From: an uncultured Pseudomonadota bacterium | GTDB taxonomy: Bacteria; Pseudomonadota; Gammaproteobacteria; Steroidobacterales; Woeseiaceae | NCBI GenBank assembly: GCA_942491885.1 | Contig: CALOCQ010000010.1 | Location: 13,907 to 77,906, forward strand | Direction: 5' to 3' | DNA length: 64,000 nt | Shown: positions 1 to 64,000 of the stretch, one piece after another | Layout: each line of letters opens with the position of its first letter | How positions within the stretch are numbered: position 1 is the stretch's first letter | Translations under genes and position numbers: made by a program | Notes under the pieces: generated by a model | Databases searched by the model: none | What the model was told of the DNA's origin: nothing | What the model saw: the letters and a program-made list of their open reading frames with translations, nothing else

Positions 1-1
1 G

Positions 2-736
2 GGATACGTTGTAACCGTGGCGGATCCTGCGCCGGTAGCCTCCGATATCACTCGGTTTGAAGACTGGCGCGAAGCGGGCGTTGATTTCGATATTATTGTT
101 GTCGCGACCACGCTGGCGCGCACGGCGCAGGTGCTCTCTGGACTATGCGAATTAAAGCCACGTGGCCTGGTATTCGATGTAGGTTCATTGAAGACGCCCC
201 TCAGAGAGCCGCTGCTGGCGCTGGCGAGAGCAGGGGTGCAGGTAACATCTGTCCACCCGATGTTTGGGCCGAATACCCGGCTGCTTGCCGACCGCCAGAT
301 AATCTTTGTCGATGTGGGCGTGTCAGAAGCGACCAACAGTGCACGCGAGTTATTCTCGAACACCATGGCGCTTGCTATTGACATGTCAATTGATGAGCAC
401 GATAGGATGATCGCATTTGTGTTGGGGCTTGCTCATATCACGAACATTATTTTTGTCGACGCCCTTGCGCGCAGCGGCATCGAGGCAAGTCAGTTGCTCG
501 CCATGTCTAGTCCCACTTTCGATGCTCAAGTGCGCATGGGGCGAACGGTCGTGCACGAGAACCCCCAGCTTTACTACGAAATCCAAAGCCTCAATGGATT
601 GGGTAAAACCTCTCGTAACGCGCTTCGCGATGCGGTTGAGGCGGTGCTTACGGCAATTGAGACAGAGGATGAGTCGGAGTTTGTGCGTTTAATGTTTGAG
701 TCACGTGAATTCTTGGATCGTACTTACGATGGCTAA
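2..736 (+). CDS. tyrA: prephenate/arogenate dehydrogenase (TyrA family), 5' end outside window
   Basis: The frame is open from nt 2 with no upstream stop, so the N-terminus lies off-window. The protein carries the TyrA-type HPMFGP motif. TAA stop at 734-736. Confidence 0.8.
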   Translation, partial: GYVVTVADPAPVASDITRFEDWREAGVDFDIIVVATTLARTAQVLSGLCELKPRGLVFDVGSLKTPLREPLLALARAGVQVTSVHPMFGPNTRLLADRQIIFVDVGVSEATNSARELFSNTMALAIDMSIDEHDRMIAFVLGLAHITNIIFVDALARSGIEASQLLAMSSPTFDAQVRMGRTVVHENPQLYYEIQSLNGLGKTSRNALRDAVEAVLTAIETEDESEFVRLMFESREFLDRTYDG

Positions 737-836
737 GCATGGGCCATAGAGCAAAAAGATTGACGGTGAGGTGCGGTCTCGGGCCCGTTGTCACACTGTC
801 GCAAATTAGCGACAGGCAAAAAGTCGTTTAAGTTCA

Positions 837-870
837 TGATAGTTCGCAAATATCTTCATGCGAACTATCA
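837..870. promoter_or_regulatory. perfect 12-bp inverted repeat TGATAGTTCGCA-N10-TGCGAACTATCA; candidate activator (UAS) site
   Basis: The arms at 837-848 and 859-870 are exact reverse complements. The repeat sits about 130 bp upstream of the sigma-54-like element at 982-997, a typical enhancer-binding-protein distance. Confidence 0.35.
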
Positions 871-981
871 ATGACTGTCCTTGTATACAGACAAAACCGT
901 CACTTTTGGTCCCTATAGATCAGTCGAGAAATCCCGTGTAGTTGGCTGTTTTTGCGCGGTCTTCACTGTTTAATCAAAAGT

Positions 982-997
982 TGGCACTTTTCTTGCT
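982..997 (+). promoter_or_regulatory. candidate sigma-54 (-24/-12) promoter TGGCACttttcTTGCT
   Basis: Matches the TGGCAC-N5-TTGCW consensus with correct GG/GC spacing. It lies in an AT-rich 609-bp intergenic region and points toward the lipoprotein gene at 1346. Confidence 0.5.
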
Positions 998-1345
998 TTA
1001 CTTAATGCAGAAGCGGCAGTCGGGAAAGCCCGAGCGGCCGTTTTTTACAGATTCATTACGTGACTTAAGCCTCAGATTGACCATTCAGTGTTGTTATGCG
1101 CCTCTCAAAGAGGGCTACACTGTTGGTGAATTGAAAAGGGCAAAACCGTCGAAAGGCGGCGACGCAAAGCTTCCGGTCTAAAGGCATTAAGCCCAGGACG
1201 GCGGGGTTACCATTCCGGCAGGAACGCAAGAGTTCTGCTCGCATGACAGAGGACAACAAAGGTCCTGTAACACTGGCAATCGCAAACGATTGCAACTTTC
1301 GATCGCCGTATTCGACACCTTATTAGCGAATAAAGGTGATTTCGA

Positions 1346-2677
1346 ATGCAACGCATCCGTGATTCTTTCAAGAAGACAAAATTGAACCGCGCATCGGCGC
1401 TGGCCGCGATATTGCTGCTGAGCGCCTGTGGCGGCGGTGGGGGTGGCGACAACGACAACACGCTGGTCGTACCGCCGTCCACATCCGGCGACACTATTGC
1501 GCCGACGCTGGCGATCCTGACGCCTGACGATGATGGCGACGCTACGGTCACGCAGACGACGGTATCGGTCACTGGGATGGCAAGCGATAATGTCGGCGTT
1601 CAGTCGTTGTCCTGGCGCAACACGCGCGGCGGTCAGGGATCTATTTCTGTCAGCGATAATTGGCGCTCGCCGTCAATAACTCTTCTCGACGGCAGTAACC
1701 TGATTATCGTGACGGCCCAAGACGCTGCCGGCAACCAGACGGAAGACAGAATCGCGGTTACCCGGGCGGCCAGCACGCTCCCTGACGATGACGCGACCGC
1801 CCGTATTAGCTACAGTAGCGATCTTTCTGGCGCCGGACTCTTGTCTGGCGCAACTGTTGAGCAGCGGTTTGCTTACCTCTTCTTTGAGCCTGGCCAGCGT
1901 TGGAATGATGTCGGCGTTACGCGCGTTGATTTCTACTGCTGCAAGGCCCTGACGGGGCAAACGATGGGACACCTGCCGCGCGTCATCGATAATTCGGCCC
2001 CTTTCTCACTGGGCATCGATCTCGGCCAATTTGAGTCCGGTACAACGCGCGAGCTCTATGCGGATATTTACTTCGCCGACGGCACGCAGGACTTTCAACT
2101 GGTTGAGTTCAGTCTGGAATCTGGTAGCGGTGCGTCGAACACGGCGCCGACAATCAGCGGGTCACCGCAGACGTCGACAATGACAGATCAGAACTACAGC
2201 TTTGTTCCCACCGCGAATGATGCGGATGGCGATATGCTGACATTTCAGATCCAGAACCGACCATCATGGGCGTCATTCGATAGCGCGACGGGCCAGCTCA
2301 GCGGCAGTCCCGATTCCAACGACGTCGGCGACTACAGCAATATTCGTATTAGCGTCACAGATGGTCGTGCGTCGGCGAGTCTGCCGGCCTTTTCGATCGA
2401 AGTTCAGGCTGTCGCCAGAGGATCTGTGGTTCTGAATTGGAATCCGCCGACCACGCGCGTCAATGGCACCGCGATCGGTGGCCTGCAAGGCTACCGGATA
2501 TTTTATGGTCGCGAGTCGGGTGTTTATGAGAACAACATCACTGTCAATAATGGCGGTTTGACGACGTACACAATCGACAACCTGCCTGGTGGTACCTATT
2601 ACCTGGCAATGACGGCCATCGATCTGGATAACCGTGAGAGCAATCTCTCCTATGAGGTGGTCAAGAACACGCAGTAG
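1346..2677 (+). CDS. secreted lipoprotein with Ig-like (cadherin/He_PIG-type) and FN3-like modules
   Basis: The ATG is preceded by AAAGGTGA. Lipobox LLLSAC followed by a Gly run. An Ig-like repeat is present (NTAPTISGSP...TFQIQNRPSWASFDSATGQLSGSP). The C-terminus is FN3-like (LNWNPP...GYRIFYG...YYLAMTAID). Confidence 0.8.
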   Translation: MQRIRDSFKKTKLNRASALAAILLLSACGGGGGGDNDNTLVVPPSTSGDTIAPTLAILTPDDDGDATVTQTTVSVTGMASDNVGVQSLSWRNTRGGQGSISVSDNWRSPSITLLDGSNLIIVTAQDAAGNQTEDRIAVTRAASTLPDDDATARISYSSDLSGAGLLSGATVEQRFAYLFFEPGQRWNDVGVTRVDFYCCKALTGQTMGHLPRVIDNSAPFSLGIDLGQFESGTTRELYADIYFADGTQDFQLVEFSLESGSGASNTAPTISGSPQTSTMTDQNYSFVPTANDADGDMLTFQIQNRPSWASFDSATGQLSGSPDSNDVGDYSNIRISVTDGRASASLPAFSIEVQAVARGSVVLNWNPPTTRVNGTAIGGLQGYRIFYGRESGVYENNITVNNGGLTTYTIDNLPGGTYYLAMTAIDLDNRESNLSYEVVKNTQ

Positions 2678-2793
2678 TGTGGTCGGTGCCGGCCGTTGTG
2701 ACTGACATTAAGGGCGGCGCGCCGCCGGTATGATGCGGTCCAGCGCGCGAATCGGGTAGAATTACGGGCTGATACTTCAGTACGAGCCCGCCA

Positions 2794-4206
2794 ATGACCG
2801 TCCGAACCCGTTTCGCCCCGAGCCCCACTGGAGTCCTCCACATCGGTGGCGTCCGCACCGCACTGTTTTGCTATCTCTACGCCCGCCGCCACAACGGCGC
2901 ATTCGTCCTGCGTATCGAAGACACCGATCGCGAGCGCTCAACCCAAGCCTCTGTTGATGCAATCCTGGACGGCATGGCCTGGCTCGGTCTCGATGCCGAC
3001 GAAGGCCCTATCTACCAGACCGAACGTTTCGATCGCTATCGCGATGTGCTGGACCAGTGGCTGGAAGACGGCCACGCCTACCACTGCTACTGCACCAAGG
3101 AAGAGCTTGAAGCTCGCCGTGAGGCGCAACGCGAGGCCGGCGAGAAGCCGCGCTACGACGGGCGCTGTCGTGCGAACACGGAACCTCGTGAAGGCGTGGA
3201 CCCGGTTGTGCGCTTCCGCAACCCGACCGAAGGTCAGGTCGTCATCGATGATGCGGTGCGCGGCAAGGTGGTGATCGCCAACAGCGAGCTCGACGATCTG
3301 ATCATCGCGCGCTCGGACGGCACGCCCACCTATAACTTCACGGTGGTCATCGACGATGCCGACATGGCTATCACGCATGTGATCCGCGGCGACGATCACC
3401 TGAACAACACGCCGCGCCAGATCAACATGCTTAAGGCGCTGGGCGCCACGCCGCCGAAATATGCGCATGTGCCGATGATCCTCGGCGAGGACGGCGCGCG
3501 CTTGTCGAAACGCCATGGCGCGGTGAACGTGCTCGACTACCACGAGCAGGGCTATTTGCCGGAGGCGCTGCTGAATTACCTGGTGCGGCTCGGCTGGTCA
3601 CACGGCGATCAGGAAATTTTCAGTCGCGAAGAGATGATCGCGATGTTCGATATCGACGACGTCAACGCATCGGCCTCGACCTTCAACCCGGAAAAACTGG
3701 AGTGGCTCAACCAGCAGTACATCCAGACGACCGACGCCGAACGCCTCGCGGAACTGCTCGATGAGCAGTTGACGCGTATCGGTGTGGACCGACACGACGG
3801 GCCGACATTGGTGGAAGTCGTCGAGGCGTACCGCGAGCGGGCGGTCACGATGAAGGCGATGGCTGAGGATTGCCGCTATGTGTACGAAGACGACATTAGC
3901 CTGGACCCGGGCGCGGCGAAGAAACAGCTGCGCGGGGTAGTGCTCGAGCCTATGCAGAAACTGGCTGAGGCGCTGGCGGCGCTGGATAGCTGGGACGAAG
4001 CCGTGCTGACCGAAACGGTGGAATCCGTTGCGGCGTCCTGCGACATGAATATGGGCAAGTTGGGGCAGCCGACGCGGGTGGCAATTACGGGGCGCTCGGC
4101 GTCACCGGGCCTGGGCACAACGCTCGCGATGTGCGGCCAGCGACGCACGCTCGCGCGATTGGCAGACGCAATCCAATTCATCGAAGAGCGGGTAAAAAAC
4201 CAGTAG
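2794..4206 (+). CDS. gltX: glutamate--tRNA ligase
   Basis: N-terminus MTVRTRFAPSPTGVLHIGG (HIGH-type motif), KMSKS-type RLSKR motif, 470 aa. Confidence 0.95.
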   Translation: MTVRTRFAPSPTGVLHIGGVRTALFCYLYARRHNGAFVLRIEDTDRERSTQASVDAILDGMAWLGLDADEGPIYQTERFDRYRDVLDQWLEDGHAYHCYCTKEELEARREAQREAGEKPRYDGRCRANTEPREGVDPVVRFRNPTEGQVVIDDAVRGKVVIANSELDDLIIARSDGTPTYNFTVVIDDADMAITHVIRGDDHLNNTPRQINMLKALGATPPKYAHVPMILGEDGARLSKRHGAVNVLDYHEQGYLPEALLNYLVRLGWSHGDQEIFSREEMIAMFDIDDVNASASTFNPEKLEWLNQQYIQTTDAERLAELLDEQLTRIGVDRHDGPTLVEVVEAYRERAVTMKAMAEDCRYVYEDDISLDPGAAKKQLRGVVLEPMQKLAEALAALDSWDEAVLTETVESVAASCDMNMGKLGQPTRVAITGRSASPGLGTTLAMCGQRRTLARLADAIQFIEERVKNQ

Positions 4207-4320
4207 ATGCAAAAGTGTGACGCAGTTCACATTTAGGCCGGTTTTTTCATATCCGGTCTGTTTTCGTTTGTCGGAGTTCTTTACAATCGTATACTCCATT
4301 ATACATAAATAATATAGAAC

Positions 4321-4340
4321 ATATTGTTTTAAAACAATAT
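4321..4340. promoter_or_regulatory. perfect 20-bp palindrome ATATTGTTTTAAAACAATAT abutting a sigma-54-like promoter
   Basis: Exact self-complement. It ends 8 nt before the TGGCAT -24 element. Confidence 0.35.
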
Positions 4341-4347
4341 TTGGCAC

Positions 4348-4363
4348 TGGCATGAGGCTTGCT
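4348..4363 (+). promoter_or_regulatory. candidate sigma-54 (-24/-12) promoter TGGCATgaggcTTGCT
   Basis: The GG and GC dinucleotides are spaced as in the TGGCAC-N5-TTGCW consensus. It lies 41 nt upstream of the ATG of the PEP-CTERM gene. Confidence 0.55.
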
Positions 4364-4403
4364 TTGTAGTATTTGTGACGACAAATATTTTTTGGAGCAA
4401 TTA

Positions 4404-5138
4404 ATGAAACGATTCAAGATTCTGCTGGCCGTATCGGCGATCGCATTTTCGGCGCAAGCCGGTGCGACAGTCATCAATGGCAGCAGTTTGCAGAACCGTC
4501 TGAACGACATCAGCTATGCCAATTCATCGGGAACGATCGATGCGGATTTCTACGATGTCGACACAAGTCAATTATCGAATGATGGTGCATGGCAACTTAC
4601 CGCTAGCGGCGGGTCTTTCAACCGTTTGATTTTTGAGTTGGCGGGCTTTGCGAGCGACAACAAATTCGGTATCTACGATATTACTGATCCGAATAACCGG
4701 CTCGAGATTTTTGCGGGTTCGGCGTCGGCTGGCGCATTCGCTACGGTGGCCCAGATCGGACCGACTGCATTTGGCACGGGAAGTGGGAGCACAGCGGTCT
4801 TTTCATCGAATACGTTCGGATACTACCTCTCGGGCCCGGGCGGCACGTTCTACTCACAAGATGTCCTGAATGCCGGAGGCGCTGACCAAATGTTGGCCTT
4901 CCAGGGTGGGGACGATATCTACGTAGATGCCTCAGGTTGGGGTCCCGGCTTGTTCAGCGGCGGTGAGTTTATACTGGCTTGGGAAGACCTGAAGCTTGCC
5001 GGTAGCGATCGCGACTACAACGACTTTGTCGTGATGGTCGAGTCGGTAACGCCGGTTCCTGCTCCAGGAACGCTGGCGCTATTGGGTCTCGGACTGTTGG
5101 GTCTTGGCCGCGCATCACGTCGCAAGGCGCGCGCCTGA
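4404..5138 (+). CDS. PEP-CTERM-anchored secreted protein with DUF4114-like region
   Basis: The ATG at 4404 has a GGAG 7 nt upstream and gives signal peptide MKRFKILLAVSAIAFSAQA. The C-terminus VPAPGTLALLGLGLLGLGRASRRKARA is a PEP-CTERM sorting signal (P-x-P, TM helix, basic tail). The DYNDFVV motif is typical of DUF4114. Confidence 0.85.
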   Translation: MKRFKILLAVSAIAFSAQAGATVINGSSLQNRLNDISYANSSGTIDADFYDVDTSQLSNDGAWQLTASGGSFNRLIFELAGFASDNKFGIYDITDPNNRLEIFAGSASAGAFATVAQIGPTAFGTGSGSTAVFSSNTFGYYLSGPGGTFYSQDVLNAGGADQMLAFQGGDDIYVDASGWGPGLFSGGEFILAWEDLKLAGSDRDYNDFVVMVESVTPVPAPGTLALLGLGLLGLGRASRRKARA

Positions 5139-5179
5139 CCGCAACGAACGGCATCTCGTAAGAGACGCTCACAAATTAG

Positions 5180-5206
5180 AGCCCCGCTTCGGCGGGGCTT
5201 TTTTTT
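5180..5206 (+). terminator. rho-independent terminator
   Basis: GCCCCGC-TTCG-GCGGGGC hairpin (5181-5198) followed by eight T. Confidence 0.85.
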
Positions 5207-5257
5207 GGCCGACTTTCGCGCGTCAAGTCGGTGTCAGCGACTGCGCAATCGCCAACC

Positions 5258-5440
5258 CTAGCGTGGTCTGGCATCCGCCAGGAAATACCACAGCGCCACA
5301 CCAAGCACGGGCAGGACAATAATGACCACAATCCACAACACCTTCTTTTCGGTGGTCAGGTTGCTCTCGATGGTCTTCAGAATCGCCCAGATATCCAGCA
5401 CCAGAATGATCAGGCCGAAAAAGCCATTTAGTTCGAACAC
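5258..5440 (-). CDS. small membrane protein, PLD-nuclease N-terminal (PLDc_N)-like, 2 TM
   Basis: GTG at 5440 with a GGAG 7 nt upstream. The 60-aa product is FELNGFFGLIILVLDIWAILKTIES...LWIVVIIVLPVLGVALWYFLA. The longer 128-aa ORF upstream is Arg/Ser-rich and looks non-coding. Confidence 0.6.
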   Translation of the reverse strand: MFELNGFFGLIILVLDIWAILKTIESNLTTEKKVLWIVVIIVLPVLGVALWYFLADARPR

Positions 5441-5843
5441 GCTGCTGCTCCCCGCAAAGTCGATAGATAAGTTCAGGGTACCGTGAAATTGCGGACAACC
5501 GCGAGCACAAACGCCGGCGGTGCGCGCAAACCAGCGCTGTTCGGCTTGATGACTGCATGCCCGGAAACGATGCTGGCTCGCACCCGTGTCGCGACTTCTC
5601 GCTCGAGCAAGTGAATTGAGACAGTTTGGCCTGATCGAATGCAAACCAGCAAAATCAAAGGCTTAGCGGAACCGAAACCGCTCGCACATGCCTGGCAATT
5701 TCCGCCTCGCCCGAGAGTAATCACGGCGCCGGCCAAAGATCGCCGATGTGCAGCCTGATGGCACGGAGTATCGCAGCGTCATTGTCAAAAATGGTCGTGC
5801 CGTTTCGCGCCTGAGTGGCATACGCATTGATCAAATTGGCCAA

Positions 5844-7124
5844 ATGCGTCGTCTAGGGCGCAAAATAGCGCAATCGCACAGCATTCAAGAGACAGAACAC
5901 GTGGCATATCTGATTAAGCGGCTCGTCGTGATCGGCGGAATACTTGCGGTCGCAGTCTTCATTGCCATCGGCATGTTTGCATCGCGGCCGGAACCGATCC
6001 AGAAACCCAAGGAGATCACGGCGCCGCTGGTTGAATTGCTGGCGCTGGATGTCGGTGCCGTGCATTTCAGCGTGGACAGCCAGGGCACGGTTCTACCATT
6101 GACGGAAACGCGGCTGAGTGCCGAGGTGTCCGGCGCGATTGTCAGCATGTCGGATGCATTCGTGGCCGGCGGCACATTCAAGGCCGGCGACGTGCTGATG
6201 CGTATCGACCCGGTGAACTACGAGAGCGCGCTCGAGCGTGCGCAGGCGACGGTCACGCAACGACAGATCGAATATGACGGCGCGCAAAAGCTGCGCTCGC
6301 AGGGTTATAGCGCCGAGGCGGAGTTGTTGTCCGCGAAGGCTGCGCTTGCCGCCGCAAACGCGGATTTGGTGCGCGCGAAGCGCGATCTGGAGCGCACGGT
6401 GGTGCGCGTGCCGTACAACGGTATTGTCCGCGAAGATACGGCGCAGCTGGGCGACTACGTGTCACCGGGTGTGCAGCTGGGCACGGTATTCGCGACGGAT
6501 TACGCCGAGGTGCGATTGCCGTTGCCCGACGGTGAACTGGCGTTTGTTGATTTGCCAGCGGTCAACGCGAGCTCTCGGGGACGAGGTCCGGCGGTGATGT
6601 TGAGCGGCAGTTATCGCGGGCGCCCGGCAACCTGGCCGGCGGAAATCGTTCGCACCGAAGCGGTGGTGGACCAGCGCAATCGCATGGTGTTTGCGGTTGC
6701 ACGTATTCGGGACCCCTATAAATTCGAAAGCGATAGCGGCGCGTCGCCGCCACTGCCGATCGGTACGTTCGTCAAGGCGCAAATTGACGGTGTGACGATT
6801 GATAACGTCGCGAGCATCCCGCGTCGGTTGGTGCGCGGCGGCAACCAGGTGATCTTTGTCGACGACGACCTGGCGCTGCAATTCCGCACGCTGGACTTCC
6901 TGCGCACCGATGCCGACTACGCCTACGTGCCGGCCGACCAGCTCAGCGAGTTACGCGTCGTGACCACGACACTCGAGGCACCCCTGAACGGCATGAAGGT
7001 TCGCACAGGATCGGATGTTGCCGAGGCTGACGGGCAGGTGACCACGCAGCCATCCGGGGCGCCGGAGATGGCAACGCCCGCGGACGCCGCTGAGACGAAT
7101 GCATCGAACGACGAGGAGGTCTAG
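5844..7124 (+). CDS. RND efflux periplasmic adaptor (HlyD/MFP family)
   Basis: N-terminal TM anchor, a lipoyl/coiled-coil pattern (FKAGDVLMRIDP...YESALERAQA...AELLSAKAALAAANADL), and an RND pump gene immediately downstream. The start is uncertain (5748 or 5844). Confidence 0.85.
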   Translation: MRRLGRKIAQSHSIQETEHVAYLIKRLVVIGGILAVAVFIAIGMFASRPEPIQKPKEITAPLVELLALDVGAVHFSVDSQGTVLPLTETRLSAEVSGAIVSMSDAFVAGGTFKAGDVLMRIDPVNYESALERAQATVTQRQIEYDGAQKLRSQGYSAEAELLSAKAALAAANADLVRAKRDLERTVVRVPYNGIVREDTAQLGDYVSPGVQLGTVFATDYAEVRLPLPDGELAFVDLPAVNASSRGRGPAVMLSGSYRGRPATWPAEIVRTEAVVDQRNRMVFAVARIRDPYKFESDSGASPPLPIGTFVKAQIDGVTIDNVASIPRRLVRGGNQVIFVDDDLALQFRTLDFLRTDADYAYVPADQLSELRVVTTTLEAPLNGMKVRTGSDVAEADGQVTTQPSGAPEMATPADAAETNASNDEEV

Positions 7125-7129
7125 CGAAC

Positions 7130-10100
7130 ATGGAAGACATTAAACGCAGCGGCCTGATCGCCTGGTTCGCAAACAACAATGTTGCCGCGAATCTGCTGAT
7201 GTTCATGATCATCGCCTTCGGTATTTATTCGGCGCTGACGATCCGCAAGCAAACGACGCCTGATTTCGAGCTGAATGCGATCCAGGTCGTGGTGCCATAC
7301 CCGGGTGCTGCGCCCCAGGAAGTCGAGCAGGGCGTTGTCATCAAGATCGAAGAGGCGCTGCAGGATGTGCCCGGCATCAAGGAATTGCGTGGATCTGCGC
7401 GCGAGGGCGTCGGTACCGTGACCGTCGATGTCGCGCCGGATGCCGAGCTGAACCAGGTGATGAGTCAGGTCAAGACGCGGGTTGATGCCGTCTCGACGTT
7501 TCCTGAACTGACGGAACGCCCGATCATCGAGAAAATAGAGGTGCCGATTCCGGTGATCTTCATCTCGGTGTTCGGCGACCTCGACGAGTACGCGCGCAAA
7601 GAGCTCGCCAAGGATATTCGTGGCGGGCTCATGGTGATGCCCGAGATCAACGACGTCGAAGTGCTGGGCGATCGTGACTACGAGATCAGCATCGAGGTGT
7701 CCGAGGATACGTTGCGCAGCTACCAGCTGACGATGAGCGAAATCGCCCAGGCGCTGCGATCGGCGTCGCGAGATATCCCGGGCGGCACGATCGAAACGTC
7801 GGGTGGCGATATCCTGCTGCGCACCCAGGGCCAGGTTTACACGGGGCAGCAGTTCGCGGACCTGGTGTTGCGCACATTCCCCGATGGCACGCGCTTGCTG
7901 TTGGGTGACGTGGCAACGATCCGCGACGGGTTCGTCGAGGACGACGGTTTCGGGCGCTTCAATGAAAAACCGAATATCACGATGCAGGTGCTCGCCGGCG
8001 GCCAGCAGAACGAGCTGAAGACCGCGGCACTGGTCAAGGCCTATGTGGAGGAAGTCGCCAAGGGGCTGCCGGACAGCGTGCAGATCGAAACGTGGGTCGA
8101 TCGCTCCAGTTACCTTCAGCAGCGCCTCGACATGATGGTCAAGAACCTGCTGCAGGGCGCGCTGCTGGTGTTTGTCGTACTGACCTTGTTCCTGCGACTG
8201 AAGTTTGCGTTGTGGGTCATCGTCGGTATCCCGGTAACGTTCTTCGGCGCGTTGTCGCTGATGCCGTTTGGACCGTGGCCGGTCACGCTGAACATGATCA
8301 GCCTGTTCGGCTTCATCCTGGTGCTCGGTATCGTTGTTGATGATGCCATTATCATTGGCGAGAGCATTTACACCAATGTGCGCGAGAAGGGACATTCGAT
8401 AAACAACGTCATCGACGGCGCGCGCCGCGTCGCGGTGGCGGCAACGTTTGGCGTACTGACGACGATCGCCGCGTTCGCGCCGATGTTGTTTGTTGGTGGC
8501 ATCGCCGGCTCGTTTCTTGAGGCGGTTGCCGTGGTCGTCACGCTCTGCCTGATCTTCTCGCTGATCGAATCCAAGCTGATTCTGCCGGCGCATTTGGCGC
8601 ATTCGAAAATTACGCCGGTCGATGAAACGGAGATCTTCAAGCCGTATCGCAGCGTCGCCTTCTGGCACTGGCCGGGCAAGTTGCTTGAGCGGGCACAGCG
8701 TCACACGCAGCATGGCCTGCACTGGATCATCGACCGGATTTACACCCCGTTACTGTCGCGTGCGATCGCAGCGCGTGGTGTCACGCTGGCGCTGTTCATC
8801 AGCATGCTGATCCTGACGATCGGTCTGTTCGGCAGCGGCAAGATGCGCTTTGTGTTGTTTCCGGAAGTGCCGGGCGAATTCATCATGGCCGAGCTGACGA
8901 TGCAAAACGGCACGCCGACCGAGGTGCGCAACCAGACGCTGCTCGAAGCCGAGCACGACCTGTATCGCGTTCGCGATCGCTATCTGGCAAACAGTGCCGG
9001 TGCGGTCGACCCGTTGGCGCATGTCGCAACCTTCACCAGCACGCCGACCAGTGGCATGATCATTGTCGAGATGCCGCCGGCCGAACTGCAGACGATCAGA
9101 ATGGACGAGGTTACGCAGCTCTGGCGGGACGAGGTGGGCGACGTGCCGGGTGTCCGCACGCTGACGTTTTCTCAGGGTATGAATATCGGTGGTGGCGCGC
9201 CACTGAGCTTTGCGCTGAGTGGCACCAACTTCAAGGCGCTGGAAGAGGCGGCAGCCGAACTCGCCGCCAAGCTCGGTGATTACGAGGGCGTTTTCGACAT
9301 ACGCAACTCGGCCAATCCTGGTGGTGACGAGATTCAGCTGGCGATCAAGCCGAACGCGCAGGCGCTCGGTATTACGCTGACCTCGCTGGGCACGCAGGTG
9401 CGCCAGGCGTTCTATGGCGAAGAGGTGCAACGCATCCAGCGCGACACGGATGAGCTGAAAGTGATGGTGCGCTACCCCGAGTCGCAACGACGTTCGGTGG
9501 CGAACCTCGAATCGATGCTGATTTCGACCCCGGACGGTGACCGGGTGCCGTTCTCGGATGTTGCCGAGGTGACCTACGGGACCGCGTATTCGGTGATCTC
9601 GCGCCAGGATGCGAAGCGTACGGTGACGGTGTCTGCCGATCTCGATCCGGTCGTTGCTGAGCCGGGCGAGATCATCAGCGACGTGCGCAACGAGTACCTG
9701 CCCGAGCTGCTGTCACGCTACACCGGCGTCGAATTCAACCTGACCGGTGCGAGCCTTGAAGAGCAGGAGTTTATACACAACCTGACCGTAGCCTCGTTCG
9801 CGGCACTGTTTCTGATCTATGCTTTGATCGCGATACCGCTGCGCTCCTATTCGCAGCCGCTGATCATCATGTCGGTCATTCCGTTCGGCTTTGTCGGCGC
9901 GGTGGTGGGGCACCTTATTCTTGGCCAGGCGATCAGCATGTTCTCGCTGTTCGGACTGATCGCACTGGCGGGCGTCGTGGTGAACGACAGCCTGATCATG
10001 ATGGACTTCGTCAACCAGGCGCGTGCAGAGGGTCTGCCGGCGGAAAAAGCTGTGCTGCAATCGGGCAAGGCGCGTTTCCGCGCGATTATCCTGACGTCGC

Positions 10101-10330
10101 TGACCACCGCCATCGGGCTTATGCCGATCATGCTCGAGCAAAGCACGCAGGCGCAGTTCGTCATTCCTATGGCGATATCGCTGAGCTTTGGCATTCTCTT
10201 CGCGACGCTGATCACGTTGATACTGGTGCCGGTGCTTTACATGCTGCAGATCGACTTCATGCATTGGCGGCATCGCGTGTGGCGCTGGTTGCTCGGCCGC
10301 TCGCCGAAGTATGCCGCGAGCGGGCAATAG
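7130..10330 (+). CDS. RND efflux transporter permease (AcrB/AcrD/AcrF family)
   Basis: 1066 aa with a 12-TM RND layout and two large periplasmic loops. The N-terminus ...FANNNVAANLLMFMIIAFGIYS is typical of the family. Confidence 0.92.
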   Translation: MEDIKRSGLIAWFANNNVAANLLMFMIIAFGIYSALTIRKQTTPDFELNAIQVVVPYPGAAPQEVEQGVVIKIEEALQDVPGIKELRGSAREGVGTVTVDVAPDAELNQVMSQVKTRVDAVSTFPELTERPIIEKIEVPIPVIFISVFGDLDEYARKELAKDIRGGLMVMPEINDVEVLGDRDYEISIEVSEDTLRSYQLTMSEIAQALRSASRDIPGGTIETSGGDILLRTQGQVYTGQQFADLVLRTFPDGTRLLLGDVATIRDGFVEDDGFGRFNEKPNITMQVLAGGQQNELKTAALVKAYVEEVAKGLPDSVQIETWVDRSSYLQQRLDMMVKNLLQGALLVFVVLTLFLRLKFALWVIVGIPVTFFGALSLMPFGPWPVTLNMISLFGFILVLGIVVDDAIIIGESIYTNVREKGHSINNVIDGARRVAVAATFGVLTTIAAFAPMLFVGGIAGSFLEAVAVVVTLCLIFSLIESKLILPAHLAHSKITPVDETEIFKPYRSVAFWHWPGKLLERAQRHTQHGLHWIIDRIYTPLLSRAIAARGVTLALFISMLILTIGLFGSGKMRFVLFPEVPGEFIMAELTMQNGTPTEVRNQTLLEAEHDLYRVRDRYLANSAGAVDPLAHVATFTSTPTSGMIIVEMPPAELQTIRMDEVTQLWRDEVGDVPGVRTLTFSQGMNIGGGAPLSFALSGTNFKALEEAAAELAAKLGDYEGVFDIRNSANPGGDEIQLAIKPNAQALGITLTSLGTQVRQAFYGEEVQRIQRDTDELKVMVRYPESQRRSVANLESMLISTPDGDRVPFSDVAEVTYGTAYSVISRQDAKRTVTVSADLDPVVAEPGEIISDVRNEYLPELLSRYTGVEFNLTGASLEEQEFIHNLTVASFAALFLIYALIAIPLRSYSQPLIIMSVIPFGFVGAVVGHLILGQAISMFSLFGLIALAGVVVNDSLIMMDFVNQARAEGLPAEKAVLQSGKARFRAIILTSLTTAIGLMPIMLEQSTQAQFVIPMAISLSFGILFATLITLILVPVLYMLQIDFMHWRHRVWRWLLGRSPKYAASGQ

Positions 10331-10372
10331 CATCGTTGGTCTGCGATGCCGCGCGCGGGTTAGACTCCGCGC

Positions 10373-11431
10373 ATGAAATGGCTATGGGTCTTGCTGGTCG
10401 CCGTGCTGCTGATGGCGCTCGGTATTGTTTTTGTCGCGCGCGAGGTGCCCGCACCCGTTGTCGCGTTGCCGCCGGATGCGACGGCGGTGCTCGAAGATCC
10501 GCGATTCGCGGCACCGCCCGATTGGCAATGGCGGCGAACGCAGACCCAGGCCGGCGAGGTTCGTTGGGGACATAGCGCGCCGGCCGCTCCGAAGGCCGTG
10601 GTGTATTTTCTGCCCGGCTACTCGGCGCCATTGGAAATCTATCTCGAGACCTTTACGTTACTGAACGTGGCCGGCTATGCGGTGGTAGCCATCGACTGGC
10701 CGGGGCAGGGCGGTTCCGAGCGTGGCAGCGAAAACCCGCAGAAGATTCATGCAACCTCACTCGACGGCCACGTGCTTGCGGCGGCAGATGTCTTGGTCGA
10801 GGCGCGTGCGCTTTATCCGGGCAAGCCCACGCTGCTGGTCGGTCTTTCGATGGGCGCGCAATTGGGTACGCGCCTGCTCGCGGCGGCGCAATCGTTTGGC
10901 GCTGCCGCGTTAATCACGCCCGCGTTTGATCTGGCAGACGGGCGCCCGTCGGCAATCGAGCTCACGCTTCTGCGCGTGCTCGACGGTGTCGGCTTCGGCG
11001 AACGTTATGCGCCGGGCGGCACCGACTGGACGTTCGATATGCAGGCACACGAGGGTACGGCGAGCGCGTGCAGTCACCCGAATGACCGCACCAAACTGTT
11101 CTATGCCAGCATGGCGCGTGATGCATCCATCAAGGTGGGCGGCATGAGCAATGCGTTCGCGCTGGCGATGATTGATTCTGCGCAAGACTCGCGCTCGCCG
11201 GCGGTGCTGGACAAGATCGACGTGCCGGTGTGGATGCCGGTTGCCGAGAATGATTTCTTCGTCGATAACGCTGCGGCTGCAGCTGCATGCGATCGTCTGG
11301 CGGATTGCCGGTTGCAACAATATGACGAGGCGCGTCACTGCCTGTTTGAGGAGTCGGACGAATATTACGAGCCGTTTATAGCGGATCTGATTCGATTTCT
11401 GGATGAGCAAGTTGTGGGGACTACGCTTTGA
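10373..11431 (+). CDS. membrane-anchored alpha/beta hydrolase (lysophospholipase-like)
   Basis: N-terminal TM helix. GLSMG nucleophile elbow after VVYFLPGYSAP...IDWPGQGGS. Confidence 0.8.
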   Translation: MKWLWVLLVAVLLMALGIVFVAREVPAPVVALPPDATAVLEDPRFAAPPDWQWRRTQTQAGEVRWGHSAPAAPKAVVYFLPGYSAPLEIYLETFTLLNVAGYAVVAIDWPGQGGSERGSENPQKIHATSLDGHVLAAADVLVEARALYPGKPTLLVGLSMGAQLGTRLLAAAQSFGAAALITPAFDLADGRPSAIELTLLRVLDGVGFGERYAPGGTDWTFDMQAHEGTASACSHPNDRTKLFYASMARDASIKVGGMSNAFALAMIDSAQDSRSPAVLDKIDVPVWMPVAENDFFVDNAAAAAACDRLADCRLQQYDEARHCLFEESDEYYEPFIADLIRFLDEQVVGTTL

Positions 11432-11501
11432 CCCGCTGCCATGCTTTGATCGACGGAATCCGCGTGAGCGCTGTTCGCCGGCATAGCCTCGTGACCCCGC
11501 G

Positions 11502-12365
11502 ATGAGTGCGATGGACGCTACTGAATATGTTTTCCTGATGGCGAGTCCCGATCGCCCCGGCATCCTGGCGGCGGTCGCCGAGACCATTGCAGGTTGCGAC
11601 GGCGATATTCGCGACGCCGCGTCTTTCGGCGATGCTGACAGCAACGAGTTCTTCATTCGCATACATCTTTCGCTGGCGAGTAACGGCGGGCGGGGGGCGC
11701 TCGAGGCGGCGCTGGCGAAAATGGCCGGGCGGTTCGATGGTCGTTGGCAGCTGCACGATTTGTCGCGTCGCCCGCGCCTACTGATCGCGGTGTCGAAATT
11801 CGAACACTGTCTCGGCGATCTGCTGAACCGCTGGAAGAGCGGCAATCTCAACGCCGATATTCCGGCTGTTATTTCGAATCACGACGATGCGCGTGCGCTG
11901 GTCGAATGGCACGGCGTCGCGTTCCATCACCTGCCGGTCGCGCCGGACAACAAACAGCAGCAGGAAGCGGCGATCATGCGGCTTGTCGACGAGCACGATG
12001 TCGACCTGGTCGTGCTCGCGCGCTACATGCAGATATTGTCGCCCGAGATGTCGGCAAGTCTACGCGGGCGCTGCATCAATATTCACCACTCGTTTTTGCC
12101 GAGCTTCAAGGGCGCGATGCCCTATCGTCAGGCGCATGAGCGCGGGGTGAAGTTGATCGGTGCGACGGCGCACTATGTCACCGACGATCTCGACGAAGGG
12201 CCGATCATCGAGCAGGACGTGCGCCGCGTGAACCACGCAACCAGCGCGGCGGACATGACATTGCTCGGGCGGGAAATCGAGAGCAGCGTGCTGTCGCGCG
12301 CGGTGCGCTGGCACCTCGAGCACCGCATCCTGTTCAACGGGCGTAAGACGGTGGTCTTTAACTGA
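11502..12365 (+). CDS. purU: formyltetrahydrofolate deformylase
   Basis: An N-terminal ACT-like domain plus a formyltransferase core (INIHHSFLPSFKGAMPYRQAHERGVKLIGATAHYVTDDLDEGPII). Confidence 0.92.
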   Translation: MSAMDATEYVFLMASPDRPGILAAVAETIAGCDGDIRDAASFGDADSNEFFIRIHLSLASNGGRGALEAALAKMAGRFDGRWQLHDLSRRPRLLIAVSKFEHCLGDLLNRWKSGNLNADIPAVISNHDDARALVEWHGVAFHHLPVAPDNKQQQEAAIMRLVDEHDVDLVVLARYMQILSPEMSASLRGRCINIHHSFLPSFKGAMPYRQAHERGVKLIGATAHYVTDDLDEGPIIEQDVRRVNHATSAADMTLLGREIESSVLSRAVRWHLEHRILFNGRKTVVFN

Positions 12366-12461
12366 CCGCGCCATATCGGTTTTGCCAACGGCGGTGAGCT
12401 GCGAATAACGATTACCGACTAGAGAAAAGCCACTGGCGAACGGCGAATCGCGAATTATGAA

Positions 12462-14717
12462 CTAACTGCGCGCACGCTCCGCAAAGCGAACGTGCTTCGA
12501 TAGCGGCAGTTCCCGAATGCGCTGACCGGTCGCGGCGAAAATCGCATTGGCCAGCGCCGGCGCGGCGGGCGGTACACAGGGCTCGCCGATGCCACGAATG
12601 TCGGTCAGGTTTTCCAGCGCCTTTGTCGTGATGTCCGGCGCCTGTCCCATGCGAAGGCTCAGGAACTGGTGAAAGTTGCTCTGCGTGATGCCGCCGTCGG
12701 CAAAGGTGATCTCACCGAGCATCGCATGCCCGAGCCCCCACAGCGTGCCGCCGGACATTTGCGCGTTCACGCCATCCGGGTCGAGCACGGTGCCGACATC
12801 TGCCGCGACGTAGGCATGATCAATGCGAATGCCATCCGGCGTGTCGGTGACTTCTACAACGATCGCGCACGGCACGCCGAACGACAGGCAGAACGCCACA
12901 CCGCGACCTGACCCTTCCGGCAGTGGGTCGCCCCAGCGGCTCATGTTGGCGGCGGCCTCCAGTACCTGACGTGACGGCGCGTGGTTCATCATGCGCAGGC
13001 GTGCCTCGACCGGATCCGCGCCGGCCGCGTGAATGAGTTCGTCCAGAAAACCATCATGGAAGAATCCGTTGCCGGAAGCGCCGACCGAGCGCCACGAGCT
13101 CACCGGCGCGAGTTCGGGCACGCGATAGCCGGTGACGCGGTAGTTGGCGATGTCGTAGGGCTGATCCCAGGCGCCGGCGACTATGGCGACATCCGGTCCG
13201 GGTACTGACACGCCGAGTCGACCGGTTTGCGACGCGGTGACGGACGGGTATGCGATGGATAAGTCATAGGCGTCAACCGAACCGTCGGCGACGCGGCCAC
13301 GCATTCTTGCCATACCCAGCGGCCGGCAGAAATCGTGCGTCATGTCCTGCTCACGCGTCCAGGTCATTTTCACCGGCGTGCCGGGTGTCGTCAGCGCGAC
13401 TTCGATCGCCTGGCGGACATAGTCATCTTCAAGCCGGCGCCCGAAACTGCCGCCGGCAATCAGCGTGTGCACGTGAATATCGTCGCTATCGAGGCCGGTT
13501 AGCGCCGATGCGGTTTCGACAATCTGCATGGGCACCTGGCTTGCGGTCCAGATGTCGATGCGCCCGGTTGTATAGCGCACCGTGGCATTCATTGGCTCCA
13601 GCGGCGCGTGTGCAAGATAGGGCAGGCGATACTCGGCCTCGATAACATCGTCCCCGACAAGGGTCTCGTCGACGTCGCCATCATTGCGAAACCGGCTGTC
13701 GCGACGGTCTTTTACAAACGCCGCGGAGACCGCTTCGAACATCGCATCGCTGTCGGCGGGATACGGTGCCGACTGCCAGTCGAAGCGTATTTTCTTCGCC
13801 GCCTGAAACGCTCTCCACGTGTTGTCGGCGAGTACGGCGGCACCGCCGGTGATCGGCACGACACTGATAATGCCGCGCGCTTTCCCGGCTTCGCCGGCGT
13901 CGAACGAATTGGCAACAGCGCCGATGCCGGGGTTGGTGACCACGGTGGCGTAGACCATGTCCGGCATATCGAGGTCGATGCCGTATTCGGCTGTGCCTGT
14001 GCTCTTGGCGACAACGTCGAGTCGCTGCAATGGTGTGCCGAGATAGCGCCATTCTGATTGTGGCTTCAGCGCCGGCGATTCCGGCAGATCAATCTCGGCT
14101 GCATCCGCCGCCAGAGCGGTGTAGGCGATCTTGTCGCCGCCTGGCAAAAGCACATGACCGTCGCGCGTAGACAGTTGTCCGACGTCGGTGTCCGTGCGTC
14201 GCGCCGCGGCGTCCATGAGCACGAGTCTCGCCGCGGCACCGGCGGTGCGCATCTTGATGAACGCATCCGGCACCGTGGTTGAGCCGCCCGTGATGTGCAG
14301 CTTCATGAACTTGCCAATCACATCGCCGAAGCCGCGTGCGCGTCGCGCCATGAAGCCCGTATCGGTGGCGGCGAACGGCAGGCCTTCCGCGGCGACTTTG
14401 CCGTTGTAGTAGGCGGTGCTCGGCGGCCCGTGATCGACACGGATATCCCGCCACGCGATGTCGAGCTCCTCGGCGACCATCGCCGCGAGAATGGTGTAGG
14501 CGCCCTGGCCGACTTCTGTGCGCGGCGTAATGATCGTGACGCCCTGCTGGTCGATGATCAGGTAGGGCGTCAATGCGGTTTGGTCGTCGTCTATGAGATC
14601 GAGCAACGGATTTGGAATGGGCCGCTTGTAGGCGTAGTAGCCGAAAGCGACGCCGCCGGCGATCGCGACGGAGCCGAACATCAGGGTTCTGCGTGTGATG
14701 GTTTTCAGCTTACCCAT
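12462..14717 (-). CDS. molybdopterin-binding subunit of IorB/aldehyde-oxidase (xanthine dehydrogenase) family, Tat-exported
   Basis: The ATG at 14717 gives MGKLKTITRRTLMFGSVAIAGG, a twin-arginine signal. About 750 aa, directly downstream of a 2Fe-2S small subunit gene. Confidence 0.88.
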   Translation of the reverse strand: MGKLKTITRRTLMFGSVAIAGGVAFGYYAYKRPIPNPLLDLIDDDQTALTPYLIIDQQGVTIITPRTEVGQGAYTILAAMVAEELDIAWRDIRVDHGPPSTAYYNGKVAAEGLPFAATDTGFMARRARGFGDVIGKFMKLHITGGSTTVPDAFIKMRTAGAAARLVLMDAAARRTDTDVGQLSTRDGHVLLPGGDKIAYTALAADAAEIDLPESPALKPQSEWRYLGTPLQRLDVVAKSTGTAEYGIDLDMPDMVYATVVTNPGIGAVANSFDAGEAGKARGIISVVPITGGAAVLADNTWRAFQAAKKIRFDWQSAPYPADSDAMFEAVSAAFVKDRRDSRFRNDGDVDETLVGDDVIEAEYRLPYLAHAPLEPMNATVRYTTGRIDIWTASQVPMQIVETASALTGLDSDDIHVHTLIAGGSFGRRLEDDYVRQAIEVALTTPGTPVKMTWTREQDMTHDFCRPLGMARMRGRVADGSVDAYDLSIAYPSVTASQTGRLGVSVPGPDVAIVAGAWDQPYDIANYRVTGYRVPELAPVSSWRSVGASGNGFFHDGFLDELIHAAGADPVEARLRMMNHAPSRQVLEAAANMSRWGDPLPEGSGRGVAFCLSFGVPCAIVVEVTDTPDGIRIDHAYVAADVGTVLDPDGVNAQMSGGTLWGLGHAMLGEITFADGGITQSNFHQFLSLRMGQAPDITTKALENLTDIRGIGEPCVPPAAPALANAIFAATGQRIRELPLSKHVRFAERARS

Positions 14718-14729
14718 GTGGCGTGCTCT

Positions 14730-14832
14730 TTTGCCGCGGGCCTGCGGCCCTCGCAATGACGGTTTGCCGCGTCGCTGGTTTGCCGCGGGCCTGCGGCCCT
14801 CGCAATGACGAAAGAGAGACCGTCATTGCGAG
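14730..14832. repeat. REP-like intergenic element
   Basis: The 32-bp unit TTTGCCGCGGGCCTGCGGCCCTCGCAATGACG occurs exactly twice (14730-14761 and 14779-14810). There is also a truncated copy at 14763-14771 and an inverted CGTCATTGCGAG at 14821-14832 that can pair with either CTCGCAATGACG. Confidence 0.8.
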
Positions 14833-15296
14833 CTTTGCGCGGCAATCTGCTGCGCGGCGTCCTTGATCGCACGGCGTATACGCGGGTAGGTCGCACAGCG
14901 GCACAAATTGCCGGACATGGCGTTGTCGATGTCGGCTTCGCTGGGCGTCGCATTGTTGGCGATCAGCGCCGCGGCGCTCATGATCTGGCCCGACTGGCAG
15001 TAACCGCATTGCGCGACCTGGTGTTTGATCCAGGCCTGCTGGAGGGTGTGCAGCGAGTCCGGCGTGCCGAGGCCCTCGATGGTTGTGATCGGCGCCGAGA
15101 TGGCGCCAACGGGGAGTGAGCATGAGCGTACCGGGGCGCCATTCAGGTGGACGGTGCACGCGCCGCAGGCGCCAATGCCGCAACCGAACTTCGGCCCCTT
15201 GATGCCCAGTTCGTCACGTAACACCCACAACAGCGGCATCTCCGGTTCGACGTCGACATCGAAGCGTTGCCCATTGATTGTTAATTCCATCATCAA
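14823..15296 (-). CDS. (2Fe-2S)-binding small subunit of IorA/aldehyde-oxidase family
   Basis: [11 protein letters not shown] and [10 protein letters not shown]...CRC cysteine clusters, typical of the two [2Fe-2S] domains. 157 aa. Confidence 0.92.
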
Positions 15297-15381
15297 TTCC
15301 CTTGCGCAGACCTGATGATGTTGAGCGAAGGCGTGGCCCCTTGCAAGCCGTCCATGGCCTGCGAGGTGGGCCGGGGCGACG

Positions 15382-16398
15382 TCAGTCGCCGGACGTCAGC
15401 TTGCGGATCTCACGCAACAGATTGTCGTCATCGGTTTGTGTGCGTGCGCGCGCGAAAACCTCGCTTGCCGCGTTCATGTCGCCGGCGAGCCGGTGCAGCT
15501 GGCCGAGTCGGAACAGCGCCCAGTTGATGTCGGGCAGCGTCGCTGCGATATCCGTTTGGTCCGTGTACTCGGTGAGCGCTGCGATGCCGTCGCTGACATT
15601 CTGTTCGCTGAAAACTGCGGTTCGGCCAACCTGGTACAAGGCGCCCAGGCGCGCCAGAGTGGCATCTTCATCGTCGGAACGCGTCTTCGATGCCTGTAGA
15701 AAAGCCTCATGCGCCTGTTGGTAGTCTTCCTCGCCCTGATAGTAGAAACCGAGGCGAAGGAGTGCGCGCGGGTCGTCGGGATGGGCGTCTGCGAGCTCAG
15801 TCAGCATCGTACGCGCGCGCTCCGGCTGGTTGGTTTCACTGTAGATTGAGGCGAGTAGCAGCCGGCCATCGACCGGCGCGAATGCGACCATGTCCTGTGC
15901 CAATGCAAGTGCGGCGTCCTTGTCGCCACCGAGAAATCCGGGCGCCTGCAGATAGTAGGAAATCAATCCCTGATGTGCCGCGACATGCTGGTCATCGAGC
16001 TCGATTGCGCGCTCGAACGCGCCGCGTGCTTTGCGCGCATATCCGGCCGCGCGGAACAGGCTGACATTCGCCGCGAGGCTGCCCGCGCTGGCGCCGAGCC
16101 AGTATTGCGTGTCTGCATCGTCAGGCTGATCGTCGGCAAGCGCTTCGAAGGCCCCGTAAGCCTTCTTGAAATCATTTTCTGACATGGCGATTATGCCGAG
16201 CAGTTTGCGTTTCTGCGGATCATTGTCCTGCGCCACCTCGTCGGCGAGCAATAGCCCCGCACGCTCGAGGTCGCCGGCCGCGTAGGCGTCGGTGCCCGGG
16301 CTTGCATGCAGCATGCCGGCCACCATCAACAGCAACAAGGCCAGCGGTATGGCGCGAACGACGCGCAGCGAGTAAGTATTGTGTTGTGAGTTGTTCAT
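15382..16398 (-). CDS. secreted tetratricopeptide-repeat protein
   Basis: The ATG at 16398 overlaps the upstream stop (ATGA). Signal peptide ...[17 protein letters not shown]. Repeated TPR-like A/Y/L patterns run throughout the protein. Confidence 0.75.
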
Positions 16399-17141
16399 GC
16401 GAGTGTCCGTCCCTGATAGCGTTTGGCGAGTTGACGAATGGCGATGGTGCCAATGATAGCCGGTGCGACCCATGGAATGATCTGCCACTGGCCGCTGAGC
16501 AGCTGCGACAGGAATCGTGAGCCGCCAAAGGCAAACAGTGCTGTGTAGGCGCCGATACCGGTGCCGATGAGGCCGTTGAAATGGGCGATGAGCGCTTGCT
16601 TCGGATCGAGTCGCGGCAAACGGATTTCGCGCAGCATCTGGAATGATGCCGACACCGAGATAAAAGCGAAGACGATCAGCAGCATCTGACGTTGGCTGAT
16701 ACCGACGATGCCGACCGCGATGCCAAGCAGGCCGAGCGTGGCGATAAGCGCAACGTGCGCAGGCTGGCGCAGCGCGCCTGGGTCGCGTCTGGCTTTCAGC
16801 GCCAACATGCCGTGACGCAGCCCGGATAACACCAGCAGACTCAGCATCAGCAGGAACAACGAGAACATGCGGCTCTGCGAGGCGACGGAAAACGCGCGCT
16901 CCATGTCGACGTTTTGCGCCCCGAAGCGCACGCTGATCGGGTCGAGCAGCACGATAACCGACATCAGCAGGGCGCTGATCGCGACCGTGTACATCGTATA
17001 GGTATAGATGCGCCCGGCCCTGATGTGCAGCGGCGAGCCCTTGCGGGCAATCACCGGCAGCCAGAAGACAAAAATGGCGACGGTGCCGATGGCGATGTGC
17101 GTATAAAGCAGGATCTGGTGTATCTGGTGGATCTGAATCAT
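16395..17141 (-). CDS. polytopic inner-membrane protein, function unknown
   Basis: About 6 hydrophobic helices. The ATG at 17141 is preceded by GAGGAG; the alternative GTG at 17165 is weaker. Confidence 0.65.
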   Translation of the reverse strand: MIQIHQIHQILLYTHIAIGTVAIFVFWLPVIARKGSPLHIRAGRIYTYTMYTVAISALLMSVIVLLDPISVRFGAQNVDMERAFSVASQSRMFSLFLLMLSLLVLSGLRHGMLALKARRDPGALRQPAHVALIATLGLLGIAVGIVGISQRQMLLIVFAFISVSASFQMLREIRLPRLDPKQALIAHFNGLIGTGIGAYTALFAFGGSRFLSQLLSGQWQIIPWVAPAIIGTIAIRQLAKRYQGRTLA

Positions 17142-17234
17142 TGGGGTTTGCTCCTCAGTTGCCACCAGATTACTGAGTCTTGCCGTTTCGCATCAGTGCC
17201 GCAGGTCATGATCTCAAACCATGACTTTTGGCCT

Positions 17235-18398
17235 ATGGCAACGACGGCCGTGCAGCGCCACAATACAGCCATGAACGCGATAATCAGAACGATTCAGGCC
17301 GAAGCCGTCGCCGCGATCCTGACATGGACTGTGGTCACGGGGCTGGTGCTCTACCAGATCACATCGGCGACGTCAGGCTATGCGGGCACGCTCGAGCTGA
17401 CCATCCTGCTGACGCTGGCCAATCTCGTTGGCATGCTCGGCGCGATGAGTCCGCGTCTGACAACGCGGGTGCGCTGGGCGAGCCACGTTATGCAACTGCT
17501 CAGCGCCCTGACGCTAGGCTGGCTATTGCCGATCGAATACCTGCAGATATTCACGATTATCTGGATCGCGATGGCGACCCAATTCTATTCGATGCGTGTT
17601 TGTGTGGGTCTGCTCGTCGGCATAGCCGCTTACTGGTTCTCTATCCTGACCTGGCACTGGTTCGAGGCCAATGCGATTTTCTCGGTGGCGTTATTCGCAA
17701 CGTTCCACGTTTTCGCCTTGCTGACCTCCCGCGCGGCACACCGTGCCGAGCAGGCGCGCGACCACACACAAGAGCTGTACCGCGAGCTTGTCGCGACGCA
17801 GCACCTGTTGACCGAGGCATCGCGTCAGAGCGAGCGCACGCGCATCGCACGCGACCTGCACGATCTGGTCGGTCATCATCTGACGGCGTTGTCGATTAAC
17901 CTGCAAATCGCCGAACGTCTTAGCGAAGGTGAGGCGAAAGAGAAAATAGCGCATAGCCGAGCGCTGGCCAGATTGCTGCTGAGCGACGTGCGCGAAGCGG
18001 TGAGCACTTTACGTGAGCAGGGTGCGCTGGATTTTCGCAAGGCGCTCGCATTGCTGATTGAGAATGTGCCGCAACTCGATATTGATATGCAGATTGCCGA
18101 TGACGTCGAGATTGACGATGTGGAGATCGCCGATGCCATTATTCGGTGCGTGCAGGAAGCCATCACAAACACGCTGCGCCATTCCGGTGCTTCGCGCAGC
18201 TGGATTCGCGTCTGGCGCGCCGACGGCTTGTTACAGGTCAGCATTCGCGACGACGGGCGCGCCGTTGCCGCGGTGGAGGAGGGCAATGGGCTTGCCGGCA
18301 TGCGCGAGCGTTTGCAGCGCCTCGGCGGCACTCTGCGCTGCGCCAGCGTCGACGACGCGTTAAGCTTGCAGGTGCAAATACCACTGCCGGGAAACTGA
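17235..18398 (+). CDS. sensor histidine kinase, HisKA_3 (NarX/DesK-like) class
   Basis: Multi-TM N-terminus, H-box RIARDLHDLVGHHLTAL and ATPase G-box GNGLAGMRERL. The start is uncertain (17208, 17235 or 17271). The ORF-track start at 16914 overlaps the opposite-strand gene. Confidence 0.85.
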   Translation: MATTAVQRHNTAMNAIIRTIQAEAVAAILTWTVVTGLVLYQITSATSGYAGTLELTILLTLANLVGMLGAMSPRLTTRVRWASHVMQLLSALTLGWLLPIEYLQIFTIIWIAMATQFYSMRVCVGLLVGIAAYWFSILTWHWFEANAIFSVALFATFHVFALLTSRAAHRAEQARDHTQELYRELVATQHLLTEASRQSERTRIARDLHDLVGHHLTALSINLQIAERLSEGEAKEKIAHSRALARLLLSDVREAVSTLREQGALDFRKALALLIENVPQLDIDMQIADDVEIDDVEIADAIIRCVQEAITNTLRHSGASRSWIRVWRADGLLQVSIRDDGRAVAAVEEGNGLAGMRERLQRLGGTLRCASVDDALSLQVQIPLPGN

Positions 18399-18399
18399 T

Positions 18400-19044
18400 A
18401 TGGCCATCACAGTCGGGCTGATCGACGACCAGACACTGGTACGTCAGGGCATCGTTGGCCTGCTCGCTCTATCGGACGCGGTCGAGGTCGTCGATGAGGC
18501 GGATGATGGCGCCGAGGCCGTGGCCATGGCAACGCGCTCGTCGCCCGACGTCATTCTTATGGACATGCGCATGCCGAAGATGAACGGCAGCGACGCTATC
18601 CAGTCGCTACGCGACGCCGGCATCGAAACGCCTGTGATTATTCTGACCACCTTTGATGATCATGAGCAGGTGCTGTCCGGTATTCGTGCCGGCGCCAAAG
18701 GCTATCTGCTGAAAGACGTGTCGCTGGATGATCTGATTATCGCCATCGAGTCGGTGCACCGCGGTGAGACGATGATTCAGCCGGCGATAACCGAGACCTT
18801 GTTGAAGGGGCTAGGCCAGCGCGGCGCGAATTTTGATAGTGCCGCAATGCCCGAGCCGCTGACGCCGCGCGAGACCGAGGTCATTCGCCTGATGGCCGGT
18901 GGCTACAGCAACAAAGAGATCTCCTCGGCGCTGAGCAAGTCGGAGGGCACGATCAAGAATCACGTATCGAACATTCTCGCCAAGCTCGGCGTTCGCGATC
19001 GCACACGCGCGGTGCTTAAGGCGATCGAGTTGGGTGTAATGTAG
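18400..19044 (+). CDS. response regulator, NarL/LuxR family
   Basis: Receiver domain (DVILMDMRMPKMNG) plus a LuxR HTH (LTPRETEVIRLMAGGYSNKEISSAL...TIKNHVSNILAKLGV). Confidence 0.92.
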   Translation: MAITVGLIDDQTLVRQGIVGLLALSDAVEVVDEADDGAEAVAMATRSSPDVILMDMRMPKMNGSDAIQSLRDAGIETPVIILTTFDDHEQVLSGIRAGAKGYLLKDVSLDDLIIAIESVHRGETMIQPAITETLLKGLGQRGANFDSAAMPEPLTPRETEVIRLMAGGYSNKEISSALSKSEGTIKNHVSNILAKLGVRDRTRAVLKAIELGVM

Positions 19045-19101
19045 GCGCTCGCATGCCGCCTGGCATGTCAGCGCATTGCTTGAGGCGACGCTTGACAGGC
19101 G

Positions 19102-19968
19102 TCAACCCGCGCGGTCGAGAATCTTCTTCGCCTGGGTCAGATGCGGCCGGTCGAGCATACGCCCGTCCAACTGCACGGCGCCGGCCTCCGGGCTGGCCGC
19201 GAATGCTTCCACGACACGTCGCGCGTGCGCCAGGTCTGCGTCCGATGGCGTGAAGGCTGTGTTGATCACGCCGGTTTGTGCGGGATGGATCGCGAGCATG
19301 CCATCGAAGCCGTCGCGTAGCGCCACGCGCGCGTAGCCGGCGAGGCCATCGCTGTCGCGGAAATCGCTGAACAACGTATCGATCGCGAGCACCCCGCAGG
19401 CGCGCGCCGCCAGCAGGCATTGCGATCTGGCCAACTGGTAGGTGAACGTCCAGTGGCCGCTGTCATCGCGATTGGTGACGGCGCCCAGCGCCGCGGACAG
19501 GTCTTCGCCGCCCCAGGTCATCGCCGTCACACGCGGATTCACCGACGTCATTGTCGGTAGCGCCAGCGTCATCTCGGGCGTTTCGGTCACCAGGGCGATG
19601 ATCTTTGTGCTGCCAACCACTAAACCGTAGTTGCGTTCCTGTGCCTCGATCGCTGCCGCCAATGCATCAATATCGTCGGCGGTTCGAATCTTCGGTTGCA
19701 TGATGAAGGCGGGACCCGCGGCCATCACGGCGGCGAGATCGTCACGCGCGGCTTCGCTGTCGATCGGATTGACGCGCACGCAGGTGGTGAAGGGCAGGTT
19801 GTCGCTGGCAACGATGTCGCGTACCAGCTCGCGCGCATGTACCCGACGCTCGGGAACCACCGCGTCTTCCAGATCGTAGATCACGACATCGGCGTCGTTC
19901 GTTTTTGATTTTTCAATCTTGCGCTCGGAGTCGCCGGGGACAAATAACAATGATCGGCAGCGCTGCAT
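19102..19968 (-). CDS. HpcH/HpaI/CitE-family acyl-CoA lyase (citrate lyase beta-like)
   Basis: LLFVPGDSERKIEK...DVVIYDLEDAV signature. 288 aa. Its start overlaps the MaoC gene stop (TGATG). Confidence 0.85.
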   Translation of the reverse strand: MQRCRSLLFVPGDSERKIEKSKTNDADVVIYDLEDAVVPERRVHARELVRDIVASDNLPFTTCVRVNPIDSEAARDDLAAVMAAGPAFIMQPKIRTADDIDALAAAIEAQERNYGLVVGSTKIIALVTETPEMTLALPTMTSVNPRVTAMTWGGEDLSAALGAVTNRDDSGHWTFTYQLARSQCLLAARACGVLAIDTLFSDFRDSDGLAGYARVALRDGFDGMLAIHPAQTGVINTAFTPSDADLAHARRVVEAFAASPEAGAVQLDGRMLDRPHLTQAKKILDRAG

Positions 19969-20423
19969 CAGTCGGCAACCTGTTTTTGCAGCATGGTCGT
20001 GCGCAGGATGGTGCAGACGATCTCGTCGTGCTGGTTGTACACAAAATGCTTGAACACAACGATGCCGGCGTTGGGCCGCGACTTGCTTTCACGGCGATGC
20101 GTGACTTCCGTTTCCACGCGCAGCGTGTCGTTGATGAAAACCGGTTTCGGGAAGGTCATTTCGCCGAAACCAAGGTTAATGACCAACGTGCCGAGGGTCG
20201 TGTCCTCGACACTGATGCCGGTGGCGAAAGAAACCGTCCACAGGCTGTTAACCACGCGCTGGCCGAACTCTGTGCGCTTGGCGTATTCGGCGTCGAGGTG
20301 CAGCGGCTGCGGGTTGTGGGTCAGCGCGCAAAACATGACGTTGTCGGCCTCGGTGACCGTGCGATGCATGCGGTGCGAGATGCGTTGACCGACTTCGGTT
20401 TGCTCGTAGAAAAGTCCTGGCAT
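19968..20423 (-). CDS. MaoC-like (hot-dog fold) enoyl-CoA hydratase/dehydratase
   Basis: 151 aa. The FCALTHNPQPLHLDAEYAK motif is typical of MaoC dehydratases. Confidence 0.82.
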   Translation of the reverse strand: MPGLFYEQTEVGQRISHRMHRTVTEADNVMFCALTHNPQPLHLDAEYAKRTEFGQRVVNSLWTVSFATGISVEDTTLGTLVINLGFGEMTFPKPVFINDTLRVETEVTHRRESKSRPNAGIVVFKHFVYNQHDEIVCTILRTTMLQKQVAD

Positions 20424-20449
20424 AGCGTTAGTTCCGTTGCGTGCGACGG

Positions 20450-21601
20450 CTAGCCGGTCGCGTTGAAGAGTTCCCGACCGACCAGCATGCGCCGTATTTC
20501 GGAGGTGCCGGCGCCGATTTCGTAGAGCTTCGCATCGCGTAGCAATCGACCGGTAGGGTAGTCATTGATGTAGCCGTTGCCACCCAGCGCCTGGATGGAT
20601 TGCAACGCGACCTGCGTTGCCTGCTCGGCGGTGTAGAGAATGAGCGCGGCGGCATCTGCGCGGCTGGTCAACGCGTTGTCACACGCACGACACACGGCAT
20701 ACAGATACGCGCGCGATGCGTTCAGTGCCGCATACATGTCTGCAATCTTGCCCTGCATCAGCTGGAACTCGCCGATGGGCTGACCGAATTGTTTGCGTTC
20801 ATGAATATAGGGCAACACCGTGTCCATTGCCGCCTGCATCAGCCCGACCGGGCCGGCCGCCAGAATCGCACGTTCGTAGTCGAGGCCGGACATCAGCACT
20901 TTGACGCCGCCATTGATGCTGCCGAGGACGTTGTCAGTCGGCACCGCGCAATCCTCGAACACCAGTTCGCAGGTATTCGAGCCACGCATGCCCAGTTTGT
21001 CGAGCTTTTGCGCGCGACTGAATCCGGGTGTATCGGCGTCGACGATAAAAGCGGTGATGCCGTGCGCCGCCGCGTCCGGGTCTGTCTTCGCGTAGATGAT
21101 GAACGTCTGTGCGTCGGGGCCGTTGGTGATCCACATCTTGTTGCCGTTGAGGACGAAATTATCGCCATCGCGGCGTGCGCGCAGCGACATGCTGACGACG
21201 TCGGACCCGGCGCCGGGCTCGGACATCGCCAGCGCGCCGACATGCTCACCGCTGCACAACGCGGGCAGATAGCGCGCTTTCTGCGCCTCGGTGCCGTTGC
21301 GAAAGATCTGGTTAACACACAGATTCGAGTGCGCACCGTACGAGAGGCCAACGGAACCCGAGGCGCGTGAGATCTCTTCCATCGCAACCGCATGCGCGAG
21401 ATAGCCGAGGCCGCTGCCGCCGTACTGCGGGTCTACGGTAATTCCGAGTAAGCCCATGTCACCGAGTTTGGCCCACAGGTCATTCGGAAATTCGTTGTCA
21501 CGATCGATGGCTGCAGCGCGCGGCGCAATTTCGGCGTCCGCAAACTGTTTCACGGTGTCGCGTAGCAGATCGATGTCGTCACCGAGGCAAAAATTCAGCA
21601 T
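20450..21601 (-). CDS. liuA: isovaleryl-CoA dehydrogenase
   Basis: Acyl-CoA dehydrogenase fold, 383 aa, with IVD-like sequence ([17 protein letters not shown]...[10 protein letters not shown]). It lies in an operon with the methylcrotonyl-CoA carboxylase subunits. Confidence 0.88.
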
Positions 21602-21609
21602 GTTGTGTT

Positions 21610-23613
21610 CTATTCCTTGTCGGTTTTCGCGTCATCGGCGTCGTTGTCGATTGTGACCAGCACATCGCCGCCGTTGACCAGTTGATTAACGCTCACACGC
21701 GCCGCGGCAATGGTGCCGGCGAGCGGTGCTTTCAGTGTGTGTTCCATTTTCATGGCCTCGAGGACGAGCAGTGTCTGCCCGGCCGTGACGACATCGCCCT
21801 CGGCGCAGTCCACACGTACGACGCGCCCGGTCATCGGCGCGCGTACGTTGCCGTCGGAGTGTCGCGCTTTGGCCTCGCCGGTATCGGCCGTCGCGCGGGC
21901 GAACTGATGGCGCGCGCCGTCGATTGAGAGCACGCCGCGCCCACCTCGCATCACATAGGCAACATCGCGACTATGGCCGTCGATGATGAGCCGCAGGCGG
22001 GTTTCGCCGACCGTCGCGCTGATGTCGCTTTGCTTGTCATCGTTGTGTGCGCCAACGGGCGATGCTGCCGAGTGATCAAATGCCAACATGACTTCGGCGT
22101 TTTCGCCGTCGATTGTCAGCGCGATGGGCACCGTGTTCGGCAGGTTCGCCCGCCATCCTCGGCCTTCGTGCCAGCGCTGGTTGCCTGTACCTGCGGCGCT
22201 TCGTGTCTGATGCCAGACCAGAACAGCGGCCGCGATGCACGCCGCGCGTTGTGCTGGCGCCGATGCCAGTGATTCGGCCGCGTCCTGGATGAACCCGGTG
22301 GTCACGCCGCCCTGCGCGAACTGCGCAGTGGCAATGGCGCGGCGCAGAAACGCCAGATTGTTTGTGACGCCGAGAATCAGGTAGTCGTCCAGCGCATGAA
22401 GCATCCGTCGGCGTGCCGACTCGCGGTCATCGCCATGCACGATCAGTTTGGCAATCATCGGGTCATAGAAGACGCTGACTGTATCGCCGCCGCGCACGCC
22501 ACTGTCGATACGTGTGGTTGCATCCTCAGCGGGTAGCCGGACCGCGTCGAGTCGGCCGCTGGTCGGCAGGAAGTCGTTGTCGGCGTCCTCGGCGTAGACG
22601 CGCGCCTCAATCGCATGACCGTGCTGGCGGATTTCCTCCTGTGTGCGCGGCAGCGTTGCGCCATTGGCGACGCTGAGCTGCCACGCGACGAGATCGACGC
22701 CGGTGATCATCTCTGTCACCGGGTGCTCGACCTGCAGTCGCGTATTCATCTCCATGAAATAAAATGCGCCGTCATGATCGAGCAGGAATTCAACGGTACC
22801 GGCGCCGACGTAGTCGATCGCGCGGGCGGCTTCGATTGCGGCGTTGGCCATGTCCGCACGCAATGTATCCGATAGCCCCGGTGCCGGTGCTTCCTCGATG
22901 ATTTTCTGATGGCGGCGCTGGATCGAGCAGTCGCGGTCGAATAAATGAACAACGTTGCCATGCTGGTCGGCAAACACTTGTAACTCGATGTGTCGCGGCG
23001 CGGCGAGATACTTCTCGACCAGCATCGTCTCGTCGCCGAATGCGCCCGATGCCTCGCGTCGCGCCGCGGCCAATTCATCGCCGAACGCGTCGTCGTCTGC
23101 GACCACGCGCATGCCTTTGCCACCGCCACCGGCCGCCGCCTTCAGTAGTACCGGATAGCCGATATCCCGCGCGGCAGACTGCAACGTTGCATCATCCTGA
23201 TCGTTGCCGTGATAGCCCGGCAACAACGGCACGCCGGCCTTGTGCATGATCGCTTTCGCGGCCGACTTCGAGCCCATCGCCTCGATGGCCGCGATCGGCG
23301 GTCCGACAAACGCAATATCGTTGTCGGCGCAGGCGCTGGCGAAGCGGGCGTTTTCGGAAAGGAATCCGTAGCCGGGGTGGATCGCATCGACGCCACAGCG
23401 TTTCGCCGCGTCGATGATCACGCCGATATTCAAATAAGACGCCGCCGGCGCGTTGTCGCCGATGTGTACAGATTCGTCGGCCATCAGAACGTGCAGCGCT
23501 TCGCGGTCGGCATCCGAATAGACGGCCACGGTCGCGATACCGAGATCTTGTGCGGTGCGAATAATCCGGCAGGCGATTTCGCCGCGGTTTGCGATCAGGA
23601 GTTTGCTAAACAC
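21610..23613 (-). CDS. liuD: 3-methylcrotonyl-CoA carboxylase alpha (biotin carboxylase + BCCP) subunit
   Basis: [21 protein letters not shown] biotin-carboxylase N-terminus. C-terminal biotinyl motif LEAMKMEH. Confidence 0.9.
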
Positions 23614-23615
23614 GG

Positions 23616-25223
23616 CTACATCCGGAACACGCCGAAACGTGTCTCATCTATGGGTTGATTCAATGCGGCCGACAAAGACAGCGCGATGACGTGGCGTGTG
23701 TCGGCCGGATCTATAACGCCGTCGTCCCACAGGCGCGCCGACGCGTAGTAGGGGTGGCCCTGACGTTCGTACTGATCGATGATCGGTTGCTTGAAGTCTC
23801 GCTCGGCATCCTCGCTCCAGCTGTCGCCGCTTCTTTCTTTCTGATCGCGTTTGACCTGCGCGAGCACGCTGGCGGCTTGCTCGCCGCCCATGACGGAGAT
23901 GCGCGCGTTCGGCCACATAAACAGGAAGCGCGGGTCGTAAGCGCGACCCGCCATGCCGTAGTTGCCGGCACCGAACGAGCCGCCGATGATGACAGTGATC
24001 TTCGGCACGTTGGCGCAGGCGACCGCGTTGACCAGCTTCGCGCCGTCCTTGGCGATGCCGCGTGCTTCGTATTGGCGGCCCACCATGAAGCCTGTGATGT
24101 TTTGCAGGAAGACCAGCGGTATCTTGCGCTGTGCACACAGCTCGATGAAATGCGCGCCCTTCAGTGATGACTCGCTGAACAGGATGCCGTTGTTGCCAAG
24201 GATGCCGACCGGGTAGCCATCGATGCGCGCAAAGCCGCACACCAGCGTTTCGCCGTACAGCGCTTTGAACTCGTGGAAGTCGGAGTCGTCGACGATGCGC
24301 GCGATCACCTCGCGAACGTCGTAAGGCGTTTTGAGGTCGGGCGGTACGACGCCGTACAGCTCTTCGATGTCGTAGCGCGGCGGCAGGCTTTGCTGACGGT
24401 CGGTCTGTTCGGGCTTGACCCAGTTGAGTCGTGCGACCGCGTCGCGTGCGAGCTGCAATGCATGCTCGTCGTTTCTCGCGTAGTGGTCGGTGACGCCGGA
24501 CTCGCGGCAATGCACGTCCGCGCCACCGAGCAACTCCGCGCTGACTTCTTCGCCGGTCGCGGCCTTAACCAGTGGCGGGCCACCGAGAAAAATGGTGCCT
24601 TGGTTGGCAACGATGATGGATTCATCTGCCATCGCCGGCACGTAGGCGCCGCCGGCGGTGCATGAGCCCATGACGACCGCAATTTGTGGAATCCCCTCGG
24701 CCGACATGCGTGCCTGATTGTAAAAACAACGACCGAAGTGTTCGCGGTCCGGAAATACCTCGTCCTGCATCGGCAGGAATGCGCCGCCGGAGTCAACCAG
24801 GTAGATACACGGAAGCCGGTTTTGCGCGGCTATGGTCTGCGCCCGCAAGTGCTTCTTGCCGGTCAGCGGGTAGTAGGTGCCGCCTTTGACGGTCGCGTCG
24901 TTGGCAATGATGACGCACTCAACGCCGCTGACGCAGCCGATGCCGGTGATGATGCCGGCAGCCGGGACGGCGTCATCGTAAACATCGTGTGCCGCGAGCT
25001 GGCTGAATTCGAGGAATGCGCTGCCGGGGTCGATAAGCCGGTCTATGCGTTGGCGCACCAGCAACTTGCCACGCGAGGTATGTCGCGCCTGGCGTTCCGG
25101 GCCACCGCCTTCGGAAATCGCGCTGACCGTATCGGCGAGTTCGTCGACCAGAGCGCGCATGCGCCTGTCGTTGTCGGCGAAGTCCGGGCCGCGCGTATCG
25201 ATGCTGGATTCAATAATCGTCAT
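23616..25223 (-). CDS. liuB: 3-methylcrotonyl-CoA carboxylase beta (carboxyltransferase) subunit
   Basis: Carboxyltransferase family sequence, about 535 aa. The ATG at 25223 has a GGAG 5 nt upstream, and the liuR stop is at 25226. Confidence 0.9.
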
Positions 25224-25225
25224 CT

Positions 25226-25609
25226 CTACTCCGCCAGCGCCTGCCGGCATTCCTTTTCCACCTTGCGCAGGTCGGCAAGCGTCGCTTTGAGGTCATCTGC
25301 CTGGGCCTGCAATTGCGCCTTGCGCTCCGCGAGTTTGGCAAGCAGCGCCTGGAGCTGGCGCCGCGAGCCTTCCGGCGCCTGATACAAACCGATAATTTCC
25401 GCCGACTCTTCGAGCGACAAGCCAAGCCGCTTGCCACGCAGGATTAATCTGAGGCGCACCCGGTCCGCGCCGTCGAAGTAGCGTACGCGACCTTGGCGCT
25501 CGGGCGTGAGCAGGCCTTTCTCTTCGTAGAATCGAAGCGTTCTTGTTGTGACGTCGAATTCCGAGGCGAGATCGCCGATCGAATAGAGCGTCTTGGCGGG
25601 TGTGTTCAT
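25226..25609 (-). CDS. liuR: MerR-family regulator, LiuR-like
   Basis: N-terminal MerR HTH ([26 protein letters not shown]) plus a coiled-coil. It is the first gene of the leucine-catabolic operon. Confidence 0.85.
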
Positions 25610-25628
25610 CGGGGTAGTCTAACTGCCG

Positions 25629-25644
25629 TTAACGTTAACGTAAA
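25629..25644. promoter_or_regulatory. candidate LiuR (MerR-type) operator TTAACGTTAACGTAAA
   Basis: 14 of 16 positions are palindromic, with a perfect ACGTTAACGT core. It lies 20 nt upstream of the liuR ATG, in the divergent intergenic region. Confidence 0.45.
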
Positions 25645-25801
25645 TAGACCGGGTTCACATCCTGACCATTGTCCCGTTGTTGTGGCGTGCCCTGCGGGCG
25701 GCGGCATTGACGGGGTCGTGTCATAATTGACGGTCAGGCGCGTCGTGCAGGTGTTGCCAATAACGGCACACCGCGGCGAGCGGATGATGGGGCAAGAAAG
25801 C

Positions 25802-26938
25802 ATGGGGCCATTACACGGCACGCGTGTCATCGAATTGAAGGGTATCGGGCCGGGTCCGTATGCCGGCATGTTACTCGCGGACATGGGTGCCGACGTGATC
25901 GTCGTCGAGCGCGCATCCACCGCGCAAGGCATCGCGATTCCGTCCGCGGTGGATGTGCACTCGCGCAACAAACGCTCGATTGCGCTCGACCTGAAGAACC
26001 CCGCGGGGCTCGCGGCATTACTAAAACTCGTCGACGGCGCCGATGCGTTGCTTGAGGGATTTCGCCCGGGCGTGGCGGAGCGATTGGGCTGCGGGCCGGC
26101 CGAGTGCCACGCGCGCAACCCGCGGCTCGTGTATGGCCGCGTTACCGGCTGGGGACAGGATGGCCCGCTCGCGCAGTCGCCCGGTCACGACATTAATTAC
26201 ATCGGTCTGACCGGCGTGCTCGCCGCCATCGGCACCCGCGAAAAACCGCTGCCACCGCTGAACATCATCGGTGACTATGCCGGCGGCAGCCTGTTCCTCG
26301 TCATGGGCATGCTGGCAGCAATGCTGGAGGCGAAAACCTCCGGTAAGGGCCAGGTCGTCGACGCCGCGATCACCGACGGCAGCGCGAATCTGATGTCGGG
26401 CTTTTACGGCTGGCAGCAACTGGGCTTCTGGCACGCGCAGCGTGGCGGCAACCTGCTCGATGGCGCGGCGCACCACTACAATGTTTACGAGACGAGCGAC
26501 GGGGGATGGTTATCCGTCGGTGCGCTCGAGCCGCAGTTCTACACCACGTTCCTGAAACTGATGGCGCTGGACGCGTCGCGTTTCGGCGGGCAGCAACCCG
26601 TCGAACGATGGCCCGAGCTCATTGAAGCGCTTAGCGAGGTGTTCAGCAAGAAGACGCTGGCCGAGTGGTGTGACCTGCTGGAAGGCACCGACGCCTGCGT
26701 CGCGCCCGTGCTCGACATGAACGCGGCGACCCGGCACCCGCATAACGTCGCGCGCCGGACCTATGTCGATGTTGGCGGCGTCACGCAGCCGGCGCCGGCA
26801 CCGCGCTTCGACCGTACGCCCTGCGATGTGCCTTCGCCGCCCCGCGCCGAGGGCAACGACACGCGCGAGGTGCTCGCATCCGCCGGTTTCAGCGATGATG
26901 AAATCAATGCGCTAGACCGCGCCAACGCACTTACCTGA
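25802..26938 (+). CDS. CaiB/BaiF family III CoA-transferase / alpha-methylacyl-CoA racemase-like
   Basis: MGPLHGTRVIELKGIGPGPYAGMLLADMGADVIVVER closely follows the family N-terminus. Alternative upstream ATGs at 25784 and 25787. Confidence 0.85.
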   Translation: MGPLHGTRVIELKGIGPGPYAGMLLADMGADVIVVERASTAQGIAIPSAVDVHSRNKRSIALDLKNPAGLAALLKLVDGADALLEGFRPGVAERLGCGPAECHARNPRLVYGRVTGWGQDGPLAQSPGHDINYIGLTGVLAAIGTREKPLPPLNIIGDYAGGSLFLVMGMLAAMLEAKTSGKGQVVDAAITDGSANLMSGFYGWQQLGFWHAQRGGNLLDGAAHHYNVYETSDGGWLSVGALEPQFYTTFLKLMALDASRFGGQQPVERWPELIEALSEVFSKKTLAEWCDLLEGTDACVAPVLDMNAATRHPHNVARRTYVDVGGVTQPAPAPRFDRTPCDVPSPPRAEGNDTREVLASAGFSDDEINALDRANALT

Positions 26939-26972
26939 TTAATACCCGGCTTATCGCCACGGAGTTTCTGTT

Positions 26973-28775
26973 ATGTCCATGATCGTCAACCGCCGCGACC
27001 TCGATTTTTACTTGTACGAGATGTTCGATCTCGAAACCTTGTTAGGTACGCAACGTTACGGCGACTACGACCGCGAGACCATCGGCGCGGTACTCGACAG
27101 CGCCCAGCAGATTGCCGAGGAGGCATTCTATCCTTTCGCGCAGAAGCTGGATGAAAACGAACCGCGTTTCGTCGACGGCAAAGTGGTATTGATTCCCGAG
27201 GTCGCGGCGGCGCTCGAGGCATATGCGGATGCGGGGTTCGTCGCGGCGGGTTTTTCCAGCGAAGACGGCGGCATGCAATTGCCGTGGCTTGCCTATCACA
27301 TGATGAACGGCATGTTTACCTGCGCCAACACATCGGCGATGAGTTACATGTTTCTGACCACGGCGAATGCCAACATGCTGAACGCCTGTGGCAGCGATGC
27401 GTTGAAGCAGAAATTCCTGCCGCCGATGCTGGAGGGGCGCTGGTTCGGCACGATGTGTCTCTCCGAAACGCAGGCGGGTTCTTCGCTCGCCGATATCCGC
27501 ACCATGGCGACGCCGACCGATGATGGTTGCTACTCGCTGGTTGGCACAAAGATGTGGATCTCCGGCGGCGAGCAGGAGATCAGCGAGAACATCGTGCACA
27601 TGGTGCTGGCACGAACGCCGGGTGCGCCCGCCGGTGTGCGCGGGATATCGCTGTTTCTGGTGCCGAAATACCGGGTCAGCGACGACGGCAAGGTTGGCGA
27701 GTGGAACCACATCGCGCTGGCCGGGCTGAACCACAAGATGGGCAATCGCGGTACGACCAACTGCCTGCTCAACTTCGGTGAGGGAGGCGCGAGCTTCGGT
27801 TATCTCGTTGGCAATGAGAACGAAGGCCTGGCCAACATGTTTCATATGATGAACGAGGCACGCATCGGCGTCGGTCTTGGCGCCGTGATGTCGGGTCTCG
27901 GTGGCTATCTGTATTCGCTCGACTATGCACAGAGTCGGTTGCAGGGTCGCCCGGCGTCGAACAAGAATCCGGAAACACCACAGGTGCCGATTATCGAGCA
28001 TGCGGATGTGCGGCGGATGCTACTCGCACAAAAAGCCTACGTGGAGGGCGGTCAGTCACTCATTTATTACTGCGCCGAGTTGCAGGACCAGATGGCGGTG
28101 ACGAGCGATGCGACCGAGCGCGTGCGCCTGAACCTGCTGCTGGAGCTGCTAACGCCGGTCGCCAAGTCGTGGCCGTCTGAGTATTGCCTCGAGGCGAACA
28201 AACTCGCGATCCAGATTCTTGGCGGTTACGGCTACACGCGCGACTACCCGGTCGAGCGTTTTTATCGTGACAATCGTCTTAATCATATCCATGAAGGCGC
28301 GCATGCCATTCACGGGCTCGACATTCTCGGTCGCAAGGTTCGCATGGCGCACGGTGCCGCGCTGGATGCCCTGGCCGACGAAATGGCAGAGGCTATCGGC
28401 CATGCACGCGACCATGCGACCTTGCATGACTTCGCTGACGCGTTGCAGGAGGCATGGCAGCAGGTGCGCGATACCGTCAGCGTGGTTGTCGACTGCGAGG
28501 ACCGTGATCTCGGGCTCGCCAATGCAACGATTTTTCTCGATGCATTCGGCCATGTCGTCGTGGCATGGTTGTGGCTATGGCAGGCACATGCTGCCGAGCG
28601 CCAGTCGTCGGGCAACACCGCGGACGAGGCTTTCTATGCCGGCAAGCTGGCGGCGTGCCGCTACTTCTATCGTTACGAGCTACCCAAGGCGCGTGCACAA
28701 TTGGCGTTGGTCGCCTCGCTGGACGACACGAGCCTGACGATGCCGGTGGCGGCCTACACGGGCGAGACCGCTTAA
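26973..28775 (+). CDS. long-form acyl-CoA dehydrogenase (about 600 aa, extended N- and C-terminal domains)
   Basis: Acyl-CoA dehydrogenase core (FGTMCLSETQAGSSLADI...KMWISGGE) with extra terminal domains. Confidence 0.85.
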   Translation: MSMIVNRRDLDFYLYEMFDLETLLGTQRYGDYDRETIGAVLDSAQQIAEEAFYPFAQKLDENEPRFVDGKVVLIPEVAAALEAYADAGFVAAGFSSEDGGMQLPWLAYHMMNGMFTCANTSAMSYMFLTTANANMLNACGSDALKQKFLPPMLEGRWFGTMCLSETQAGSSLADIRTMATPTDDGCYSLVGTKMWISGGEQEISENIVHMVLARTPGAPAGVRGISLFLVPKYRVSDDGKVGEWNHIALAGLNHKMGNRGTTNCLLNFGEGGASFGYLVGNENEGLANMFHMMNEARIGVGLGAVMSGLGGYLYSLDYAQSRLQGRPASNKNPETPQVPIIEHADVRRMLLAQKAYVEGGQSLIYYCAELQDQMAVTSDATERVRLNLLLELLTPVAKSWPSEYCLEANKLAIQILGGYGYTRDYPVERFYRDNRLNHIHEGAHAIHGLDILGRKVRMAHGAALDALADEMAEAIGHARDHATLHDFADALQEAWQQVRDTVSVVVDCEDRDLGLANATIFLDAFGHVVVAWLWLWQAHAAERQSSGNTADEAFYAGKLAACRYFYRYELPKARAQLALVASLDDTSLTMPVAAYTGETA

Positions 28776-28946
28776 ACGTCGCCACATCGCCAGCTTGTGG
28801 TTTTATCGCGACAATATCTTAAAGATTTTAAAGACTTATGGAAGATTCGGTTTCTAAGTTCGAGCTACTCGACTATACTCGCCAGCAAGCGGCCGGATGC
28901 GGCCAGTCTTTATGATCTTTATCCAAGTATTCCATGGGGGAAAAAC

Positions 28947-31343
28947 ATGTCGATTAACAACGGGTTAAAGCGTATTGCGCAAACCAGTTTCGGCGCGGCA
29001 GCAGTATTATTGGGCGGACTTTCCGGCCAGGCGCTGGCCCAGTCAGAGCCGTTCCTTGAAGAAATCGTAGTGACCGCTGCGAAGCGCGAACAGACACTTC
29101 AGGAAGTGCCGATTGCGGTTTCTGTCACAGATGCCGACACAATCGAAAAAGCACAGATTCTCGATATTCTGGATCTGCAATCAGTTGTTCCTTCACTGCG
29201 TGTCACGCAGTTGCAGTCTTCAGCAAACACCAACTTCGTTATTCGCGGTTTCGGTAACGGCGCGAACAACGCCGGCATCGAGCCTTCAGTCGGCGTTTTC
29301 ATCGACGGCGTTTATCGTTCACGCTCGGCCGGCGCGATCTCTGATCTGCCGAACCTGCAGCGAATCGAAGTATTGCGCGGCCCGCAGAGCACGCTGTTCG
29401 GTAAGAATGCGTCCGCTGGTGTTATCAGCGTAATCACGCAGGCGCCGCAGTTCGAGTGGGGCGGCAGCGCGGAATTGGTTGCTGGCAACTACGGCCAGTT
29501 CATCGCCAAGGGCGACATCACCGGTCCGTTGACTGACAAGGTTGCGTTCAGCTTTTCGGCGAACGCAAACACGCGTGACGGTTACTTCGACAACCTCGCA
29601 GGCGGCTCTGAGCTCAACGAGCGCAACCGCTATGGCGTTCGTGGCCAGTTGCAGATTGATGCAACCGACCGCTTGTCATTCCGCATCATCGCCGACTACG
29701 ACGAAATCGACGAGAACTGCTGCGGTACGACCAACTTGTTGAACGGGCCGACCGGCGGCGCTGTTGTTGCGACCGGCGGTCAGTTAGTACCGAACCAGCC
29801 GTATTCTTATGAGACGTTCCTGAACTTCGATTCGCAGAACGAAGTCGAGAACAGCGGTATTTCTGTGCAGGCAGACATGGATTTCGACAGCTTTTCGCTG
29901 GTTTCTATCACATCGTTCCGTACACAGACCGCATTAACCAACGCTGATTCCGACTTCACCAGTGCAGACCTGATTGCACGGAACGCCGAAGACCGCGATC
30001 TCGACACCTTCACGCAGGAAATTCGCCTGAGCGGTACATTGGGCGATAGCGCTGACTGGCTGGTCGGCGGATTCTTCTTCGACGAATCCATCGATTACCA
30101 GACCGACTTCGACTACGGCGATGACTTCCGTCTGTATGCAAGCCTGTTGGGCGGCGACCCTAACCTGGCGGCCGGTGTCGAAACCGCGCTTGGTCTGCCG
30201 GTCGGCACCACATTGTGGCAGCCCGGTCAGGGCGTTGCGGAAACCGCAACCCAGGACAACCAGGCGTCGTCACTGTTTGCACAGGTTGACTTGTATCTGA
30301 CGCCGGAAACGACGCTGACACTGGGCGCCAACTACACCCAGGACGAAAAAGATGTTTCTGTCAGCCAGGTCAACACGGACATTTTTTCCAACCTTCCCCT
30401 GACCGGCACGCCTTTGGAGGGTTTGCAGCCGCTGCAGTTCCTGCCGCAGTTCCTCGCATTCCCGAACGTTGTTGAGCCGGGTAGCACGGATGACAGCGAG
30501 ACCACCTGGACCGTACGTCTGGCACAAGACCTCAGCGACAACATGAACCTGTATGTCAGCGCGGCGACCGGTTACAAGGCTTCGACCTTTAACCTGTCGC
30601 GTGATGCACGTCCGCTGGCTGCGGATATCCCGGCGCTCGAAGCGGCCGGCCTGACAGCAGCCACACCGAACCTGAACGCAGGTACGCGTTTCGCGAACCC
30701 GGAGGAGTCTACCGTCTATGAGCTGGGCCTGAAGGCGCAGTTCGATCGCGGCGCGTTTAACATCGCGATCTTCGACCAGACGATCGACGGCTTCCAGTCG
30801 AACATCTTCGTGGGTACCGGCTTCCAGCTGGCCAACGCGGGTGAGCAGGCAGCCTTCGGTATCGAGTTTGATGGTACCTGGTACCCGACGGACAACCTGC
30901 AGTTGACCTTCGCGGCCACATGGATGGATCCGGAATACGTATCGTTTGTTAACAGTGGCTCGCCAGGCCCGAACGGCGACGGCGATCTGTCGGGCGAAAC
31001 GCCTGCCGGTATCCATTCGCTGAGCACGGTCACCAGCGCGACCTACAACTGGGATCTGGCTGGCGGCAAGACTGCATACGTTCGTGCGGAGCACATCTAC
31101 GACGACAAGATTCAGGTTGTAGACAACGTTCCGGAATCGATCGCAGCACGCGAAACCAACTCGTTCAATGCGAGTGCGGGTGTCTCAACGCCGAATGGCT
31201 GGGACTTCCGTGTCTGGGGCCGTAACATCACCGATGATGAGTATTTGTACAGCGCCTTCCCGGGTGTCGCACAGGGTGGTAGCTTCAACGGCTACCCGAA
31301 CACACCGGCGACGTTCGGTGTCTCGGTCCGCAAGGTCTTCTAA
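28947..31343 (+). CDS. TonB-dependent receptor
   Basis: The ATG at 28947 follows GGGGGAAAAAC. Signal peptide ...LSGQALAQ. Plug region LEEIVVTAAKREQTLQEVPIAVSV...IEVLRGPQSTLFGKNA. C-terminal ...GVSVRKVF. Confidence 0.92.
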   Translation: MSINNGLKRIAQTSFGAAAVLLGGLSGQALAQSEPFLEEIVVTAAKREQTLQEVPIAVSVTDADTIEKAQILDILDLQSVVPSLRVTQLQSSANTNFVIRGFGNGANNAGIEPSVGVFIDGVYRSRSAGAISDLPNLQRIEVLRGPQSTLFGKNASAGVISVITQAPQFEWGGSAELVAGNYGQFIAKGDITGPLTDKVAFSFSANANTRDGYFDNLAGGSELNERNRYGVRGQLQIDATDRLSFRIIADYDEIDENCCGTTNLLNGPTGGAVVATGGQLVPNQPYSYETFLNFDSQNEVENSGISVQADMDFDSFSLVSITSFRTQTALTNADSDFTSADLIARNAEDRDLDTFTQEIRLSGTLGDSADWLVGGFFFDESIDYQTDFDYGDDFRLYASLLGGDPNLAAGVETALGLPVGTTLWQPGQGVAETATQDNQASSLFAQVDLYLTPETTLTLGANYTQDEKDVSVSQVNTDIFSNLPLTGTPLEGLQPLQFLPQFLAFPNVVEPGSTDDSETTWTVRLAQDLSDNMNLYVSAATGYKASTFNLSRDARPLAADIPALEAAGLTAATPNLNAGTRFANPEESTVYELGLKAQFDRGAFNIAIFDQTIDGFQSNIFVGTGFQLANAGEQAAFGIEFDGTWYPTDNLQLTFAATWMDPEYVSFVNSGSPGPNGDGDLSGETPAGIHSLSTVTSATYNWDLAGGKTAYVRAEHIYDDKIQVVDNVPESIAARETNSFNASAGVSTPNGWDFRVWGRNITDDEYLYSAFPGVAQGGSFNGYPNTPATFGVSVRKVF

Positions 31344-31361
31344 ACAGACCTGAAGAAACAA

Positions 31362-31398
31362 AGCCCCGGTCGACAGCTGTCGACCGGGGCTTTTTTTT
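31362..31398 (+). terminator. rho-independent terminator
   Basis: Perfect 30-nt palindrome AGCCCCGGTCGACAG/CTGTCGACCGGGGCT followed by a run of eight T. Confidence 0.85.
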
Positions 31399-31498
31399 AC
31401 CTGTGTATTGGGGTGTGAGACCTTGAGAAACGGGCCGCAGCCATGCATCATCGGCTATTGCCGCAGTGCAGCATACAAATCTTCCACCGGAGTCGAAA

Positions 31499-33499
31499 AT
31501 GCGCCAGTTCATGTTATTGCTCAGTCTTGTCCTGATCCTTACAGCGGGGCGGTCTGCGGCCGCAGCGAAGGTCGAAAATTTCCGTTTGCTGGATCAGAAC
31601 CTGCAAGCACATGAGCTGTACTACCATAAAGACGCCAAGGCGATAGTGCTGCTGGTGCAGAGCAACGGTTGCCCGATTGCGCGCAACCTGTTGCCTGACC
31701 TCAGTGATCTTCGTGACCGCTATGCCGAACGCGGTGTCGAGTTCGCATTGATTAACTCGAGTATCCAGGACACGCGCGCGGCAATCCGGGAAGAGGCCGA
31801 AACCTTTGCGATCGATTTTCCGATCCTCGTTGATGAAACCCAGCTGATTGGCGAGTCGCTCGAACTGGATCGCAGCGGTGAGGTTATTGTCGTTGATCCG
31901 ACGAATTGGACTATCGCTTATCGCGGCCCGCTCAGCGATCGCGTCGGTTATGAGACCCAGAAAAAAGAAGCGAGCGAGCACTACCTCGCCGATGCGCTTG
32001 ACAGCATTATCGCCGGCCAGCCAGTCGCCGAGCCGCGTCGCAATGCGGTCGGTTGCATCGTCAATTTCCCGGAGCGCGAGCGCGTTGCCGCTCACGCCGA
32101 AATCAGCTACAGCGACACTATTGCGCCATTGCTGGAGCAACGTTGCGTTGCCTGTCACCGTCCGGGCGGTATCGGCCCGTGGGCGATGACCAGCTACGAA
32201 ATGATTAAAGGTTTCTCACCGATGATTCGTGAGGTGGTCAGAACCCGCCGCATGCCACCGTGGGAAGTTGCGACCGATCTGCCGGACATCCACGGTGCAC
32301 GTGCGCTGACCGTCGACGAAAAGAAAACGCTGATCCATTGGATCGAAGCGGGCGCGCCGCGCGGCGAGGGTGAAGACCCGTTGCTTGCCGTCACGGCTGC
32401 GCCCAAAGAGTGGCCGCTTGGAGAGCCGGACCTTATCGTGTCGGCACCGCCGTTCACCGTGCCGGCGACCGGTGTTCTGGACTATCAGTTCCCGGCTATA
32501 GATAACCCGCTTGCGGAGGATGTCTGGGTGCGTGCGGTCAGCATCAAACCGGGGCAGGGCGAAGTCGTCCACCACGTGCTCATCGGTACCTCGGAGGAGA
32601 TGATCCCCGAAGGCGAGGGTCGTCTGGATGCCGTGTTCGGCAATTATCTTATGGGCTACGCGCCGGGCGCTGAGTCATATATCTATCCGGATGAAACCGG
32701 CGTGCTGGTCAAGGCCGGTGGTCAGATTCACCTGCAGATGCACTACACAACCTACGGTCGTGAAGTCACCGACGAGACGCAGATCGCGCTGTACTTTCAT
32801 GATGAGATGCCGCGCTACAACCTGCGCCAGCAGGTCGTGATCGGGCCCGACGTACAAATTCCACCGGGTGCCGAGCGACATACCGAGTCGGCGTATTTCG
32901 AGTTCGCACGTGACGCGGAGATTTACAGCCTGTTCCCGCACGCACATTACCGAGGTGTAGAAACGCGTTTCGATTTGCACCTGCCGGACGGCAGCAAGCA
33001 GCCATTGTTGCATGTGCCGCGTTACGACTTTAACTGGCAGCACACCTATTCGCTGGAAGAGCCGGTAAGCGTGCCGGCCGGAACGCGATTGGTGCACTCG
33101 ACCGTATACAACAACAGCGAACGCAATCCAGCCAATCCTGACGCGACCCGTGAGGTGCCATGGGGGCTGCAATCGTATGACGAGATGCTGTACGGCGGGT
33201 TCTTCTTTCGCTGGACCGAGGGCACTGCGAAAGCGCCGGTGCATGATGAGCTCGAATTTAATATCGCGCAGATGTTCGGTGGCTTCGACGACGACTTCGA
33301 TGGCGTTCTGACCGCAAAGGAAATGCCGGGCCGTCTTGGCGAAGCGTTCGAAGCCGGCCAGCTTGATCCGTTCAACAAGGACGGTGACGACGCGCTCAGT
33401 CCGGTCGAATATCGTGCATTTGTCGAGTACCGACGGAAACAGGCAGCCGAACAGCGCCAGGCTAATGCCGCGCAGACGCAGGGCAACGGCGACCGTTAG
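31499..33499 (+). CDS. secreted multidomain protein: thioredoxin-like/redoxin + single haem c motif + PHM/DBH-like copper monooxygenase + two EF-hand loops
   Basis: The ATG at 31499 has a GGAG 6 nt upstream and a signal peptide. A redoxin-like fold with a lone Cys (SNGCPIARN). CVACH...MPPW. Copper-ligand pattern VHHVLIG / HLQMHY / FPHAHYRG / YDEMLYGG. EF loops DDDFDGVLTAKE and NKDGDDALSPVE. Confidence 0.8.
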   Translation: MRQFMLLLSLVLILTAGRSAAAAKVENFRLLDQNLQAHELYYHKDAKAIVLLVQSNGCPIARNLLPDLSDLRDRYAERGVEFALINSSIQDTRAAIREEAETFAIDFPILVDETQLIGESLELDRSGEVIVVDPTNWTIAYRGPLSDRVGYETQKKEASEHYLADALDSIIAGQPVAEPRRNAVGCIVNFPERERVAAHAEISYSDTIAPLLEQRCVACHRPGGIGPWAMTSYEMIKGFSPMIREVVRTRRMPPWEVATDLPDIHGARALTVDEKKTLIHWIEAGAPRGEGEDPLLAVTAAPKEWPLGEPDLIVSAPPFTVPATGVLDYQFPAIDNPLAEDVWVRAVSIKPGQGEVVHHVLIGTSEEMIPEGEGRLDAVFGNYLMGYAPGAESYIYPDETGVLVKAGGQIHLQMHYTTYGREVTDETQIALYFHDEMPRYNLRQQVVIGPDVQIPPGAERHTESAYFEFARDAEIYSLFPHAHYRGVETRFDLHLPDGSKQPLLHVPRYDFNWQHTYSLEEPVSVPAGTRLVHSTVYNNSERNPANPDATREVPWGLQSYDEMLYGGFFFRWTEGTAKAPVHDELEFNIAQMFGGFDDDFDGVLTAKEMPGRLGEAFEAGQLDPFNKDGDDALSPVEYRAFVEYRRKQAAEQRQANAAQTQGNGDR

Positions 33500-33606
33500 C
33501 CGAAAGGCGCTGCGGCAATTGCGTATGCCGCCTGGCGTGATCACTGCACATACTGTTCGTTGAAGTTGCTGGCCCATCGGGGGTCTGGCGCGACTGACGG
33601 CAGACT

Positions 33607-34323
33607 ATGATGGCCCACAATGAGCGCGTGCTTGCCGCGCAGCAGGTGTGCAAGGTGTATGGCAGCGGCGATGTTGCCGTGCATGCGCTGCGTGATGTCG
33701 ATCTGGTGCTGGAACGCGGCGAGCTCGTCGTGTTGCTGGGCGCCTCCGGCAGCGGCAAGTCCACGCTGCTCAACATTCTCGGCGGGCTTGATCAGCCGAC
33801 GACCGGCCAGGTGTTTTTCGGCGCTCAGGAGCTGAGCGCCGCATCCGCCGCCGAATTAACCCGCTATCGTCGCGATCACGTGGGTTTCGTCTTTCAGTTC
33901 TACAACCTGATTCCGGGGCTGACCGCGCTGGAGAATGTGCAGCTGGTCACCGAGATCGCACGTGACCCGATGCCGGCCGCCGATGCGCTGGCGATGGTTA
34001 ACCTGCACGAGCGCGCGCACCATTTCCCGGCGGAGCTATCCGGCGGTGAACAGCAGCGCGTCGCGATCGCGCGGGCCATCGCGAAGCGACCGGCGGTGCT
34101 GCTCTGCGATGAGCCGACCGGCGCACTCGATAGCCAGACGGGCGTCGTCGTGCTGCAGGCGATTCGCCAGATTAATCGTGAGATTGGTACAACGACGGCG
34201 GTGATCACGCATAACCTCGCAACCGGCGACATGGCCGACCGTGTCGTGACCCTGGCGGACGGGCGGATCAGCAACGATCGGCGCAATCAGAACCCCGTCG
34301 ATCCGTCCGAGATCAGCTGGTAG
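33607..34323 (+). CDS. ABC transporter ATP-binding protein (MacB/LolD-like)
   Basis: Walker [10 protein letters not shown], signature [14 protein letters not shown], Walker [13 protein letters not shown]. Confidence 0.92.
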
Positions 34324-34329
34324 CCGGTA

Positions 34330-36693
34330 GTGCGCATCCTCAACCGAAAACTGCGTCGCGATCTGTGGCATATGAAAGGGCAGGCCTTTGCCATTGCGAT
34401 GATCATCGCGTCTGGCACAGGGTTATGGGTTATGTCGATGTCGATTCATTCGGCGCTCGACGAGACGGTTGCGGCGTACTACGAGCGCTATCGGTTTGCC
34501 GACGCGTTTGCCGAGCTGCGTCGCGCGCCTACGTCGGTCGCCACCCAGATCGCCGGCATTGACGGGGTGCAGACCGCGCAGGCGCGCATCGTTGCGAACG
34601 CGATCCTCGATATCGACGGCGTCAATGAGCCGGTGCAGGCGCGGCTCGTGTCGTTGGCCGAGCACGGGGAATTGACGCTGAATAAACTGGCGCTGCGCTC
34701 GGGCCGGTTGCCGCGACCGGGGCACGCGGACGAGGTCGTGTTGAGCGAGCAGTTCGCCATCGCGCATGACCTGATTCCCGGCAAGCACTTCGCAGCGCTG
34801 ATGAATGGCCGTAAGCAGCGGCTGACGGTCGTTGGGACCACGCTGTCACCCGAATATATTTACGCAATGGCACCCGGTGCGCTGATGCCCGACGATCGCC
34901 GCTTCGGCATTATCTGGATGCCGTACGACACGCTCGCCGCCGCATTCGATCTCGATGGTGCGTTCAACAGCATCAGTGTGGCGTTGTTGCGCAGCGCCGA
35001 TGTGCGCGATGTAATTGCGCAGATGGACAATGCCCTCGGTCGCTATGGTGGCGTCGGGGCGGTCGCGCGAAAAGACCAGCTGTCGAACTGGTTTGTGATG
35101 AACGAGCTCGATGAGCTCAAACAGATGGCGACGATTCTGCCGGGTATCTTCCTGATTGTGGCCGCGTTCCTGACGAACATGGTGCTGGCGCGACTGATTG
35201 CCGTCGAGCGCAGCGAGATTGGCTTGTTGAAGGCCAACGGTTACACCAACCGGAGTGTCAGCTGGCACTACCTCAAGCTGGTCGCAGCGATTGCCGCCAT
35301 TGGTATCGTGCTTGGTTGGGTGATTGGCATCGGACTCGGGCGCTATGGCGCCACGCTGTATGCCAAGGTATTCCATTTCCCGCTGTTTATCTTTGAGCCT
35401 CAGCCCTCGCTGTTTCTGGTGTCGGCCGCGATCGGCCTGGCCGCCGCATGGCTGGGCACGATCGGCGCGGTAGCCCGCGTCGCACGTTTGCCGCCCGCGG
35501 AGGCGATGCGCCCGCAACAGCCGACATTTCGGCGACATGCGCGAACGCGTCCGGCCGAGTCGAAGCATTGGCTCGATCAGCCGAGCCGGATCGTGCTACG
35601 CCAGCTCGCCCGCAATCCGCTGCGCGCCGCTATCGCGACACTGGGCATGGCGGCGGGTGTTGCCGTCATGGTGCTGGCGCTGCAGTGGGCGGACTCGATC
35701 ACCGCGCTGTTAGACACAGAGTACTATCGCGCACAGCGCCAGGACTATTCCATCGCGCTGACCGAGCCGCGCAATATGGCCGCCGCATTCGATATCGCGC
35801 ATCTGCCGGGTGTGCTCGCCGCCGAGCCGACCCGCTATGTCAGTGCAGACCTTCAGCTCGGTAACCGCATCCACCGCGGGTCATTGCAGGGCCTGGTCAA
35901 GGACGCCGAACTGCAGCCCCTGTTCGATGTGAATCAGGGCGTGCAGACGGTGCCCGATAGCGGCCTGGTGTTGAGCACATGGCTCGCGAAAAAACTGCAG
36001 GCGGATGTCGGCGACGTGGTCACCGTGTCTGTGCTGAGCGGCCGCCGTCCGGTGCGCGATCTGACCGTTATGCAGATTGTCGAGACGAATCTGGGTATGC
36101 CCGCATGGATGGAGCTCAACGCACTCAACCGATTGCTGGGTGACGGTCCGGCGCTTCAGTCATTGTTGCTCAAAGTGGATGAGGCGCAGGAGGCAAAATT
36201 GCTGTCGGTGCTGCGCGATGTTCCTGCAATCAGCGCGGTAAGCAGCCGGCGCGCTGCGGTCAGCATGTTTCACGAGACTATCGAGAAAACGATCCTGATC
36301 TATATCGGTTTTTATATTGTGTTTGCGGTGTTGTTGTCATTCGGTGTTTGTTACAACAATGCGCGCATCACGCTTTCAGAAAACGGCCGCGATCTCGCCA
36401 CGCTGCGTGTGCTTGGGCTCACGCGTGCGGAGATCGGCTATATCTGTCTGGCGGAAACCGCGTTGCTCGCCTTGCTGGCGATACCGCTGGGGTATTTGCT
36501 TGGCTACGGGTTGGCGGTGATGATGTCGTCGACGTTTTCCAATGAACTGTTCAGGGCGCCATTGGTCGTCACCTCTGCGGCGCTTGGCAATGCCACGCTG
36601 GTCGCGCTGGGTGCGGCGGTTGTGTCGTTGCTGATCGTGCGCGTGAGGCTCGACCGACTCGACCTGATCGCCGTGCTGAAGACAAGGGAGTAG
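34330..36693 (+). CDS. ABC transporter permease with duplicated FtsX-like domains
   Basis: 787 aa. N-terminus MRILNRKLRRDLWHMKGQ is typical of FtsX/MacB-type permeases. Two 4-TM blocks are separated by periplasmic domains. Confidence 0.88.
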   Translation: MRILNRKLRRDLWHMKGQAFAIAMIIASGTGLWVMSMSIHSALDETVAAYYERYRFADAFAELRRAPTSVATQIAGIDGVQTAQARIVANAILDIDGVNEPVQARLVSLAEHGELTLNKLALRSGRLPRPGHADEVVLSEQFAIAHDLIPGKHFAALMNGRKQRLTVVGTTLSPEYIYAMAPGALMPDDRRFGIIWMPYDTLAAAFDLDGAFNSISVALLRSADVRDVIAQMDNALGRYGGVGAVARKDQLSNWFVMNELDELKQMATILPGIFLIVAAFLTNMVLARLIAVERSEIGLLKANGYTNRSVSWHYLKLVAAIAAIGIVLGWVIGIGLGRYGATLYAKVFHFPLFIFEPQPSLFLVSAAIGLAAAWLGTIGAVARVARLPPAEAMRPQQPTFRRHARTRPAESKHWLDQPSRIVLRQLARNPLRAAIATLGMAAGVAVMVLALQWADSITALLDTEYYRAQRQDYSIALTEPRNMAAAFDIAHLPGVLAAEPTRYVSADLQLGNRIHRGSLQGLVKDAELQPLFDVNQGVQTVPDSGLVLSTWLAKKLQADVGDVVTVSVLSGRRPVRDLTVMQIVETNLGMPAWMELNALNRLLGDGPALQSLLLKVDEAQEAKLLSVLRDVPAISAVSSRRAAVSMFHETIEKTILIYIGFYIVFAVLLSFGVCYNNARITLSENGRDLATLRVLGLTRAEIGYICLAETALLALLAIPLGYLLGYGLAVMMSSTFSNELFRAPLVVTSAALGNATLVALGAAVVSLLIVRVRLDRLDLIAVLKTRE

Positions 36694-36697
36694 CAAC

Positions 36698-37906
36698 ATG
36701 CGTGCATCGAGAATTCGTCTTTTGATATGGGCCGGCATAGCGATAACGATCGTTGCCGGTCTGGCCTTTCTGTTCCGGCCGGTGCCGGAGCGGGTGGACC
36801 TGGTGACAGTCGGCCGTGACAGTCTCGTCGTGACCGTCGATGATGAAGGCGAGACGCGGGTTCGCGACGTGTTCCTGTTGTCCTCACCGGTGGCCGGACA
36901 GGCAAGGCGTATCATTCTTGAGCCGGGCGATCGCGTTATTCGCAACGAGACGCTGATCACCGAAATCGAGCCTCGCGATGCAGATTTCCTGAATCCTCGC
37001 AGCGAAGCGCAGGCGCAAGCCGAAATGCGCGCCGCTGAATCGGCGTTGACGCTCGCCGAGGCCGAGGTCGAGCGTGCGCAGTCCGAGCTTGATTTTGCTG
37101 CTATGGAGCGAGGCCGCGCGCGCGAGCTAATCGTTGACAACAACATATCGCAGCGGGCACTGGACGACGCGGAGCGGGCTTTTCGCAGCGGCGTGGCGGC
37201 GCTGAACACGGCGCGCGCCGGATTACAGGTCAGACGCTTCGAACTGGAGCGCGCGCGTGCCTCGCTGATCATGCCATCCGGTGTCGACAGTGAGTCGGGC
37301 GCGGGCTGCCTGTGTATTCCCGTTACGGCCCCGGTGGACGGCAGCATCCTGCGTGTGCTGCATGAAAGCGCCGGCGTCGTGGAGGCCGGCGAGCCGCTTG
37401 CCGAGATTGGTGATCCATCGGCGCTGGAGATCGTCGTCGACCTGCTGTCCTCGGACGCGGTGCGCGTGCGCCCGGGGCAGAATGTTGTCATCGAGGAATG
37501 GGGTGGTCCACGGCCACTACAGGGCGTTGTCAGGCGCGTCGAACCGTTCGGGTTTACGCGCGTGTCATCGCTTGGTATCGAGGAGCAACGCGTCAATGTG
37601 ATTATCGACTTCGATCGCAACGTCGACGATGCGACGCAGCTCGGTCATGGCTATCGCGTGGTCACGCAAATCGAACTGGCGCGTGCAGAGGCTGCGTTGA
37701 CCGTGCCGCTCACGTCGTTATTCCGTGACGGCGAACAGTGGTCGGTGTTTGTCGAGCAAGACGGCCGCGCGCGCCTGGTGCATGTCACGATCGGCAAGCG
37801 CAACGCGCTGGCCGCCGAGATCGTTGATGGGCTCGCCGAGGGTGAGCAGATCGTTGCCTATCCGAGCCTGCGTATCAGCGACGGGACTCGCATAGCGGCA
37901 CGATGA
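36698..37906 (+). CDS. HlyD-family periplasmic adaptor
   Basis: N-terminal TM, a lipoyl motif (PVAGQARRIILEPGDRV), a coiled-coil and a beta-barrel C-terminus. It starts 5 nt after the permease stop. Confidence 0.88.
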   Translation: MRASRIRLLIWAGIAITIVAGLAFLFRPVPERVDLVTVGRDSLVVTVDDEGETRVRDVFLLSSPVAGQARRIILEPGDRVIRNETLITEIEPRDADFLNPRSEAQAQAEMRAAESALTLAEAEVERAQSELDFAAMERGRARELIVDNNISQRALDDAERAFRSGVAALNTARAGLQVRRFELERARASLIMPSGVDSESGAGCLCIPVTAPVDGSILRVLHESAGVVEAGEPLAEIGDPSALEIVVDLLSSDAVRVRPGQNVVIEEWGGPRPLQGVVRRVEPFGFTRVSSLGIEEQRVNVIIDFDRNVDDATQLGHGYRVVTQIELARAEAALTVPLTSLFRDGEQWSVFVEQDGRARLVHVTIGKRNALAAEIVDGLAEGEQIVAYPSLRISDGTRIAAR

Positions 37907-37918
37907 GCCGGCGCGTCG

Positions 37919-38725
37919 CTACAAGCCGGACAGCGCGATGCCGACCAGCAGCGCAAGTGCTGATGCGACAAGGCCCGCGAAAAGGACCCGGAGACCTCCG
38001 GTTATGATGCGTGTCTCGGCGATGCGTGCCTTGAGGCAGCCAATGACGAAAAACACCAGTGCTGCAATAATGGCGCTTTGCATGTATGTCGCGTTAGTGA
38101 CGCGCTCGGCGATGGCGAAAGGCAGCAGGGGTAATGCGCCGAAAATCACGAACGCGAAGAACGTCGCTATCGCTGCAGCGAGGGGCGCCCGCGGTGCATC
38201 GGCCACGCGGTGTTCCTCCCTGAGCATGGTGTCCACCCAGACCTTGCGGTCGCTGCTGATCACCGCTACAACCTGCTCCAGTGCGTCTCCGCTCAGTCCT
38301 TTCGCGGCATAAATCTGGCGCAGCTCTTCGCGCTCGCCGTCCGGCACGCGGGCGATATGATCGTGTTCCTCACGGCGCAACCGGTCGATGCGCTCGTGTT
38401 CTGTCTGGGCATTCTGGAAGTTGCTGACCGCCATGCTGAATCCATCGGCGATCAGATTGGCGAGCCCCATGATCAGCACGACGGCTGATGACAGGCCGGC
38501 GCCATAGGCGGCTGATGCGATAGCGAACGTCGTGACACAGCCATCGATGCCGCCCAGCACCGCATCGCCGGTGTAGTCGGGACTTACGCCATCTCGCAGG
38601 CGCCGTGCGATCGACTCGGGAGCATGTTGTTCATCGAGTAGCGTGCCTTGTCTGTCTTCGCTCGTGTTTGTCACCGGCTGGTTCCTCGTGGATTGCGACC
38701 AACGCTGAGTGTAGCGATGGCGCAT
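37919..38725 (-). CDS. VIT1/CCC1-family Fe/Mn transporter
   Basis: GGIDGCVTTFAIASAA...LANLIADGFSMAVSNF and a cytoplasmic metal-binding E-rich helix (TEHERIDRLRREEHDHI). The start is uncertain. Confidence 0.8.
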   Translation of the reverse strand: MRHRYTQRWSQSTRNQPVTNTSEDRQGTLLDEQHAPESIARRLRDGVSPDYTGDAVLGGIDGCVTTFAIASAAYGAGLSSAVVLIMGLANLIADGFSMAVSNFQNAQTEHERIDRLRREEHDHIARVPDGEREELRQIYAAKGLSGDALEQVVAVISSDRKVWVDTMLREEHRVADAPRAPLAAAIATFFAFVIFGALPLLPFAIAERVTNATYMQSAIIAALVFFVIGCLKARIAETRIITGGLRVLFAGLVASALALLVGIALSGL

Positions 38726-38764
38726 CCCGAGTGCTGTAGCGGATTGCCGCAGGCGAGCGGGTGG

Positions 38765-40408
38765 TCAGAAACCACGCTTGGCCTCGACCAGGAATTGCAG
38801 GTTATCGACGCGCGGGTCGCGCTCCAGCGGGAATGCAATATCGATGTGAATGACGCGGTTGCTGTTGCCGCGCGTGCTGCCCAGTCGAAGGCCGAAGCCG
38901 GCGTTTGACAGCAGCCGATCGTCGCGCAGCCCGGTGGCGTCTGCGCCCCAGGTGCGACCCGCGTCTATGAATGCGGCGCCGCCGACTCGAAACAACCTGA
39001 ACGGGTACCAGTCAGTGTAGAAGCGTTGCTCGATCGTCAGCAGTGCCCGGCTTTCACCATTGCCGAATGCACGCGGATAGCCGCGCAGCCCGCTGTCGCC
39101 GCCCAGTTCGACGAGATCATCGAGATCGAGTTTGTAACCGGCGGTGCCTGACAATCGCGCATAGAACACCCGCTTCTTCGATTGGCGTCGGTAGTAGGTC
39201 GCATCGACGCTGAGCTTTGCGTTCCTCAGATCATCTGATTCGATGCGCCCATTGGCCGCGGCGCCTAATGTCAGCAGTTGGTCGCTGGGCTGGCCGTAAC
39301 CGCGCTGCACGTTCGCATCAAAAAGACTGCCGTTACGATCGGCGCCCAACGATTCGGACAAATAGCCTAACGTGAGCCCGTAACGCGTGCCCAGATAGAA
39401 ATCCTCGGTGCGCACGATCTGATTCAGGTTCGAGGCAACCGCGAACCGATTCTCGATCCGTTCATAGCGCAGGTACGGGTAGCGCAGGTCACGGTCCGGC
39501 GGCACGGCGAGCAGGTCAGCCGTGTCATCCGGAACATCAAAGCGGTTGTCGGAAACAACTACGCCGGCCGTCCAGCGCGTTGTCCAGTTGTCGACCAGAC
39601 CGTTCGACCAGCCAAACCACGCGCTTGCACCGCGCTCGTCGTGGCGGAATCGTCCAACCTCATCGCCCAGCGAGAACAGCGGGTCCTCGCGGTCATCGGT
39701 AAATACATCAAAACCACCGGACCAGGTAGTGTCAAGCGAGTAGAACGGGCGCGCAAGACGAAAACGCGCGCCCTCACCATCATCACTATCCCGATATCTG
39801 ACATCGAGGCTGACCCAGCTGCGACCAATATTGCGATCCGAAAAGGCGAACTGTGTTGATCGACGATCCTCGTCCTTTCTTCTTGAGAACGAAATGGCGC
39901 TGCCGGTGCCGAGCAGATTATCCTCCTCGATGCCGAACTGGTAGCGTGTTTCGCCGCCGCTTCGCGACAACGAGAGCTCTGGCAGCAGTGTCCAGTTGTC
40001 ACGTACGCTGACAACGATATCGGCGACGCTATTCTGGTAGCGCACGACGCGAATCGCCGCATCATAGAAGAAACTGTTTCGCCGCAGCAGCCGGGCTGAT
40101 TCCTCGATCAGGTTTTCGTTCAGCGGCTCACCGCTCCTGAACAGCAGCTGGGATTTTACGACGCTATCGCGCGTGTTGATGTGCAGGCGGTTAGCGAGCC
40201 GGAAGATCGATTTGTTTTCCTTGCTGGATGTTGTGTCGAAGACGTCATTGATCTGCAACGTCACCTCGCCGATGATCGCGCCGGCGGCCTCTAGCTCGGC
40301 CAGTGTCGGGATGGGAGGGGAGGCGGCGCGCGCATCATTAAGCCCACCGAACAAAGCCAGCGCCAGCGAAAAAACTGCAATTAACAAGTGAGCCCTGTGG
40401 CCTGACAT
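38765..40408 (-). CDS. Omp85/BamA-family outer-membrane protein with one POTRA-like domain
   Basis: The ATG at 40408 gives signal peptide MSGHRAHLLIAVFSLALALFGGLNDARA. A POTRA-like segment (IGEVTLQINDVF...VVSVRDNWTL). The C-terminal barrel ends ...LVEAKRGF. Confidence 0.78.
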   Translation of the reverse strand: MSGHRAHLLIAVFSLALALFGGLNDARAASPPIPTLAELEAAGAIIGEVTLQINDVFDTTSSKENKSIFRLANRLHINTRDSVVKSQLLFRSGEPLNENLIEESARLLRRNSFFYDAAIRVVRYQNSVADIVVSVRDNWTLLPELSLSRSGGETRYQFGIEEDNLLGTGSAISFSRRKDEDRRSTQFAFSDRNIGRSWVSLDVRYRDSDDGEGARFRLARPFYSLDTTWSGGFDVFTDDREDPLFSLGDEVGRFRHDERGASAWFGWSNGLVDNWTTRWTAGVVVSDNRFDVPDDTADLLAVPPDRDLRYPYLRYERIENRFAVASNLNQIVRTEDFYLGTRYGLTLGYLSESLGADRNGSLFDANVQRGYGQPSDQLLTLGAAANGRIESDDLRNAKLSVDATYYRRQSKKRVFYARLSGTAGYKLDLDDLVELGGDSGLRGYPRAFGNGESRALLTIEQRFYTDWYPFRLFRVGGAAFIDAGRTWGADATGLRDDRLLSNAGFGLRLGSTRGNSNRVIHIDIAFPLERDPRVDNLQFLVEAKRGF

Positions 40409-40526
40409 AGTCAGATTCCCGACATCGACTTCTTTGCATGAGCGTACGCTTCGTGAGAGGCTTTTGCCAACGCAAAAGCCAACGCCACGTCGCGCGATGG
40501 ATATGCCATTTCCGGAGCGGATGTTT

Positions 40527-42113
40527 ATGAGCCGATGGATTGTCTTTATCACTCTGATCGGTCTGGCGGCCTGTCATGACGCGACGGTGCCCGCAGACCA
40601 TAACGCAGTCGCCGAAACGCAACCGCAACGACCAACATTCAGCCTGACCACGAGCGAGGCGTATGACATAGCAGCGATTGGCAGTTACGCGAATGTGCAT
40701 CAGGCGATTTACGATCACATCGATGCCAGCCAGCAAGGCCACCTTGCCGCGATCCAGCGCTGGCTGCGCCAACCGTCAATCTCGGCGCAGAACGTGGGCG
40801 TGACAGAAATGGCGGAAATGCTGCGTAACGATCTCGAGGCGATCGGTTTTAGCGAAACGACGCTGGTGCCTACCAAGGGCCACCCGGGCGTTTGGGGCTA
40901 CTATGACGCCGGTGCTGAAACGACGCTCGTGCTGTATATGATGTACGACGTCCAGCCCGTGAACCCGGACGACTGGCAGAGTCCGCCGTTTGACGCCGAG
41001 CTCATCGACCACGAGCTTGGCAAGGTGTTGATGGCGCGCGGCGCGACGAATCAGAAAGGCCCGCAGCGCGCATTCCTCAATGCACTCGAATCGATTATTG
41101 CGGTCAACGGTACACTGCCCGTCAATATCATGGTGGCGGCAGAGGGAGAAGAGGAACTCGGCTCGCCAAACTACCCGCAGATTGTCGATGCCTATGAGGC
41201 GCGTCTAAAGACTGCCGATGCGGTGCTATTTCCATTCAATTCCCAATCGCCCGATGGCGACGTGTCTTTCTTGCTGGGCGTCAAAGGCATCATTTACTTC
41301 GAACTCATCGCCAATGGTGGCGAGTGGGGCGGGCCGGCCGTCGCGGAAATTCACGGCTCCTACAAGGCGATCGTTGACTCGCCGGTATGGCAGCTTGTGC
41401 AGGCGCTGGCGTCGTTGACAACGCCCGATGGCAACACGATCCGTGTGCCGGGGTACTACGACGGTGTCCGTCCGCCGAGCGACGAAGAGTCGCGGCTGAT
41501 CAATGCGAGTGTCGAGGATCGCAATGATCGACAAATGCAGGAATCATTCGGTGTCAGTCGATGGATTGACGGCAAGACCGGTACCGACGCGGTCGTCGAG
41601 TTGCTGTTCCAACCGACATTGAATATCGATGGTATTTACGGCGGCTACACCGGCGAGGGCACGAAGACGATCCTGCCGCACCGCGCGGTCGCAAAAGTGG
41701 ATTCGCGGCTGCCACCGGGCCTCGACCCGGACGTGTCACTGGCGAAGATCCGGGCGCATCTCGACGATGAGGGTTTTTCGGACGTAGTGATGCGTAAAAT
41801 GTCGGCCTACCCCGCCGCGCAAACTTCGATCGAGGCGCCCGCGGTTAAGGCCGCCGTTTCGGTGTTTTCGAAATACGCCGGCAACGTTCGCATCCAGCCG
41901 CGCATCGCCGGCAGCGCGCCGTTTTATCAATTCACCGATCGCCTGGGCCTGCCTATGGTGCCGGCGGGACTGGGTTTCGGTACCGGCGCACATGCGCCCA
42001 ACGAAATCATGTTGATCTATCCGGCTGACGGCGTCGCTGCGGCGGGACTGGCGGAGATCGAAAAAGGCTATGTCGATTTCGTGTTTGCGCTGGCCGGTGA
42101 CCAGGCGCGCTGA
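40527..42113 (+). CDS. M20-family metallopeptidase (dipeptidase-like), lipoprotein
   Basis: Lipobox ITLIGLAAC. M20 motifs (LVLYMMYDVQPV, ARGATNQKGP, AAEGEEELGS). Start at 40521 or 40527. Confidence 0.85.
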   Translation: MSRWIVFITLIGLAACHDATVPADHNAVAETQPQRPTFSLTTSEAYDIAAIGSYANVHQAIYDHIDASQQGHLAAIQRWLRQPSISAQNVGVTEMAEMLRNDLEAIGFSETTLVPTKGHPGVWGYYDAGAETTLVLYMMYDVQPVNPDDWQSPPFDAELIDHELGKVLMARGATNQKGPQRAFLNALESIIAVNGTLPVNIMVAAEGEEELGSPNYPQIVDAYEARLKTADAVLFPFNSQSPDGDVSFLLGVKGIIYFELIANGGEWGGPAVAEIHGSYKAIVDSPVWQLVQALASLTTPDGNTIRVPGYYDGVRPPSDEESRLINASVEDRNDRQMQESFGVSRWIDGKTGTDAVVELLFQPTLNIDGIYGGYTGEGTKTILPHRAVAKVDSRLPPGLDPDVSLAKIRAHLDDEGFSDVVMRKMSAYPAAQTSIEAPAVKAAVSVFSKYAGNVRIQPRIAGSAPFYQFTDRLGLPMVPAGLGFGTGAHAPNEIMLIYPADGVAAAGLAEIEKGYVDFVFALAGDQAR

Positions 42114-42121
42114 GGCGTGGG

Positions 42122-42724
42122 CTAGTTAGGGTTGCCTGTGGCAGCGCGTAGTTCACCGAGCACCGCGAGTACGTCTGCGCGACTGTGATTTTCGCGCCAA
42201 CGGACGTAGGGCCGGCGGGAATCGCCTGCCGCGTGCAGCGTTACGTCATTGGCCGCATAGATCATGCGAATCTGATCGGGCGTTACGGCGAAGTAGCCGC
42301 TAAGCGCTCCTGCGACGGGCCGACGGAAAGGCGACTCACTCAGGCCGACGCCCCGCGCATGCCATGCGCTTGCGCTAAGTTGCATGGGCTCGCCGTCAAC
42401 GAGTACGACCAGATCTGCGAATGCAGCGCTTTCGTCTTGTCCTTTCGCATCAGCCATCGTGCTCCAGATGCCCAGCCACAAGTAATATTGATGGTTGCCC
42501 ATACGATTGACCATCAGCGGTGCAACCTGCAGGTAATCGCGCGCATAGGCGGCACGGCCGGGTTCACTGCGAAAAAATACGTCCGGCGAGCTGATTGTCA
42601 TGTAGCTGGCACCGGTGAATTCATCCAGATTCTGATTCGCGCCCGTGCGGACCGACGAGCAACCAATGAGTGCAAGCGTGCCGATAAGGCAGGTCAGATA
42701 TCTCAGGCAGGCAGGTCGAATCAC
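42122..42724 (-). CDS. lipoprotein of unknown function; last gene of the cytochrome operon
   Basis: Lipobox LALIGC. 200 aa with no motif I recognise. It starts 10 nt after the stop of the barrel gene. Confidence 0.65.
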   Translation of the reverse strand: MIRPACLRYLTCLIGTLALIGCSSVRTGANQNLDEFTGASYMTISSPDVFFRSEPGRAAYARDYLQVAPLMVNRMGNHQYYLWLGIWSTMADAKGQDESAAFADLVVLVDGEPMQLSASAWHARGVGLSESPFRRPVAGALSGYFAVTPDQIRMIYAANDVTLHAAGDSRRPYVRWRENHSRADVLAVLGELRAATGNPN

Positions 42725-42734
42725 GGCGAAAATC

Positions 42735-44834
42735 CTAGTAGATGAGCTGATAGCCGAGCATGACGTAGTTCGAGTCGCGGTCGATGTCTCCGCTGGCCGT
42801 CGTGCGGCTGGCTATCTGCCGGCCTGCCTCGAATTCGACGCGTACATTGCGACCGCTGCGCCACAATGCGCGCAGGCCTGGCGTGAATATCCACTCATCG
42901 CTCTGGTCCGATTTGATTTGTCGATAGTCGACACGTAAGCGGGGACTCAGGAAAAAACTGCGCCGCAGTGGCCAACGGTTATTCAGGTTCAGCGTATAGA
43001 CGCGTGTCGTTGACGAGTCCGCATAACGCACCCCACTTACATAGATGTCGCCTTGCTTGAACAGGCTGCTCGCGACGAGGCTGGTGGAAAAATACTGATA
43101 GCTGTTTTCTGCCTGGCCCGGCACACCGCCGGAATCCGGCGTGGCTGCGATGTCGGTATTGGTTGCGTTCATATTCAATTGCAAACGCGGCGTTAACGGG
43201 CTGGACACGCCTACCGTCATTGTCGTTGCTTCCGGCGCGCGATCCAGTGCGAGTTGGCGTAGCTCTTCCTCAGTAAACAGCACCGCAAGCTCGTCGAACG
43301 AATCGACCTGTTGCCCCATCATTGCATTGCCAATACTCAGGAACTGGCTGCGTCTTCGGTCGACAATACCGCTTATCGTCAGCCCGGAATTTGATCGCCA
43401 TGCGCCTTGCACGAACAGCCCACCCATCTCCTGGAATGCAGTGTCATAGTCCATCTGACCCCAGAGGCTAAGTGACTCGGAAAAATATCTTAGCTCGGTG
43501 CCGACGACCTGCCGGTCAACCATGCCGTCGATCGTTTGCTGTAGTGCGAATACACCGACGTTAACGCGTTCGTCGAGCAGGTCCCGATTGGCACTGATGC
43601 CGTAAAATACCCGCGAGTTGTCTGCGCCGCGGGTAGCCGAATACACGGGGCGACCAGCCACCGCATCGAGTTCCCAGCGATCGCCTAATCGATAGTCGAC
43701 GTTGATGCCATCGAAGCGGCCGAGTACGCCGCCCGAGTTGCGCGACTGTCGACCAATCCGGGTGCCCAGGCCGGTGGCGCTGTCGCGCAGGTCGGCGTAG
43801 GCATATGACAGGCGAAGGTCGTTGGCGCTGGTTTGCGATTGGTCGAGCAGATCGTGGCGGTAGCCTGCGGTGATGCGGCTCGAAAAATCAAAGCGCTCAC
43901 CGCGGCGTCTGGCGTCGACGCTGATGTCGGAGAACACCGCCGATTGACTGACGATTGCGTCGTTGTCAGCGAATTGGTTCTCGTCGCGCCGATAGCGCTG
44001 CGCAAGGAAACTGGCGATTTGCCAGTCGCCACCGCTAGCCACCGTACCGCCACTGTTTGTCGTTGCCGTTGCCGGTGCCGCCCCGTTGGTGTGAGCCGCG
44101 ATTAACGCTGCGAGTCGTTGTTCCACGCGCGCCGCCGCGTCATGTGCGGGGTAGTTGGCGAGGAATCGTTCGTATTCGGCCTTGGCATGCGCGACCTGGT
44201 TGTTTTTCTGACGTGCCAGTCCAAGATATTCCTGAGCCTGCGGGTGATGCGTTGTCTCCGGTTGCTGCAGCACCTTGGTGAAAATCTGGATCGCGACCGA
44301 CAGCTGGCCGGCCATCATTGCGTTGCGGCCATCGGCCATTAATGAGGCCAGCGCGTCGTCGTCCAGTGTTCTGGTACTGGCCTGCTTGATGGCGGGCGGC
44401 GCAGCGGGTTGGACAACAGCGGGCAGGGTATCGGACGACGACGCTTTCGCCTGTGCGATCCAGGCTCCGGGGTAGTCCTGGCGGACCGCCTCGAGGGCAT
44501 CATTCGCCTCGGCGAGCGATCCGAAGACGCCGAGCTGTACCCGATACCAGGTGCGCCCGTCGAGCCGGGTTGTCTCGATCATCACCCGTTTGCCATCGAC
44601 AGCAGGACTGATGAGAAGGTCGGCCTGCGTCGGTATGCGTTGCATCGAGGCGAGATTGATGACGTAGCGACGCGCGCCCGGTGTTGATCGCTTGACCAGC
44701 CGGGTTACGCGCGGTGGCCCATCGGGTTGGTGTTCCTGCACCAGTGGCGCACCGTCGGCCAAAGCGAGCTGTATCGGCAGCACACAGCACATCAGAATGA
44801 CCGTGCTGGTATGTGGTCGTCGTGGCGCTCGCAT
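42735..44834 (-). CDS. outer-membrane protein: SPOR-like + TPR + C-terminal beta-barrel
   Basis: The ATG at 44834 lies 4 nt after the upstream stop and gives signal peptide ...VILMCCVLPIQLALA. A SPOR-like segment (YVINLASMQ...WYRVQLGVFGSLAEANDALEAVRQDYPGAWI). A TPR segment (...QEYLGLARQKNNQVAHAKAEYERFLANYP). About 420 aa of alternating-strand sequence ends GYQLIY. Confidence 0.75.
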   Translation of the reverse strand: MRAPRRPHTSTVILMCCVLPIQLALADGAPLVQEHQPDGPPRVTRLVKRSTPGARRYVINLASMQRIPTQADLLISPAVDGKRVMIETTRLDGRTWYRVQLGVFGSLAEANDALEAVRQDYPGAWIAQAKASSSDTLPAVVQPAAPPAIKQASTRTLDDDALASLMADGRNAMMAGQLSVAIQIFTKVLQQPETTHHPQAQEYLGLARQKNNQVAHAKAEYERFLANYPAHDAAARVEQRLAALIAAHTNGAAPATATTNSGGTVASGGDWQIASFLAQRYRRDENQFADNDAIVSQSAVFSDISVDARRRGERFDFSSRITAGYRHDLLDQSQTSANDLRLSYAYADLRDSATGLGTRIGRQSRNSGGVLGRFDGINVDYRLGDRWELDAVAGRPVYSATRGADNSRVFYGISANRDLLDERVNVGVFALQQTIDGMVDRQVVGTELRYFSESLSLWGQMDYDTAFQEMGGLFVQGAWRSNSGLTISGIVDRRRSQFLSIGNAMMGQQVDSFDELAVLFTEEELRQLALDRAPEATTMTVGVSSPLTPRLQLNMNATNTDIAATPDSGGVPGQAENSYQYFSTSLVASSLFKQGDIYVSGVRYADSSTTRVYTLNLNNRWPLRRSFFLSPRLRVDYRQIKSDQSDEWIFTPGLRALWRSGRNVRVEFEAGRQIASRTTASGDIDRDSNYVMLGYQLIY

Positions 44835-44838
44835 CGTG

Positions 44839-46185
44839 CTAGAACTCCCCACTTGAAATGCGGTGCTCGGGTCCCGGGCGATTTTCCTTGATCGTGGTCT
44901 CCGTGCTGTCGTTATAGATGTGGCACGAGCCTGAGCAATCCTGCAGTTCGCCAAGCGTGTAGCGTACATCCGGATTTTCATATTTTTTGTGCGGGCCAGG
45001 CTCAAAATCGTTTGCGTGGCAGCCGGCACAGTTGGGCTGGTAGGCGGGTGCACGCCAATTGATGATGGCATTGTTGGCGCTGTGGCAATCGGTGCAGGCA
45101 AGATTGCCGCGATGATCCAGCGGCTCATATCCGAGCGCGAGGTGGCGATAGGTATGAGGTACCCACGCGGTCGTCAGGTGGCAGTCGTTGCACTCCTGCA
45201 TCGTGATGAAATGGTCCGGCGTCTTCGGTGTCGCCGAGCTGCCATCGTGGCAGGACGTACATGACCCCAGGACCTGCGTGTGATCGACACGCGTTGCCGG
45301 CGTCCATGTCACCGGGCTATGGCAGTCCTCGCACACATCGGTCGTCAGGATGTGCATCGGGCTCTTGCCGGTGGCATCGCGACCGTTATGGCAGCTCACG
45401 CAGTTGCCGGTGACGTTGGTGTGATCGAAGGTCGCCGGTAGCCAGGCAACCGTTGTATGACAATCGTCGCAGTTGTCGCCGCTGGCGATGTGGGTCGGAT
45501 GTTTGCCGGTGGCGTCGCTGCCATTGTGGCAGGAGACGCAACTGCCGAGCACCTGCATGTGATCCATTGCGATGGCCGGTTCCCAGAATGCGTTGCTATG
45601 GCAGTCCTCGCACACATCGGTCGTCAGGATGTGCATCGGGCTCTTGCCGGTGGCATCGCGACCGTTATGGCAGCTCACGCAGTTGCCGGTGACGTTGGTG
45701 TGATCGAAGCGTGCGGGCTCCCATGCCGTTGAGGAATGGCAGTCGTCGCATTGATCGCTTGATTGAATATGTGTCGGCGTCTTGCCCGTTGCGTTGATGC
45801 CGTTATGACATGAGCCGCAACTGCCCATCACCGCGGTATGGTCCATGTATGGAATCGCGTTCCAGCTGGATGTCGTATGGCAGTCGGCGCACTGCTGTGT
45901 TGTCGCTACATGATTCGGTGGTTTCATGGACGCGACGATGCGTGCGTTGGGTCCGTGGCATGACGCACAGTCCGGGCTGGTCGCGGCGAACGTACCGCCT
46001 GTGTGGCAGCCCTGGCAGGTAACCGTGGAATGCGCGCCGTCAAGCGGGAAGCCGGTGCTGAAGTGATCGAAGCGCTCCTGGGCGAGCGAGTTTGTGTTGA
46101 TGGCAGACAGCAGGATCAGTGCCAGCAGCGCAAGCCAGCGCGGCATGGCCTGACGGGCCTTCAGGTTTCGTGATTTGCAGATCAT
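44839..46185 (-). CDS. multihaem c-type cytochrome, 15 CxxCH + 1 CxxxCH (paired-CXXCH type repeats)
   Basis: I counted 15 CxxCH motifs plus CSGSCH. The ATG at 46185 overlaps the upstream TGA (ATGA). Signal peptide ...WLALLALILLSAINTNSLAQE. An alternative ATG is at 46146. Confidence 0.88.
   Translation of the reverse strand: MICKSRNLKARQAMPRWLALLALILLSAINTNSLAQERFDHFSTGFPLDGAHSTVTCQGCHTGGTFAATSPDCASCHGPNARIVASMKPPNHVATTQQCADCHTTSSWNAIPYMDHTAVMGSCGSCHNGINATGKTPTHIQSSDQCDDCHSSTAWEPARFDHTNVTGNCVSCHNGRDATGKSPMHILTTDVCEDCHSNAFWEPAIAMDHMQVLGSCVSCHNGSDATGKHPTHIASGDNCDDCHTTVAWLPATFDHTNVTGNCVSCHNGRDATGKSPMHILTTDVCEDCHSPVTWTPATRVDHTQVLGSCTSCHDGSSATPKTPDHFITMQECNDCHLTTAWVPHTYRHLALGYEPLDHRGNLACTDCHSANNAIINWRAPAYQPNCAGCHANDFEPGPHKKYENPDVRYTLGELQDCSGSCHIYNDSTETTIKENRPGPEHRISSGEF
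45316..45430. repeat. 115-bp exact direct repeat, copy A (inside the cytochrome gene)
   Basis: Base-for-base identical to 45595-45709. The offset is 279 bp, which is 93 codons. Confidence 0.95.
45595..45709. repeat. 115-bp exact direct repeat, copy B (inside the cytochrome gene)
   Basis: Base-for-base identical to 45316-45430. It encodes FDHTNVTGNCVSCHNGRDATGKSPMHILTTDVCEDCHS. Confidence 0.95.
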
Positions 46186-47747
46186 CGTATCGCCCTGACG
46201 TCGCGGAAGGAATCGGCAGAATGGCAGCGGGCGCAATCTTCGCCGAACTCCCCATCGTGTACGTCGTCGGCGCGATGACAGCTTCCGCAGGATTGCGAGC
46301 CGCCTTTCATCGCGGTGAGAGACTGGCGGTGACAACTGTTGCAGCTCACCTCGGCGTGCGCGCCGGAAAGTGCGAAATCGCTTTGACGGTTATGATCAAA
46401 GCGCCAATTTTCCCAGTCGACCGGCGTGTGGCAGGTCGCGCAGTCCGGCGTAAAGCGATTGTCGTGCGGATCTTCGTCGGCATGACAATCGACGCAGGCG
46501 CTTGGTGCATCAAGAAAAGCCTGAGTTTCGTGACAGGACTGGCATTCAACTTCGGCATGGTTGCCCAGTAACGGAAATGCCGTGAAGTCATGATCGAACA
46601 GGACCTGATCGAGCCAGCCAATCTCGTTATGGCAGGTCTGGCAGTCCTCGCCTTCCTGACCCTTGTGAACGTCGTCTGCCGCGTGGCAGCTGTAACAATC
46701 CTCGGCCAGGGCAACTTCGAATACCGGTTCGACGTGACAGGACTCACACGTTGCGTCGCGGTGCGCGCCGGCGAGTATGAATCCGGTGTCAGTGGCATGA
46801 TCGAAGGTTGTCGACTCCCATTCCTCATCGCTGTGACAGGTTTCGCAGTTGGGCCCGAAGTGGCGGTCGTGCGCGTCGTCCTGCTCGTGACAGGAAACGC
46901 AGGTTCGCTCGAGTCGGTCAGAAAAAGGATCGTCGCTGTGGCAGCTGGTGCAGTTGAGATCGGCATGGCCACCCGTCAATCCGAACAGCGTGTCGCGATT
47001 GTGATCGAAGGTGGTGTCCGTCCAATCAACTGTGTTGTGGCAACGGTCGCACTGGTCACCACTGCGCCCGTCATGCGCATCATCTTCCTTGTGGCAACCC
47101 ACGCAGGTGGTCGGCGCATTCTGGAATGTCGAGTCGGCGTGACAATCGAGACAGCCTGTACTCGCGTGGGCGCCTAGCAACGGGTAGTCGGTCAGGTCGT
47201 GGTCGAACTCTGCATCAAGCCAGGACTCGACGGTGTGGCAATCCTGGCAGCTTTCGCCCAGAAACGTTTCATGTGCATCGTCCGCTTGATGGCAATCGAT
47301 ACACTGTCCCGGCGCCTCACGGTACAGGGTATTTTCGACATGGCAGCTTTCGCACTGCACATCGGCGTGTTTGCCAAGCAATTCGAAATCGGTGAAACGG
47401 TGATCGAATGTAGCCTCATCAAATTTCACTATCGTTGCGTCGCGGCCTTCGTGGTCAGTATGACAGCTGGCGCATGTCATGCTGCTCGCAGACGGATCCC
47501 TGCCGTGAAAGCCTGTCGAGCTGTCAAGGTCTGCACCAACGTCTTCATGGCACACGACACACAGTTTTTGCTGGGCGCCACGATCAAATTTCTGGTGGCA
47601 GGAGCTGCACTCCGACTCGACCTCCGCATGGCCTTCGATGACTTTACCGGGCATAACCAGCGACTCCAGCGTGCCGGCTCGTGCGTCGCTTGTTGTCATC
47701 AGTAAAACGGTCATTACAAGTCCAAAAGTGATCCTGATCGATGTCAT
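46182..47747 (-). CDS. multihaem c-type cytochrome, 21 CxxCH (seven c7-like trihaem modules)
   Basis: I counted 21 CxxCH motifs. Six tandem units of about 66-69 aa each begin FDH...L.G.H....C..CH and contain three haem motifs, preceded by an N-terminal trihaem unit. Signal peptide MTSIRITFGLVMTVLLMTTSDARA. Confidence 0.9.
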   Translation of the reverse strand: MTSIRITFGLVMTVLLMTTSDARAGTLESLVMPGKVIEGHAEVESECSSCHQKFDRGAQQKLCVVCHEDVGADLDSSTGFHGRDPSASSMTCASCHTDHEGRDATIVKFDEATFDHRFTDFELLGKHADVQCESCHVENTLYREAPGQCIDCHQADDAHETFLGESCQDCHTVESWLDAEFDHDLTDYPLLGAHASTGCLDCHADSTFQNAPTTCVGCHKEDDAHDGRSGDQCDRCHNTVDWTDTTFDHNRDTLFGLTGGHADLNCTSCHSDDPFSDRLERTCVSCHEQDDAHDRHFGPNCETCHSDEEWESTTFDHATDTGFILAGAHRDATCESCHVEPVFEVALAEDCYSCHAADDVHKGQEGEDCQTCHNEIGWLDQVLFDHDFTAFPLLGNHAEVECQSCHETQAFLDAPSACVDCHADEDPHDNRFTPDCATCHTPVDWENWRFDHNRQSDFALSGAHAEVSCNSCHRQSLTAMKGGSQSCGSCHRADDVHDGEFGEDCARCHSADSFRDVRAIR

Positions 47748-47766
47748 GAAGCGTGCTTATGAATGC

Positions 47767-48651
47767 CTAATACATGTGTACGGCGAGTACATGAAACAGC
47801 GCCGACAAAATCATCATGAAAAAAATCGGCATATGAAAGACATGCCAGAGTGCGAACAGACGTTCGTAGAACGAGAACTGCGCAATACGCCCCATCAGTT
47901 GCGTGTAGTCACGGATGTAGCGGCGCGCAGCGCGCTTCAGGCGGTCGGCGTCTTTCGCGACTGCCGCCGATTGTTGGCCACTCGCGGCGAGCTCGCGATG
48001 GGCGAGTCGTGACAAAGACCAGCGCGTGTAGCGATGCGTCAGTGTCCAGCGCAGGCCGCGACGAAAGCCTAGTGAGCCGGACGATTTCTCAGCCTGAAGT
48101 TCTGTGGCGATTGTCTCGAGCCGACCAGCCAGTAACGGCATGAGTCGCGCCAGCCCCTGATTGCTCTCCATTGACGCGGCGAGCTCCTGCTGCAATTCGC
48201 GCAGCGAAGTCTTGCGACCATAGAGCCCCTTGTGGATGCGGGCATAAAAATGCCGCCCGATGATGCCGCTGCCAGCGACCAGCAGCATGCAGAACAGGGC
48301 CATCTGGCTGTTGAACGAGCCCAGCTGGAAGTTGCAGTGATAGAGCACCAGCAGCGGCCCGTACAGACCAAAGACCATGTGCATGTTGAACCAGTGCCTG
48401 GTCTTGCCGAGCCTATGCATGAACCGCCAGCGCTTGCGCAGCGGATAGAGCAGTAATACGAGCATCAGCGTGCCACCGGCAATACCAAGCCAATAGCCGA
48501 GCCCATGTTCGGGCGTAATCCATTCAACGTCACGGAATCGCCAGCCGATCGCGATCGATGCGATGGCAACCAGATAGCTGACCGGAATATTTTTGTACCA
48601 ACGCGGCGTGGCACGCAGCTTTCGCTGCATTGTTTCGGCTTTGGCGACCAT
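47767..48651 (-). CDS. 5-TM inner-membrane protein with two H-x13-H helices (candidate di-haem b protein)
   Basis: The helices are ...NMHMVFGLYGPLLVLYH... and ...FHMPIFFMMILSALFH... . A polar, coiled-coil-like insert of about 110 aa lies between TM4 and TM5. Confidence 0.7.
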   Translation of the reverse strand: MVAKAETMQRKLRATPRWYKNIPVSYLVAIASIAIGWRFRDVEWITPEHGLGYWLGIAGGTLMLVLLLYPLRKRWRFMHRLGKTRHWFNMHMVFGLYGPLLVLYHCNFQLGSFNSQMALFCMLLVAGSGIIGRHFYARIHKGLYGRKTSLRELQQELAASMESNQGLARLMPLLAGRLETIATELQAEKSSGSLGFRRGLRWTLTHRYTRWSLSRLAHRELAASGQQSAAVAKDADRLKRAARRYIRDYTQLMGRIAQFSFYERLFALWHVFHMPIFFMMILSALFHVLAVHMY

Positions 48652-48684
48652 TAGACGCGCTTCCTGATTACAGTTCGCATCACC

Positions 48685-49524
48685 TTAGCCTTCTGTTTCA
48701 CTATGCAGAGCAAGTTCTACATTCACGGCGACACTGCTGGTATCAACCCGATTTGAAACGATGTCCTGCATCGCGACGCTGGCATCACCTGTTTTTGATA
48801 CGCGGGCATAGATGGTGAAGCGTTTATAGCGCGAGGCCTGACCGTCGGGCAGCATCAGGTTGCTGGTATCCAGGGAGAAGCTGAGCGGCAAACTGGTCGC
48901 GGCATATTTGGCGACCGCGATGGGCATCGCCGGGCCGTCGGCTGCGCGCGCAACAACAAAGATCGTTGCATCCGGCGGTATCATCTGGCGCGCCGCATCA
49001 TCCGCTACCAGTGTGCCGACGATCCGAAACCCCAGATCCCCTTTGGTGGTTTTCGCTGACCCGAACAGTAGCTTCTGTTCCAGACTTTGATCAACTGCGC
49101 CGCGTTCCGCGGCTTCACGGTAGGCCGCCCGTGCCTGATCGGTATTGCCGAGGTGATCATAAGACTGGGCCAGCAGCAACCAGTCGCCGCCATCGCCGTC
49201 ACCCGCACTCAGGCGGGCGGCAAGGCCGTCCACCAGGTTGGAAACCGAGCCGATTTTTCCGCCTTGCGTGTCGAAGCCCGGGACGGCCGGAACGGCCTTC
49301 TCGCTGGCGCGCTGTGATATGCGGTCGTCGTTGCGGTCGCCGGAAAGCAGGGCGTCCGGTTGCCCGACGCTTGCGTACAGCGCGACAACGGCAAGCGGTA
49401 TCAACGCAGCGCCGGCAAGTGCCATCCAGCCCACGCGCTTTTCCTTGACGAAAGGACGAAGCAACAGGACAAGTGTCGCAACGATACAAACGAAAATGAT
49501 GAGAACAAAGAAATTAGCGGACAT
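48685..49524 (-). CDS. CcmI/CycH-like cytochrome c maturation chaperone
   Basis: The ATG at 49524 has a GGAG 6 nt upstream. Two N-terminal TM helices, a TPR segment (GDWLLLAQSYDHLGNTDQARAAYREAAERG), and a CcmI-type C-terminal domain (ATIFVVARAADGPAMPIAVAKY...LPLSFSLD...IYARVSKTGDA). Confidence 0.72.
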   Translation of the reverse strand: MSANFFVLIIFVCIVATLVLLLRPFVKEKRVGWMALAGAALIPLAVVALYASVGQPDALLSGDRNDDRISQRASEKAVPAVPGFDTQGGKIGSVSNLVDGLAARLSAGDGDGGDWLLLAQSYDHLGNTDQARAAYREAAERGAVDQSLEQKLLFGSAKTTKGDLGFRIVGTLVADDAARQMIPPDATIFVVARAADGPAMPIAVAKYAATSLPLSFSLDTSNLMLPDGQASRYKRFTIYARVSKTGDASVAMQDIVSNRVDTSSVAVNVELALHSETEG

Positions 49525-49553
49525 GCTGAGCTCCAACTTGACAAAGTGGTTGT

Positions 49554-49598
49554 AGTCTCAGAGACTCGGCAACCATTGAATTGAGACGAAATGTCTCA
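49554..49598. promoter_or_regulatory. two GTCTC/GAGAC palindromes in the divergent promoter region
   Basis: AGTCTCaGAGACT (49554-49566) and TGAGACgaaatGTCTCA (49582-49598). A TTGACA at 49538-49543 lies 17 nt upstream of GAGACT. A (CA)5 run is at 49597-49606. Confidence 0.3.
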
Positions 49599-49668
49599 CA
49601 CACACATATGTTGTCAACCTGTCGTCAAACACCGACGCCAGTTGATTAAACATAAATATTGGTGGCCT

Positions 49669-50511
49669 ATGCAGTCGCACGAACATGCAACAATCTCGCG
49701 ATATCTCAGTCGCATGCTCAGGCGCTTGCTGGGGCCCGTGGCACGCATCCTTGTGCGCCACGGCATGACGCACAAGGATGTTGCGTTGATTTGCAAAGAG
49801 GCTTATGTAAAAGCGGCCGCCGATGTCGAGCAGGGTTCTGCAGCATCCGTAAACGTGTCGCATGTCGCATTATTGACGGGCATGGCGCGACGCGATGTGC
49901 GCAAAATTCTTGCGGCGAAACCTGATGATCGGACCAGTGATGTGCGCCAGAATAATGCGACACGCGTATTGTCAGGATGGCATCAGGATTCTGATTTCCT
50001 GACCTCGCGCGGGAAGCCGCGCGTGCTGCGCAAGTCCGGTGTGACCGGTAGCTTTGAGGCGCTTGTGAGGCGCTACGCGAGCGACATTCCCGCCAGCACG
50101 ATGGCAAAAGAGCTGAAGCGTGTGAAGGCAATTGCGACCAACGCCAGCGGTAATCTTGAAGTGTTGACGCGTTACTACATGCCCGCCAGAAATCGCGTGC
50201 TTGCGCCGGCGGCGATCGAGCGCGCCGGCAGTGTTCTGGAAGATGTTGGTGAGACCGTCGACTACAACTTGCGCCGTACGTCGCGGCAACCGAGCCGGTT
50301 CGAGCGGCGCGCGACGAATCCGGCTATTCCCAGGGCCGCGATCCCGGCATTTCGCCAGTTCGTTGAGCTTGAGGGCCAAAGATTTTTGGAATCCGTGGAC
50401 GCCTGGTTAAGCGACCATGAGTTAAATGATGAAACCTGCGACTCCGATTCGCGTTGCCGACTGGGCGTCGGCGCATACTGGATCGAGTCCGACCGAACAG
50501 AGGAAATCTGA
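49669..50511 (+). CDS. hypothetical protein with HTH-like segment (DUF6502-like)
   Basis: The ATG at 49669 follows GGTGG. The segment VSHVALLTGMARRDVRKIL resembles a helix-turn-helix. The gene is divergent from the cytochrome operon. Confidence 0.6.
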   Translation: MQSHEHATISRYLSRMLRRLLGPVARILVRHGMTHKDVALICKEAYVKAAADVEQGSAASVNVSHVALLTGMARRDVRKILAAKPDDRTSDVRQNNATRVLSGWHQDSDFLTSRGKPRVLRKSGVTGSFEALVRRYASDIPASTMAKELKRVKAIATNASGNLEVLTRYYMPARNRVLAPAAIERAGSVLEDVGETVDYNLRRTSRQPSRFERRATNPAIPRAAIPAFRQFVELEGQRFLESVDAWLSDHELNDETCDSDSRCRLGVGAYWIESDRTEEI

Positions 50512-50512
50512 C

Positions 50513-51934
50513 ATGAAAATGATATCGATTGGTAGTCCCCGCGTATTGCTTCTGGCACTTCCTGCTCTGGTTGCGAGCCTCAGCGGTTGCGGCGACAATT
50601 TAGTCGCCGGTATCGATGCGGGTGGACAGCCGACGGCTGCCGTAACGACGGTGGGTGCCGTTACCTCGACGGGACAGTTTTCTGTGAACGGCCGTGAGTT
50701 TGACGTGTCCGCTGCCACCATTACCGTCGATGGGCAGTCAGCGACTCCGGCAGACCTGAAGCTCGGCCAGGTAGTTGCGATTACATTCCGGGATACCGGT
50801 GCCGTCGCTTCGGCCGAGTCCGTAGATGCGGATGATCTGGTTGAAGGACGCATTGAGTCGATTGATCTAATCGCCGGCGAAATCGAATTACTCGGACAGC
50901 TCGTGCTGATCGAACCGGACACACTATTCGATGGCGAAACCCGTGCCAGTCTTAGCGAGCTTTCGATTGGTGATGTCATCGAAGTCAGTGGCTTCCTGAC
51001 GTCAGCGAACAGCATCGTTGCCACCCGCATAGAGCAGGAAGGTGACTCGGATGATTACGAGATTGTCGGTTTTGTAAGCGACCTCGATACCGCAGCCAAT
51101 CGCTTCATGATCAATGATCTCGTTGTCGACTTCGGCGCGGCGATGCTCGAAGGCTTTGGCGGCGGAATCGCGACGGGCGATCTGGTGGAAGTCGAGGGCG
51201 ACGACTACACGAATGGTGTCGCATTCGCGAGCAGCGTTTCGCGTGAGCGAGACGTGCGCGACGATGACGCGGACGAGTACGAACTGGAAGGTTTAATCAC
51301 GCGTTTCGTTTCTGCCACCGATTTTGATGTTCAGGGAATTCCGGTCACGACAGATGCCGCTACAGACTTTGAGAACGGCAGTGCGGCCGATCTCGCGCTC
51401 GACGTGCGCGTTGAGGTAGAGGGTCGGCCGAATGCCGGCGGCGTTATCGTCGCGGACGAGATTGAGTTCCGGGCGATGACATCCGCGAAGGTAGAGGCGA
51501 CCGTCGATCTTGTGGACGCGAGCCAGGGGGCGCTGAATGTATTCACTATTGAGATTACGCAAACGTCGTCGACGATATTCAAGGATGAAGGCCCATTGGA
51601 GCTCGAGCGGTTTTCACTCGATGACATCAGTGACGGTGACTTTGTTGAGGTCATCGGGCAGGAAAGCGCCAGCGGTTTGATCGCGACGCTGATTAAGCGC
51701 AAGAGTCCCGAGGACAGTCTGAAGCTCAAAGGTGTCGCCAGTGCAATCAGTGACCCGCAATTCACTGTGCTCGGCGTTACCGTGATGACGAACGCGCAGA
51801 CGAGCTTCGAGGGTGATAATGATCAGTCGATTGATGCGGCGACGTTCTTCGCCAATGCAAACGGTCGCCGGGTCGAGGTGCAGGGTGATCGCGTCGGTGA
51901 CATATTGATGGCCGACGAAGTCGAGCTCGACTGA
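50513..51934 (+). CDS. lipoprotein with six DUF5666-like repeats
   Basis: The ATG at 50513 lies 1 nt after the upstream TGA, with AGGAA upstream. Lipobox VASLSGC. Repeated ...G..V.V.G... units (VIEVSGF, LVEVEGD, RVEVEGR, FVEVIGQ, RVEVQGD). Confidence 0.75.
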   Translation: MKMISIGSPRVLLLALPALVASLSGCGDNLVAGIDAGGQPTAAVTTVGAVTSTGQFSVNGREFDVSAATITVDGQSATPADLKLGQVVAITFRDTGAVASAESVDADDLVEGRIESIDLIAGEIELLGQLVLIEPDTLFDGETRASLSELSIGDVIEVSGFLTSANSIVATRIEQEGDSDDYEIVGFVSDLDTAANRFMINDLVVDFGAAMLEGFGGGIATGDLVEVEGDDYTNGVAFASSVSRERDVRDDDADEYELEGLITRFVSATDFDVQGIPVTTDAATDFENGSAADLALDVRVEVEGRPNAGGVIVADEIEFRAMTSAKVEATVDLVDASQGALNVFTIEITQTSSTIFKDEGPLELERFSLDDISDGDFVEVIGQESASGLIATLIKRKSPEDSLKLKGVASAISDPQFTVLGVTVMTNAQTSFEGDNDQSIDAATFFANANGRRVEVQGDRVGDILMADEVELD

Positions 51935-51980
51935 GTTTGTCAGGTTCGCCACATTGCGCATGTTGCGCTGAGCGCCCGGC

Positions 51981-53297
51981 ATGACGATCGCCGCTTATGC
52001 AATGTACGGCGTGCCCGCGGTGCTGCTGTTTACGCTCTATCTGCGTGCGCATAGCCGACGTTCGCGAGCAGACTGGGATGCGATGCAGGAGTCGATCGAA
52101 ACCGGCATGACCGAGCCGGCCTCGCTGCATCCCTTGATCGATCCGATCAAATGTATTGGTTGCGCGTCCTGCGTGTCAGCGTGCCCGGAGCAAGACCATC
52201 ATCCGGTCATCGGCATTATTCGCGGTAAGGCCAGGCTGGTCGGTCCGAGCAATTGCATAGGTCACGGTGCCTGTCTGGCGGCGTGCCCGGTGGATGCTAT
52301 CGAGCTCGTGTTCGGCAGTGCGCGCCGCGGTGTCGACATTCCGCGCGTCGACGAGAACTTCCAGACCAACGTGCCGGGTATCTTCATCGCCGGCGAGCTT
52401 GGCGGGATGGGGCTGATTCGCAACGCCATAGAGCAGGGCAGACAAGCGCTGGAAGCGGTGCGCGGGCTGGACGGGCTAAAGCGATCGGATCGGCTCGATG
52501 TCATCGTTGTCGGCGCGGGACCGGCGGGTTTCTCCGCGTCCCTGGCCGCCATGGCGGGCAAACTGCGCTTTGTTACGCTTGAGCAGGATACCCTCGGCGG
52601 CACGGTCGCGCATTTCCCGCGCGGTAAACTTGTTATGACGCAGCCTGCCGAGTTGCCGATCGTTGGCAAAGTGAAGTTCACCGAGACCACCAAGGAGGCG
52701 CTGCTGTCGTTCTGGCAAAAGGTGGAGACGGACACCGGCTTGTCGATCAACTACAACGAACGTGTCACCGACATTTCCCCCTTGGCCGACGGCCAGGGCT
52801 TCACTGTTACGACGACAAAAACCTCCTATGACACGCGAGCGGTGCTATTGACCATCGGTCGCCGCGGCACGCCGCGACAGCTCGGTGTGCCCGGCGAAGA
52901 CCAGTCGAAAGTCGTATACCGGCTGATCGACCCGGAGCAATACCGCGGCCAAAATGTTCTGGTCGTCGGCGGTGGCGACAGTGCACTGGAAGCGGCGCAC
53001 AGTATTGCTGAGGAGCCCGGCACAACGGTCACGCTGTCCTATCGCTCGGCCGCTTTCTCACGCGCCAAGGCAAAGAATCGCGATAAGGTCGAGCAGCTGG
53101 CGAGCGCAGGACGCCTGCAGGTCTTGCTGGGCTCAACGGTTGAGCTCATCGAGGCAGATAGCGTCGTGATTGCGGTTGGTGAACAATCGCAGCGCATTGC
53201 CAACGATGCGGTGATTGTCTGTGCCGGCGGTATCCTGCCAACAGGGTTTCTGAAGGAAATCGGCATCAACGTCGAGACAAAATTCGGTACCCGTTGA
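51981..53297 (+). CDS. membrane-anchored 2x[4Fe-4S] ferredoxin domain fused to FAD/NAD(P)-dependent oxidoreductase
   Basis: N-terminal TM. CIGCASCVSACP and CIGHGACLAACP clusters. GxGxxG motifs DVIVVGAGPAG and VLVVGGGDSALE. Confidence 0.85.
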   Translation: MTIAAYAMYGVPAVLLFTLYLRAHSRRSRADWDAMQESIETGMTEPASLHPLIDPIKCIGCASCVSACPEQDHHPVIGIIRGKARLVGPSNCIGHGACLAACPVDAIELVFGSARRGVDIPRVDENFQTNVPGIFIAGELGGMGLIRNAIEQGRQALEAVRGLDGLKRSDRLDVIVVGAGPAGFSASLAAMAGKLRFVTLEQDTLGGTVAHFPRGKLVMTQPAELPIVGKVKFTETTKEALLSFWQKVETDTGLSINYNERVTDISPLADGQGFTVTTTKTSYDTRAVLLTIGRRGTPRQLGVPGEDQSKVVYRLIDPEQYRGQNVLVVGGGDSALEAAHSIAEEPGTTVTLSYRSAAFSRAKAKNRDKVEQLASAGRLQVLLGSTVELIEADSVVIAVGEQSQRIANDAVIVCAGGILPTGFLKEIGINVETKFGTR

Positions 53298-53359
53298 CCC
53301 ATTTCCTTTATCCGCGCCGGCTTTCACTCGGCAAATCCGATATTAAGTAGCGAAATCTC

Positions 53360-53388
53360 TTGCTGACCGTCTGGTCAGTAAGTATATT
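53360..53388 (+). promoter_or_regulatory. candidate sigma-70 promoter TTGCTG-N17-TATATT with embedded palindrome CTGACCgtctGGTCAG (TetR operator candidate)
   Basis: The palindrome at 53363-53378 occupies the spacer. A second TGAC..GTCA repeat lies at 53392-53405. The region is immediately upstream of the TetR gene. Confidence 0.4.
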
Positions 53389-53419
53389 TAATGACCCATC
53401 AGTCAGTAACTGCCATCGC

Positions 53420-54028
53420 ATGCCCGAACCACGCTATCGCCGCCGCAAGGAGGATCGCCCGCACGAAATCGTGGAGGCGGCGTTCGAGACCTTTGCGGAG
53501 AAGGGTTTCGCGGCAACGCGGGTCAACGACGTCGCGCGCCGGGCGGGGGTTAGTAAGGGGCTGCTCTACCTCTACTACAAGACCAAAGAAGACCTGTTCA
53601 AGGCGGTCATTCGCAATGTCGTAGCGAAGCGGATCGACAAGCTCATCGAGACAGTGGAGACGACCGAGCTGTCGTCCGAGGCGTTCTTTCGTGGCCCCAT
53701 GCTCGACTTCATGAAGCAGATTCCGGGCTCTCCGGCCGCGGTCGTCATCCGGCTGTTGCTGACCGAAGGCGCCAGACACCCGGATCTGATGGATTACTAC
53801 TGGGAGCAGGTCGCGAACCGCGGGCTGCAGACCATTCGTGGGTTTGTCGAGCGCGGCGTCGCCGCCGGCGAGTTTCGCGAAACGGCGGTCAATGACATGC
53901 CGCATCTGTTCGTGTCACCGCTGATCCTGAGCGTCGTGTTTAATCTGCTATTTGTCAGGCGATCGCTGGACACGGATAGGCTGATGGAAACACACATGGA
54001 CATGATGCTCGGTTACGTCAAGGCATAA
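53420..54028 (+). CDS. TetR/AcrR-family transcriptional regulator
   Basis: HTH: FAEKGFAATRVNDVARRAGVSKGLLYLYYKTKEDLF. The ATG at 53420 is preferred over the ORF-track start at 53360. Confidence 0.9.
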   Translation: MPEPRYRRRKEDRPHEIVEAAFETFAEKGFAATRVNDVARRAGVSKGLLYLYYKTKEDLFKAVIRNVVAKRIDKLIETVETTELSSEAFFRGPMLDFMKQIPGSPAAVVIRLLLTEGARHPDLMDYYWEQVANRGLQTIRGFVERGVAAGEFRETAVNDMPHLFVSPLILSVVFNLLFVRRSLDTDRLMETHMDMMLGYVKA

Positions 54029-54041
54029 CTGGAATGAGTTT

Positions 54042-55007
54042 ATGAAGTTTAGTATCGGTTTGATCAGTCTGCTTGCAGTGTTGTTGAGCGGCTGCGGCGC
54101 GGACGATGCGTCCAACCTTGTCGTCGGTGAGCTGGCGTCTGACCGGATCGAGTTAGCCGCAGAATCGGCCGAGCCAATTATCGAAATCCTCGTCGCCGAG
54201 GGCGAGGTCGTAACAACCGGTCAGATCCTGCTGCGTCAGGACGATGCGCGGGGCCGGCTGAACGTGGCGCAGACGCAAGCGGTGCTTGCTCGCGTCGAGG
54301 CGCAGCTCGCCGAGCTTGTGCGTGGGCCGCGCGAGGAGCGAATTGCGGTAGCGCGCGCGAATCTCGACGGTGCAAGACGTGACCATGATTTCCGGCGCAT
54401 CGAGCTGCAACGTATCCAGCGCATCTTCGATCGTGAGCTCACTTCGCGCGAGTCACTCGATAGTGCGCAGGCCGCATTCGATACCGCCGAGGCGACGCTG
54501 CGTGCGCGACGCGCCGCGCTTGATGAATTGTTGTCGGGCACGACTGTTGAGGAGATCGAACAGGCAGAGCAGTCAGTACGCGAGGCGAAAGCGCGCGTCG
54601 ATCAGGCGCAAATTGATGTTGATCGCCTGACGATCCTCGCGCCGGCCGATGGCATCGTCGACACGCGCCTGTTCGAAGTGGGCGAGCGCCCGCAGCCGGG
54701 CCAGCCGGTCATGGTCATGCTGCCGGCGATGCAGACGCATGCGCGTGTGTATGTTTCCGAAGGTGTAAGGGTTCACCTCGCGCCCGGTGCGCCGGCAAAA
54801 ATCTTCGTCGACGGCCTCGAGAGACCGCTGGCGGGTCGCCTGCGTTGGGTGTCCAGCGATCCGGCATTCACGCCTTACTACGCGTTAACGGAACGCGATC
54901 GCGGGCGCCTGAGTTTTCTCGCCAAGGTCGATATCGTCGAACCACGCGATCGACTCCCGGATGGTGTGCCGGTAGAGGTCGAGTTCACCGAGCTGGTTGC
55001 GCGTTGA
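54042..55007 (+). CDS. HlyD-family adaptor lipoprotein
   Basis: Lipobox LLSGC, a coiled-coil hairpin, and ABC genes directly downstream. Confidence 0.88.
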   Translation: MKFSIGLISLLAVLLSGCGADDASNLVVGELASDRIELAAESAEPIIEILVAEGEVVTTGQILLRQDDARGRLNVAQTQAVLARVEAQLAELVRGPREERIAVARANLDGARRDHDFRRIELQRIQRIFDRELTSRESLDSAQAAFDTAEATLRARRAALDELLSGTTVEEIEQAEQSVREAKARVDQAQIDVDRLTILAPADGIVDTRLFEVGERPQPGQPVMVMLPAMQTHARVYVSEGVRVHLAPGAPAKIFVDGLERPLAGRLRWVSSDPAFTPYYALTERDRGRLSFLAKVDIVEPRDRLPDGVPVEVEFTELVAR

Positions 55008-55948
55008 TGGCAGACGCGATGGCCATCGAGGCACGCGGACTGACGAAAGTCTTTGGTGATTTGCGCGCGGTCAGCAATCTTGATCTCGATGTGCCGCGTG
55101 GCGAGATCTACGGCTTTCTCGGCCCCAACGGGTCGGGAAAATCGACGACGATCCGCATGTTGTGCGGACTGCTGACCCCGACAGAGGGTCGCGCCAATGT
55201 GTTGGGCATTGCGGTTCCCGGTGATGCGCGGCAGTTGAAGCCGCGTATTGGCTACATGACGCAACGCTTTTCGCTGTTTACCGATATGACGGTGCTGGAG
55301 AACCTGCGTTTCATTGCCGATATTTATTCGTTGCCGCGCAGTCGTCGCGGTGCGCGCATCGACGAGTTGCTGGAAAACTATGACCTCTCCAAGCAGGCAA
55401 AGCAGCTGGCCGGCACCATGAGTGGCGGGCAAAAGCAGCGACTCGCGTTGGCGTGTGCGGTACTCCATCATCCCGAGCTATTGCTGCTGGACGAACCGAC
55501 CAGCGCCGTCGACCCGCAAAGCCGTCGTGACTTCTGGGCGAATCTGTTTCGCCTTGCCGAGGCGGGCACGACTATTCTGGTGTCAACGCATTACATGGAT
55601 GAGGCCGAGCGTTGCCACCGTCTCGCGATACTGGATCGTGGTATCAAGGTGGCCGACGACACGCCGCAAAACCTGCAGGCGTCGACGGGTATGCATGTCA
55701 TTGAGGTCTCCGCAGTTGACCCCTATGCGGCACAAAATGTGATTGTCAGAATGCCTCAGATAGTCAGCGTGACACAGCTCGGCGTTCGCTTGCGGGTACT
55801 GATTCCGGAGTCGGTGCCAGATGCGTTGGACCAGATCAACAACGCGCTGAAAAAGGCATCCGTCAACGGGACCGCGACGGCGAGCCAGGCAACACTGGAG
55901 GATGTTTTCGTCGCGGTGACGCGTCCCGGCCGGGAGCGTGCTGCATGA
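55007..55948 (+). CDS. ABC transporter ATP-binding protein (ABC-2 type exporter)
   Basis: The ATG overlaps the upstream TGA (TGATG). Walker A GPNGSGKST, signature MSGGQKQRLALA, Walker B LLLLDEPTSAVD. Confidence 0.9.
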   Translation: MADAMAIEARGLTKVFGDLRAVSNLDLDVPRGEIYGFLGPNGSGKSTTIRMLCGLLTPTEGRANVLGIAVPGDARQLKPRIGYMTQRFSLFTDMTVLENLRFIADIYSLPRSRRGARIDELLENYDLSKQAKQLAGTMSGGQKQRLALACAVLHHPELLLLDEPTSAVDPQSRRDFWANLFRLAEAGTTILVSTHYMDEAERCHRLAILDRGIKVADDTPQNLQASTGMHVIEVSAVDPYAAQNVIVRMPQIVSVTQLGVRLRVLIPESVPDALDQINNALKKASVNGTATASQATLEDVFVAVTRPGRERAA

Positions 55949-57042
55949 TCTCTGTATCGCGCATGATGGCGATTGTGCGCAAGGAGATTGTGCAATTGCG
56001 TCGTGACCGACTGACATTCGGCATGATTGTCGGTATTCCGGTAATGCAGATGTTGCTGTTTGGTTATGCAATCAATACCGATGTGCGAAATCTCAGAACC
56101 GCGATTGCCGATCAGTCGCACAGTCACTTGTCGCGCCAATTCGTCAATGAGCTACGCCAGACGCAGGTTGTAAATATTGTCGACGCGGCATCTACGCCGG
56201 GCGGGCTTGAAGCAATGCTCCGGCGTGGTGATATTGCGATCGGCGTAGTGATACCGGCGGATTTTGATCGCCGCGTCATCGACCCGGGTCGCGCCGCGGT
56301 GCATTTGCTGGTTGATGGCAGTGACCCGACTATCCTGAGTGTCGCCAATCAACTGAGCGTGATGCCGATTCGCTTCGACACCAGCGCGGTCGTTCAACGA
56401 GCGACCCAGATCGAGGTGCGCCCCTACTACAACCCGGAGCGCCGCACGCCGGTCAATATCATCCCCGGTCTGATGGGTATTATTCTGACGTTGACGATGA
56501 TGCTGTTTACTGCGGTCGCCATCGTGCGTGAGCGCGAGCGCGGTAATCTCGAGCTGCTGATCAACACGCCGGTGAGTTCGACAGAACTGATGATCGGAAA
56601 GGTCATTCCTTATATCGTCATCGGCCTGATTCAGCTGGCTCTTATTCTTGCAGTAGGCGACTGGTTGTTTGATGTGCCGATCCGGGGCAGCGTGGTCGAC
56701 CTGTACCTGGCGGCTGGCGTTTTTATTGCGGCCAATCTGGCGTTGGGGCTGTTTATCTCGACGGTGGCGACGACCCAGTTTCAGGCCATGCAGATTACGT
56801 TTTTCGTGCTGATGCCCTCGATTCTGTTGTCAGGCTTCGTCTTTGCATTCGATGGCATGCCGCGAGCGGCGCAATATATTGGCGAAGTCCTGCCGGTGAC
56901 ACACTTCATTCGTCTGACCCGCGGCATCATGCTCCGCGAGGCGCCACTGCTTGAGATGTACCGGGAGTTGCTTGCGCTTGGCGCATTCACCGCCGTTGCG
57001 ATGACGGCCGCTGCGTTGCGCTTCACCAAGCGACTGGACTAG
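55945..57042 (+). CDS. ABC-2 type transporter permease
   Basis: ATGA overlap with the ATPase gene. N-terminus MAIVRKEIVQLRRDRLTFGM is typical of the family. Six TM segments in the C-terminal part. Confidence 0.9.
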   Translation: MISVSRMMAIVRKEIVQLRRDRLTFGMIVGIPVMQMLLFGYAINTDVRNLRTAIADQSHSHLSRQFVNELRQTQVVNIVDAASTPGGLEAMLRRGDIAIGVVIPADFDRRVIDPGRAAVHLLVDGSDPTILSVANQLSVMPIRFDTSAVVQRATQIEVRPYYNPERRTPVNIIPGLMGIILTLTMMLFTAVAIVRERERGNLELLINTPVSSTELMIGKVIPYIVIGLIQLALILAVGDWLFDVPIRGSVVDLYLAAGVFIAANLALGLFISTVATTQFQAMQITFFVLMPSILLSGFVFAFDGMPRAAQYIGEVLPVTHFIRLTRGIMLREAPLLEMYRELLALGAFTAVAMTAAALRFTKRLD

Positions 57043-57196
57043 ACGCATGTTGTAGCGGGCCGGCGAATTGTGCCGGGCGCTATTGCGGTCATAGCTGCCG
57101 CTGCGGCCTTGGCAAAGTCTCTAACAGGCGCGCGATCCGCGCCCAACCTGCGTAGAATGGCGGTAACGATGTAGTGCGCCGGGCGGAGGGCTCAAT

Positions 57197-57655
57197 ATGG
57201 CATGGTGGGGCTGGATAACTATAGGCGCGTTTTTGATGGGCGCTGAACTGTTGGGCGTCGATGCGGCGTTCTACCTGATTTTTGTCGGTGTCGCAGGGTT
57301 GATCGTGGGCTTGCTGGGTCTTTTCGGTATCGACTTGCCGGTGTGGAGCCAGTGGCTGTTGTTTGGCGTGCTCGCGATTGCCTCGATGGTGTTGTTCCGT
57401 GCCAAGCTGTACGACAGGATTCGCGGCGGCGCGGTCGGTTTCGCGAATACGCTGGTCGGCGAAATTGTCGAAGTGACCGAGGACATCGCGTCGGGACAAC
57501 GTGCGCGCGTAAAGCTGCGCGGTTCGGTATGGACGGCGATCAACGTCAGCGATCAGCCGATCGCGTCGGGCCAGAGCGCCACGGTCGTGGAGGCCGGCGG
57601 CACTGAGCTCAAGATTAGCGAACTGCAGACTCAAACAAACCAGAGAGGGAAATAG
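57197..57655 (+). CDS. NfeD-family membrane protein
   Basis: Three TM helices plus a C-terminal OB-like domain (GQRARVKLRGSVWTAIN). An SPFH gene follows 2 nt downstream. Confidence 0.85.
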   Translation: MAWWGWITIGAFLMGAELLGVDAAFYLIFVGVAGLIVGLLGLFGIDLPVWSQWLLFGVLAIASMVLFRAKLYDRIRGGAVGFANTLVGEIVEVTEDIASGQRARVKLRGSVWTAINVSDQPIASGQSATVVEAGGTELKISELQTQTNQRGK

Positions 57656-57656
57656 G

Positions 57657-58592
57657 ATGGAATTTGCACCGGATTTTGGCGTCATCGTTGCGGGTGTGAT
57701 TGCGGCGGTCGCCGTTTTCATCGTCTTCAAGACCGCGGTCGTTGTGCCGCAGCAGACGGCTGCTGTCGTGGAGAACCTCGGCAAATATTCGCGCACGCTC
57801 CAGCCGGGCTTCAATATTCTAATTCCGTTTATTGAGCGCGTCGCTTATCGCCATAGCCTCAAAGAAGACGCGATCGATATTCAGGAGCAGATTTGCATCA
57901 CCCGCGACAACGTTCAGGTCGGCGTCGATGGCGTTTTGTATCTGCAGGTGCTGAACGCCGAGCGTGCCTCGTATGGCATCGGAAATTATCTGTTCGCGAT
58001 TTCGCAGCTGGCGCAAACGACGCTGCGTAGTGAGATCGGCAAGATCGAGCTGGACAAGACTTTTGAGGAGCGCGCGACGATCAACCTGAGCGTCGTCGAA
58101 GAGCTGGATAAGGCGTCCAACCCCTGGGGCGTTAAAGTTCTGCGTTACGAAATCAAGAATATTAACCCGCCGCACGACGTGCTGTCGGCGATGGAAAAGC
58201 AGATGCGCGCCGAGCGTGAGAAACGCGCCGTGATGCTGCAGTCGGAAGGCGAGCGCGACGCGAAGATCAACCAGGCCGAAGGCGAGAAGCGTCGTGTCGT
58301 GCTGGAGTCAGAGGCGGCGATGCAGGACCAGATCAACCGCGCCAACGGTGAGGCCGAGGCAATCCGCACCGTCGCGATGGCGACGGCGGACGGACTGTCG
58401 AAAGTCGCCGAGGCATTACACGACGAAGGTGGCAGCAAGGCGATGCAGCTGCGGATCGCCGAGGACTATATCGAGCAATTCGGTAAGTTAGCCAAAGAAA
58501 CCAATACGCTGATTATCCCGTCCAACCTGAGCGACTTGTCGTCAATGATCGCTGCTGCGACCAAGGTGTTTGAGACCACGAAGCCGGCGTAG
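57657..58592 (+). CDS. SPFH/band-7 (paraslipin/QmcA-like) protein
   Basis: N-terminal TM. SPFH core (TRDNVQVGVDGVLYLQV...LRSEIGKIELDKTFEER) and a coiled-coil tail. Confidence 0.92.
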   Translation: MEFAPDFGVIVAGVIAAVAVFIVFKTAVVVPQQTAAVVENLGKYSRTLQPGFNILIPFIERVAYRHSLKEDAIDIQEQICITRDNVQVGVDGVLYLQVLNAERASYGIGNYLFAISQLAQTTLRSEIGKIELDKTFEERATINLSVVEELDKASNPWGVKVLRYEIKNINPPHDVLSAMEKQMRAEREKRAVMLQSEGERDAKINQAEGEKRRVVLESEAAMQDQINRANGEAEAIRTVAMATADGLSKVAEALHDEGGSKAMQLRIAEDYIEQFGKLAKETNTLIIPSNLSDLSSMIAAATKVFETTKPA

Positions 58593-58627
58593 ACGCCACG
58601 CGGTGGGTCGGCCGGGTTCGTGTTCGT

Positions 58628-59476
58628 CTAGTCGACGTTCGCGGTTAGAGGTAGCGGCTCGATCGCCTGCTCGGTCAATTTGCGATCGCGAACCAGCGGC
58701 CATAGCAATTGGTGCGCGGCACTCACCGGGGCCAGGTTTTCCACGCCGGTTTCGGTCGGATAGCGGCGGGTGATTTTTGCCGTGCCGAATAACACGTCCC
58801 AGAAGAACAACAGGTTGCCGTAGTTGCCCTTGTAGTGGGTAACGCCGTCGTCCATGTGTTTGCCGTGATGTGCCGCGTGTGTTGCTGGTGTTGAGATCGT
58901 GCGCTCGACAATCCACATCAGCGGCGACAACCATCCGATCCGGTACAGCGGTGCGTCCCAACGCACGTCCGAATGCGCGCCACAGATCACCAATAGTTTG
59001 ATGACGATGTACGCCGCATAGACCTGGCCGAGCCCGAGGTAAATGAGGGCGCCGGAGAACCAGATGCCAGGCATCAACAGGTAATAAAAAATATTGTTGC
59101 GATAGACGATGCGGATGCTCATGTATTCCGCATCATGATGCGGGCGATGCAGCTCGTAGAGCCATTTGACGCGGTGCGAGGTGCGATGCCACCAGTATTG
59201 CGTCATGTCGTCGAACACCAGCAGCAGGCCGACCTGCGCCACTACCGGCCACTGGCCAAGCACACCTTGCGAGTCGGGCAGCAGAAAAGCTGCGAGCAGC
59301 CCACCCATCAAGAGCACCAGCGGCTGCGTGAACGCGATAAGCGACACCGTGCTGACGATCTCGACAATGGTGTCCTTGCGCCGCTGCCCCGGCTTTCTGG
59401 CAAAGCTGGTCAGCAGCGCCTCGGCGACGGCGAAGCCGACGAAGATCAGTGCGATTAGCAGGTATTCGGGTTTCAT
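58628..59476 (-). CDS. fatty-acid hydroxylase/sterol desaturase-family membrane protein
   Basis: His boxes HRTSHR, HRPHH and HAAHH, with multiple TM helices. Confidence 0.85.
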   Translation of the reverse strand: MKPEYLLIALIFVGFAVAEALLTSFARKPGQRRKDTIVEIVSTVSLIAFTQPLVLLMGGLLAAFLLPDSQGVLGQWPVVAQVGLLLVFDDMTQYWWHRTSHRVKWLYELHRPHHDAEYMSIRIVYRNNIFYYLLMPGIWFSGALIYLGLGQVYAAYIVIKLLVICGAHSDVRWDAPLYRIGWLSPLMWIVERTISTPATHAAHHGKHMDDGVTHYKGNYGNLLFFWDVLFGTAKITRRYPTETGVENLAPVSAAHQLLWPLVRDRKLTEQAIEPLPLTANVD

Positions 59477-59524
59477 ACGGCGATCTCCACAACGGGATTT
59501 ACAATGTAGCAGCGCACGACAGGA

Positions 59525-59550
59525 AAGAATGTTAAGTTCTTTACATTCTT
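59525..59550. promoter_or_regulatory. inverted repeat AAGAATGT-N10-ACATTCTT in a divergent intergenic region
   Basis: Perfect 8-bp arms. It lies between the hydroxylase start (59476, minus strand) and the Crp-family gene start (59568, plus strand). Confidence 0.3.
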
Positions 59551-59567
59551 ACGAATAGGCTTAATTC

Positions 59568-60254
59568 GTGCAGCATCAGACGCCATTCACCGCCCGGTTT
59601 TTCGATGAACTGCCGCAAACCTTGCGCGACTCGCTACTGCAGGTTGCGCGCCGCCGCCAGTTCGCCGACGGGCGTTGCATTCATCGGCGCGGTGATCGCA
59701 GCCGCGGCCTGTCTTTGATCCATTCGGGGTCTGTGCGCCTTTCGACGACAGGTCGCGATGGTCGTGAGGTCGTGTTGGCAATCCTGCGTGCGGGCGAATC
59801 CTATGGCGAGTTCCCGCTGTTTGCCGGATTACCACGTCAGTTCGACATGCATGCGCTGGGTCCGACCGAAATAGACGTTATCGATCATCGTGTTTTTGAC
59901 CAGCTGCTCGATAGCGAGCCACGGCTTAGTCGGCATGTAATACGCCATCTTGCCCAACGGCTCTACCAGGCACTGGAGTTGCTCGACGATGAGCGGCGCT
60001 TGTCGTTGCCGGCGCGCCTGGGTAAGGCGTTATTGCGCCTGCCGGTGGCGCCCGCCAAGACGCATTTGATTCTGGCGACGCAGCAGGCATTGGCCGACGA
60101 GCTTGCAGTGTCGCGTGTGGCGCTGAGCGCTGCGCTACGCCAGCTGCAACGGCTTGGTTATCTGCAAACCGGTTATCGCGCCATAACCATCCTCGACCCG
60201 GTCGCGCTGGCCGAATGGATCGACAGTGAGATTCAGTTGCCGACAATTACCTAG
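59568..60254 (+). CDS. Crp/Fnr-family transcriptional regulator
   Basis: A cNMP-binding-like beta-roll plus a C-terminal HTH (TQQALADELAVSRVALSAALRQLQRLGYL). GTG start. Confidence 0.85.
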   Translation: MQHQTPFTARFFDELPQTLRDSLLQVARRRQFADGRCIHRRGDRSRGLSLIHSGSVRLSTTGRDGREVVLAILRAGESYGEFPLFAGLPRQFDMHALGPTEIDVIDHRVFDQLLDSEPRLSRHVIRHLAQRLYQALELLDDERRLSLPARLGKALLRLPVAPAKTHLILATQQALADELAVSRVALSAALRQLQRLGYLQTGYRAITILDPVALAEWIDSEIQLPTIT

Positions 60255-60258
60255 TGGT

Positions 60259-60795
60259 TCAGAAGGGGTTGAGTGTGTAGCCGTCCTGCTGCAATAACGC
60301 ATGCGCGGTCATCGCAGATACACTCACCGTCACGCCCGGCAGCAGGTCATCAATGCCGATGTCGCGGTACATCGCGGTCTGCCCGCACAGCGTAATACTA
60401 ACGCCCGCGTCGACAAGCGCCGCGATGAGGGGCGCCGTCGGGTTCTCGCGACCGAAACGCACGTCGTTGACGAGGTCCATTGCCGCACCGCCATGCACAA
60501 CCACGCCAGCCCGGGTTTGCGATGTGGCGAGGCCTGCCTTGGCATGCATATTCAACAGGCGCGCGACGGATTCCAGTTGCCGGTTTGCCGCGCCTTCGGC
60601 GGCCGGCGTGGCAATATCGAATGCGATTCGGAATTGCATGTTGTCGGTCAGTGGCGCCGCATCGGGTACCGTCGCCGCCGGGCCATGAGTTTCGATAACG
60701 GGGCCGGTTTCGAAGTCGTCGGGGCCGGCAACGGCGTTGGCCGCGAGTGCGAAGCAGGCAATGGCAGGGGCGATAGAACTTCTGTAGATGCGCAT
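60259..60795 (-). CDS. DsrE/DsrF-like family protein with signal peptide
   Basis: Signal peptide MRIYRSSIAPAIACFALAANAVA. DsrE-like fold cues (FRIAFDI..., VVVHGGA..., ITLCGQTA). Confidence 0.7.
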   Translation of the reverse strand: MRIYRSSIAPAIACFALAANAVAGPDDFETGPVIETHGPAATVPDAAPLTDNMQFRIAFDIATPAAEGAANRQLESVARLLNMHAKAGLATSQTRAGVVVHGGAAMDLVNDVRFGRENPTAPLIAALVDAGVSITLCGQTAMYRDIGIDDLLPGVTVSVSAMTAHALLQQDGYTLNPF

Positions 60796-61087
60796 TCTGG
60801 GTCTCTTTTTTGGTTTGTGTCATCGCCGAGCCTAGTGGTTCGATCGGTGCAAAGCGAATGCAGACCTGCTGGCGGCGGTGAGATGCGACAAGCGTTGCCG
60901 TTGATGACTATATCGGCGCCGGACGGGGTTTTGGCGTCGCGGCGTGGTCCCACGTCGGGGATATTGCAGGTATACTGCGTGCGCGCGCTGCCGGCGGCCT
61001 CGTCCCTGCAGCAGTCCACGCATCTTGCTGATGGGTGTATTGCCTATCGGTGAGCATAACAATCCAGCAATTCCCATGGGGGTAATT

Positions 61088-62458
61088 ATGTTGACGACGA
61101 TCCAAAGCATGCGGCTCAGCGCCGTTGCCTGTGTGCTGTTGTGCGTGGGTGTATCCGCGCCCGCGACGGCCGCCGATAAAGAGTTGCTGGACATACTCCT
61201 AAGCAATGGTGCCATCACGCAGGCCCAGTATGATGAGCTGCTCGATAAAGACGAGCTGAAGCCCGCCGACGTGGAAGACATCAAGGTCACGCTCGATAAG
61301 AAGGGGCTCAACGTGAAGTCCGGCGATGGCGATTTTGCCTTCAAGATTGGCGGGCGTATGCACGCTGACGTTACCGCCCATAGTGGCGACCGCGATACCG
61401 GGCGCCGGGCCAACGATGGTACCGAGTTGCGACGCGCACGCATCGAGATGGGTGGCATGATGTACGGCGACTGGAAGTGGGTGGCCCAGGTCGATCTGGC
61501 GGACAATGTCACTTCGCTCAAGGACTTCGCGCTGACCTACACCGGTTTCGAATGGGGTAGCCTGACGATTGGTCACCAGAAGCAGCCGTACAGTCTGGCG
61601 ATTGAGATGAGCTCCAATGATCTGCCGTTCGTCGAGCGCAGCATCGATGCCTACCTCGTCGGTCCGTTTACTGATCGGGCGCTGGGCATTCGTGCCGACG
61701 CGAGCGGTGAGCGCTGGTTTGCCGCCGCCGGCTTATTCGGTGAGTCGGTTGCACCGCGGGGCTTGTTCGGTGAATCCAGCGGCGTCGATCCGTTATTCAC
61801 CGGCGATGAAGGCTGGGGCATGACAGGGCGCTATGTTTTCGCGCCGGTGCTGGAATCGGATCGCGTGCTGCATCTAGGTGTGCGTGCCTCGTATCGCGAA
61901 CCTGCCGATAACGAGCCCGCGTTTCGGTCGCTGCGTCTGAGGGACGAGACAACCCATTTCTCTAACCTGCGGATCGTGGATACCGGGCTTATTCAGAATG
62001 CCAGGTCGGCGACGCTCTATGGTCCGGAGGCGGCCTGGGCGAAAGGGCGATTCTCGCTGACCGGCGAGTACAATGACGTCACGATCGAGCGCAGCGTTGG
62101 CGGTGATCTCGGCTTTGACAGCTGGCATGTCGCGGCAACATGGTCGCTGGGCGGCGAGTCCCGTGCGGCGGCTTACAGGATGAGCGCCGGCGAATTCAAA
62201 GGTCTGGGTATTGCGCCCGGCAAGCCGGGCGGCACCTGGGAGCTGGCGGCGCGCTATGCATCGATCGACCTGAACGCCGCGGAGATCATCGGCGGCAGCG
62301 AGGATGTTTTCTCGATGTCGGCGAACTGGTACGTCAATCCCAGCATTCGCTTCCTGTTTGACTGGTCGACCATCGTCAGGACTGACGAGTCGAATGCGAT
62401 TCGCCAGGGCGCGGAAGGCATGAATATCTTTACCGCGCGCGCGCAATACGTTTTTTGA
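61088..62458 (+). CDS. phosphate-selective porin O/P (OprO/OprP)-family porin
   Basis: The ATG at 61088 gives signal peptide ...[10 protein letters not shown]-terminal [24 protein letters not shown] is typical of the family. The C-terminus ends ...ARAQYVF. Confidence 0.82.
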
Positions 62459-62490
62459 CGTCCTGACCCGCCCGCCGATAGAAGTCACTT

Positions 62491-63984
62491 ATGTACGAGT
62501 CCATCATGCGGGATTGGTTTTCCAACCCGAAGAACGACCTGCTCGCCGGCACGGTTGTTGCGTTGGCATTGATCCCGGAGGCGATTGCGTTTTCGATCAT
62601 TGCAGGCGTCGATCCGAAGGTCGGGCTGTACGCGTCGTTTTGCATCGCTGGGGTGACCGCATTTGTTGGCGGACGTCCGGGAATGATCAGCGCCGCTACC
62701 GGCGCGATGGCGTTGCTGATGGTGACGCTGGTCAAGGAGCATGGTCTCGAGTACTTACTGGCGGCAACGTTGCTGACGGGTGTGCTGCAGATCATCGCGG
62801 GCTATCTCAGGTTGGGCAGCCTGATGCGGTTCGTGTCGCGCTCGGTCGTAACCGGCTTTGTTAATGCGCTGGCGATTCTTATCTTTATGGCGCAATTGCC
62901 CGAGCTGACCAATGTCACCTGGCACGTCTACGCGATGACCGCCGCCGGGCTCGGCATAATCTACCTGTTCCCGTATGTGCCGGTAATCGGCCGCTCCATC
63001 CCGTCGCCGCTGCTGTGTATCGTCATTCTCACCATTGTCGCGGTCGCCATTGGCCTCGATATTCGCACCGTAGGCGATATGGGGCAGTTGCCGGATACCT
63101 TGCCGGTCTTCCTGTGGCCGGATGTCCCGCTGACGCTGGAAACGCTTTCCATCATCTTCCCCTACGCGGCGGCGCTTGCGGTCGTGGGGTTGCTGGAATC
63201 GATGATGACCGCAACGATCGTCGATGACCTGACCGACACGCCGAGCGACAAGAACCGCGAATGCAAAGGGCAGGGCATCGCCAACATAGGCTCCGGCCTG
63301 ATTGGCGGGATGGCCGGTTGCGGGATGATAGGACAGTCGATAATTAACGTGAAGTCCGGCGGGCGCGGGCGTCTTTCGTCGCTGGCGGCGGGTGTCTTGT
63401 TGTTGCTCATGGTTGTGTTTCTTGATGAGTGGCTCAAGCAGATCCCGATGGCGGCACTCGTTGCTGTGATGATCATGGTTTCGATCGGCACGTTCTCATG
63501 GGATTCGCTGATTAACCTCAGAAAGCACCCGGTGTCATCGAATACGGTGATGATAGCGACGGTGATTGTCGTCGTATTTACACACAATCTTGCTTTCGGC
63601 GTCTTCGTTGGTGTGCTGCTGGCATCGCTGTTCTTCGCGAACAAGATCGGCCGCTTCATGGTCGTTCGCAGCGAGATGGCAGACGGCACGACAAGCCGTC
63701 ATTACCGCGTCGTGGGTCAGGTGTTCTTTGCATCGGCGGATCATTTCGCGGATTGCTTCGACTTCAGGGAAGTGGTTGAGAATGTCACCATCGACTTGTC
63801 GCAAGCGCACTTCTGGGACATTACGTCGGTAGCCGCGCTCGACAAAGTCGTTATCAAGTTCCGTCGTGAAGGTACTACGGTCGAGGTCGTTGGCATGAAC
63901 GATGCGACACGTACGGTGGTGGACAAGTTCGGCGTCTACGATAAACCTGAAGAAGTTGAGAAACTGATGGCCGGGGGGCACTAA
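62491..63984 (+). CDS. SulP-family anion transporter with C-terminal STAS domain
   Basis: SulP N-terminus ([25 protein letters not shown]), multi-TM core, and a STAS-like tail ([13 protein letters not shown]...[11 protein letters not shown]). Confidence 0.92.
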
Positions 63985-64000
63985 CATGAGTTCAGAGAAA

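Follow-up and report, generated by a model that had tools for sequence, protein, structure and literature searches.

The window analyzed here, a 64,000-nucleotide stretch of DNA from an uncultured Woeseiaceae bacterium, contains on its forward strand an open reading frame that ends at 33499 and could begin at either a GTG (31466) or an ATG (31499). The ATG is the likely start because it is preceded by a GGAG Shine-Dalgarno sequence and because the product translated from it is 100% identical to a database protein (P0001). Upstream lies a gene for a TonB-dependent receptor with a strong intrinsic terminator that, judging from its sequence, would isolate the gene under study from upstream transcription. 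The sigma-70-like promoter match in this region is not significant, since one site was found where 0.9 were expected by chance. Downstream genes encode a MacB-type ABC ATPase, an FtsX permease, and HlyD. No terminator was found in the 107-nt gap that separates the ABC ATPase gene from the gene of interest, so that co-transcription of the two is possible. The earlier note on this DNA had described the gene as standing alone between a TonB receptor and an ABC exporter; the flanks and the upstream boundary are as described.

Table 1. Features of the locus and of the encoded protein, in window positions
Feature	Position	Strand	Details
Intrinsic terminator of upstream TonB-dependent receptor gene	31360..31401	+	15-bp stem (31360-31393), 4-nt loop, T-run
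Weak sigma-70-like promoter match	31423..31451	+	TTGAGA-17-CATCAT, 9/12; consensus match only
Shine-Dalgarno GGAG	31489..31492	+	6 nt before ATG 31499; sequence read directly
Coding sequence	31499..33499	+	666 aa plus stop; redoxin-cytochrome c-PHM/DBH-like copper core-EF-hand protein
Sec-type signal peptide (MRQFMLLLSLVLILTAGRSAAAA)	31499..31567, boundary approximate	+	homologue alignment; modelled helix, residues 2-16
PRX-like1/TlpA-like thioredoxin-fold domain	31562..32074	+	aa 22-192; C58 (31670-31672) in GCPIA, C186 (32054-32056) in VGCIVNF
Monohaem c-type cytochrome domain	32096..32383	+	aa 200-295; CVACH 32144-32158 (C216, C219, H220); M252 (32252-32254) in RMPPW
PHM/DBH-like N-terminal beta-sandwich, CuH-type site	32405..32818	+	aa 303-440; H358 and H359 (32570-32575), H415 (32741-32743)
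PHM/DBH-like C-terminal beta-sandwich, CuM-type site	32819..33247	+	aa 441-583; H481 (32939-32941), H483 (32945-32947), M563 (33185-33187) in DEM
EF-hand pair	33248..33433	+	aa 584-645; two modelled helix-loop-helix units
EF loop 1, DDDFDGVLTAKE	33287-33322	+	aa 597-608; canonical
EF loop 2, NKDGDDALSPVE	33374-33409	+	aa 626-637; N at position 1, D at position 6, E at position 12

The encoded protein begins with a signal peptide. A PRX-like thioredoxin fold follows, then a monohaem cytochrome c domain, the two-domain PHM/DBH-type copper core, and finally two EF-hands (Table 1). The four-part fusion recognized in the earlier note is correct for the clade to which this protein belongs, and the motifs listed there occur in the order given: GCPIA (aa 57-61), CVACH (aa 216-220), MPPW (aa 252-255), and then, in PHM order, the copper motifs VHHVLIG (aa 357-363), HLQMHY (aa 411-416), FPHAHYRG (aa 479-486), and YDEMLYGG (aa 560-567). 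The reading of the N-terminus as a signal peptide of Sec type is likewise supported by the homologue alignment and by the modelled helix; in 53 of the 120 closest homologues, a lipobox (LAAC) takes its place. The whole protein contains four cysteines, at positions 58, 186, 216, and 219.

Proteins of this family form at least 10,818 clusters at 50% identity and are encoded in at least 592 species-level genomes; according to the genome scan and source names, from which the taxonomy was taken, the family range covers Alpha- and Gammaproteobacteria, Planctomycetota, and Myxococcota. Databases annotate the members as “redoxin domain-containing,” that is, as redoxin or peroxiredoxin only. Conservation was counted in 150 representatives, each less than 50% identical to any other. 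For profile searches against PDB, domain-specific alignments were used because calmodulin matches to the EF-hands dominated the results of a full-length profile. Among the 150 representatives, the cytochrome c domain and the copper core form a constant unit, accompanied in about 115 by the redoxin domain. About 25 were called as cytochrome c-copper proteins without redoxin, several of which are N-terminally cut fragments, and complete proteins consisting of a signal peptide, cytochrome c, and the copper core alone do occur. Nearly all copper-only entries are fragments, but at least one relative (P0255) lacks cytochrome c while carrying a signal peptide of its own; an absolute requirement for the haem therefore does not extend to all lineages.

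The copper core is genuinely homologous to PHM and DBH (PF01082 plus PF03712). In Foldseek searches with the full-length model, the top 29 PDB matches were all PHM or DBH (E 6e-15 to 4e-12), with approximately 300 aligned columns and a TM score of 0.63 on the target. The cytochrome c-copper module, modelled from a deep alignment, likewise retrieved only PHM or DBH among its top 31 matches (2e-14 to 5e-9), with a TM score of 0.68 on 1phm, followed by generic jelly-rolls that were about 1000-fold weaker. These matches cover approximately 290-310 columns at probability 1.00, with the best E values around 1e-14. Sequence identity to PHM (for example, 1phm and 3mll) and DBH (4zel) is only 18-21%. 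Thus, the central region adopts the PHM/DBH fold, as the earlier note had proposed from the ligand pattern.

Sequence comparison leads to the same relationship. A profile of diverse copper domains matched only DBH (8e-9) and PHM (~5e-7) among 177,635 distinct PDB sequences, and its alignment places vvHH on TVHH (PHM H107/H108), lqlHY on LQVHY (Q170/H172, with Q413 corresponding to Q170), and pHmH on the HTH motif of PHM (H242/H244), with H481/H483 also aligning to the HTH of DBH. For the CuM Met, M563, the assignment draws on the E-M motif common to these proteins and on the matching fold, not on a residue-by-residue alignment. The ligand set and its order, HH...H for CuH and HxH...M for CuM, are therefore common to the three proteins, as are the Gln at -2 from the third CuH His and the Glu that precedes the CuM Met, and the spacing is alike (H358/H359-H415-H481/H483-M563 compared with 107/108-172-242/244-314 in PHM). 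The His and Met residues that the earlier note had listed as ligands are invariant in the diverse relatives: H358 and H359 each in 149/149, H415, H481, and H483 each in 150/150, and M563 in 147/147. All six, together with CxxCH and M252, are also invariant in 27 close homologues. Most family members score below the Pfam gathering cut-offs for the copper-monooxygenase models, and the window protein itself reaches 20.2 bits (22.8 for the isolated domain) against 23 for Cu2_monoox_C and 11.9 bits against 30 for Cu2_monooxygen. The homology accordingly rests on the profile-to-PDB search (8e-9). Some relatives do pass the Pfam cut-off (P0209, 27.5; P0179, 31.6), and Cu2_monoox_C matches were found in 22 of 27 close and 17 of 23 diverse relatives.

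Several features set the window protein apart from its eukaryotic homologues. The copper core contains no cysteines, so that the intradomain disulfides of PHM and DBH are absent; the DOMON domain of DBH and the PAL domain of PAM are missing as well, and a c-type cytochrome is fused to the core where the animal enzymes depend on an ascorbate system. The PHM substrate Arg is not retained either: R240, which binds the carboxylate and stands two residues ahead of HxH, aligns with F479, at a position that is variable across the family, and the substrate or chemistry may for this reason differ from those of the known enzymes.

Conservation extends to the cytochrome c domain, which has the haem-attachment motif and candidate distal Met of a class I-like monohaem cytochrome. 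C216 and C219 are kept in 126/126 and H220 in 126/127 of the diverse relatives covering those columns, and M252, the candidate distal haem ligand, in 136/136. The earlier note had left room for CxxCH being an incidental motif, which its retention in all 126 relatives covering that column argues against; each of 120 close homologues has exactly one CxxCH, a motif that arose in only 17 of 20000 composition-preserving shuffles of the window protein. The domain of the window protein scores 23.6 bits with Haem_bd and 19.2 bits with Cytochrome_CBB3, against cut-offs of 27. Across 24 cytochrome c domains of the family, Haem_bd matched 23 (best 6e-8) and Cytochrome_CBB3 22 (best 1e-7), with additional matches to PccH-type models and to the haem domain of PDB 5c2v_A (3e-5). 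No PSCyt-type Pfam family matched these 24 domains at E<=0.1 or the whole protein at E<=1, so that the planctomycete-type affiliation considered in the earlier note gives way to the Haem_bd, Cytochrome_CBB3, and PccH-type models. In the deep-alignment model, the domain is predicted with pLDDT 84-97, and AlphaFold2 predicts the entire cytochrome c-copper module as one rigid body (pLDDT 93.4, pTM 0.90). The idea, also put forward in the earlier note, that the fused haem c may be a built-in electron donor to CuH is strengthened, not proven, by the constancy of this pairing and by the predicted single rigid body.

The N-terminal domain of the mature protein scores above the Pfam cut-offs for both AhpC-TSA (6e-9, 36.3 bits vs 26) and Redoxin (1e-8, 35.2 vs 26.6). 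It shares its fold with PRX-like1 and TlpA-ResA-like proteins (2ywi, 2cvb/2ywo, 3u5r; ResA 1st9), with Foldseek TM scores of 0.72-0.80 to 2ywi, 3u5r, and 2cvb. Unlike ResA and TlpA, it has no CxxC: the sequence reads C58-P-I-A, without a Cys at +3. The earlier note was right that a single Cys occupies this position, but not in implying a degenerate site. The matched structures 2ywi (7e-11), 2cvb, and 3u5r combine one Cys at C-P-x-x with a C-terminal Cys in G-C-x-(I/V), and both align with C58 and C186 of the window protein. The two cysteines co-vary, being both present in 69, both absent in 25, and present singly in 5 of the 99 relatives covering both positions; the pair is thus lost in about 25% of family members and is less conserved than the metal ligands. 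Whereas the 2ywi-type homologues are stand-alone proteins of ~190 aa, the domain here is the N-terminal module of a haem-copper enzyme candidate. The best explanation of these patterns is that the redoxin domain with C58/C186 would serve as an accessory thiol-redox module. It might keep the CxxCH cysteines reduced for haem attachment, provide a second route for reductant, or handle peroxide.

The C-terminal tail resembles the EF-hand pairs of calmodulin and lanmodulin in having two helix-loop-helix units with 12-residue loops. Of the two loops that the earlier note regarded as canonical, the first is, and the second departs from the pattern at positions 1 and 6 (Table 1). The assignment draws on the model, on the family profile, which matches calmodulins at ~1e-6 over two stretches, on weak single-sequence matches to lanmodulin-type EF-hand proteins (8fns, 0.002; 6mi5, 0.0026), and on Pfam EF-hand matches in 15 of 27 relatives; the window protein alone produced no Pfam EF-hand match. 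Lanmodulin-like lanthanide binding was considered and rejected: at 21.5 bits, the NCBIfam LanM match (2e-4) falls far below its cut-off of 135, and neither loop has the Pro at position 2 that is a hallmark of lanmodulin. The tail is present in ~17% of diverse family members and limited to one proteobacterial clade; Planctomycetota carry a CBM48-like module instead, and other members have Ig-like and further C-terminal modules. Given this distribution, the tail is a clade accessory outside the core mechanism, and the Ca-dependent control of the enzyme envisaged in the earlier note finds no support. The EF-hand pair probably binds Ca for structure or docking.

In an ORF clustering of 81 loci, no conserved operon partner was found, as no neighbor was kept in more than 11 loci. 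Recurring neighbors at or below that level encode heterogeneous ABC ATPases, Mo-hydroxylase large subunits, PQQ dehydrogenases, a ~350-aa secreted protein, and acyl-CoA synthetases, all of which were rejected as functional partners, and the largest neighbor cluster was an antisense-ORF artefact of GC-rich DNA. Unrelated neighborhoods were also seen around four more relatives examined separately. On this evidence, the copper protein is best read as self-contained.

Taken together, these observations favor, with reasonable though far from complete confidence, a self-contained periplasmic copper monooxygenase of the PHM/DBH (non-coupled binuclear) type in which haem c replaces ascorbate. The protein would be exported by Sec, and the lipobox-containing homologues are predicted to be lipid-anchored. 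In the periplasm, one haem would be attached covalently at C216-x-x-C219-H220, with M252 as the sixth ligand, and two copper ions would be bound, CuH by H358, H359, and H415 and CuM by H481, H483, and M563. We infer that electrons from periplasmic one-electron carriers of the respiratory chain enter via the fused haem c, which would take the place of the animal enzymes' reductant, ascorbate, and then pass to CuH and on to CuM. That the reductant differs from ascorbate is suggested by the fusion itself. At CuM, O2 would be activated and a C-H bond of a periplasmic or surface substrate, probably not a peptidyl-glycine, would be hydroxylated.

The proposed use of haem has precedents among mononuclear copper oxygenases. 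The cytochrome domain of cellobiose dehydrogenase acts on fungal LPMOs. In bacteria, a c-type cytochrome domain, CjX183 of Cellvibrio japonicus Cbp2D, reduces and activates copper LPMOs of the AA10 family (PMC8981238), so that a small haem domain, as proposed here, supplies single electrons to an extracytoplasmic copper oxygenase and replaces small-molecule reductants such as ascorbate. In both LPMO systems, however, haem domain and copper enzyme are two distinct polypeptides, with a mononuclear histidine brace as the copper site, whereas in the window protein the haem domain lies in cis to a binuclear PHM-type core, with predicted rigid packing, and electron transfer is only proposed.

Other functions of the same parts have to be considered. 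The coppers could reduce O2 to H2O2 or H2O without any hydroxylation, with electrons drawn from substrate thiols (via C58/C186) or from cytochromes and passed through haem c, for example, in periplasmic disulfide formation or O2 removal. Such an electron-sink or thiol oxidase would fit the position of the thioredoxin fold, with its co-varying Cys pair, immediately before the haem in ~75% of members, as well as the lack of a conserved substrate-supplying neighbor in the 81 loci; furthermore, PHM-type sites can turn over O2 uncoupled. However, 25 of the 99 relatives lack the Cys pair, and the whole redoxin domain is absent from complete cytochrome c-copper proteins, whereas the haem and copper ligands are invariant, so that the core function has to lie elsewhere than in thiol chemistry. 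In PHM and DBH, the CuM Met and its DEM motif are hallmarks of a site that activates O2 to abstract an H atom; both are kept in 147/147, and we regard an oxidase as unlikely. Use of H2O2 as a co-substrate, as proposed for LPMOs, with the PRX-like domain managing peroxide and the haem supplying priming electrons only, appears quite unlikely. It would account for an N-terminal domain above the Pfam cut-offs for AhpC-TSA and Redoxin, and cytochrome-driven reduction is known to shift the H2O2 balance in LPMOs (PMC8981238). Nevertheless, the redoxin domain is dispensable in part of the family. Moreover, in the CDD description of the PRX-like1 group, the conserved Cys corresponds to the leading Cys of thioredoxin CxxC rather than to the peroxidatic Cys of peroxiredoxins, and PHM and DBH are not known to use H2O2 productively.

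The closeness of PHM among solved structures and sequences might also suggest that the protein is the bacterial orthologue of peptidylglycine alpha-hydroxylating monooxygenase, with a role in amidating secreted peptides or RiPPs. This appears highly improbable: the replacement of the glycine-carboxylate-binding R240 by a variable position speaks against it, and the residues that follow the CuM Met in PHM, N316 and Y318, have no conserved counterpart (among the diverse relatives, the position of Y565 is I in 70, F in 21, and Y in 19, and also V or L). In addition, the 81 loci show no recurrent gene for a PAL-like lyase, a precursor peptide, or maturation, and the family profile scores DBH above PHM. 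Finally, the His/Met residues and CxxCH could be structural or incidental, the beta-sandwich being a non-catalytic, PNGase F-like binding module of a redoxin protein, in line with the database labels and with the sub-threshold Pfam scores of the window protein. Complete conservation of six ligands, CxxCH, and Met252 among proteins less than 50% identical would be unexpected in that case, the ligands match those of PHM and DBH one-for-one (the Met via the E-M motif and fold), and conservation is weaker at the redoxin Cys positions than at the metal ligands; we consider this reading extremely improbable.

The animal relatives, PHM and DBH, are textbook neuroendocrine enzymes of eukaryotes, responsible for amidated peptide hormones and for noradrenaline. 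In a metalloproteome review, PHM and DBM are listed as eukaryote-only (PMC7435645), in contrast to the bacterial, predicted periplasmic protein described here. In the open-access full texts searched, we found neither a description of a bacterial PHM/DBH-like protein fused to cytochrome c nor an experimental study of this family. The broader proposition, that the family is a very large, overlooked bacterial clade of self-sufficient PHM/DBH-type copper monooxygenases with a c-type haem hard-wired as the donor to CuH, is in our estimate evenly poised between right and wrong. An identical six-ligand binuclear site in so large a bacterial family would extend PHM/DBH chemistry to prokaryotes and open the question of the origin of these enzymes. 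How electrons travel from CuH to CuM in PHM and DBH is still debated, and a covalent, spectroscopically visible haem would offer a handle on both CuH reduction and this transfer; a cytochrome c-driven, self-sufficient copper hydroxylase would also appeal for biocatalysis. The current “redoxin” or “peroxiredoxin” label is misleading, and the family may hide new extracytoplasmic oxidative chemistry. If the proposition is true, these bacteria would perform a yet unknown class of periplasmic or cell-surface C-H hydroxylations, with the variable tails (CBM48-like, Ig-like, and EF-hand) steering the enzymes to different substrates.

The fusion gene is a single long ORF with alternative starts; in translation from the ATG, which is preceded by GGAG, it yields a 666-aa protein identical to the database protein P0001. 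Every motif that the earlier note had read from the DNA was located in this protein, in the order claimed (see the table), and shuffling the sequence produced a CxxCH in 17 of 20,000 trials. The protein begins with a Sec-type signal, MRQFMLLLSLVLILTAGRSAAAA; among its 120 closest homologues, 53 have a lipobox in place of the plain signal.

Features of the window (nt) and of the fusion protein (aa), with residue conservation among the best 150 relatives
Feature	Position	Detail	Conservation
c-di-GMP-I riboswitch aptamer, full-length	nt 1129-1214 (+)	Rfam RF01051, 77 bits, E 2e-13	
ORF with He_PIG Ig-like and Glucodextran_B domains	nt 1346-2677 (+)	443 aa	
Mo hydroxylase large subunit gene	nt 12462-14756 (-)	17 kb upstream of fusion gene	
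Leucine/isovalerate-type catabolic cluster	nt 21610-28775	directly upstream of TonB receptor gene	
Methylcrotonyl-CoA carboxylase alpha	nt 21610-23613		
Methylcrotonyl-CoA carboxylase beta	nt 23616-25250		
Family III CoA-transferase	nt 25727-26938		
Long acyl-CoA dehydrogenase	nt 26973-28775		
Terminator of upstream TonB-dependent receptor gene	nt 31360-31393	15-bp stem and T-run, strong	
GGAG	nt 31489-31492		
Fusion gene	nt 31466 (GTG)/31499 (ATG)-33499 (+)		
MacB-type ABC ATPase, FtsX permease and HlyD-type protein genes	nt 33607-37906	downstream of fusion gene	
VIT1-family metal transporter gene	nt 37919-38725	downstream of fusion gene	
ORF adjoining the multihaem ORFs	nt 42735-45128	797 aa	
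Multihaem region	nt 44839-47747 (-)	two ORFs	
Multihaem ORF	nt 44839-46335 (-)	15 CxxCH in 498 aa	
Multihaem ORF	nt 46182-47747 (-)	21 CxxCH in 521 aa; Pfam cytochrome c7/c3 and MtrC-like	
Redoxin domain	aa 22-192		
GCPIA	aa 57-61	C58 (codon nt 31670-31672)	C58 76/106
VGCIVNF		C186 (codon nt 32054-32056)	C186 73/105
Cytochrome domain	aa 200-295		
CVACH	aa 216-220	haem	C216 126/126; C219 126/126; H220 126/127
MPPW	aa 252-255	haem	M252 136/136
Copper core	aa 303-583		
VHHVLIG	aa 357-363	CuH	H358 149/149; H359 149/149
HLQMHY	aa 411-416	CuH	H415 150/150
FPHAHYRG	aa 479-486	CuM	H481 150/150; H483 150/150
YDEMLYGG	aa 560-567	CuM	M563 147/147
EF-hand pair	aa 584-645		
EF loop 1, DDDFDGVLTAKE	aa 597-608		
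EF loop 2, NKDGDDALSPVE	aa 626-637		

Taken alone, the protein lies just under the Pfam cut-offs for both copper-monooxygenase models. An AlphaFold2 model of the full-length protein (pLDDT 78.8) nevertheless retrieved only PHM or DBH among its top 29 PDB matches (E ~1e-14, ~300 columns), and for a model of the cytochrome c-copper module, built from a deeper alignment (pLDDT 93.4, pTM 0.90), PHM and DBH likewise filled the top 31 places, with the next matches ~1000-fold weaker. A profile of diverse family members, compared with all PDB sequences, matched solely DBH (8e-9) and PHM (~5e-7). Together, the two model matches and the profile match establish the homology of the central region to PHM/DBH, confirming a fold that the earlier note had itself named as a point of possible refutation. 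In the profile alignments, the HH pair corresponds to H107/H108 of PHM, QxH to Q170/H172, and HxH to H242/H244; for the CuM methionine (M563), the assignment relies on a common E-M motif together with the fold match rather than on residue-level alignment.

When 1.84 billion cluster representatives were searched exhaustively with a profile, 10,818 relatives of the copper core were identified at E<=1e-3, of which 1,942 were retained at E<=1e-30. All proposed ligands are invariant in an alignment of 27 homologues extending down to 51% identity. For a more diverse sample, we used the best 150 of the 10,818 relatives, with pairwise identity <50%; here too the copper His/Met set proposed earlier is invariant, and the near-complete conservation of CxxCH marks it as a family feature rather than an incidental motif. 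The protein is a homologue of the PHM/DBH superfamily, but it differs from the eukaryotic enzymes in not reaching the Pfam gathering scores, in lacking their disulfides, in not keeping the substrate residues of PHM and, presumably, in having no counterpart of their ascorbate dependence. In a review of the metalloproteome, the copper proteins PHM and DBM are assigned to eukaryotes only (PMC7435645). No description of this bacterial family was found in the open-access full texts searched, an absence that is not proof that none exists.

The cytochrome domain is monohaem, with Haem_bd, Cytochrome_CBB3, and PccH-type models matching across the family, and among solved structures it is closest to the C-terminal haem domain of hydrazine synthase alpha. 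The planctomycete type suggested previously did not hold up, as no planctomycete PSCyt-type model matches this domain. Cytochrome c and the copper core are the constant pairing of the family, and their module is confidently predicted to be rigid. Among the 150 relatives, redoxin-cytochrome c-copper is the dominant architecture; cytochrome c-copper without redoxin also occurs, including in complete proteins that have a signal peptide of their own, and copper-only entries are nearly all fragments, with one exception, the database protein P0255. Two relatives carry tandem copies in one polypeptide, each copy with its own CxxCH: redoxin-cytochrome c-copper twice in P0123 (1251 aa) and cytochrome c-copper twice in P0141 (1064 aa). 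In Planctomycetota (e.g., P0297, P0326, and P0223), the redoxin-cytochrome c-copper core is followed by a CBM48/AMPK-beta-like (AMPK1_CBM) carbohydrate-binding tail in place of EF-hands, which hints that at least this clade may act on or near a glucan. Other relatives contain Ig-like, alpha/beta-hydrolase, ankyrin, TPR, or BlaR1-M56 modules.

At least 592 loci were found when one genome per species was scanned. Those listed belong to Gammaproteobacteria (Pseudomonadales including Halioglobus, Steroidobacteraceae, Arenicella, and Paraglaciecola) and Alphaproteobacteria (Hyphomonadaceae, Phenylobacterium, Brevundimonas, and Kordiimonas) and include cultured isolates, with two copies in some genomes. 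Among the cultured carriers are Phenylobacterium kunshanense BUT-10, with two copies (loci L022 and L037), Peristeroidobacter agariperforans KA5-B (L084), and Kordiimonas aquimaris (P0061); taxonomic breadth outside these groups is drawn from few source names. The relatives are named "redoxin domain-containing protein," "peroxiredoxin," "cytochrome c," or "hypothetical" in their sources.

The redoxin domain scores above the Pfam cut-offs for AhpC-TSA and Redoxin. Its nearest structures, the uncharacterised thioredoxin-fold proteins 2ywi, 2cvb/2ywo, and 3u5r, share with it a single Cys at the CxxC position and a further Cys that lies in the C-terminal motif G-C-x-(I/V); C58 and C186 are both aligned in 2ywi, 2cvb, and 3u5r and, with the two haem cysteines, are the only cysteines of the protein. 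The earlier note had recognized the Cys of GCPIA but missed its distal partner. The two strongly co-vary (both present in 69 relatives, both absent in 25, only one in 5), indicating a functional pair that some members of the family can dispense with, and the sequences suggest a redox-active pair typical of the 2ywi/2cvb/3u5r subgroup. The redoxin domain is an accessory thiol module. ResA and CcmG reduce CxxCH cysteines before haem attachment and, by analogy, in-cis reduction of these cysteines is a candidate role; an alternative reductant route and peroxide handling are other candidates.

At the C-terminus, an EF-hand pair is recognized at the profile level. Loop 1 is canonical, as described earlier, but loop 2 departs from the pattern at positions 1 (N) and 6 (D). 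The pair is a clade-specific tail found in ~17% of the 150 best relatives, a distribution that lends no support to the Ca-dependent control proposed for it; such control would also be unlikely for a periplasmic domain at seawater-level Ca.

The gene had been described as standing alone. The upstream terminator and the flanking TonB receptor and ABC exporter genes agree with this description. On the downstream side, neither an intrinsic terminator nor an unusually stable hairpin was found in the 107-nt gap (33500-33606, +) before the MacB-type genes, so that read-through co-transcription with the exporter is possible. This pairing is not conserved in relatives. Four relatives inspected individually have unrelated neighbourhoods, and when the ORFs of 81 loci were clustered, no family of neighbours occurred at more than 11 of them. 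The lack of a recurrent neighbour points to a functionally self-contained gene, in agreement with the presence of an electron-entry domain in the protein itself. Mo hydroxylase large subunits (aldehyde oxidase/xanthine dehydrogenase type) are encoded within ~2.5 kb of the homologue in 8 of the 81 genomes (loci L015, L030, L032, L056, L070, L073, L080, and L085), and PQQ-dependent dehydrogenases are found at 6 of the loci; the resulting link to periplasmic oxidative catabolism is weak and, taken alone, not significant.

Elsewhere in the window, the c-di-GMP-I aptamer lies ~130 nt upstream of the ORF for the 443-aa protein, which looks like a surface or adhesion protein under c-di-GMP control. 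Two adjoining, slightly overlapping ORFs, extraordinarily rich in haem motifs, could represent either a pair or a single giant multihaem cytochrome split by a frameshift. The product of the adjoining 797-aa ORF has no Pfam match and only weak BamD/YbgF TPR-type matches; the three ORFs may form an extracellular electron-transfer cluster.

In the best-supported reading, the protein is a periplasmic, self-sufficient PHM/DBH-type monooxygenase with a built-in electron donor. A glycine-extended peptide is probably not its substrate, given that the carboxylate-binding R240 of PHM aligns with F479 and that no PAL or precursor genes recur near the homologues in the 81 clustered loci. Reduction of a bacterial copper oxygenase (LPMO) by a c-type cytochrome provides a precedent for the proposed electron transfer (PMC8981238). 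We infer the loading of cofactors, the direction in which electrons flow, and the chemistry as follows: electrons from the periplasmic cytochrome pool would enter at the fused haem c (His220/Met252) and reach first CuH and then CuM, at which O2 activation would lead to hydroxylation of the substrate. The family is an uncharacterised, very large bacterial branch of PHM/DBH with a distinctive haem-copper fusion.

Follow-up and report, generated by a model that had tools for sequence, protein, structure and literature searches.

A PCC3-type porin-cytochrome gene cluster of an uncultured Woeseiaceae bacterium and its divergent iron-sulfur flavoprotein gene: a possible NAD(P)H-fed haem conduit

The window analysed here is a stretch of 64,000 nucleotides from an uncultured Woeseiaceae bacterium (GenBank assembly GCA_942491885.1, contig CALOCQ010000010.1, positions 13,907 to 77,906), in which six open reading frames (g1–g6) form a minus-strand run at 49524..42122. 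As read from the sequence, their successive junctions measure 33 nt and 19 nt, then a 4-nt ATGA overlap, and lastly 4 nt and 10 nt. A preliminary description had presented the run as a six-gene, same-strand operon with these junctions, encoding a CcmI/CycH-like protein, a five-TM protein with two H-x13-H helices, cytochromes with 21 CxxCH and with 15 CxxCH plus CSGSCH, a SPOR/TPR/barrel protein and an orphan lipoprotein, and the ORF coordinates, motif counts, profile matches and models given below agree with that account throughout. The arrangement is not due to chance: it was met again in 80 species-level genomes and on 80 metagenome contigs.

The first gene, g1 (48685..49524, minus strand), encodes a 279-aa CcmI/CycH-like protein with two N-terminal hydrophobic helices, TPR and an Ig_CycH domain, the latter matched above the Pfam cut-off (E 1.4e-20) and the TPR weakly. 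Homologs of g1 lie directly upstream of the inner-membrane protein (IMP) gene in 45/79 genome loci, and a 181-aa TPR_CcmH_CycH protein occupies this position in a Gallionellaceae locus (L084); the CcmI-like gene recurs in gamma-proteobacterial and Gallionellaceae clusters, and none of the g1 type was detected in Methylotenera loci. The protein is a putative dedicated apocytochrome chaperone and may be comparable to NrfG. At the other end of the run, g6 (42122..42724, minus strand) encodes a predicted lipoprotein of 200 aa (lipobox LIGC, Ser at +2) with no family match in Pfam or NCBIfam and none in the PDB. It was found directly downstream of the barrel gene in 62/63 metagenome loci and 24/36 genome loci, all gamma-proteobacterial, and g6-type lipoproteins were detected in gamma-proteobacterial loci only.

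The product of g2 (47767..48651, minus strand) is a PCC3 IMP of 294 aa with five TM helices, assigned from its motifs and AlphaFold2 helices, in which WFNMH-x13-H and WHVFH-x13-H (WX3HX13H twice) and SGIIG (SGxxG) were recognized. Among 31 g2 homologs the four His, the two Trp and the S/G/G residues do not vary, and the four His, S128, G129, G132 and W269 are still invariant in the Bacteroidota and Methylophaga homologs, whereas the cysteines C106 and C121 lack conservation beyond the gamma clade. The protein has 2437 representatives at 50% identity, no family in Pfam, no PDB match and a model for which Foldseek returned no solved structure. The model matched no solved fold, those of NOX, STEAP and MsrQ included, and the analogy with NOX is therefore functional only. 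Judged from its sequence, g2 is predicted to be a di-haem-b relay, with H91 and H273 near the cytoplasm and H105 and H287 near the periplasm, and its cytoplasmic loop, about 120 aa long, is basic.

Two multihaem cytochromes (MHCs) with Sec signals follow. The periplasmic g3 (46182..47747, minus strand; 521 aa; Pfam Cytochrome_C7 and c3) contains 21 CxxCH in seven repeats of three haems and about 67 aa each, with 24.8 aa per haem, and a g3 homolog with 21, 24, 27 or 18 haems follows the IMP in 69/70 loci of the 80 species genomes. The second cytochrome, g4 (44839..46185, minus strand; 448 aa), is built of di-haem repeats of about 46 aa and has 15 CxxCH plus a C-terminal Cx3CH (CSGSCH), with 28 aa per haem site, or 29.9 when its 15 CxxCH only are counted. 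It scored below the NCBIfam cut-offs for MtrA/DmsE (69 bits vs 192) and MtrC (26 vs 209), and it holds the position of the PCC3 'extracellular MHC', its surface location being putative. A tandem duplication inside g4 (45316..45832; Tandem Repeats Finder, 1.9 copies, 83% matches) has a 279-bp unit equal to 93 aa or four haems, and most haem counts of complete gamma-clade g4 homologs lie on a four-step series (15, 19, 23 ... 51). The g4 homologs range from 12 to 78 haems, and the window's second MHC, with 16 haems, is among the shortest.

The outer-membrane protein g5 (42735..44834, minus strand; 699 aa, with a signal peptide) matched Pfam SPOR above the cut-off and TPR/YfiO weakly. In its AlphaFold2 model (mean pLDDT 80.6, and about 90 for the barrel), residues 57-128 form a SPOR fold, residues 159-249 TPR-like helices and residues 271-697 a barrel of 22 beta-strands, in which a conserved helical insert (501-532) separates strands 13 and 14; the predicted barrel is confirmed at the level of the model. 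The protein is 29% identical over 577 aa (E 2e-57) to the porin of the Gallionellaceae locus, and Foldseek returned generic outer-membrane barrels only, AlgE among them. Most close homologs carry an N-terminal domain of about 120 aa, which the window's porin lacks. In a barrel-based scan of 80 metagenome loci, a multihaem gene lay directly upstream of the barrel in 52/52 loci with enough upstream sequence, these being close relatives (45-52% identity).

On these sequence features the six-gene operon is a PCC3-type porin-cytochrome gene cluster, a kind already described. PCC3 was defined by a porin, an MHC that is extracellular, one that is periplasmic (median 21 haems) and an IMP of about 300 aa with five TM helices, SGXXG and two WX3HX13H motifs; its published range is 22-39 aa per haem (He et al. 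2017, PMC5566968), and the ratios of the window's cytochromes fall inside that range. Each of the four core proteins has a homolog in the Gallionellaceae locus, which has a 38% identical IMP and 24-haem and 10+1-haem MHCs, and the closest relatives of the cluster were found in Woeseiaceae and 'Chromatiales' MAGs; PCC3 carriers include Gallionellaceae, Leptothrix, Methylotenera and tubeworm symbionts. The preliminary description had seen an undescribed conduit with parts that did not look canonical, and had cited PCC3 as a separate system. Neither view is supported, as gene order, sizes, haem numbers and IMP motifs match PCC3, every PCC3-defining feature is present and the cluster itself is PCC3. 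Its proposal that the genes are conserved together and supply the logical parts of a haem conduit across the envelope is supported, and no known periplasmic reductase flanks the clusters. Across the 80 species-level genomes and the 80 metagenome loci found with the barrel, co-conservation applies to the four-gene core, whereas the CcmI-like and lipoprotein genes are lineage-restricted extras. A 2025 preprint terms PCC3 'functionally unverified'.

A TM-anchored FeS flavoprotein (51981..53297, plus strand) is encoded 2.4 kb upstream of the cluster in divergent orientation, with a 2x[4Fe-4S] ferredoxin and a thioredoxin-reductase-like FAD/NAD(P) domain (Pfam, NCBIfam). Its second FeS motif reads C-x2-H-x2-C-x3-CP, with the His invariant in 73 sequences, its flavin domain is without a CxxC disulfide, and its nearest solved relatives in the PDB are YpdA/Bdr and the TrxR-type ferredoxin-NADP reductases. 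The bulk of the protein is probably cytoplasmic, because basic residues follow the TM anchor and no Tat motif is present. The divergent operon begins with a DUF6502 protein (49591..50511, plus strand; Pfam E 1.3e-38), followed by a DUF5666-repeat lipoprotein (50513..51934, plus strand; lipobox LSGC; five stretches, Pfam E 2.3e-55), both possible accessories; weak DUF6502 homologs adjoin the flavoprotein gene in 12 loci of the Methylotenera type, and in 11 of these DUF5666 is present too. The flavoprotein is the divergent neighbour of the IMP in 67/68 loci of Gamma-, Beta- and Alphaproteobacteria, including Gallionellaceae; in an Aquabacterium locus (L079), the 6 kb upstream of the IMP contain no flavoprotein gene. 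That the proteobacterial flavoprotein and IMP genes are divergent and not co-transcribed counts against a link. On an Emticicia plasmid (Bacteroidota), an ortholog (46% identity, E 7e-142) shares the strand of the IMP and MHC genes and is contiguous with them, after ccsA and between the IMP homolog and cytochromes of 23 and 36+ haems. A Methylophaga plasmid carries, ahead of an IMP homolog and a 7-haem cytochrome, a membrane-anchored FAD_binding_6 + NAD_binding_1 + 2Fe-2S protein that is not an ortholog. The association of the flavoprotein with PCC3 was not found in the PCC3 literature searched.

These genes could be read as something other than a conduit, the TPR-barrel exporting a polymer or secreting the second cytochrome, while thiol reductant for maturation of the giant cytochromes would come, in a DsbD/CcdA-like manner, from the flavoprotein and IMP. 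The TPR-plus-barrel architecture of BcsC, PgaA and AlgK-AlgE, the AlgE match, YpdA, a disulfide reductase, as the closest named relative of the flavoprotein, and the CcmI-like gene all agree with it. Nevertheless, this was considered highly improbable, given that the barrel has 22 strands and TM-scores to AlgE of only 0.24-0.35, that the surroundings hold no conserved glycosyltransferase or synthase genes, that the flavin domain has no CxxC and that the four His of the IMP, not C106 and C121, are the invariant residues.

The preliminary description had held that the direction of electron flow cannot be read from the sequence; it had missed the flavoprotein gene, which bears on the question and hints at a cytoplasmic NAD(P)H source and outward flow, although direction is still inferred and not shown. 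PCC3 with the flavoprotein would then be a quinone-independent NAD(P)H-to-outside haem conduit, a reading to which we assign a probability of about 0.5. The membrane-anchored, cytoplasm-facing flavoprotein would oxidize NAD(P)H via FAD, as its domains and motifs suggest, and single electrons would pass through the two [4Fe-4S] clusters, the distal one His-ligated, to the IMP, where the four invariant His point to two b-haems between TM3 and TM5, one per membrane face. That the IMP binds haem b, that NAD(P)H is used and that IMP and flavoprotein make contact are all inferred. The 21-haem cytochrome, which from the literature would be long enough to cross the periplasm, would receive the electrons and meet the 16-haem cytochrome at or inside the modelled 22-strand barrel, itself possibly anchored to peptidoglycan and partners by the SPOR and TPR modules, so that electrons would leave NAD(P)H in the cytoplasm for an acceptor outside the cell, bypassing quinones. 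Net outward flow is most likely, since inward flow to NAD(P)+ would be uphill against both redox potential and membrane potential. The down-regulation of the ES-1 PCC3 clusters on Fe(II) (PMC8788666) was also counted in its favour.

The authors who defined PCC3 favour the opposite direction, and proposed inward conduction, with extracellular Fe(II), minerals or a cathode as donors, via the outer cytochrome to quinones (He et al. 2017, PMC5566968), in which case the IMP would be a quinone-reducing cytochrome b feeding the respiratory chain and the flavoprotein a side branch or unrelated. The occurrence of PCC3 in Gallionellaceae, Leptothrix and other iron oxidizers, the up-regulation during iron oxidation of the IMP gene of one PCC3 copy in Sideroxydans CL21, and the two-His-pair helices, typical also of quinone-reactive cytochromes b, are in line with this original model. 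It was judged possible but doubtful, as the ES-1 PCC3 genes go down on Fe(II) and their proteins show low percentile ranks on magnetite, most hosts found here (Woeseiaceae, Methylotenera, Hyphococcus, Marinicaulis, Emticicia) are not iron oxidizers, and no quinone-site motif was identified; the model also leaves unexplained the NAD(P)-type FeS flavoprotein beside the IMP in nearly all loci and its Emticicia gene between the IMP and MHC genes. Many PCC3 hosts are iron oxidizers, which counts against outward flow.

In NOX/FRE and MsrQ-Fre, an NAD(P)H flavoprotein feeds a di-haem membrane protein. The same split logic would suit a non-respiratory purpose for the wiring of flavoprotein, IMP and cytochromes, such as a NOX/FRE-like supply of Fe(II) outside the cell for uptake or of superoxide for signalling or Mn(II) oxidation, or a periplasmic electron store (capacitor), an idea present in Hoover et al. 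The outward route would pump no protons, aerobes, methylotrophs and symbionts are among the hosts, and a Mn(II)-oxidizing Erythrobacter is among the PCC3 carriers (He et al. 2017, PMC5566968). On the other hand, the outlay of 37 to about 100 haems plus a dedicated barrel would be large for assimilation, and no iron-uptake genes are conserved beside the cluster, making such a purpose unlikely.

Compared with known systems, the window shares with MtrCAB/MtoAB/PioAB the logic of a periplasm-facing multihaem cytochrome, an outer-membrane barrel and an outer cytochrome, but its haem numbers are far larger, it is without a CymA/NapC-type quinol dehydrogenase, g4 belongs to neither the MtrA/DmsE nor the MtrC family, and no MtrB/PioB-type barrel family is among the NCBIfam matches of g5, whose barrel has 22 strands against the 26 of MtrB (PDB 6R2Q). 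NrfG is encoded together with NrfA, and g1, with its CcmI-type TPR and Ig_CycH domains, is likewise encoded alongside its presumed client cytochromes, but without companion lyase genes (NrfEF or CcmFH paralogs). The likeness to NOX/FRE and MsrQ-Fre lies in transmembrane electron delivery from a cytoplasmic NAD(P)H flavoprotein through a two-haem membrane protein, as proposed here, and in His pairs 13 residues apart on two helices, an HX13H parallel already noted by He et al. 2017 (PMC5566968). Unlike in these systems, the IMP has five TM helices instead of six and does not match Pfam PF01794; the flavoprotein, with 2x[4Fe-4S], is of the TrxR type and not FNR-type, the Methylophaga variant being the exception. 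PCC4 has an IMP with the same 5-TM, SGXXG and double WX3HX13H pattern, reported as non-homologous to the PCC3 family, with an Fe-S protein gene upstream of it in subgroup II (He et al. 2017, PMC5566968), but has three periplasmic cytochromes and no extracellular one, whereas the window has the PCC3 pair of a 21-haem and a variable-haem cytochrome. With PCC3 itself (He et al. 2017, Front Microbiol 8:1584; S. lithotrophicus ES-1 Slit_0867-0870 and Slit_1446-1449) the window shares the four core genes in the same order (IMP, MHC, MHC, porin as in Slit_1446-1449, compared by gene order), the repeat-built second MHC of variable haem number and the large barrel, and the Riftia-symbiont PCC3 likewise has 21 haems in seven repeats of about 67 aa. 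To the four published genes the window and many relatives add the CcmI-like gene, the lipoprotein and the divergent FeS flavoprotein gene, as well as SPOR/TPR modules on the porin that are absent from the published definition.

ORF reading bore out the preliminary description of six same-strand genes on the minus strand (42122-49524), with junctions of 33, 19, -4, 4 and 10 nt, encoding a CcmI-like protein (g1), an inner-membrane protein (IMP, g2), a 21-haem multihaem cytochrome (MHC, g3), a second MHC with 15+1 haems (g4), a SPOR/TPR barrel (g5) and a lipoprotein (g6). The genes g2-g3-g4-g5 (junctions of 19, -4 and 4 nt) are co-oriented and stand in the order of PCC3, the porin-cytochrome cluster type defined by He et al. 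2017 (PMC5566968), which is identical to that of Slit_1446-1449 (IMP, cyt-c_p, cyt-c_e and porin) in S. lithotrophicus ES-1. In PCC3 clusters, the periplasmic and extracellular MHCs were reported to have median haem numbers of 21 and 34, respectively, with 22-39 aa per haem, and the IMP to be about 300 aa long with five TM helices, carrying SGXXG on TM4 and WX3HX13H on TM3 and TM5 (He et al. 2017, PMC5566968). The gene order, the IMP motifs, a 21-haem MHC built from repeats, the barrel and homology to known carriers were all found here and the Mtr/Mto profiles failed; the cluster is therefore a member of PCC3, a bioinformatically defined type that is already known, and in the earlier idea of an undescribed trans-envelope electron conduit, the word 'undescribed' is not supported in view of order, motifs, haem numbers and homology.

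Membership of the Mtr, Mto and Geobacter Pcc systems was rejected, with profile scores far under the cut-offs. Against the MtrA/DmsE decahaem profile TIGR03508 (cut-off 192.2), g4 scored 69.3 and g3 15.8, and against the MtrC/OmcA profile TIGR03507, g4 scored 26.1 (cut-off 209.3). The MtrB/PioB-family barrel was not among the NCBIfam matches of g5, which were to TPR/BamD-type families only. Woeseiaceae are core members of marine sediment communities, and PCC3 was found to be common in this family. A 2025 metagenomic study of Woeseiaceae (PMC12175321) reported 'mtrA, mtrB, mtrC' from sediment MAGs; since PCC3 is so common in the family and its cytochromes give weak MtrA/MtrC-type profile matches, some of these calls might be PCC3.

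Co-conservation of the core in other genomes, on which the proposal of a conduit depended, was evaluated from both ends of the cluster. A scan of species-representative genomes with two IMP peptide patterns returned 80 loci, spanning Woeseiaceae, other gammaproteobacteria, Methylotenera and Aquabacterium (both named by He et al.), Steroidobacteraceae, Hyphococcus and Marinicaulis, and missed PCC3 clusters with divergent IMPs, such as that of ES-1 itself. At these loci, the IMP is followed by an MHC with 21, 24, 27 or 18 haems, an MHC with 12-78 haems and a g5 homolog. Similarly, a barrel-seeded metagenome scan found a multihaem gene immediately 5' of the barrel in 52/52 loci with sufficient upstream DNA, and the IMP together with a flavoprotein gene, described below, in all 16 loci with enough DNA. 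A beta-proteobacterial IMP profile recovered Gallionellaceae proteins, one of them in a MAG (locus L084) with the order flavoprotein, CcmH/CycH-TPR protein, IMP, 24-haem MHC, 10+1-haem MHC and 709-aa porin, and with haem numbers that agree with published Gallionellaceae PCC3. The porin of this locus is 29% identical to g5 over 577 aa (E = 2e-57), spanning the TPR and barrel regions, and its IMP is 38% identical to g2. Two of the genome loci (L051 and L075) carry genes for the flavoprotein, the IMP and a cytochrome of 22 or 27 haems, lack a second cytochrome or barrel gene in the 10 kb that follow, and may be split or reduced systems.

The haem motifs were counted as first described, with 21 CxxCH in g3 and 15 CxxCH plus one CSGSCH in g4. 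The g3 protein consists of seven copies of a tri-haem unit of about 67 aa (24.8 aa per haem), and g4 is built from di-haem repeats of about 46 aa each; the His totals of 43 and 35, respectively, are compatible with bis-His ligation. A Sec signal is present in g4 and a lipobox is absent. A tandem duplication of 279 bp, equal to 93 aa and four haems, lies within g4 (45316-45832), and complete gamma-clade homologs of this second cytochrome (L002-L043) mostly present CxxCH counts of 15, 19, 23, 27, 31, 35, 39, 43, 47 and 51, usually with one extra Cx3CH; off-series counts include 33, 37 and 74. From this stepwise series and the duplication in g4, the length of the wire in the second cytochrome appears to evolve through gain and loss of repeats. 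PDB sequence searches with g1, g3, g4 and g6 gave no useful match.

The barrel-like region of g5 was found to be a real barrel of 22 strands (residues 271-697) in an AlphaFold2 model computed from 43 sequences, with a mean pLDDT of 80.6 and about 90 in the barrel; 22 TM regions had been predicted for the L. cholodnii PCC3 porin by He et al. 2017 (PMC5566968). The model also presents a SPOR beta-alpha-beta RNP-like fold at residues 57-128, in agreement with the Pfam match to PF05036 (28.2 bits, cut-off 21), five TPR-like helices at 159-249, and a helical insert of nearly invariant residues between strands 13 and 14 (501-532). SPOR occurs in gamma and alpha porins and not in beta porins, and TPR helices occur on porins of all three classes wherever Pfam detects anything. 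Most close homologs of g5 are about 820 aa long, with an additional N-terminal domain of about 120 aa and two conserved Cys; this domain is missing from g5 and from the 689-aa protein P0002, and there is no space for it 5' of g5. Foldseek searches of the PDB with g5 returned generic outer-membrane barrels only (FimD usher, MOMP, OccK and AlgE), with TM-scores of 0.5 or less. The 22 strands, these generic matches and the multihaem gene lying directly upstream in every barrel-seeded locus with sufficient DNA led to the rejection of g5 as a polysaccharide exporter or secretin, and an exporter role for the cluster as a whole is unlikely, as no polysaccharide genes are conserved near it.

Sequence motifs and AlphaFold2 helices agreed with the previous reading of g2 (294 aa) as a 5-TM protein with two H-x13-H helices. 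Its motifs W87-x3-H91-x13-H105, S128-G129-x2-G132 and W269-x3-H273-x13-H287 show no variation among 31 homologs and are also kept in Beta-, Alpha- and Bacteroidota relatives. No Pfam or NCBIfam match, no PDB profile match and no Foldseek match with E < 1 was obtained for g2, and the idea that it has a recognisable fold of the ferric-reductase-domain or cytochrome b kind was rejected on these grounds. The NOX/FRE/MsrQ family (PF01794) has a six-TM core, whereas g2 has five TM helices and no profile or structural likeness to it, HX13H being the only common feature. PCC3 is abundant: over 1,900 members of a collection clustered at 90% identity match the IMP, a lower bound since only 8,000 candidates were scored, and so do 2,437 representatives at 50% identity. 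Some IMP homologs of 450-690 aa (P0467, P0401 and P0376) carry TPR or SPOR domains at the N-terminus and may be natural fusions of a g1-like module with the IMP, or merges made in gene calling.

The CcmI/CycH-like character of g1 was confirmed by its match to Pfam Ig_CycH (E = 1.4e-20; 73.5 bits, cut-off 27). Two hydrophobic helices were read in its sequence, and TPR_CcmH_CycH fell below the cut-off, yet is recorded for g1 homologs. The CcmI-like gene lies 5' of the IMP gene in 45/79 loci, also in Gallionellaceae, and was not detected in Methylotenera loci; by analogy with NrfG for NrfA, the preferred reading of g1 is a chaperone dedicated to apocytochromes. Another TPR protein, encoded at 15382-16488 (-), has a TPR_CcmH_CycH match below threshold. 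The lipoprotein g6 retained its orphan status, matching no Pfam or NCBIfam family; it was detected in gamma-proteobacterial loci only, and lies downstream of the barrel in 62/63 barrel-seeded metagenome loci. The region downstream of the operon (37919-40552, -, and 40434-42113, +) encodes an iron transporter of the VIT1 family and a protein of the Omp85 family, and an M20 peptidase gene is convergent with g6; none of these neighbours is kept in relatives. Promoter and terminator scans gave matches at chance level only.

Divergent from the operon, the gene at 51981-53297 (+) encodes a 438-aa flavoprotein whose N-terminal TM helix has basic residues just after it and which is predicted to face the cytoplasm; it combines a 2x[4Fe-4S] ferredoxin domain with a FAD/NAD(P) domain that resembles thioredoxin reductase. 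Where 3 kb or more of upstream sequence was present, the flavoprotein gene neighbours the IMP or CcmI-like gene, in divergent orientation, in 67/68 loci; the loci considered for this companion were L004-L083, L084 and L166. In its second cluster motif, C-x2-H-x2-C-x3-CP (residues 92-102), the His is invariant in 73 sequences, which suggests a 3Cys/1His [4Fe-4S] cluster like the distal ones of hydrogenases; in the first ferredoxin motif, only 74% of sequences keep the second Cys. The best NCBIfam match was YpdA (149.9, cut-off 339.9), and the nearest solved relatives are YpdA/Bdr and TrxR-type ferredoxin-NADP reductases (PDB 7a7b, 2zbw and 3ab1). A thiol relay (a DsbD/CcdA-like role) through the IMP and flavoprotein is unlikely and was rejected, since the Cys residues are not kept across the family and the flavin domain is devoid of CxxC. 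The interval separating the flavoprotein gene from g1 holds a DUF6502 gene (49591-50511, +) and a DUF5666-repeat lipoprotein gene (50513-51934, +); weak homologs of both stand beside the flavoprotein gene in 11 Methylotenera-type loci, and of DUF6502 only in a twelfth, and do not stand there in Woeseiaceae loci. Literature searches returned no paper joining PCC3 and the flavoprotein and no locus tags adjacent to the ES-1 clusters, an absence that is not proof.

The association was also found in two distant contexts, one of them outside Proteobacteria. Plasmid pEMTOL02 of Emticicia oligotrophica, a member of Bacteroidota, carries a PCC3-like cluster (L166/L168; NC_018749.1, 78197-90781) with, consecutively and on the same strand, ccsA, an IMP homolog, a flavoprotein ortholog (46% identity, E = 7e-142), an MHC of 23 haems and another of at least 36. 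Behind this last MHC, of about 1000 aa, come genes for a 538-aa hypothetical protein and for a GW-domain protein; upstream, in divergent orientation, are genes for an outer-membrane barrel and for sigma-70. A plasmid of Methylophaga pinxianii (L167; NZ_CP095734.1, 25047-28401) has a flavoprotein gene directly before those for an IMP homolog of 252 aa and a cytochrome with seven haems; its flavoprotein is a different NAD(P)H type, being membrane-anchored and FNR-type (FAD_binding_6, NAD_binding_1 and 2Fe-2S). This minimal three-gene set adjoins ccmAB and metal-resistance genes. The link between IMP and flavoprotein is therefore strengthened by the Emticicia and Methylophaga contexts, and the presence of its own ccsA in the Emticicia cluster supports the idea that such giant cytochromes require a maturation system of their own.

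In the path proposed for these parts, NAD(P)H would reduce the FAD, and single electrons would then pass through the two [4Fe-4S] clusters to two b-haems of the IMP, one held by H91/H273 on the cytoplasm side and one by H105/H287 on the periplasm side, and from there the 21-haem rod would carry them to the 16-haem cytochrome, at the barrel or inside it. The main rival is the original PCC3 model of inward, quinone-linked flow, and since 2017 PCC3 has figured in the literature as a putative system for iron oxidation or extracellular electron transfer. Outward flow is the favoured inference, because the transfer from typical Fe(II) couples to NAD(P)+ would be uphill in redox potential and would bring negative charge into a negative-inside cell, and no coupling module is present. 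The down-regulation of the ES-1 PCC3 on Fe(II) (PMC8788666) also fits outward flow, as does the finding that most carriers recovered here are not iron oxidisers. The second rival, a non-respiratory role like that of NOX/FRE, was ranked behind inward flow.

That the cluster is PCC3 will come as no surprise to specialists; what is added is a flavoprotein partner found across the family, together with the accessory genes and the anatomy of the barrel, and the flavoprotein link makes function and direction directly testable. If the flavoprotein feeds PCC3, the direction and the donor could be determined by simple vesicle assays, and labels that call these clusters iron oxidases (or mtrCAB) would need revision. 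The result would then be a new inner-membrane entry module for extracellular electron transfer, independent of CymA, ImcH, CbcL and quinones. We tentatively assign a probability of about 40% to the reading in which PCC3 and the flavoprotein form a quinone-independent path across two membranes, from cytoplasmic NAD(P)H by way of FAD, the FeS clusters, two b-haems and some 37-100 c-haems to the exterior, and not an iron oxidase. Such a system would stand beside NOX/FRE as its Gram-negative counterpart, spread over marine-sediment Woeseiaceae, methylotrophs, alphaproteobacteria and even Bacteroidota.
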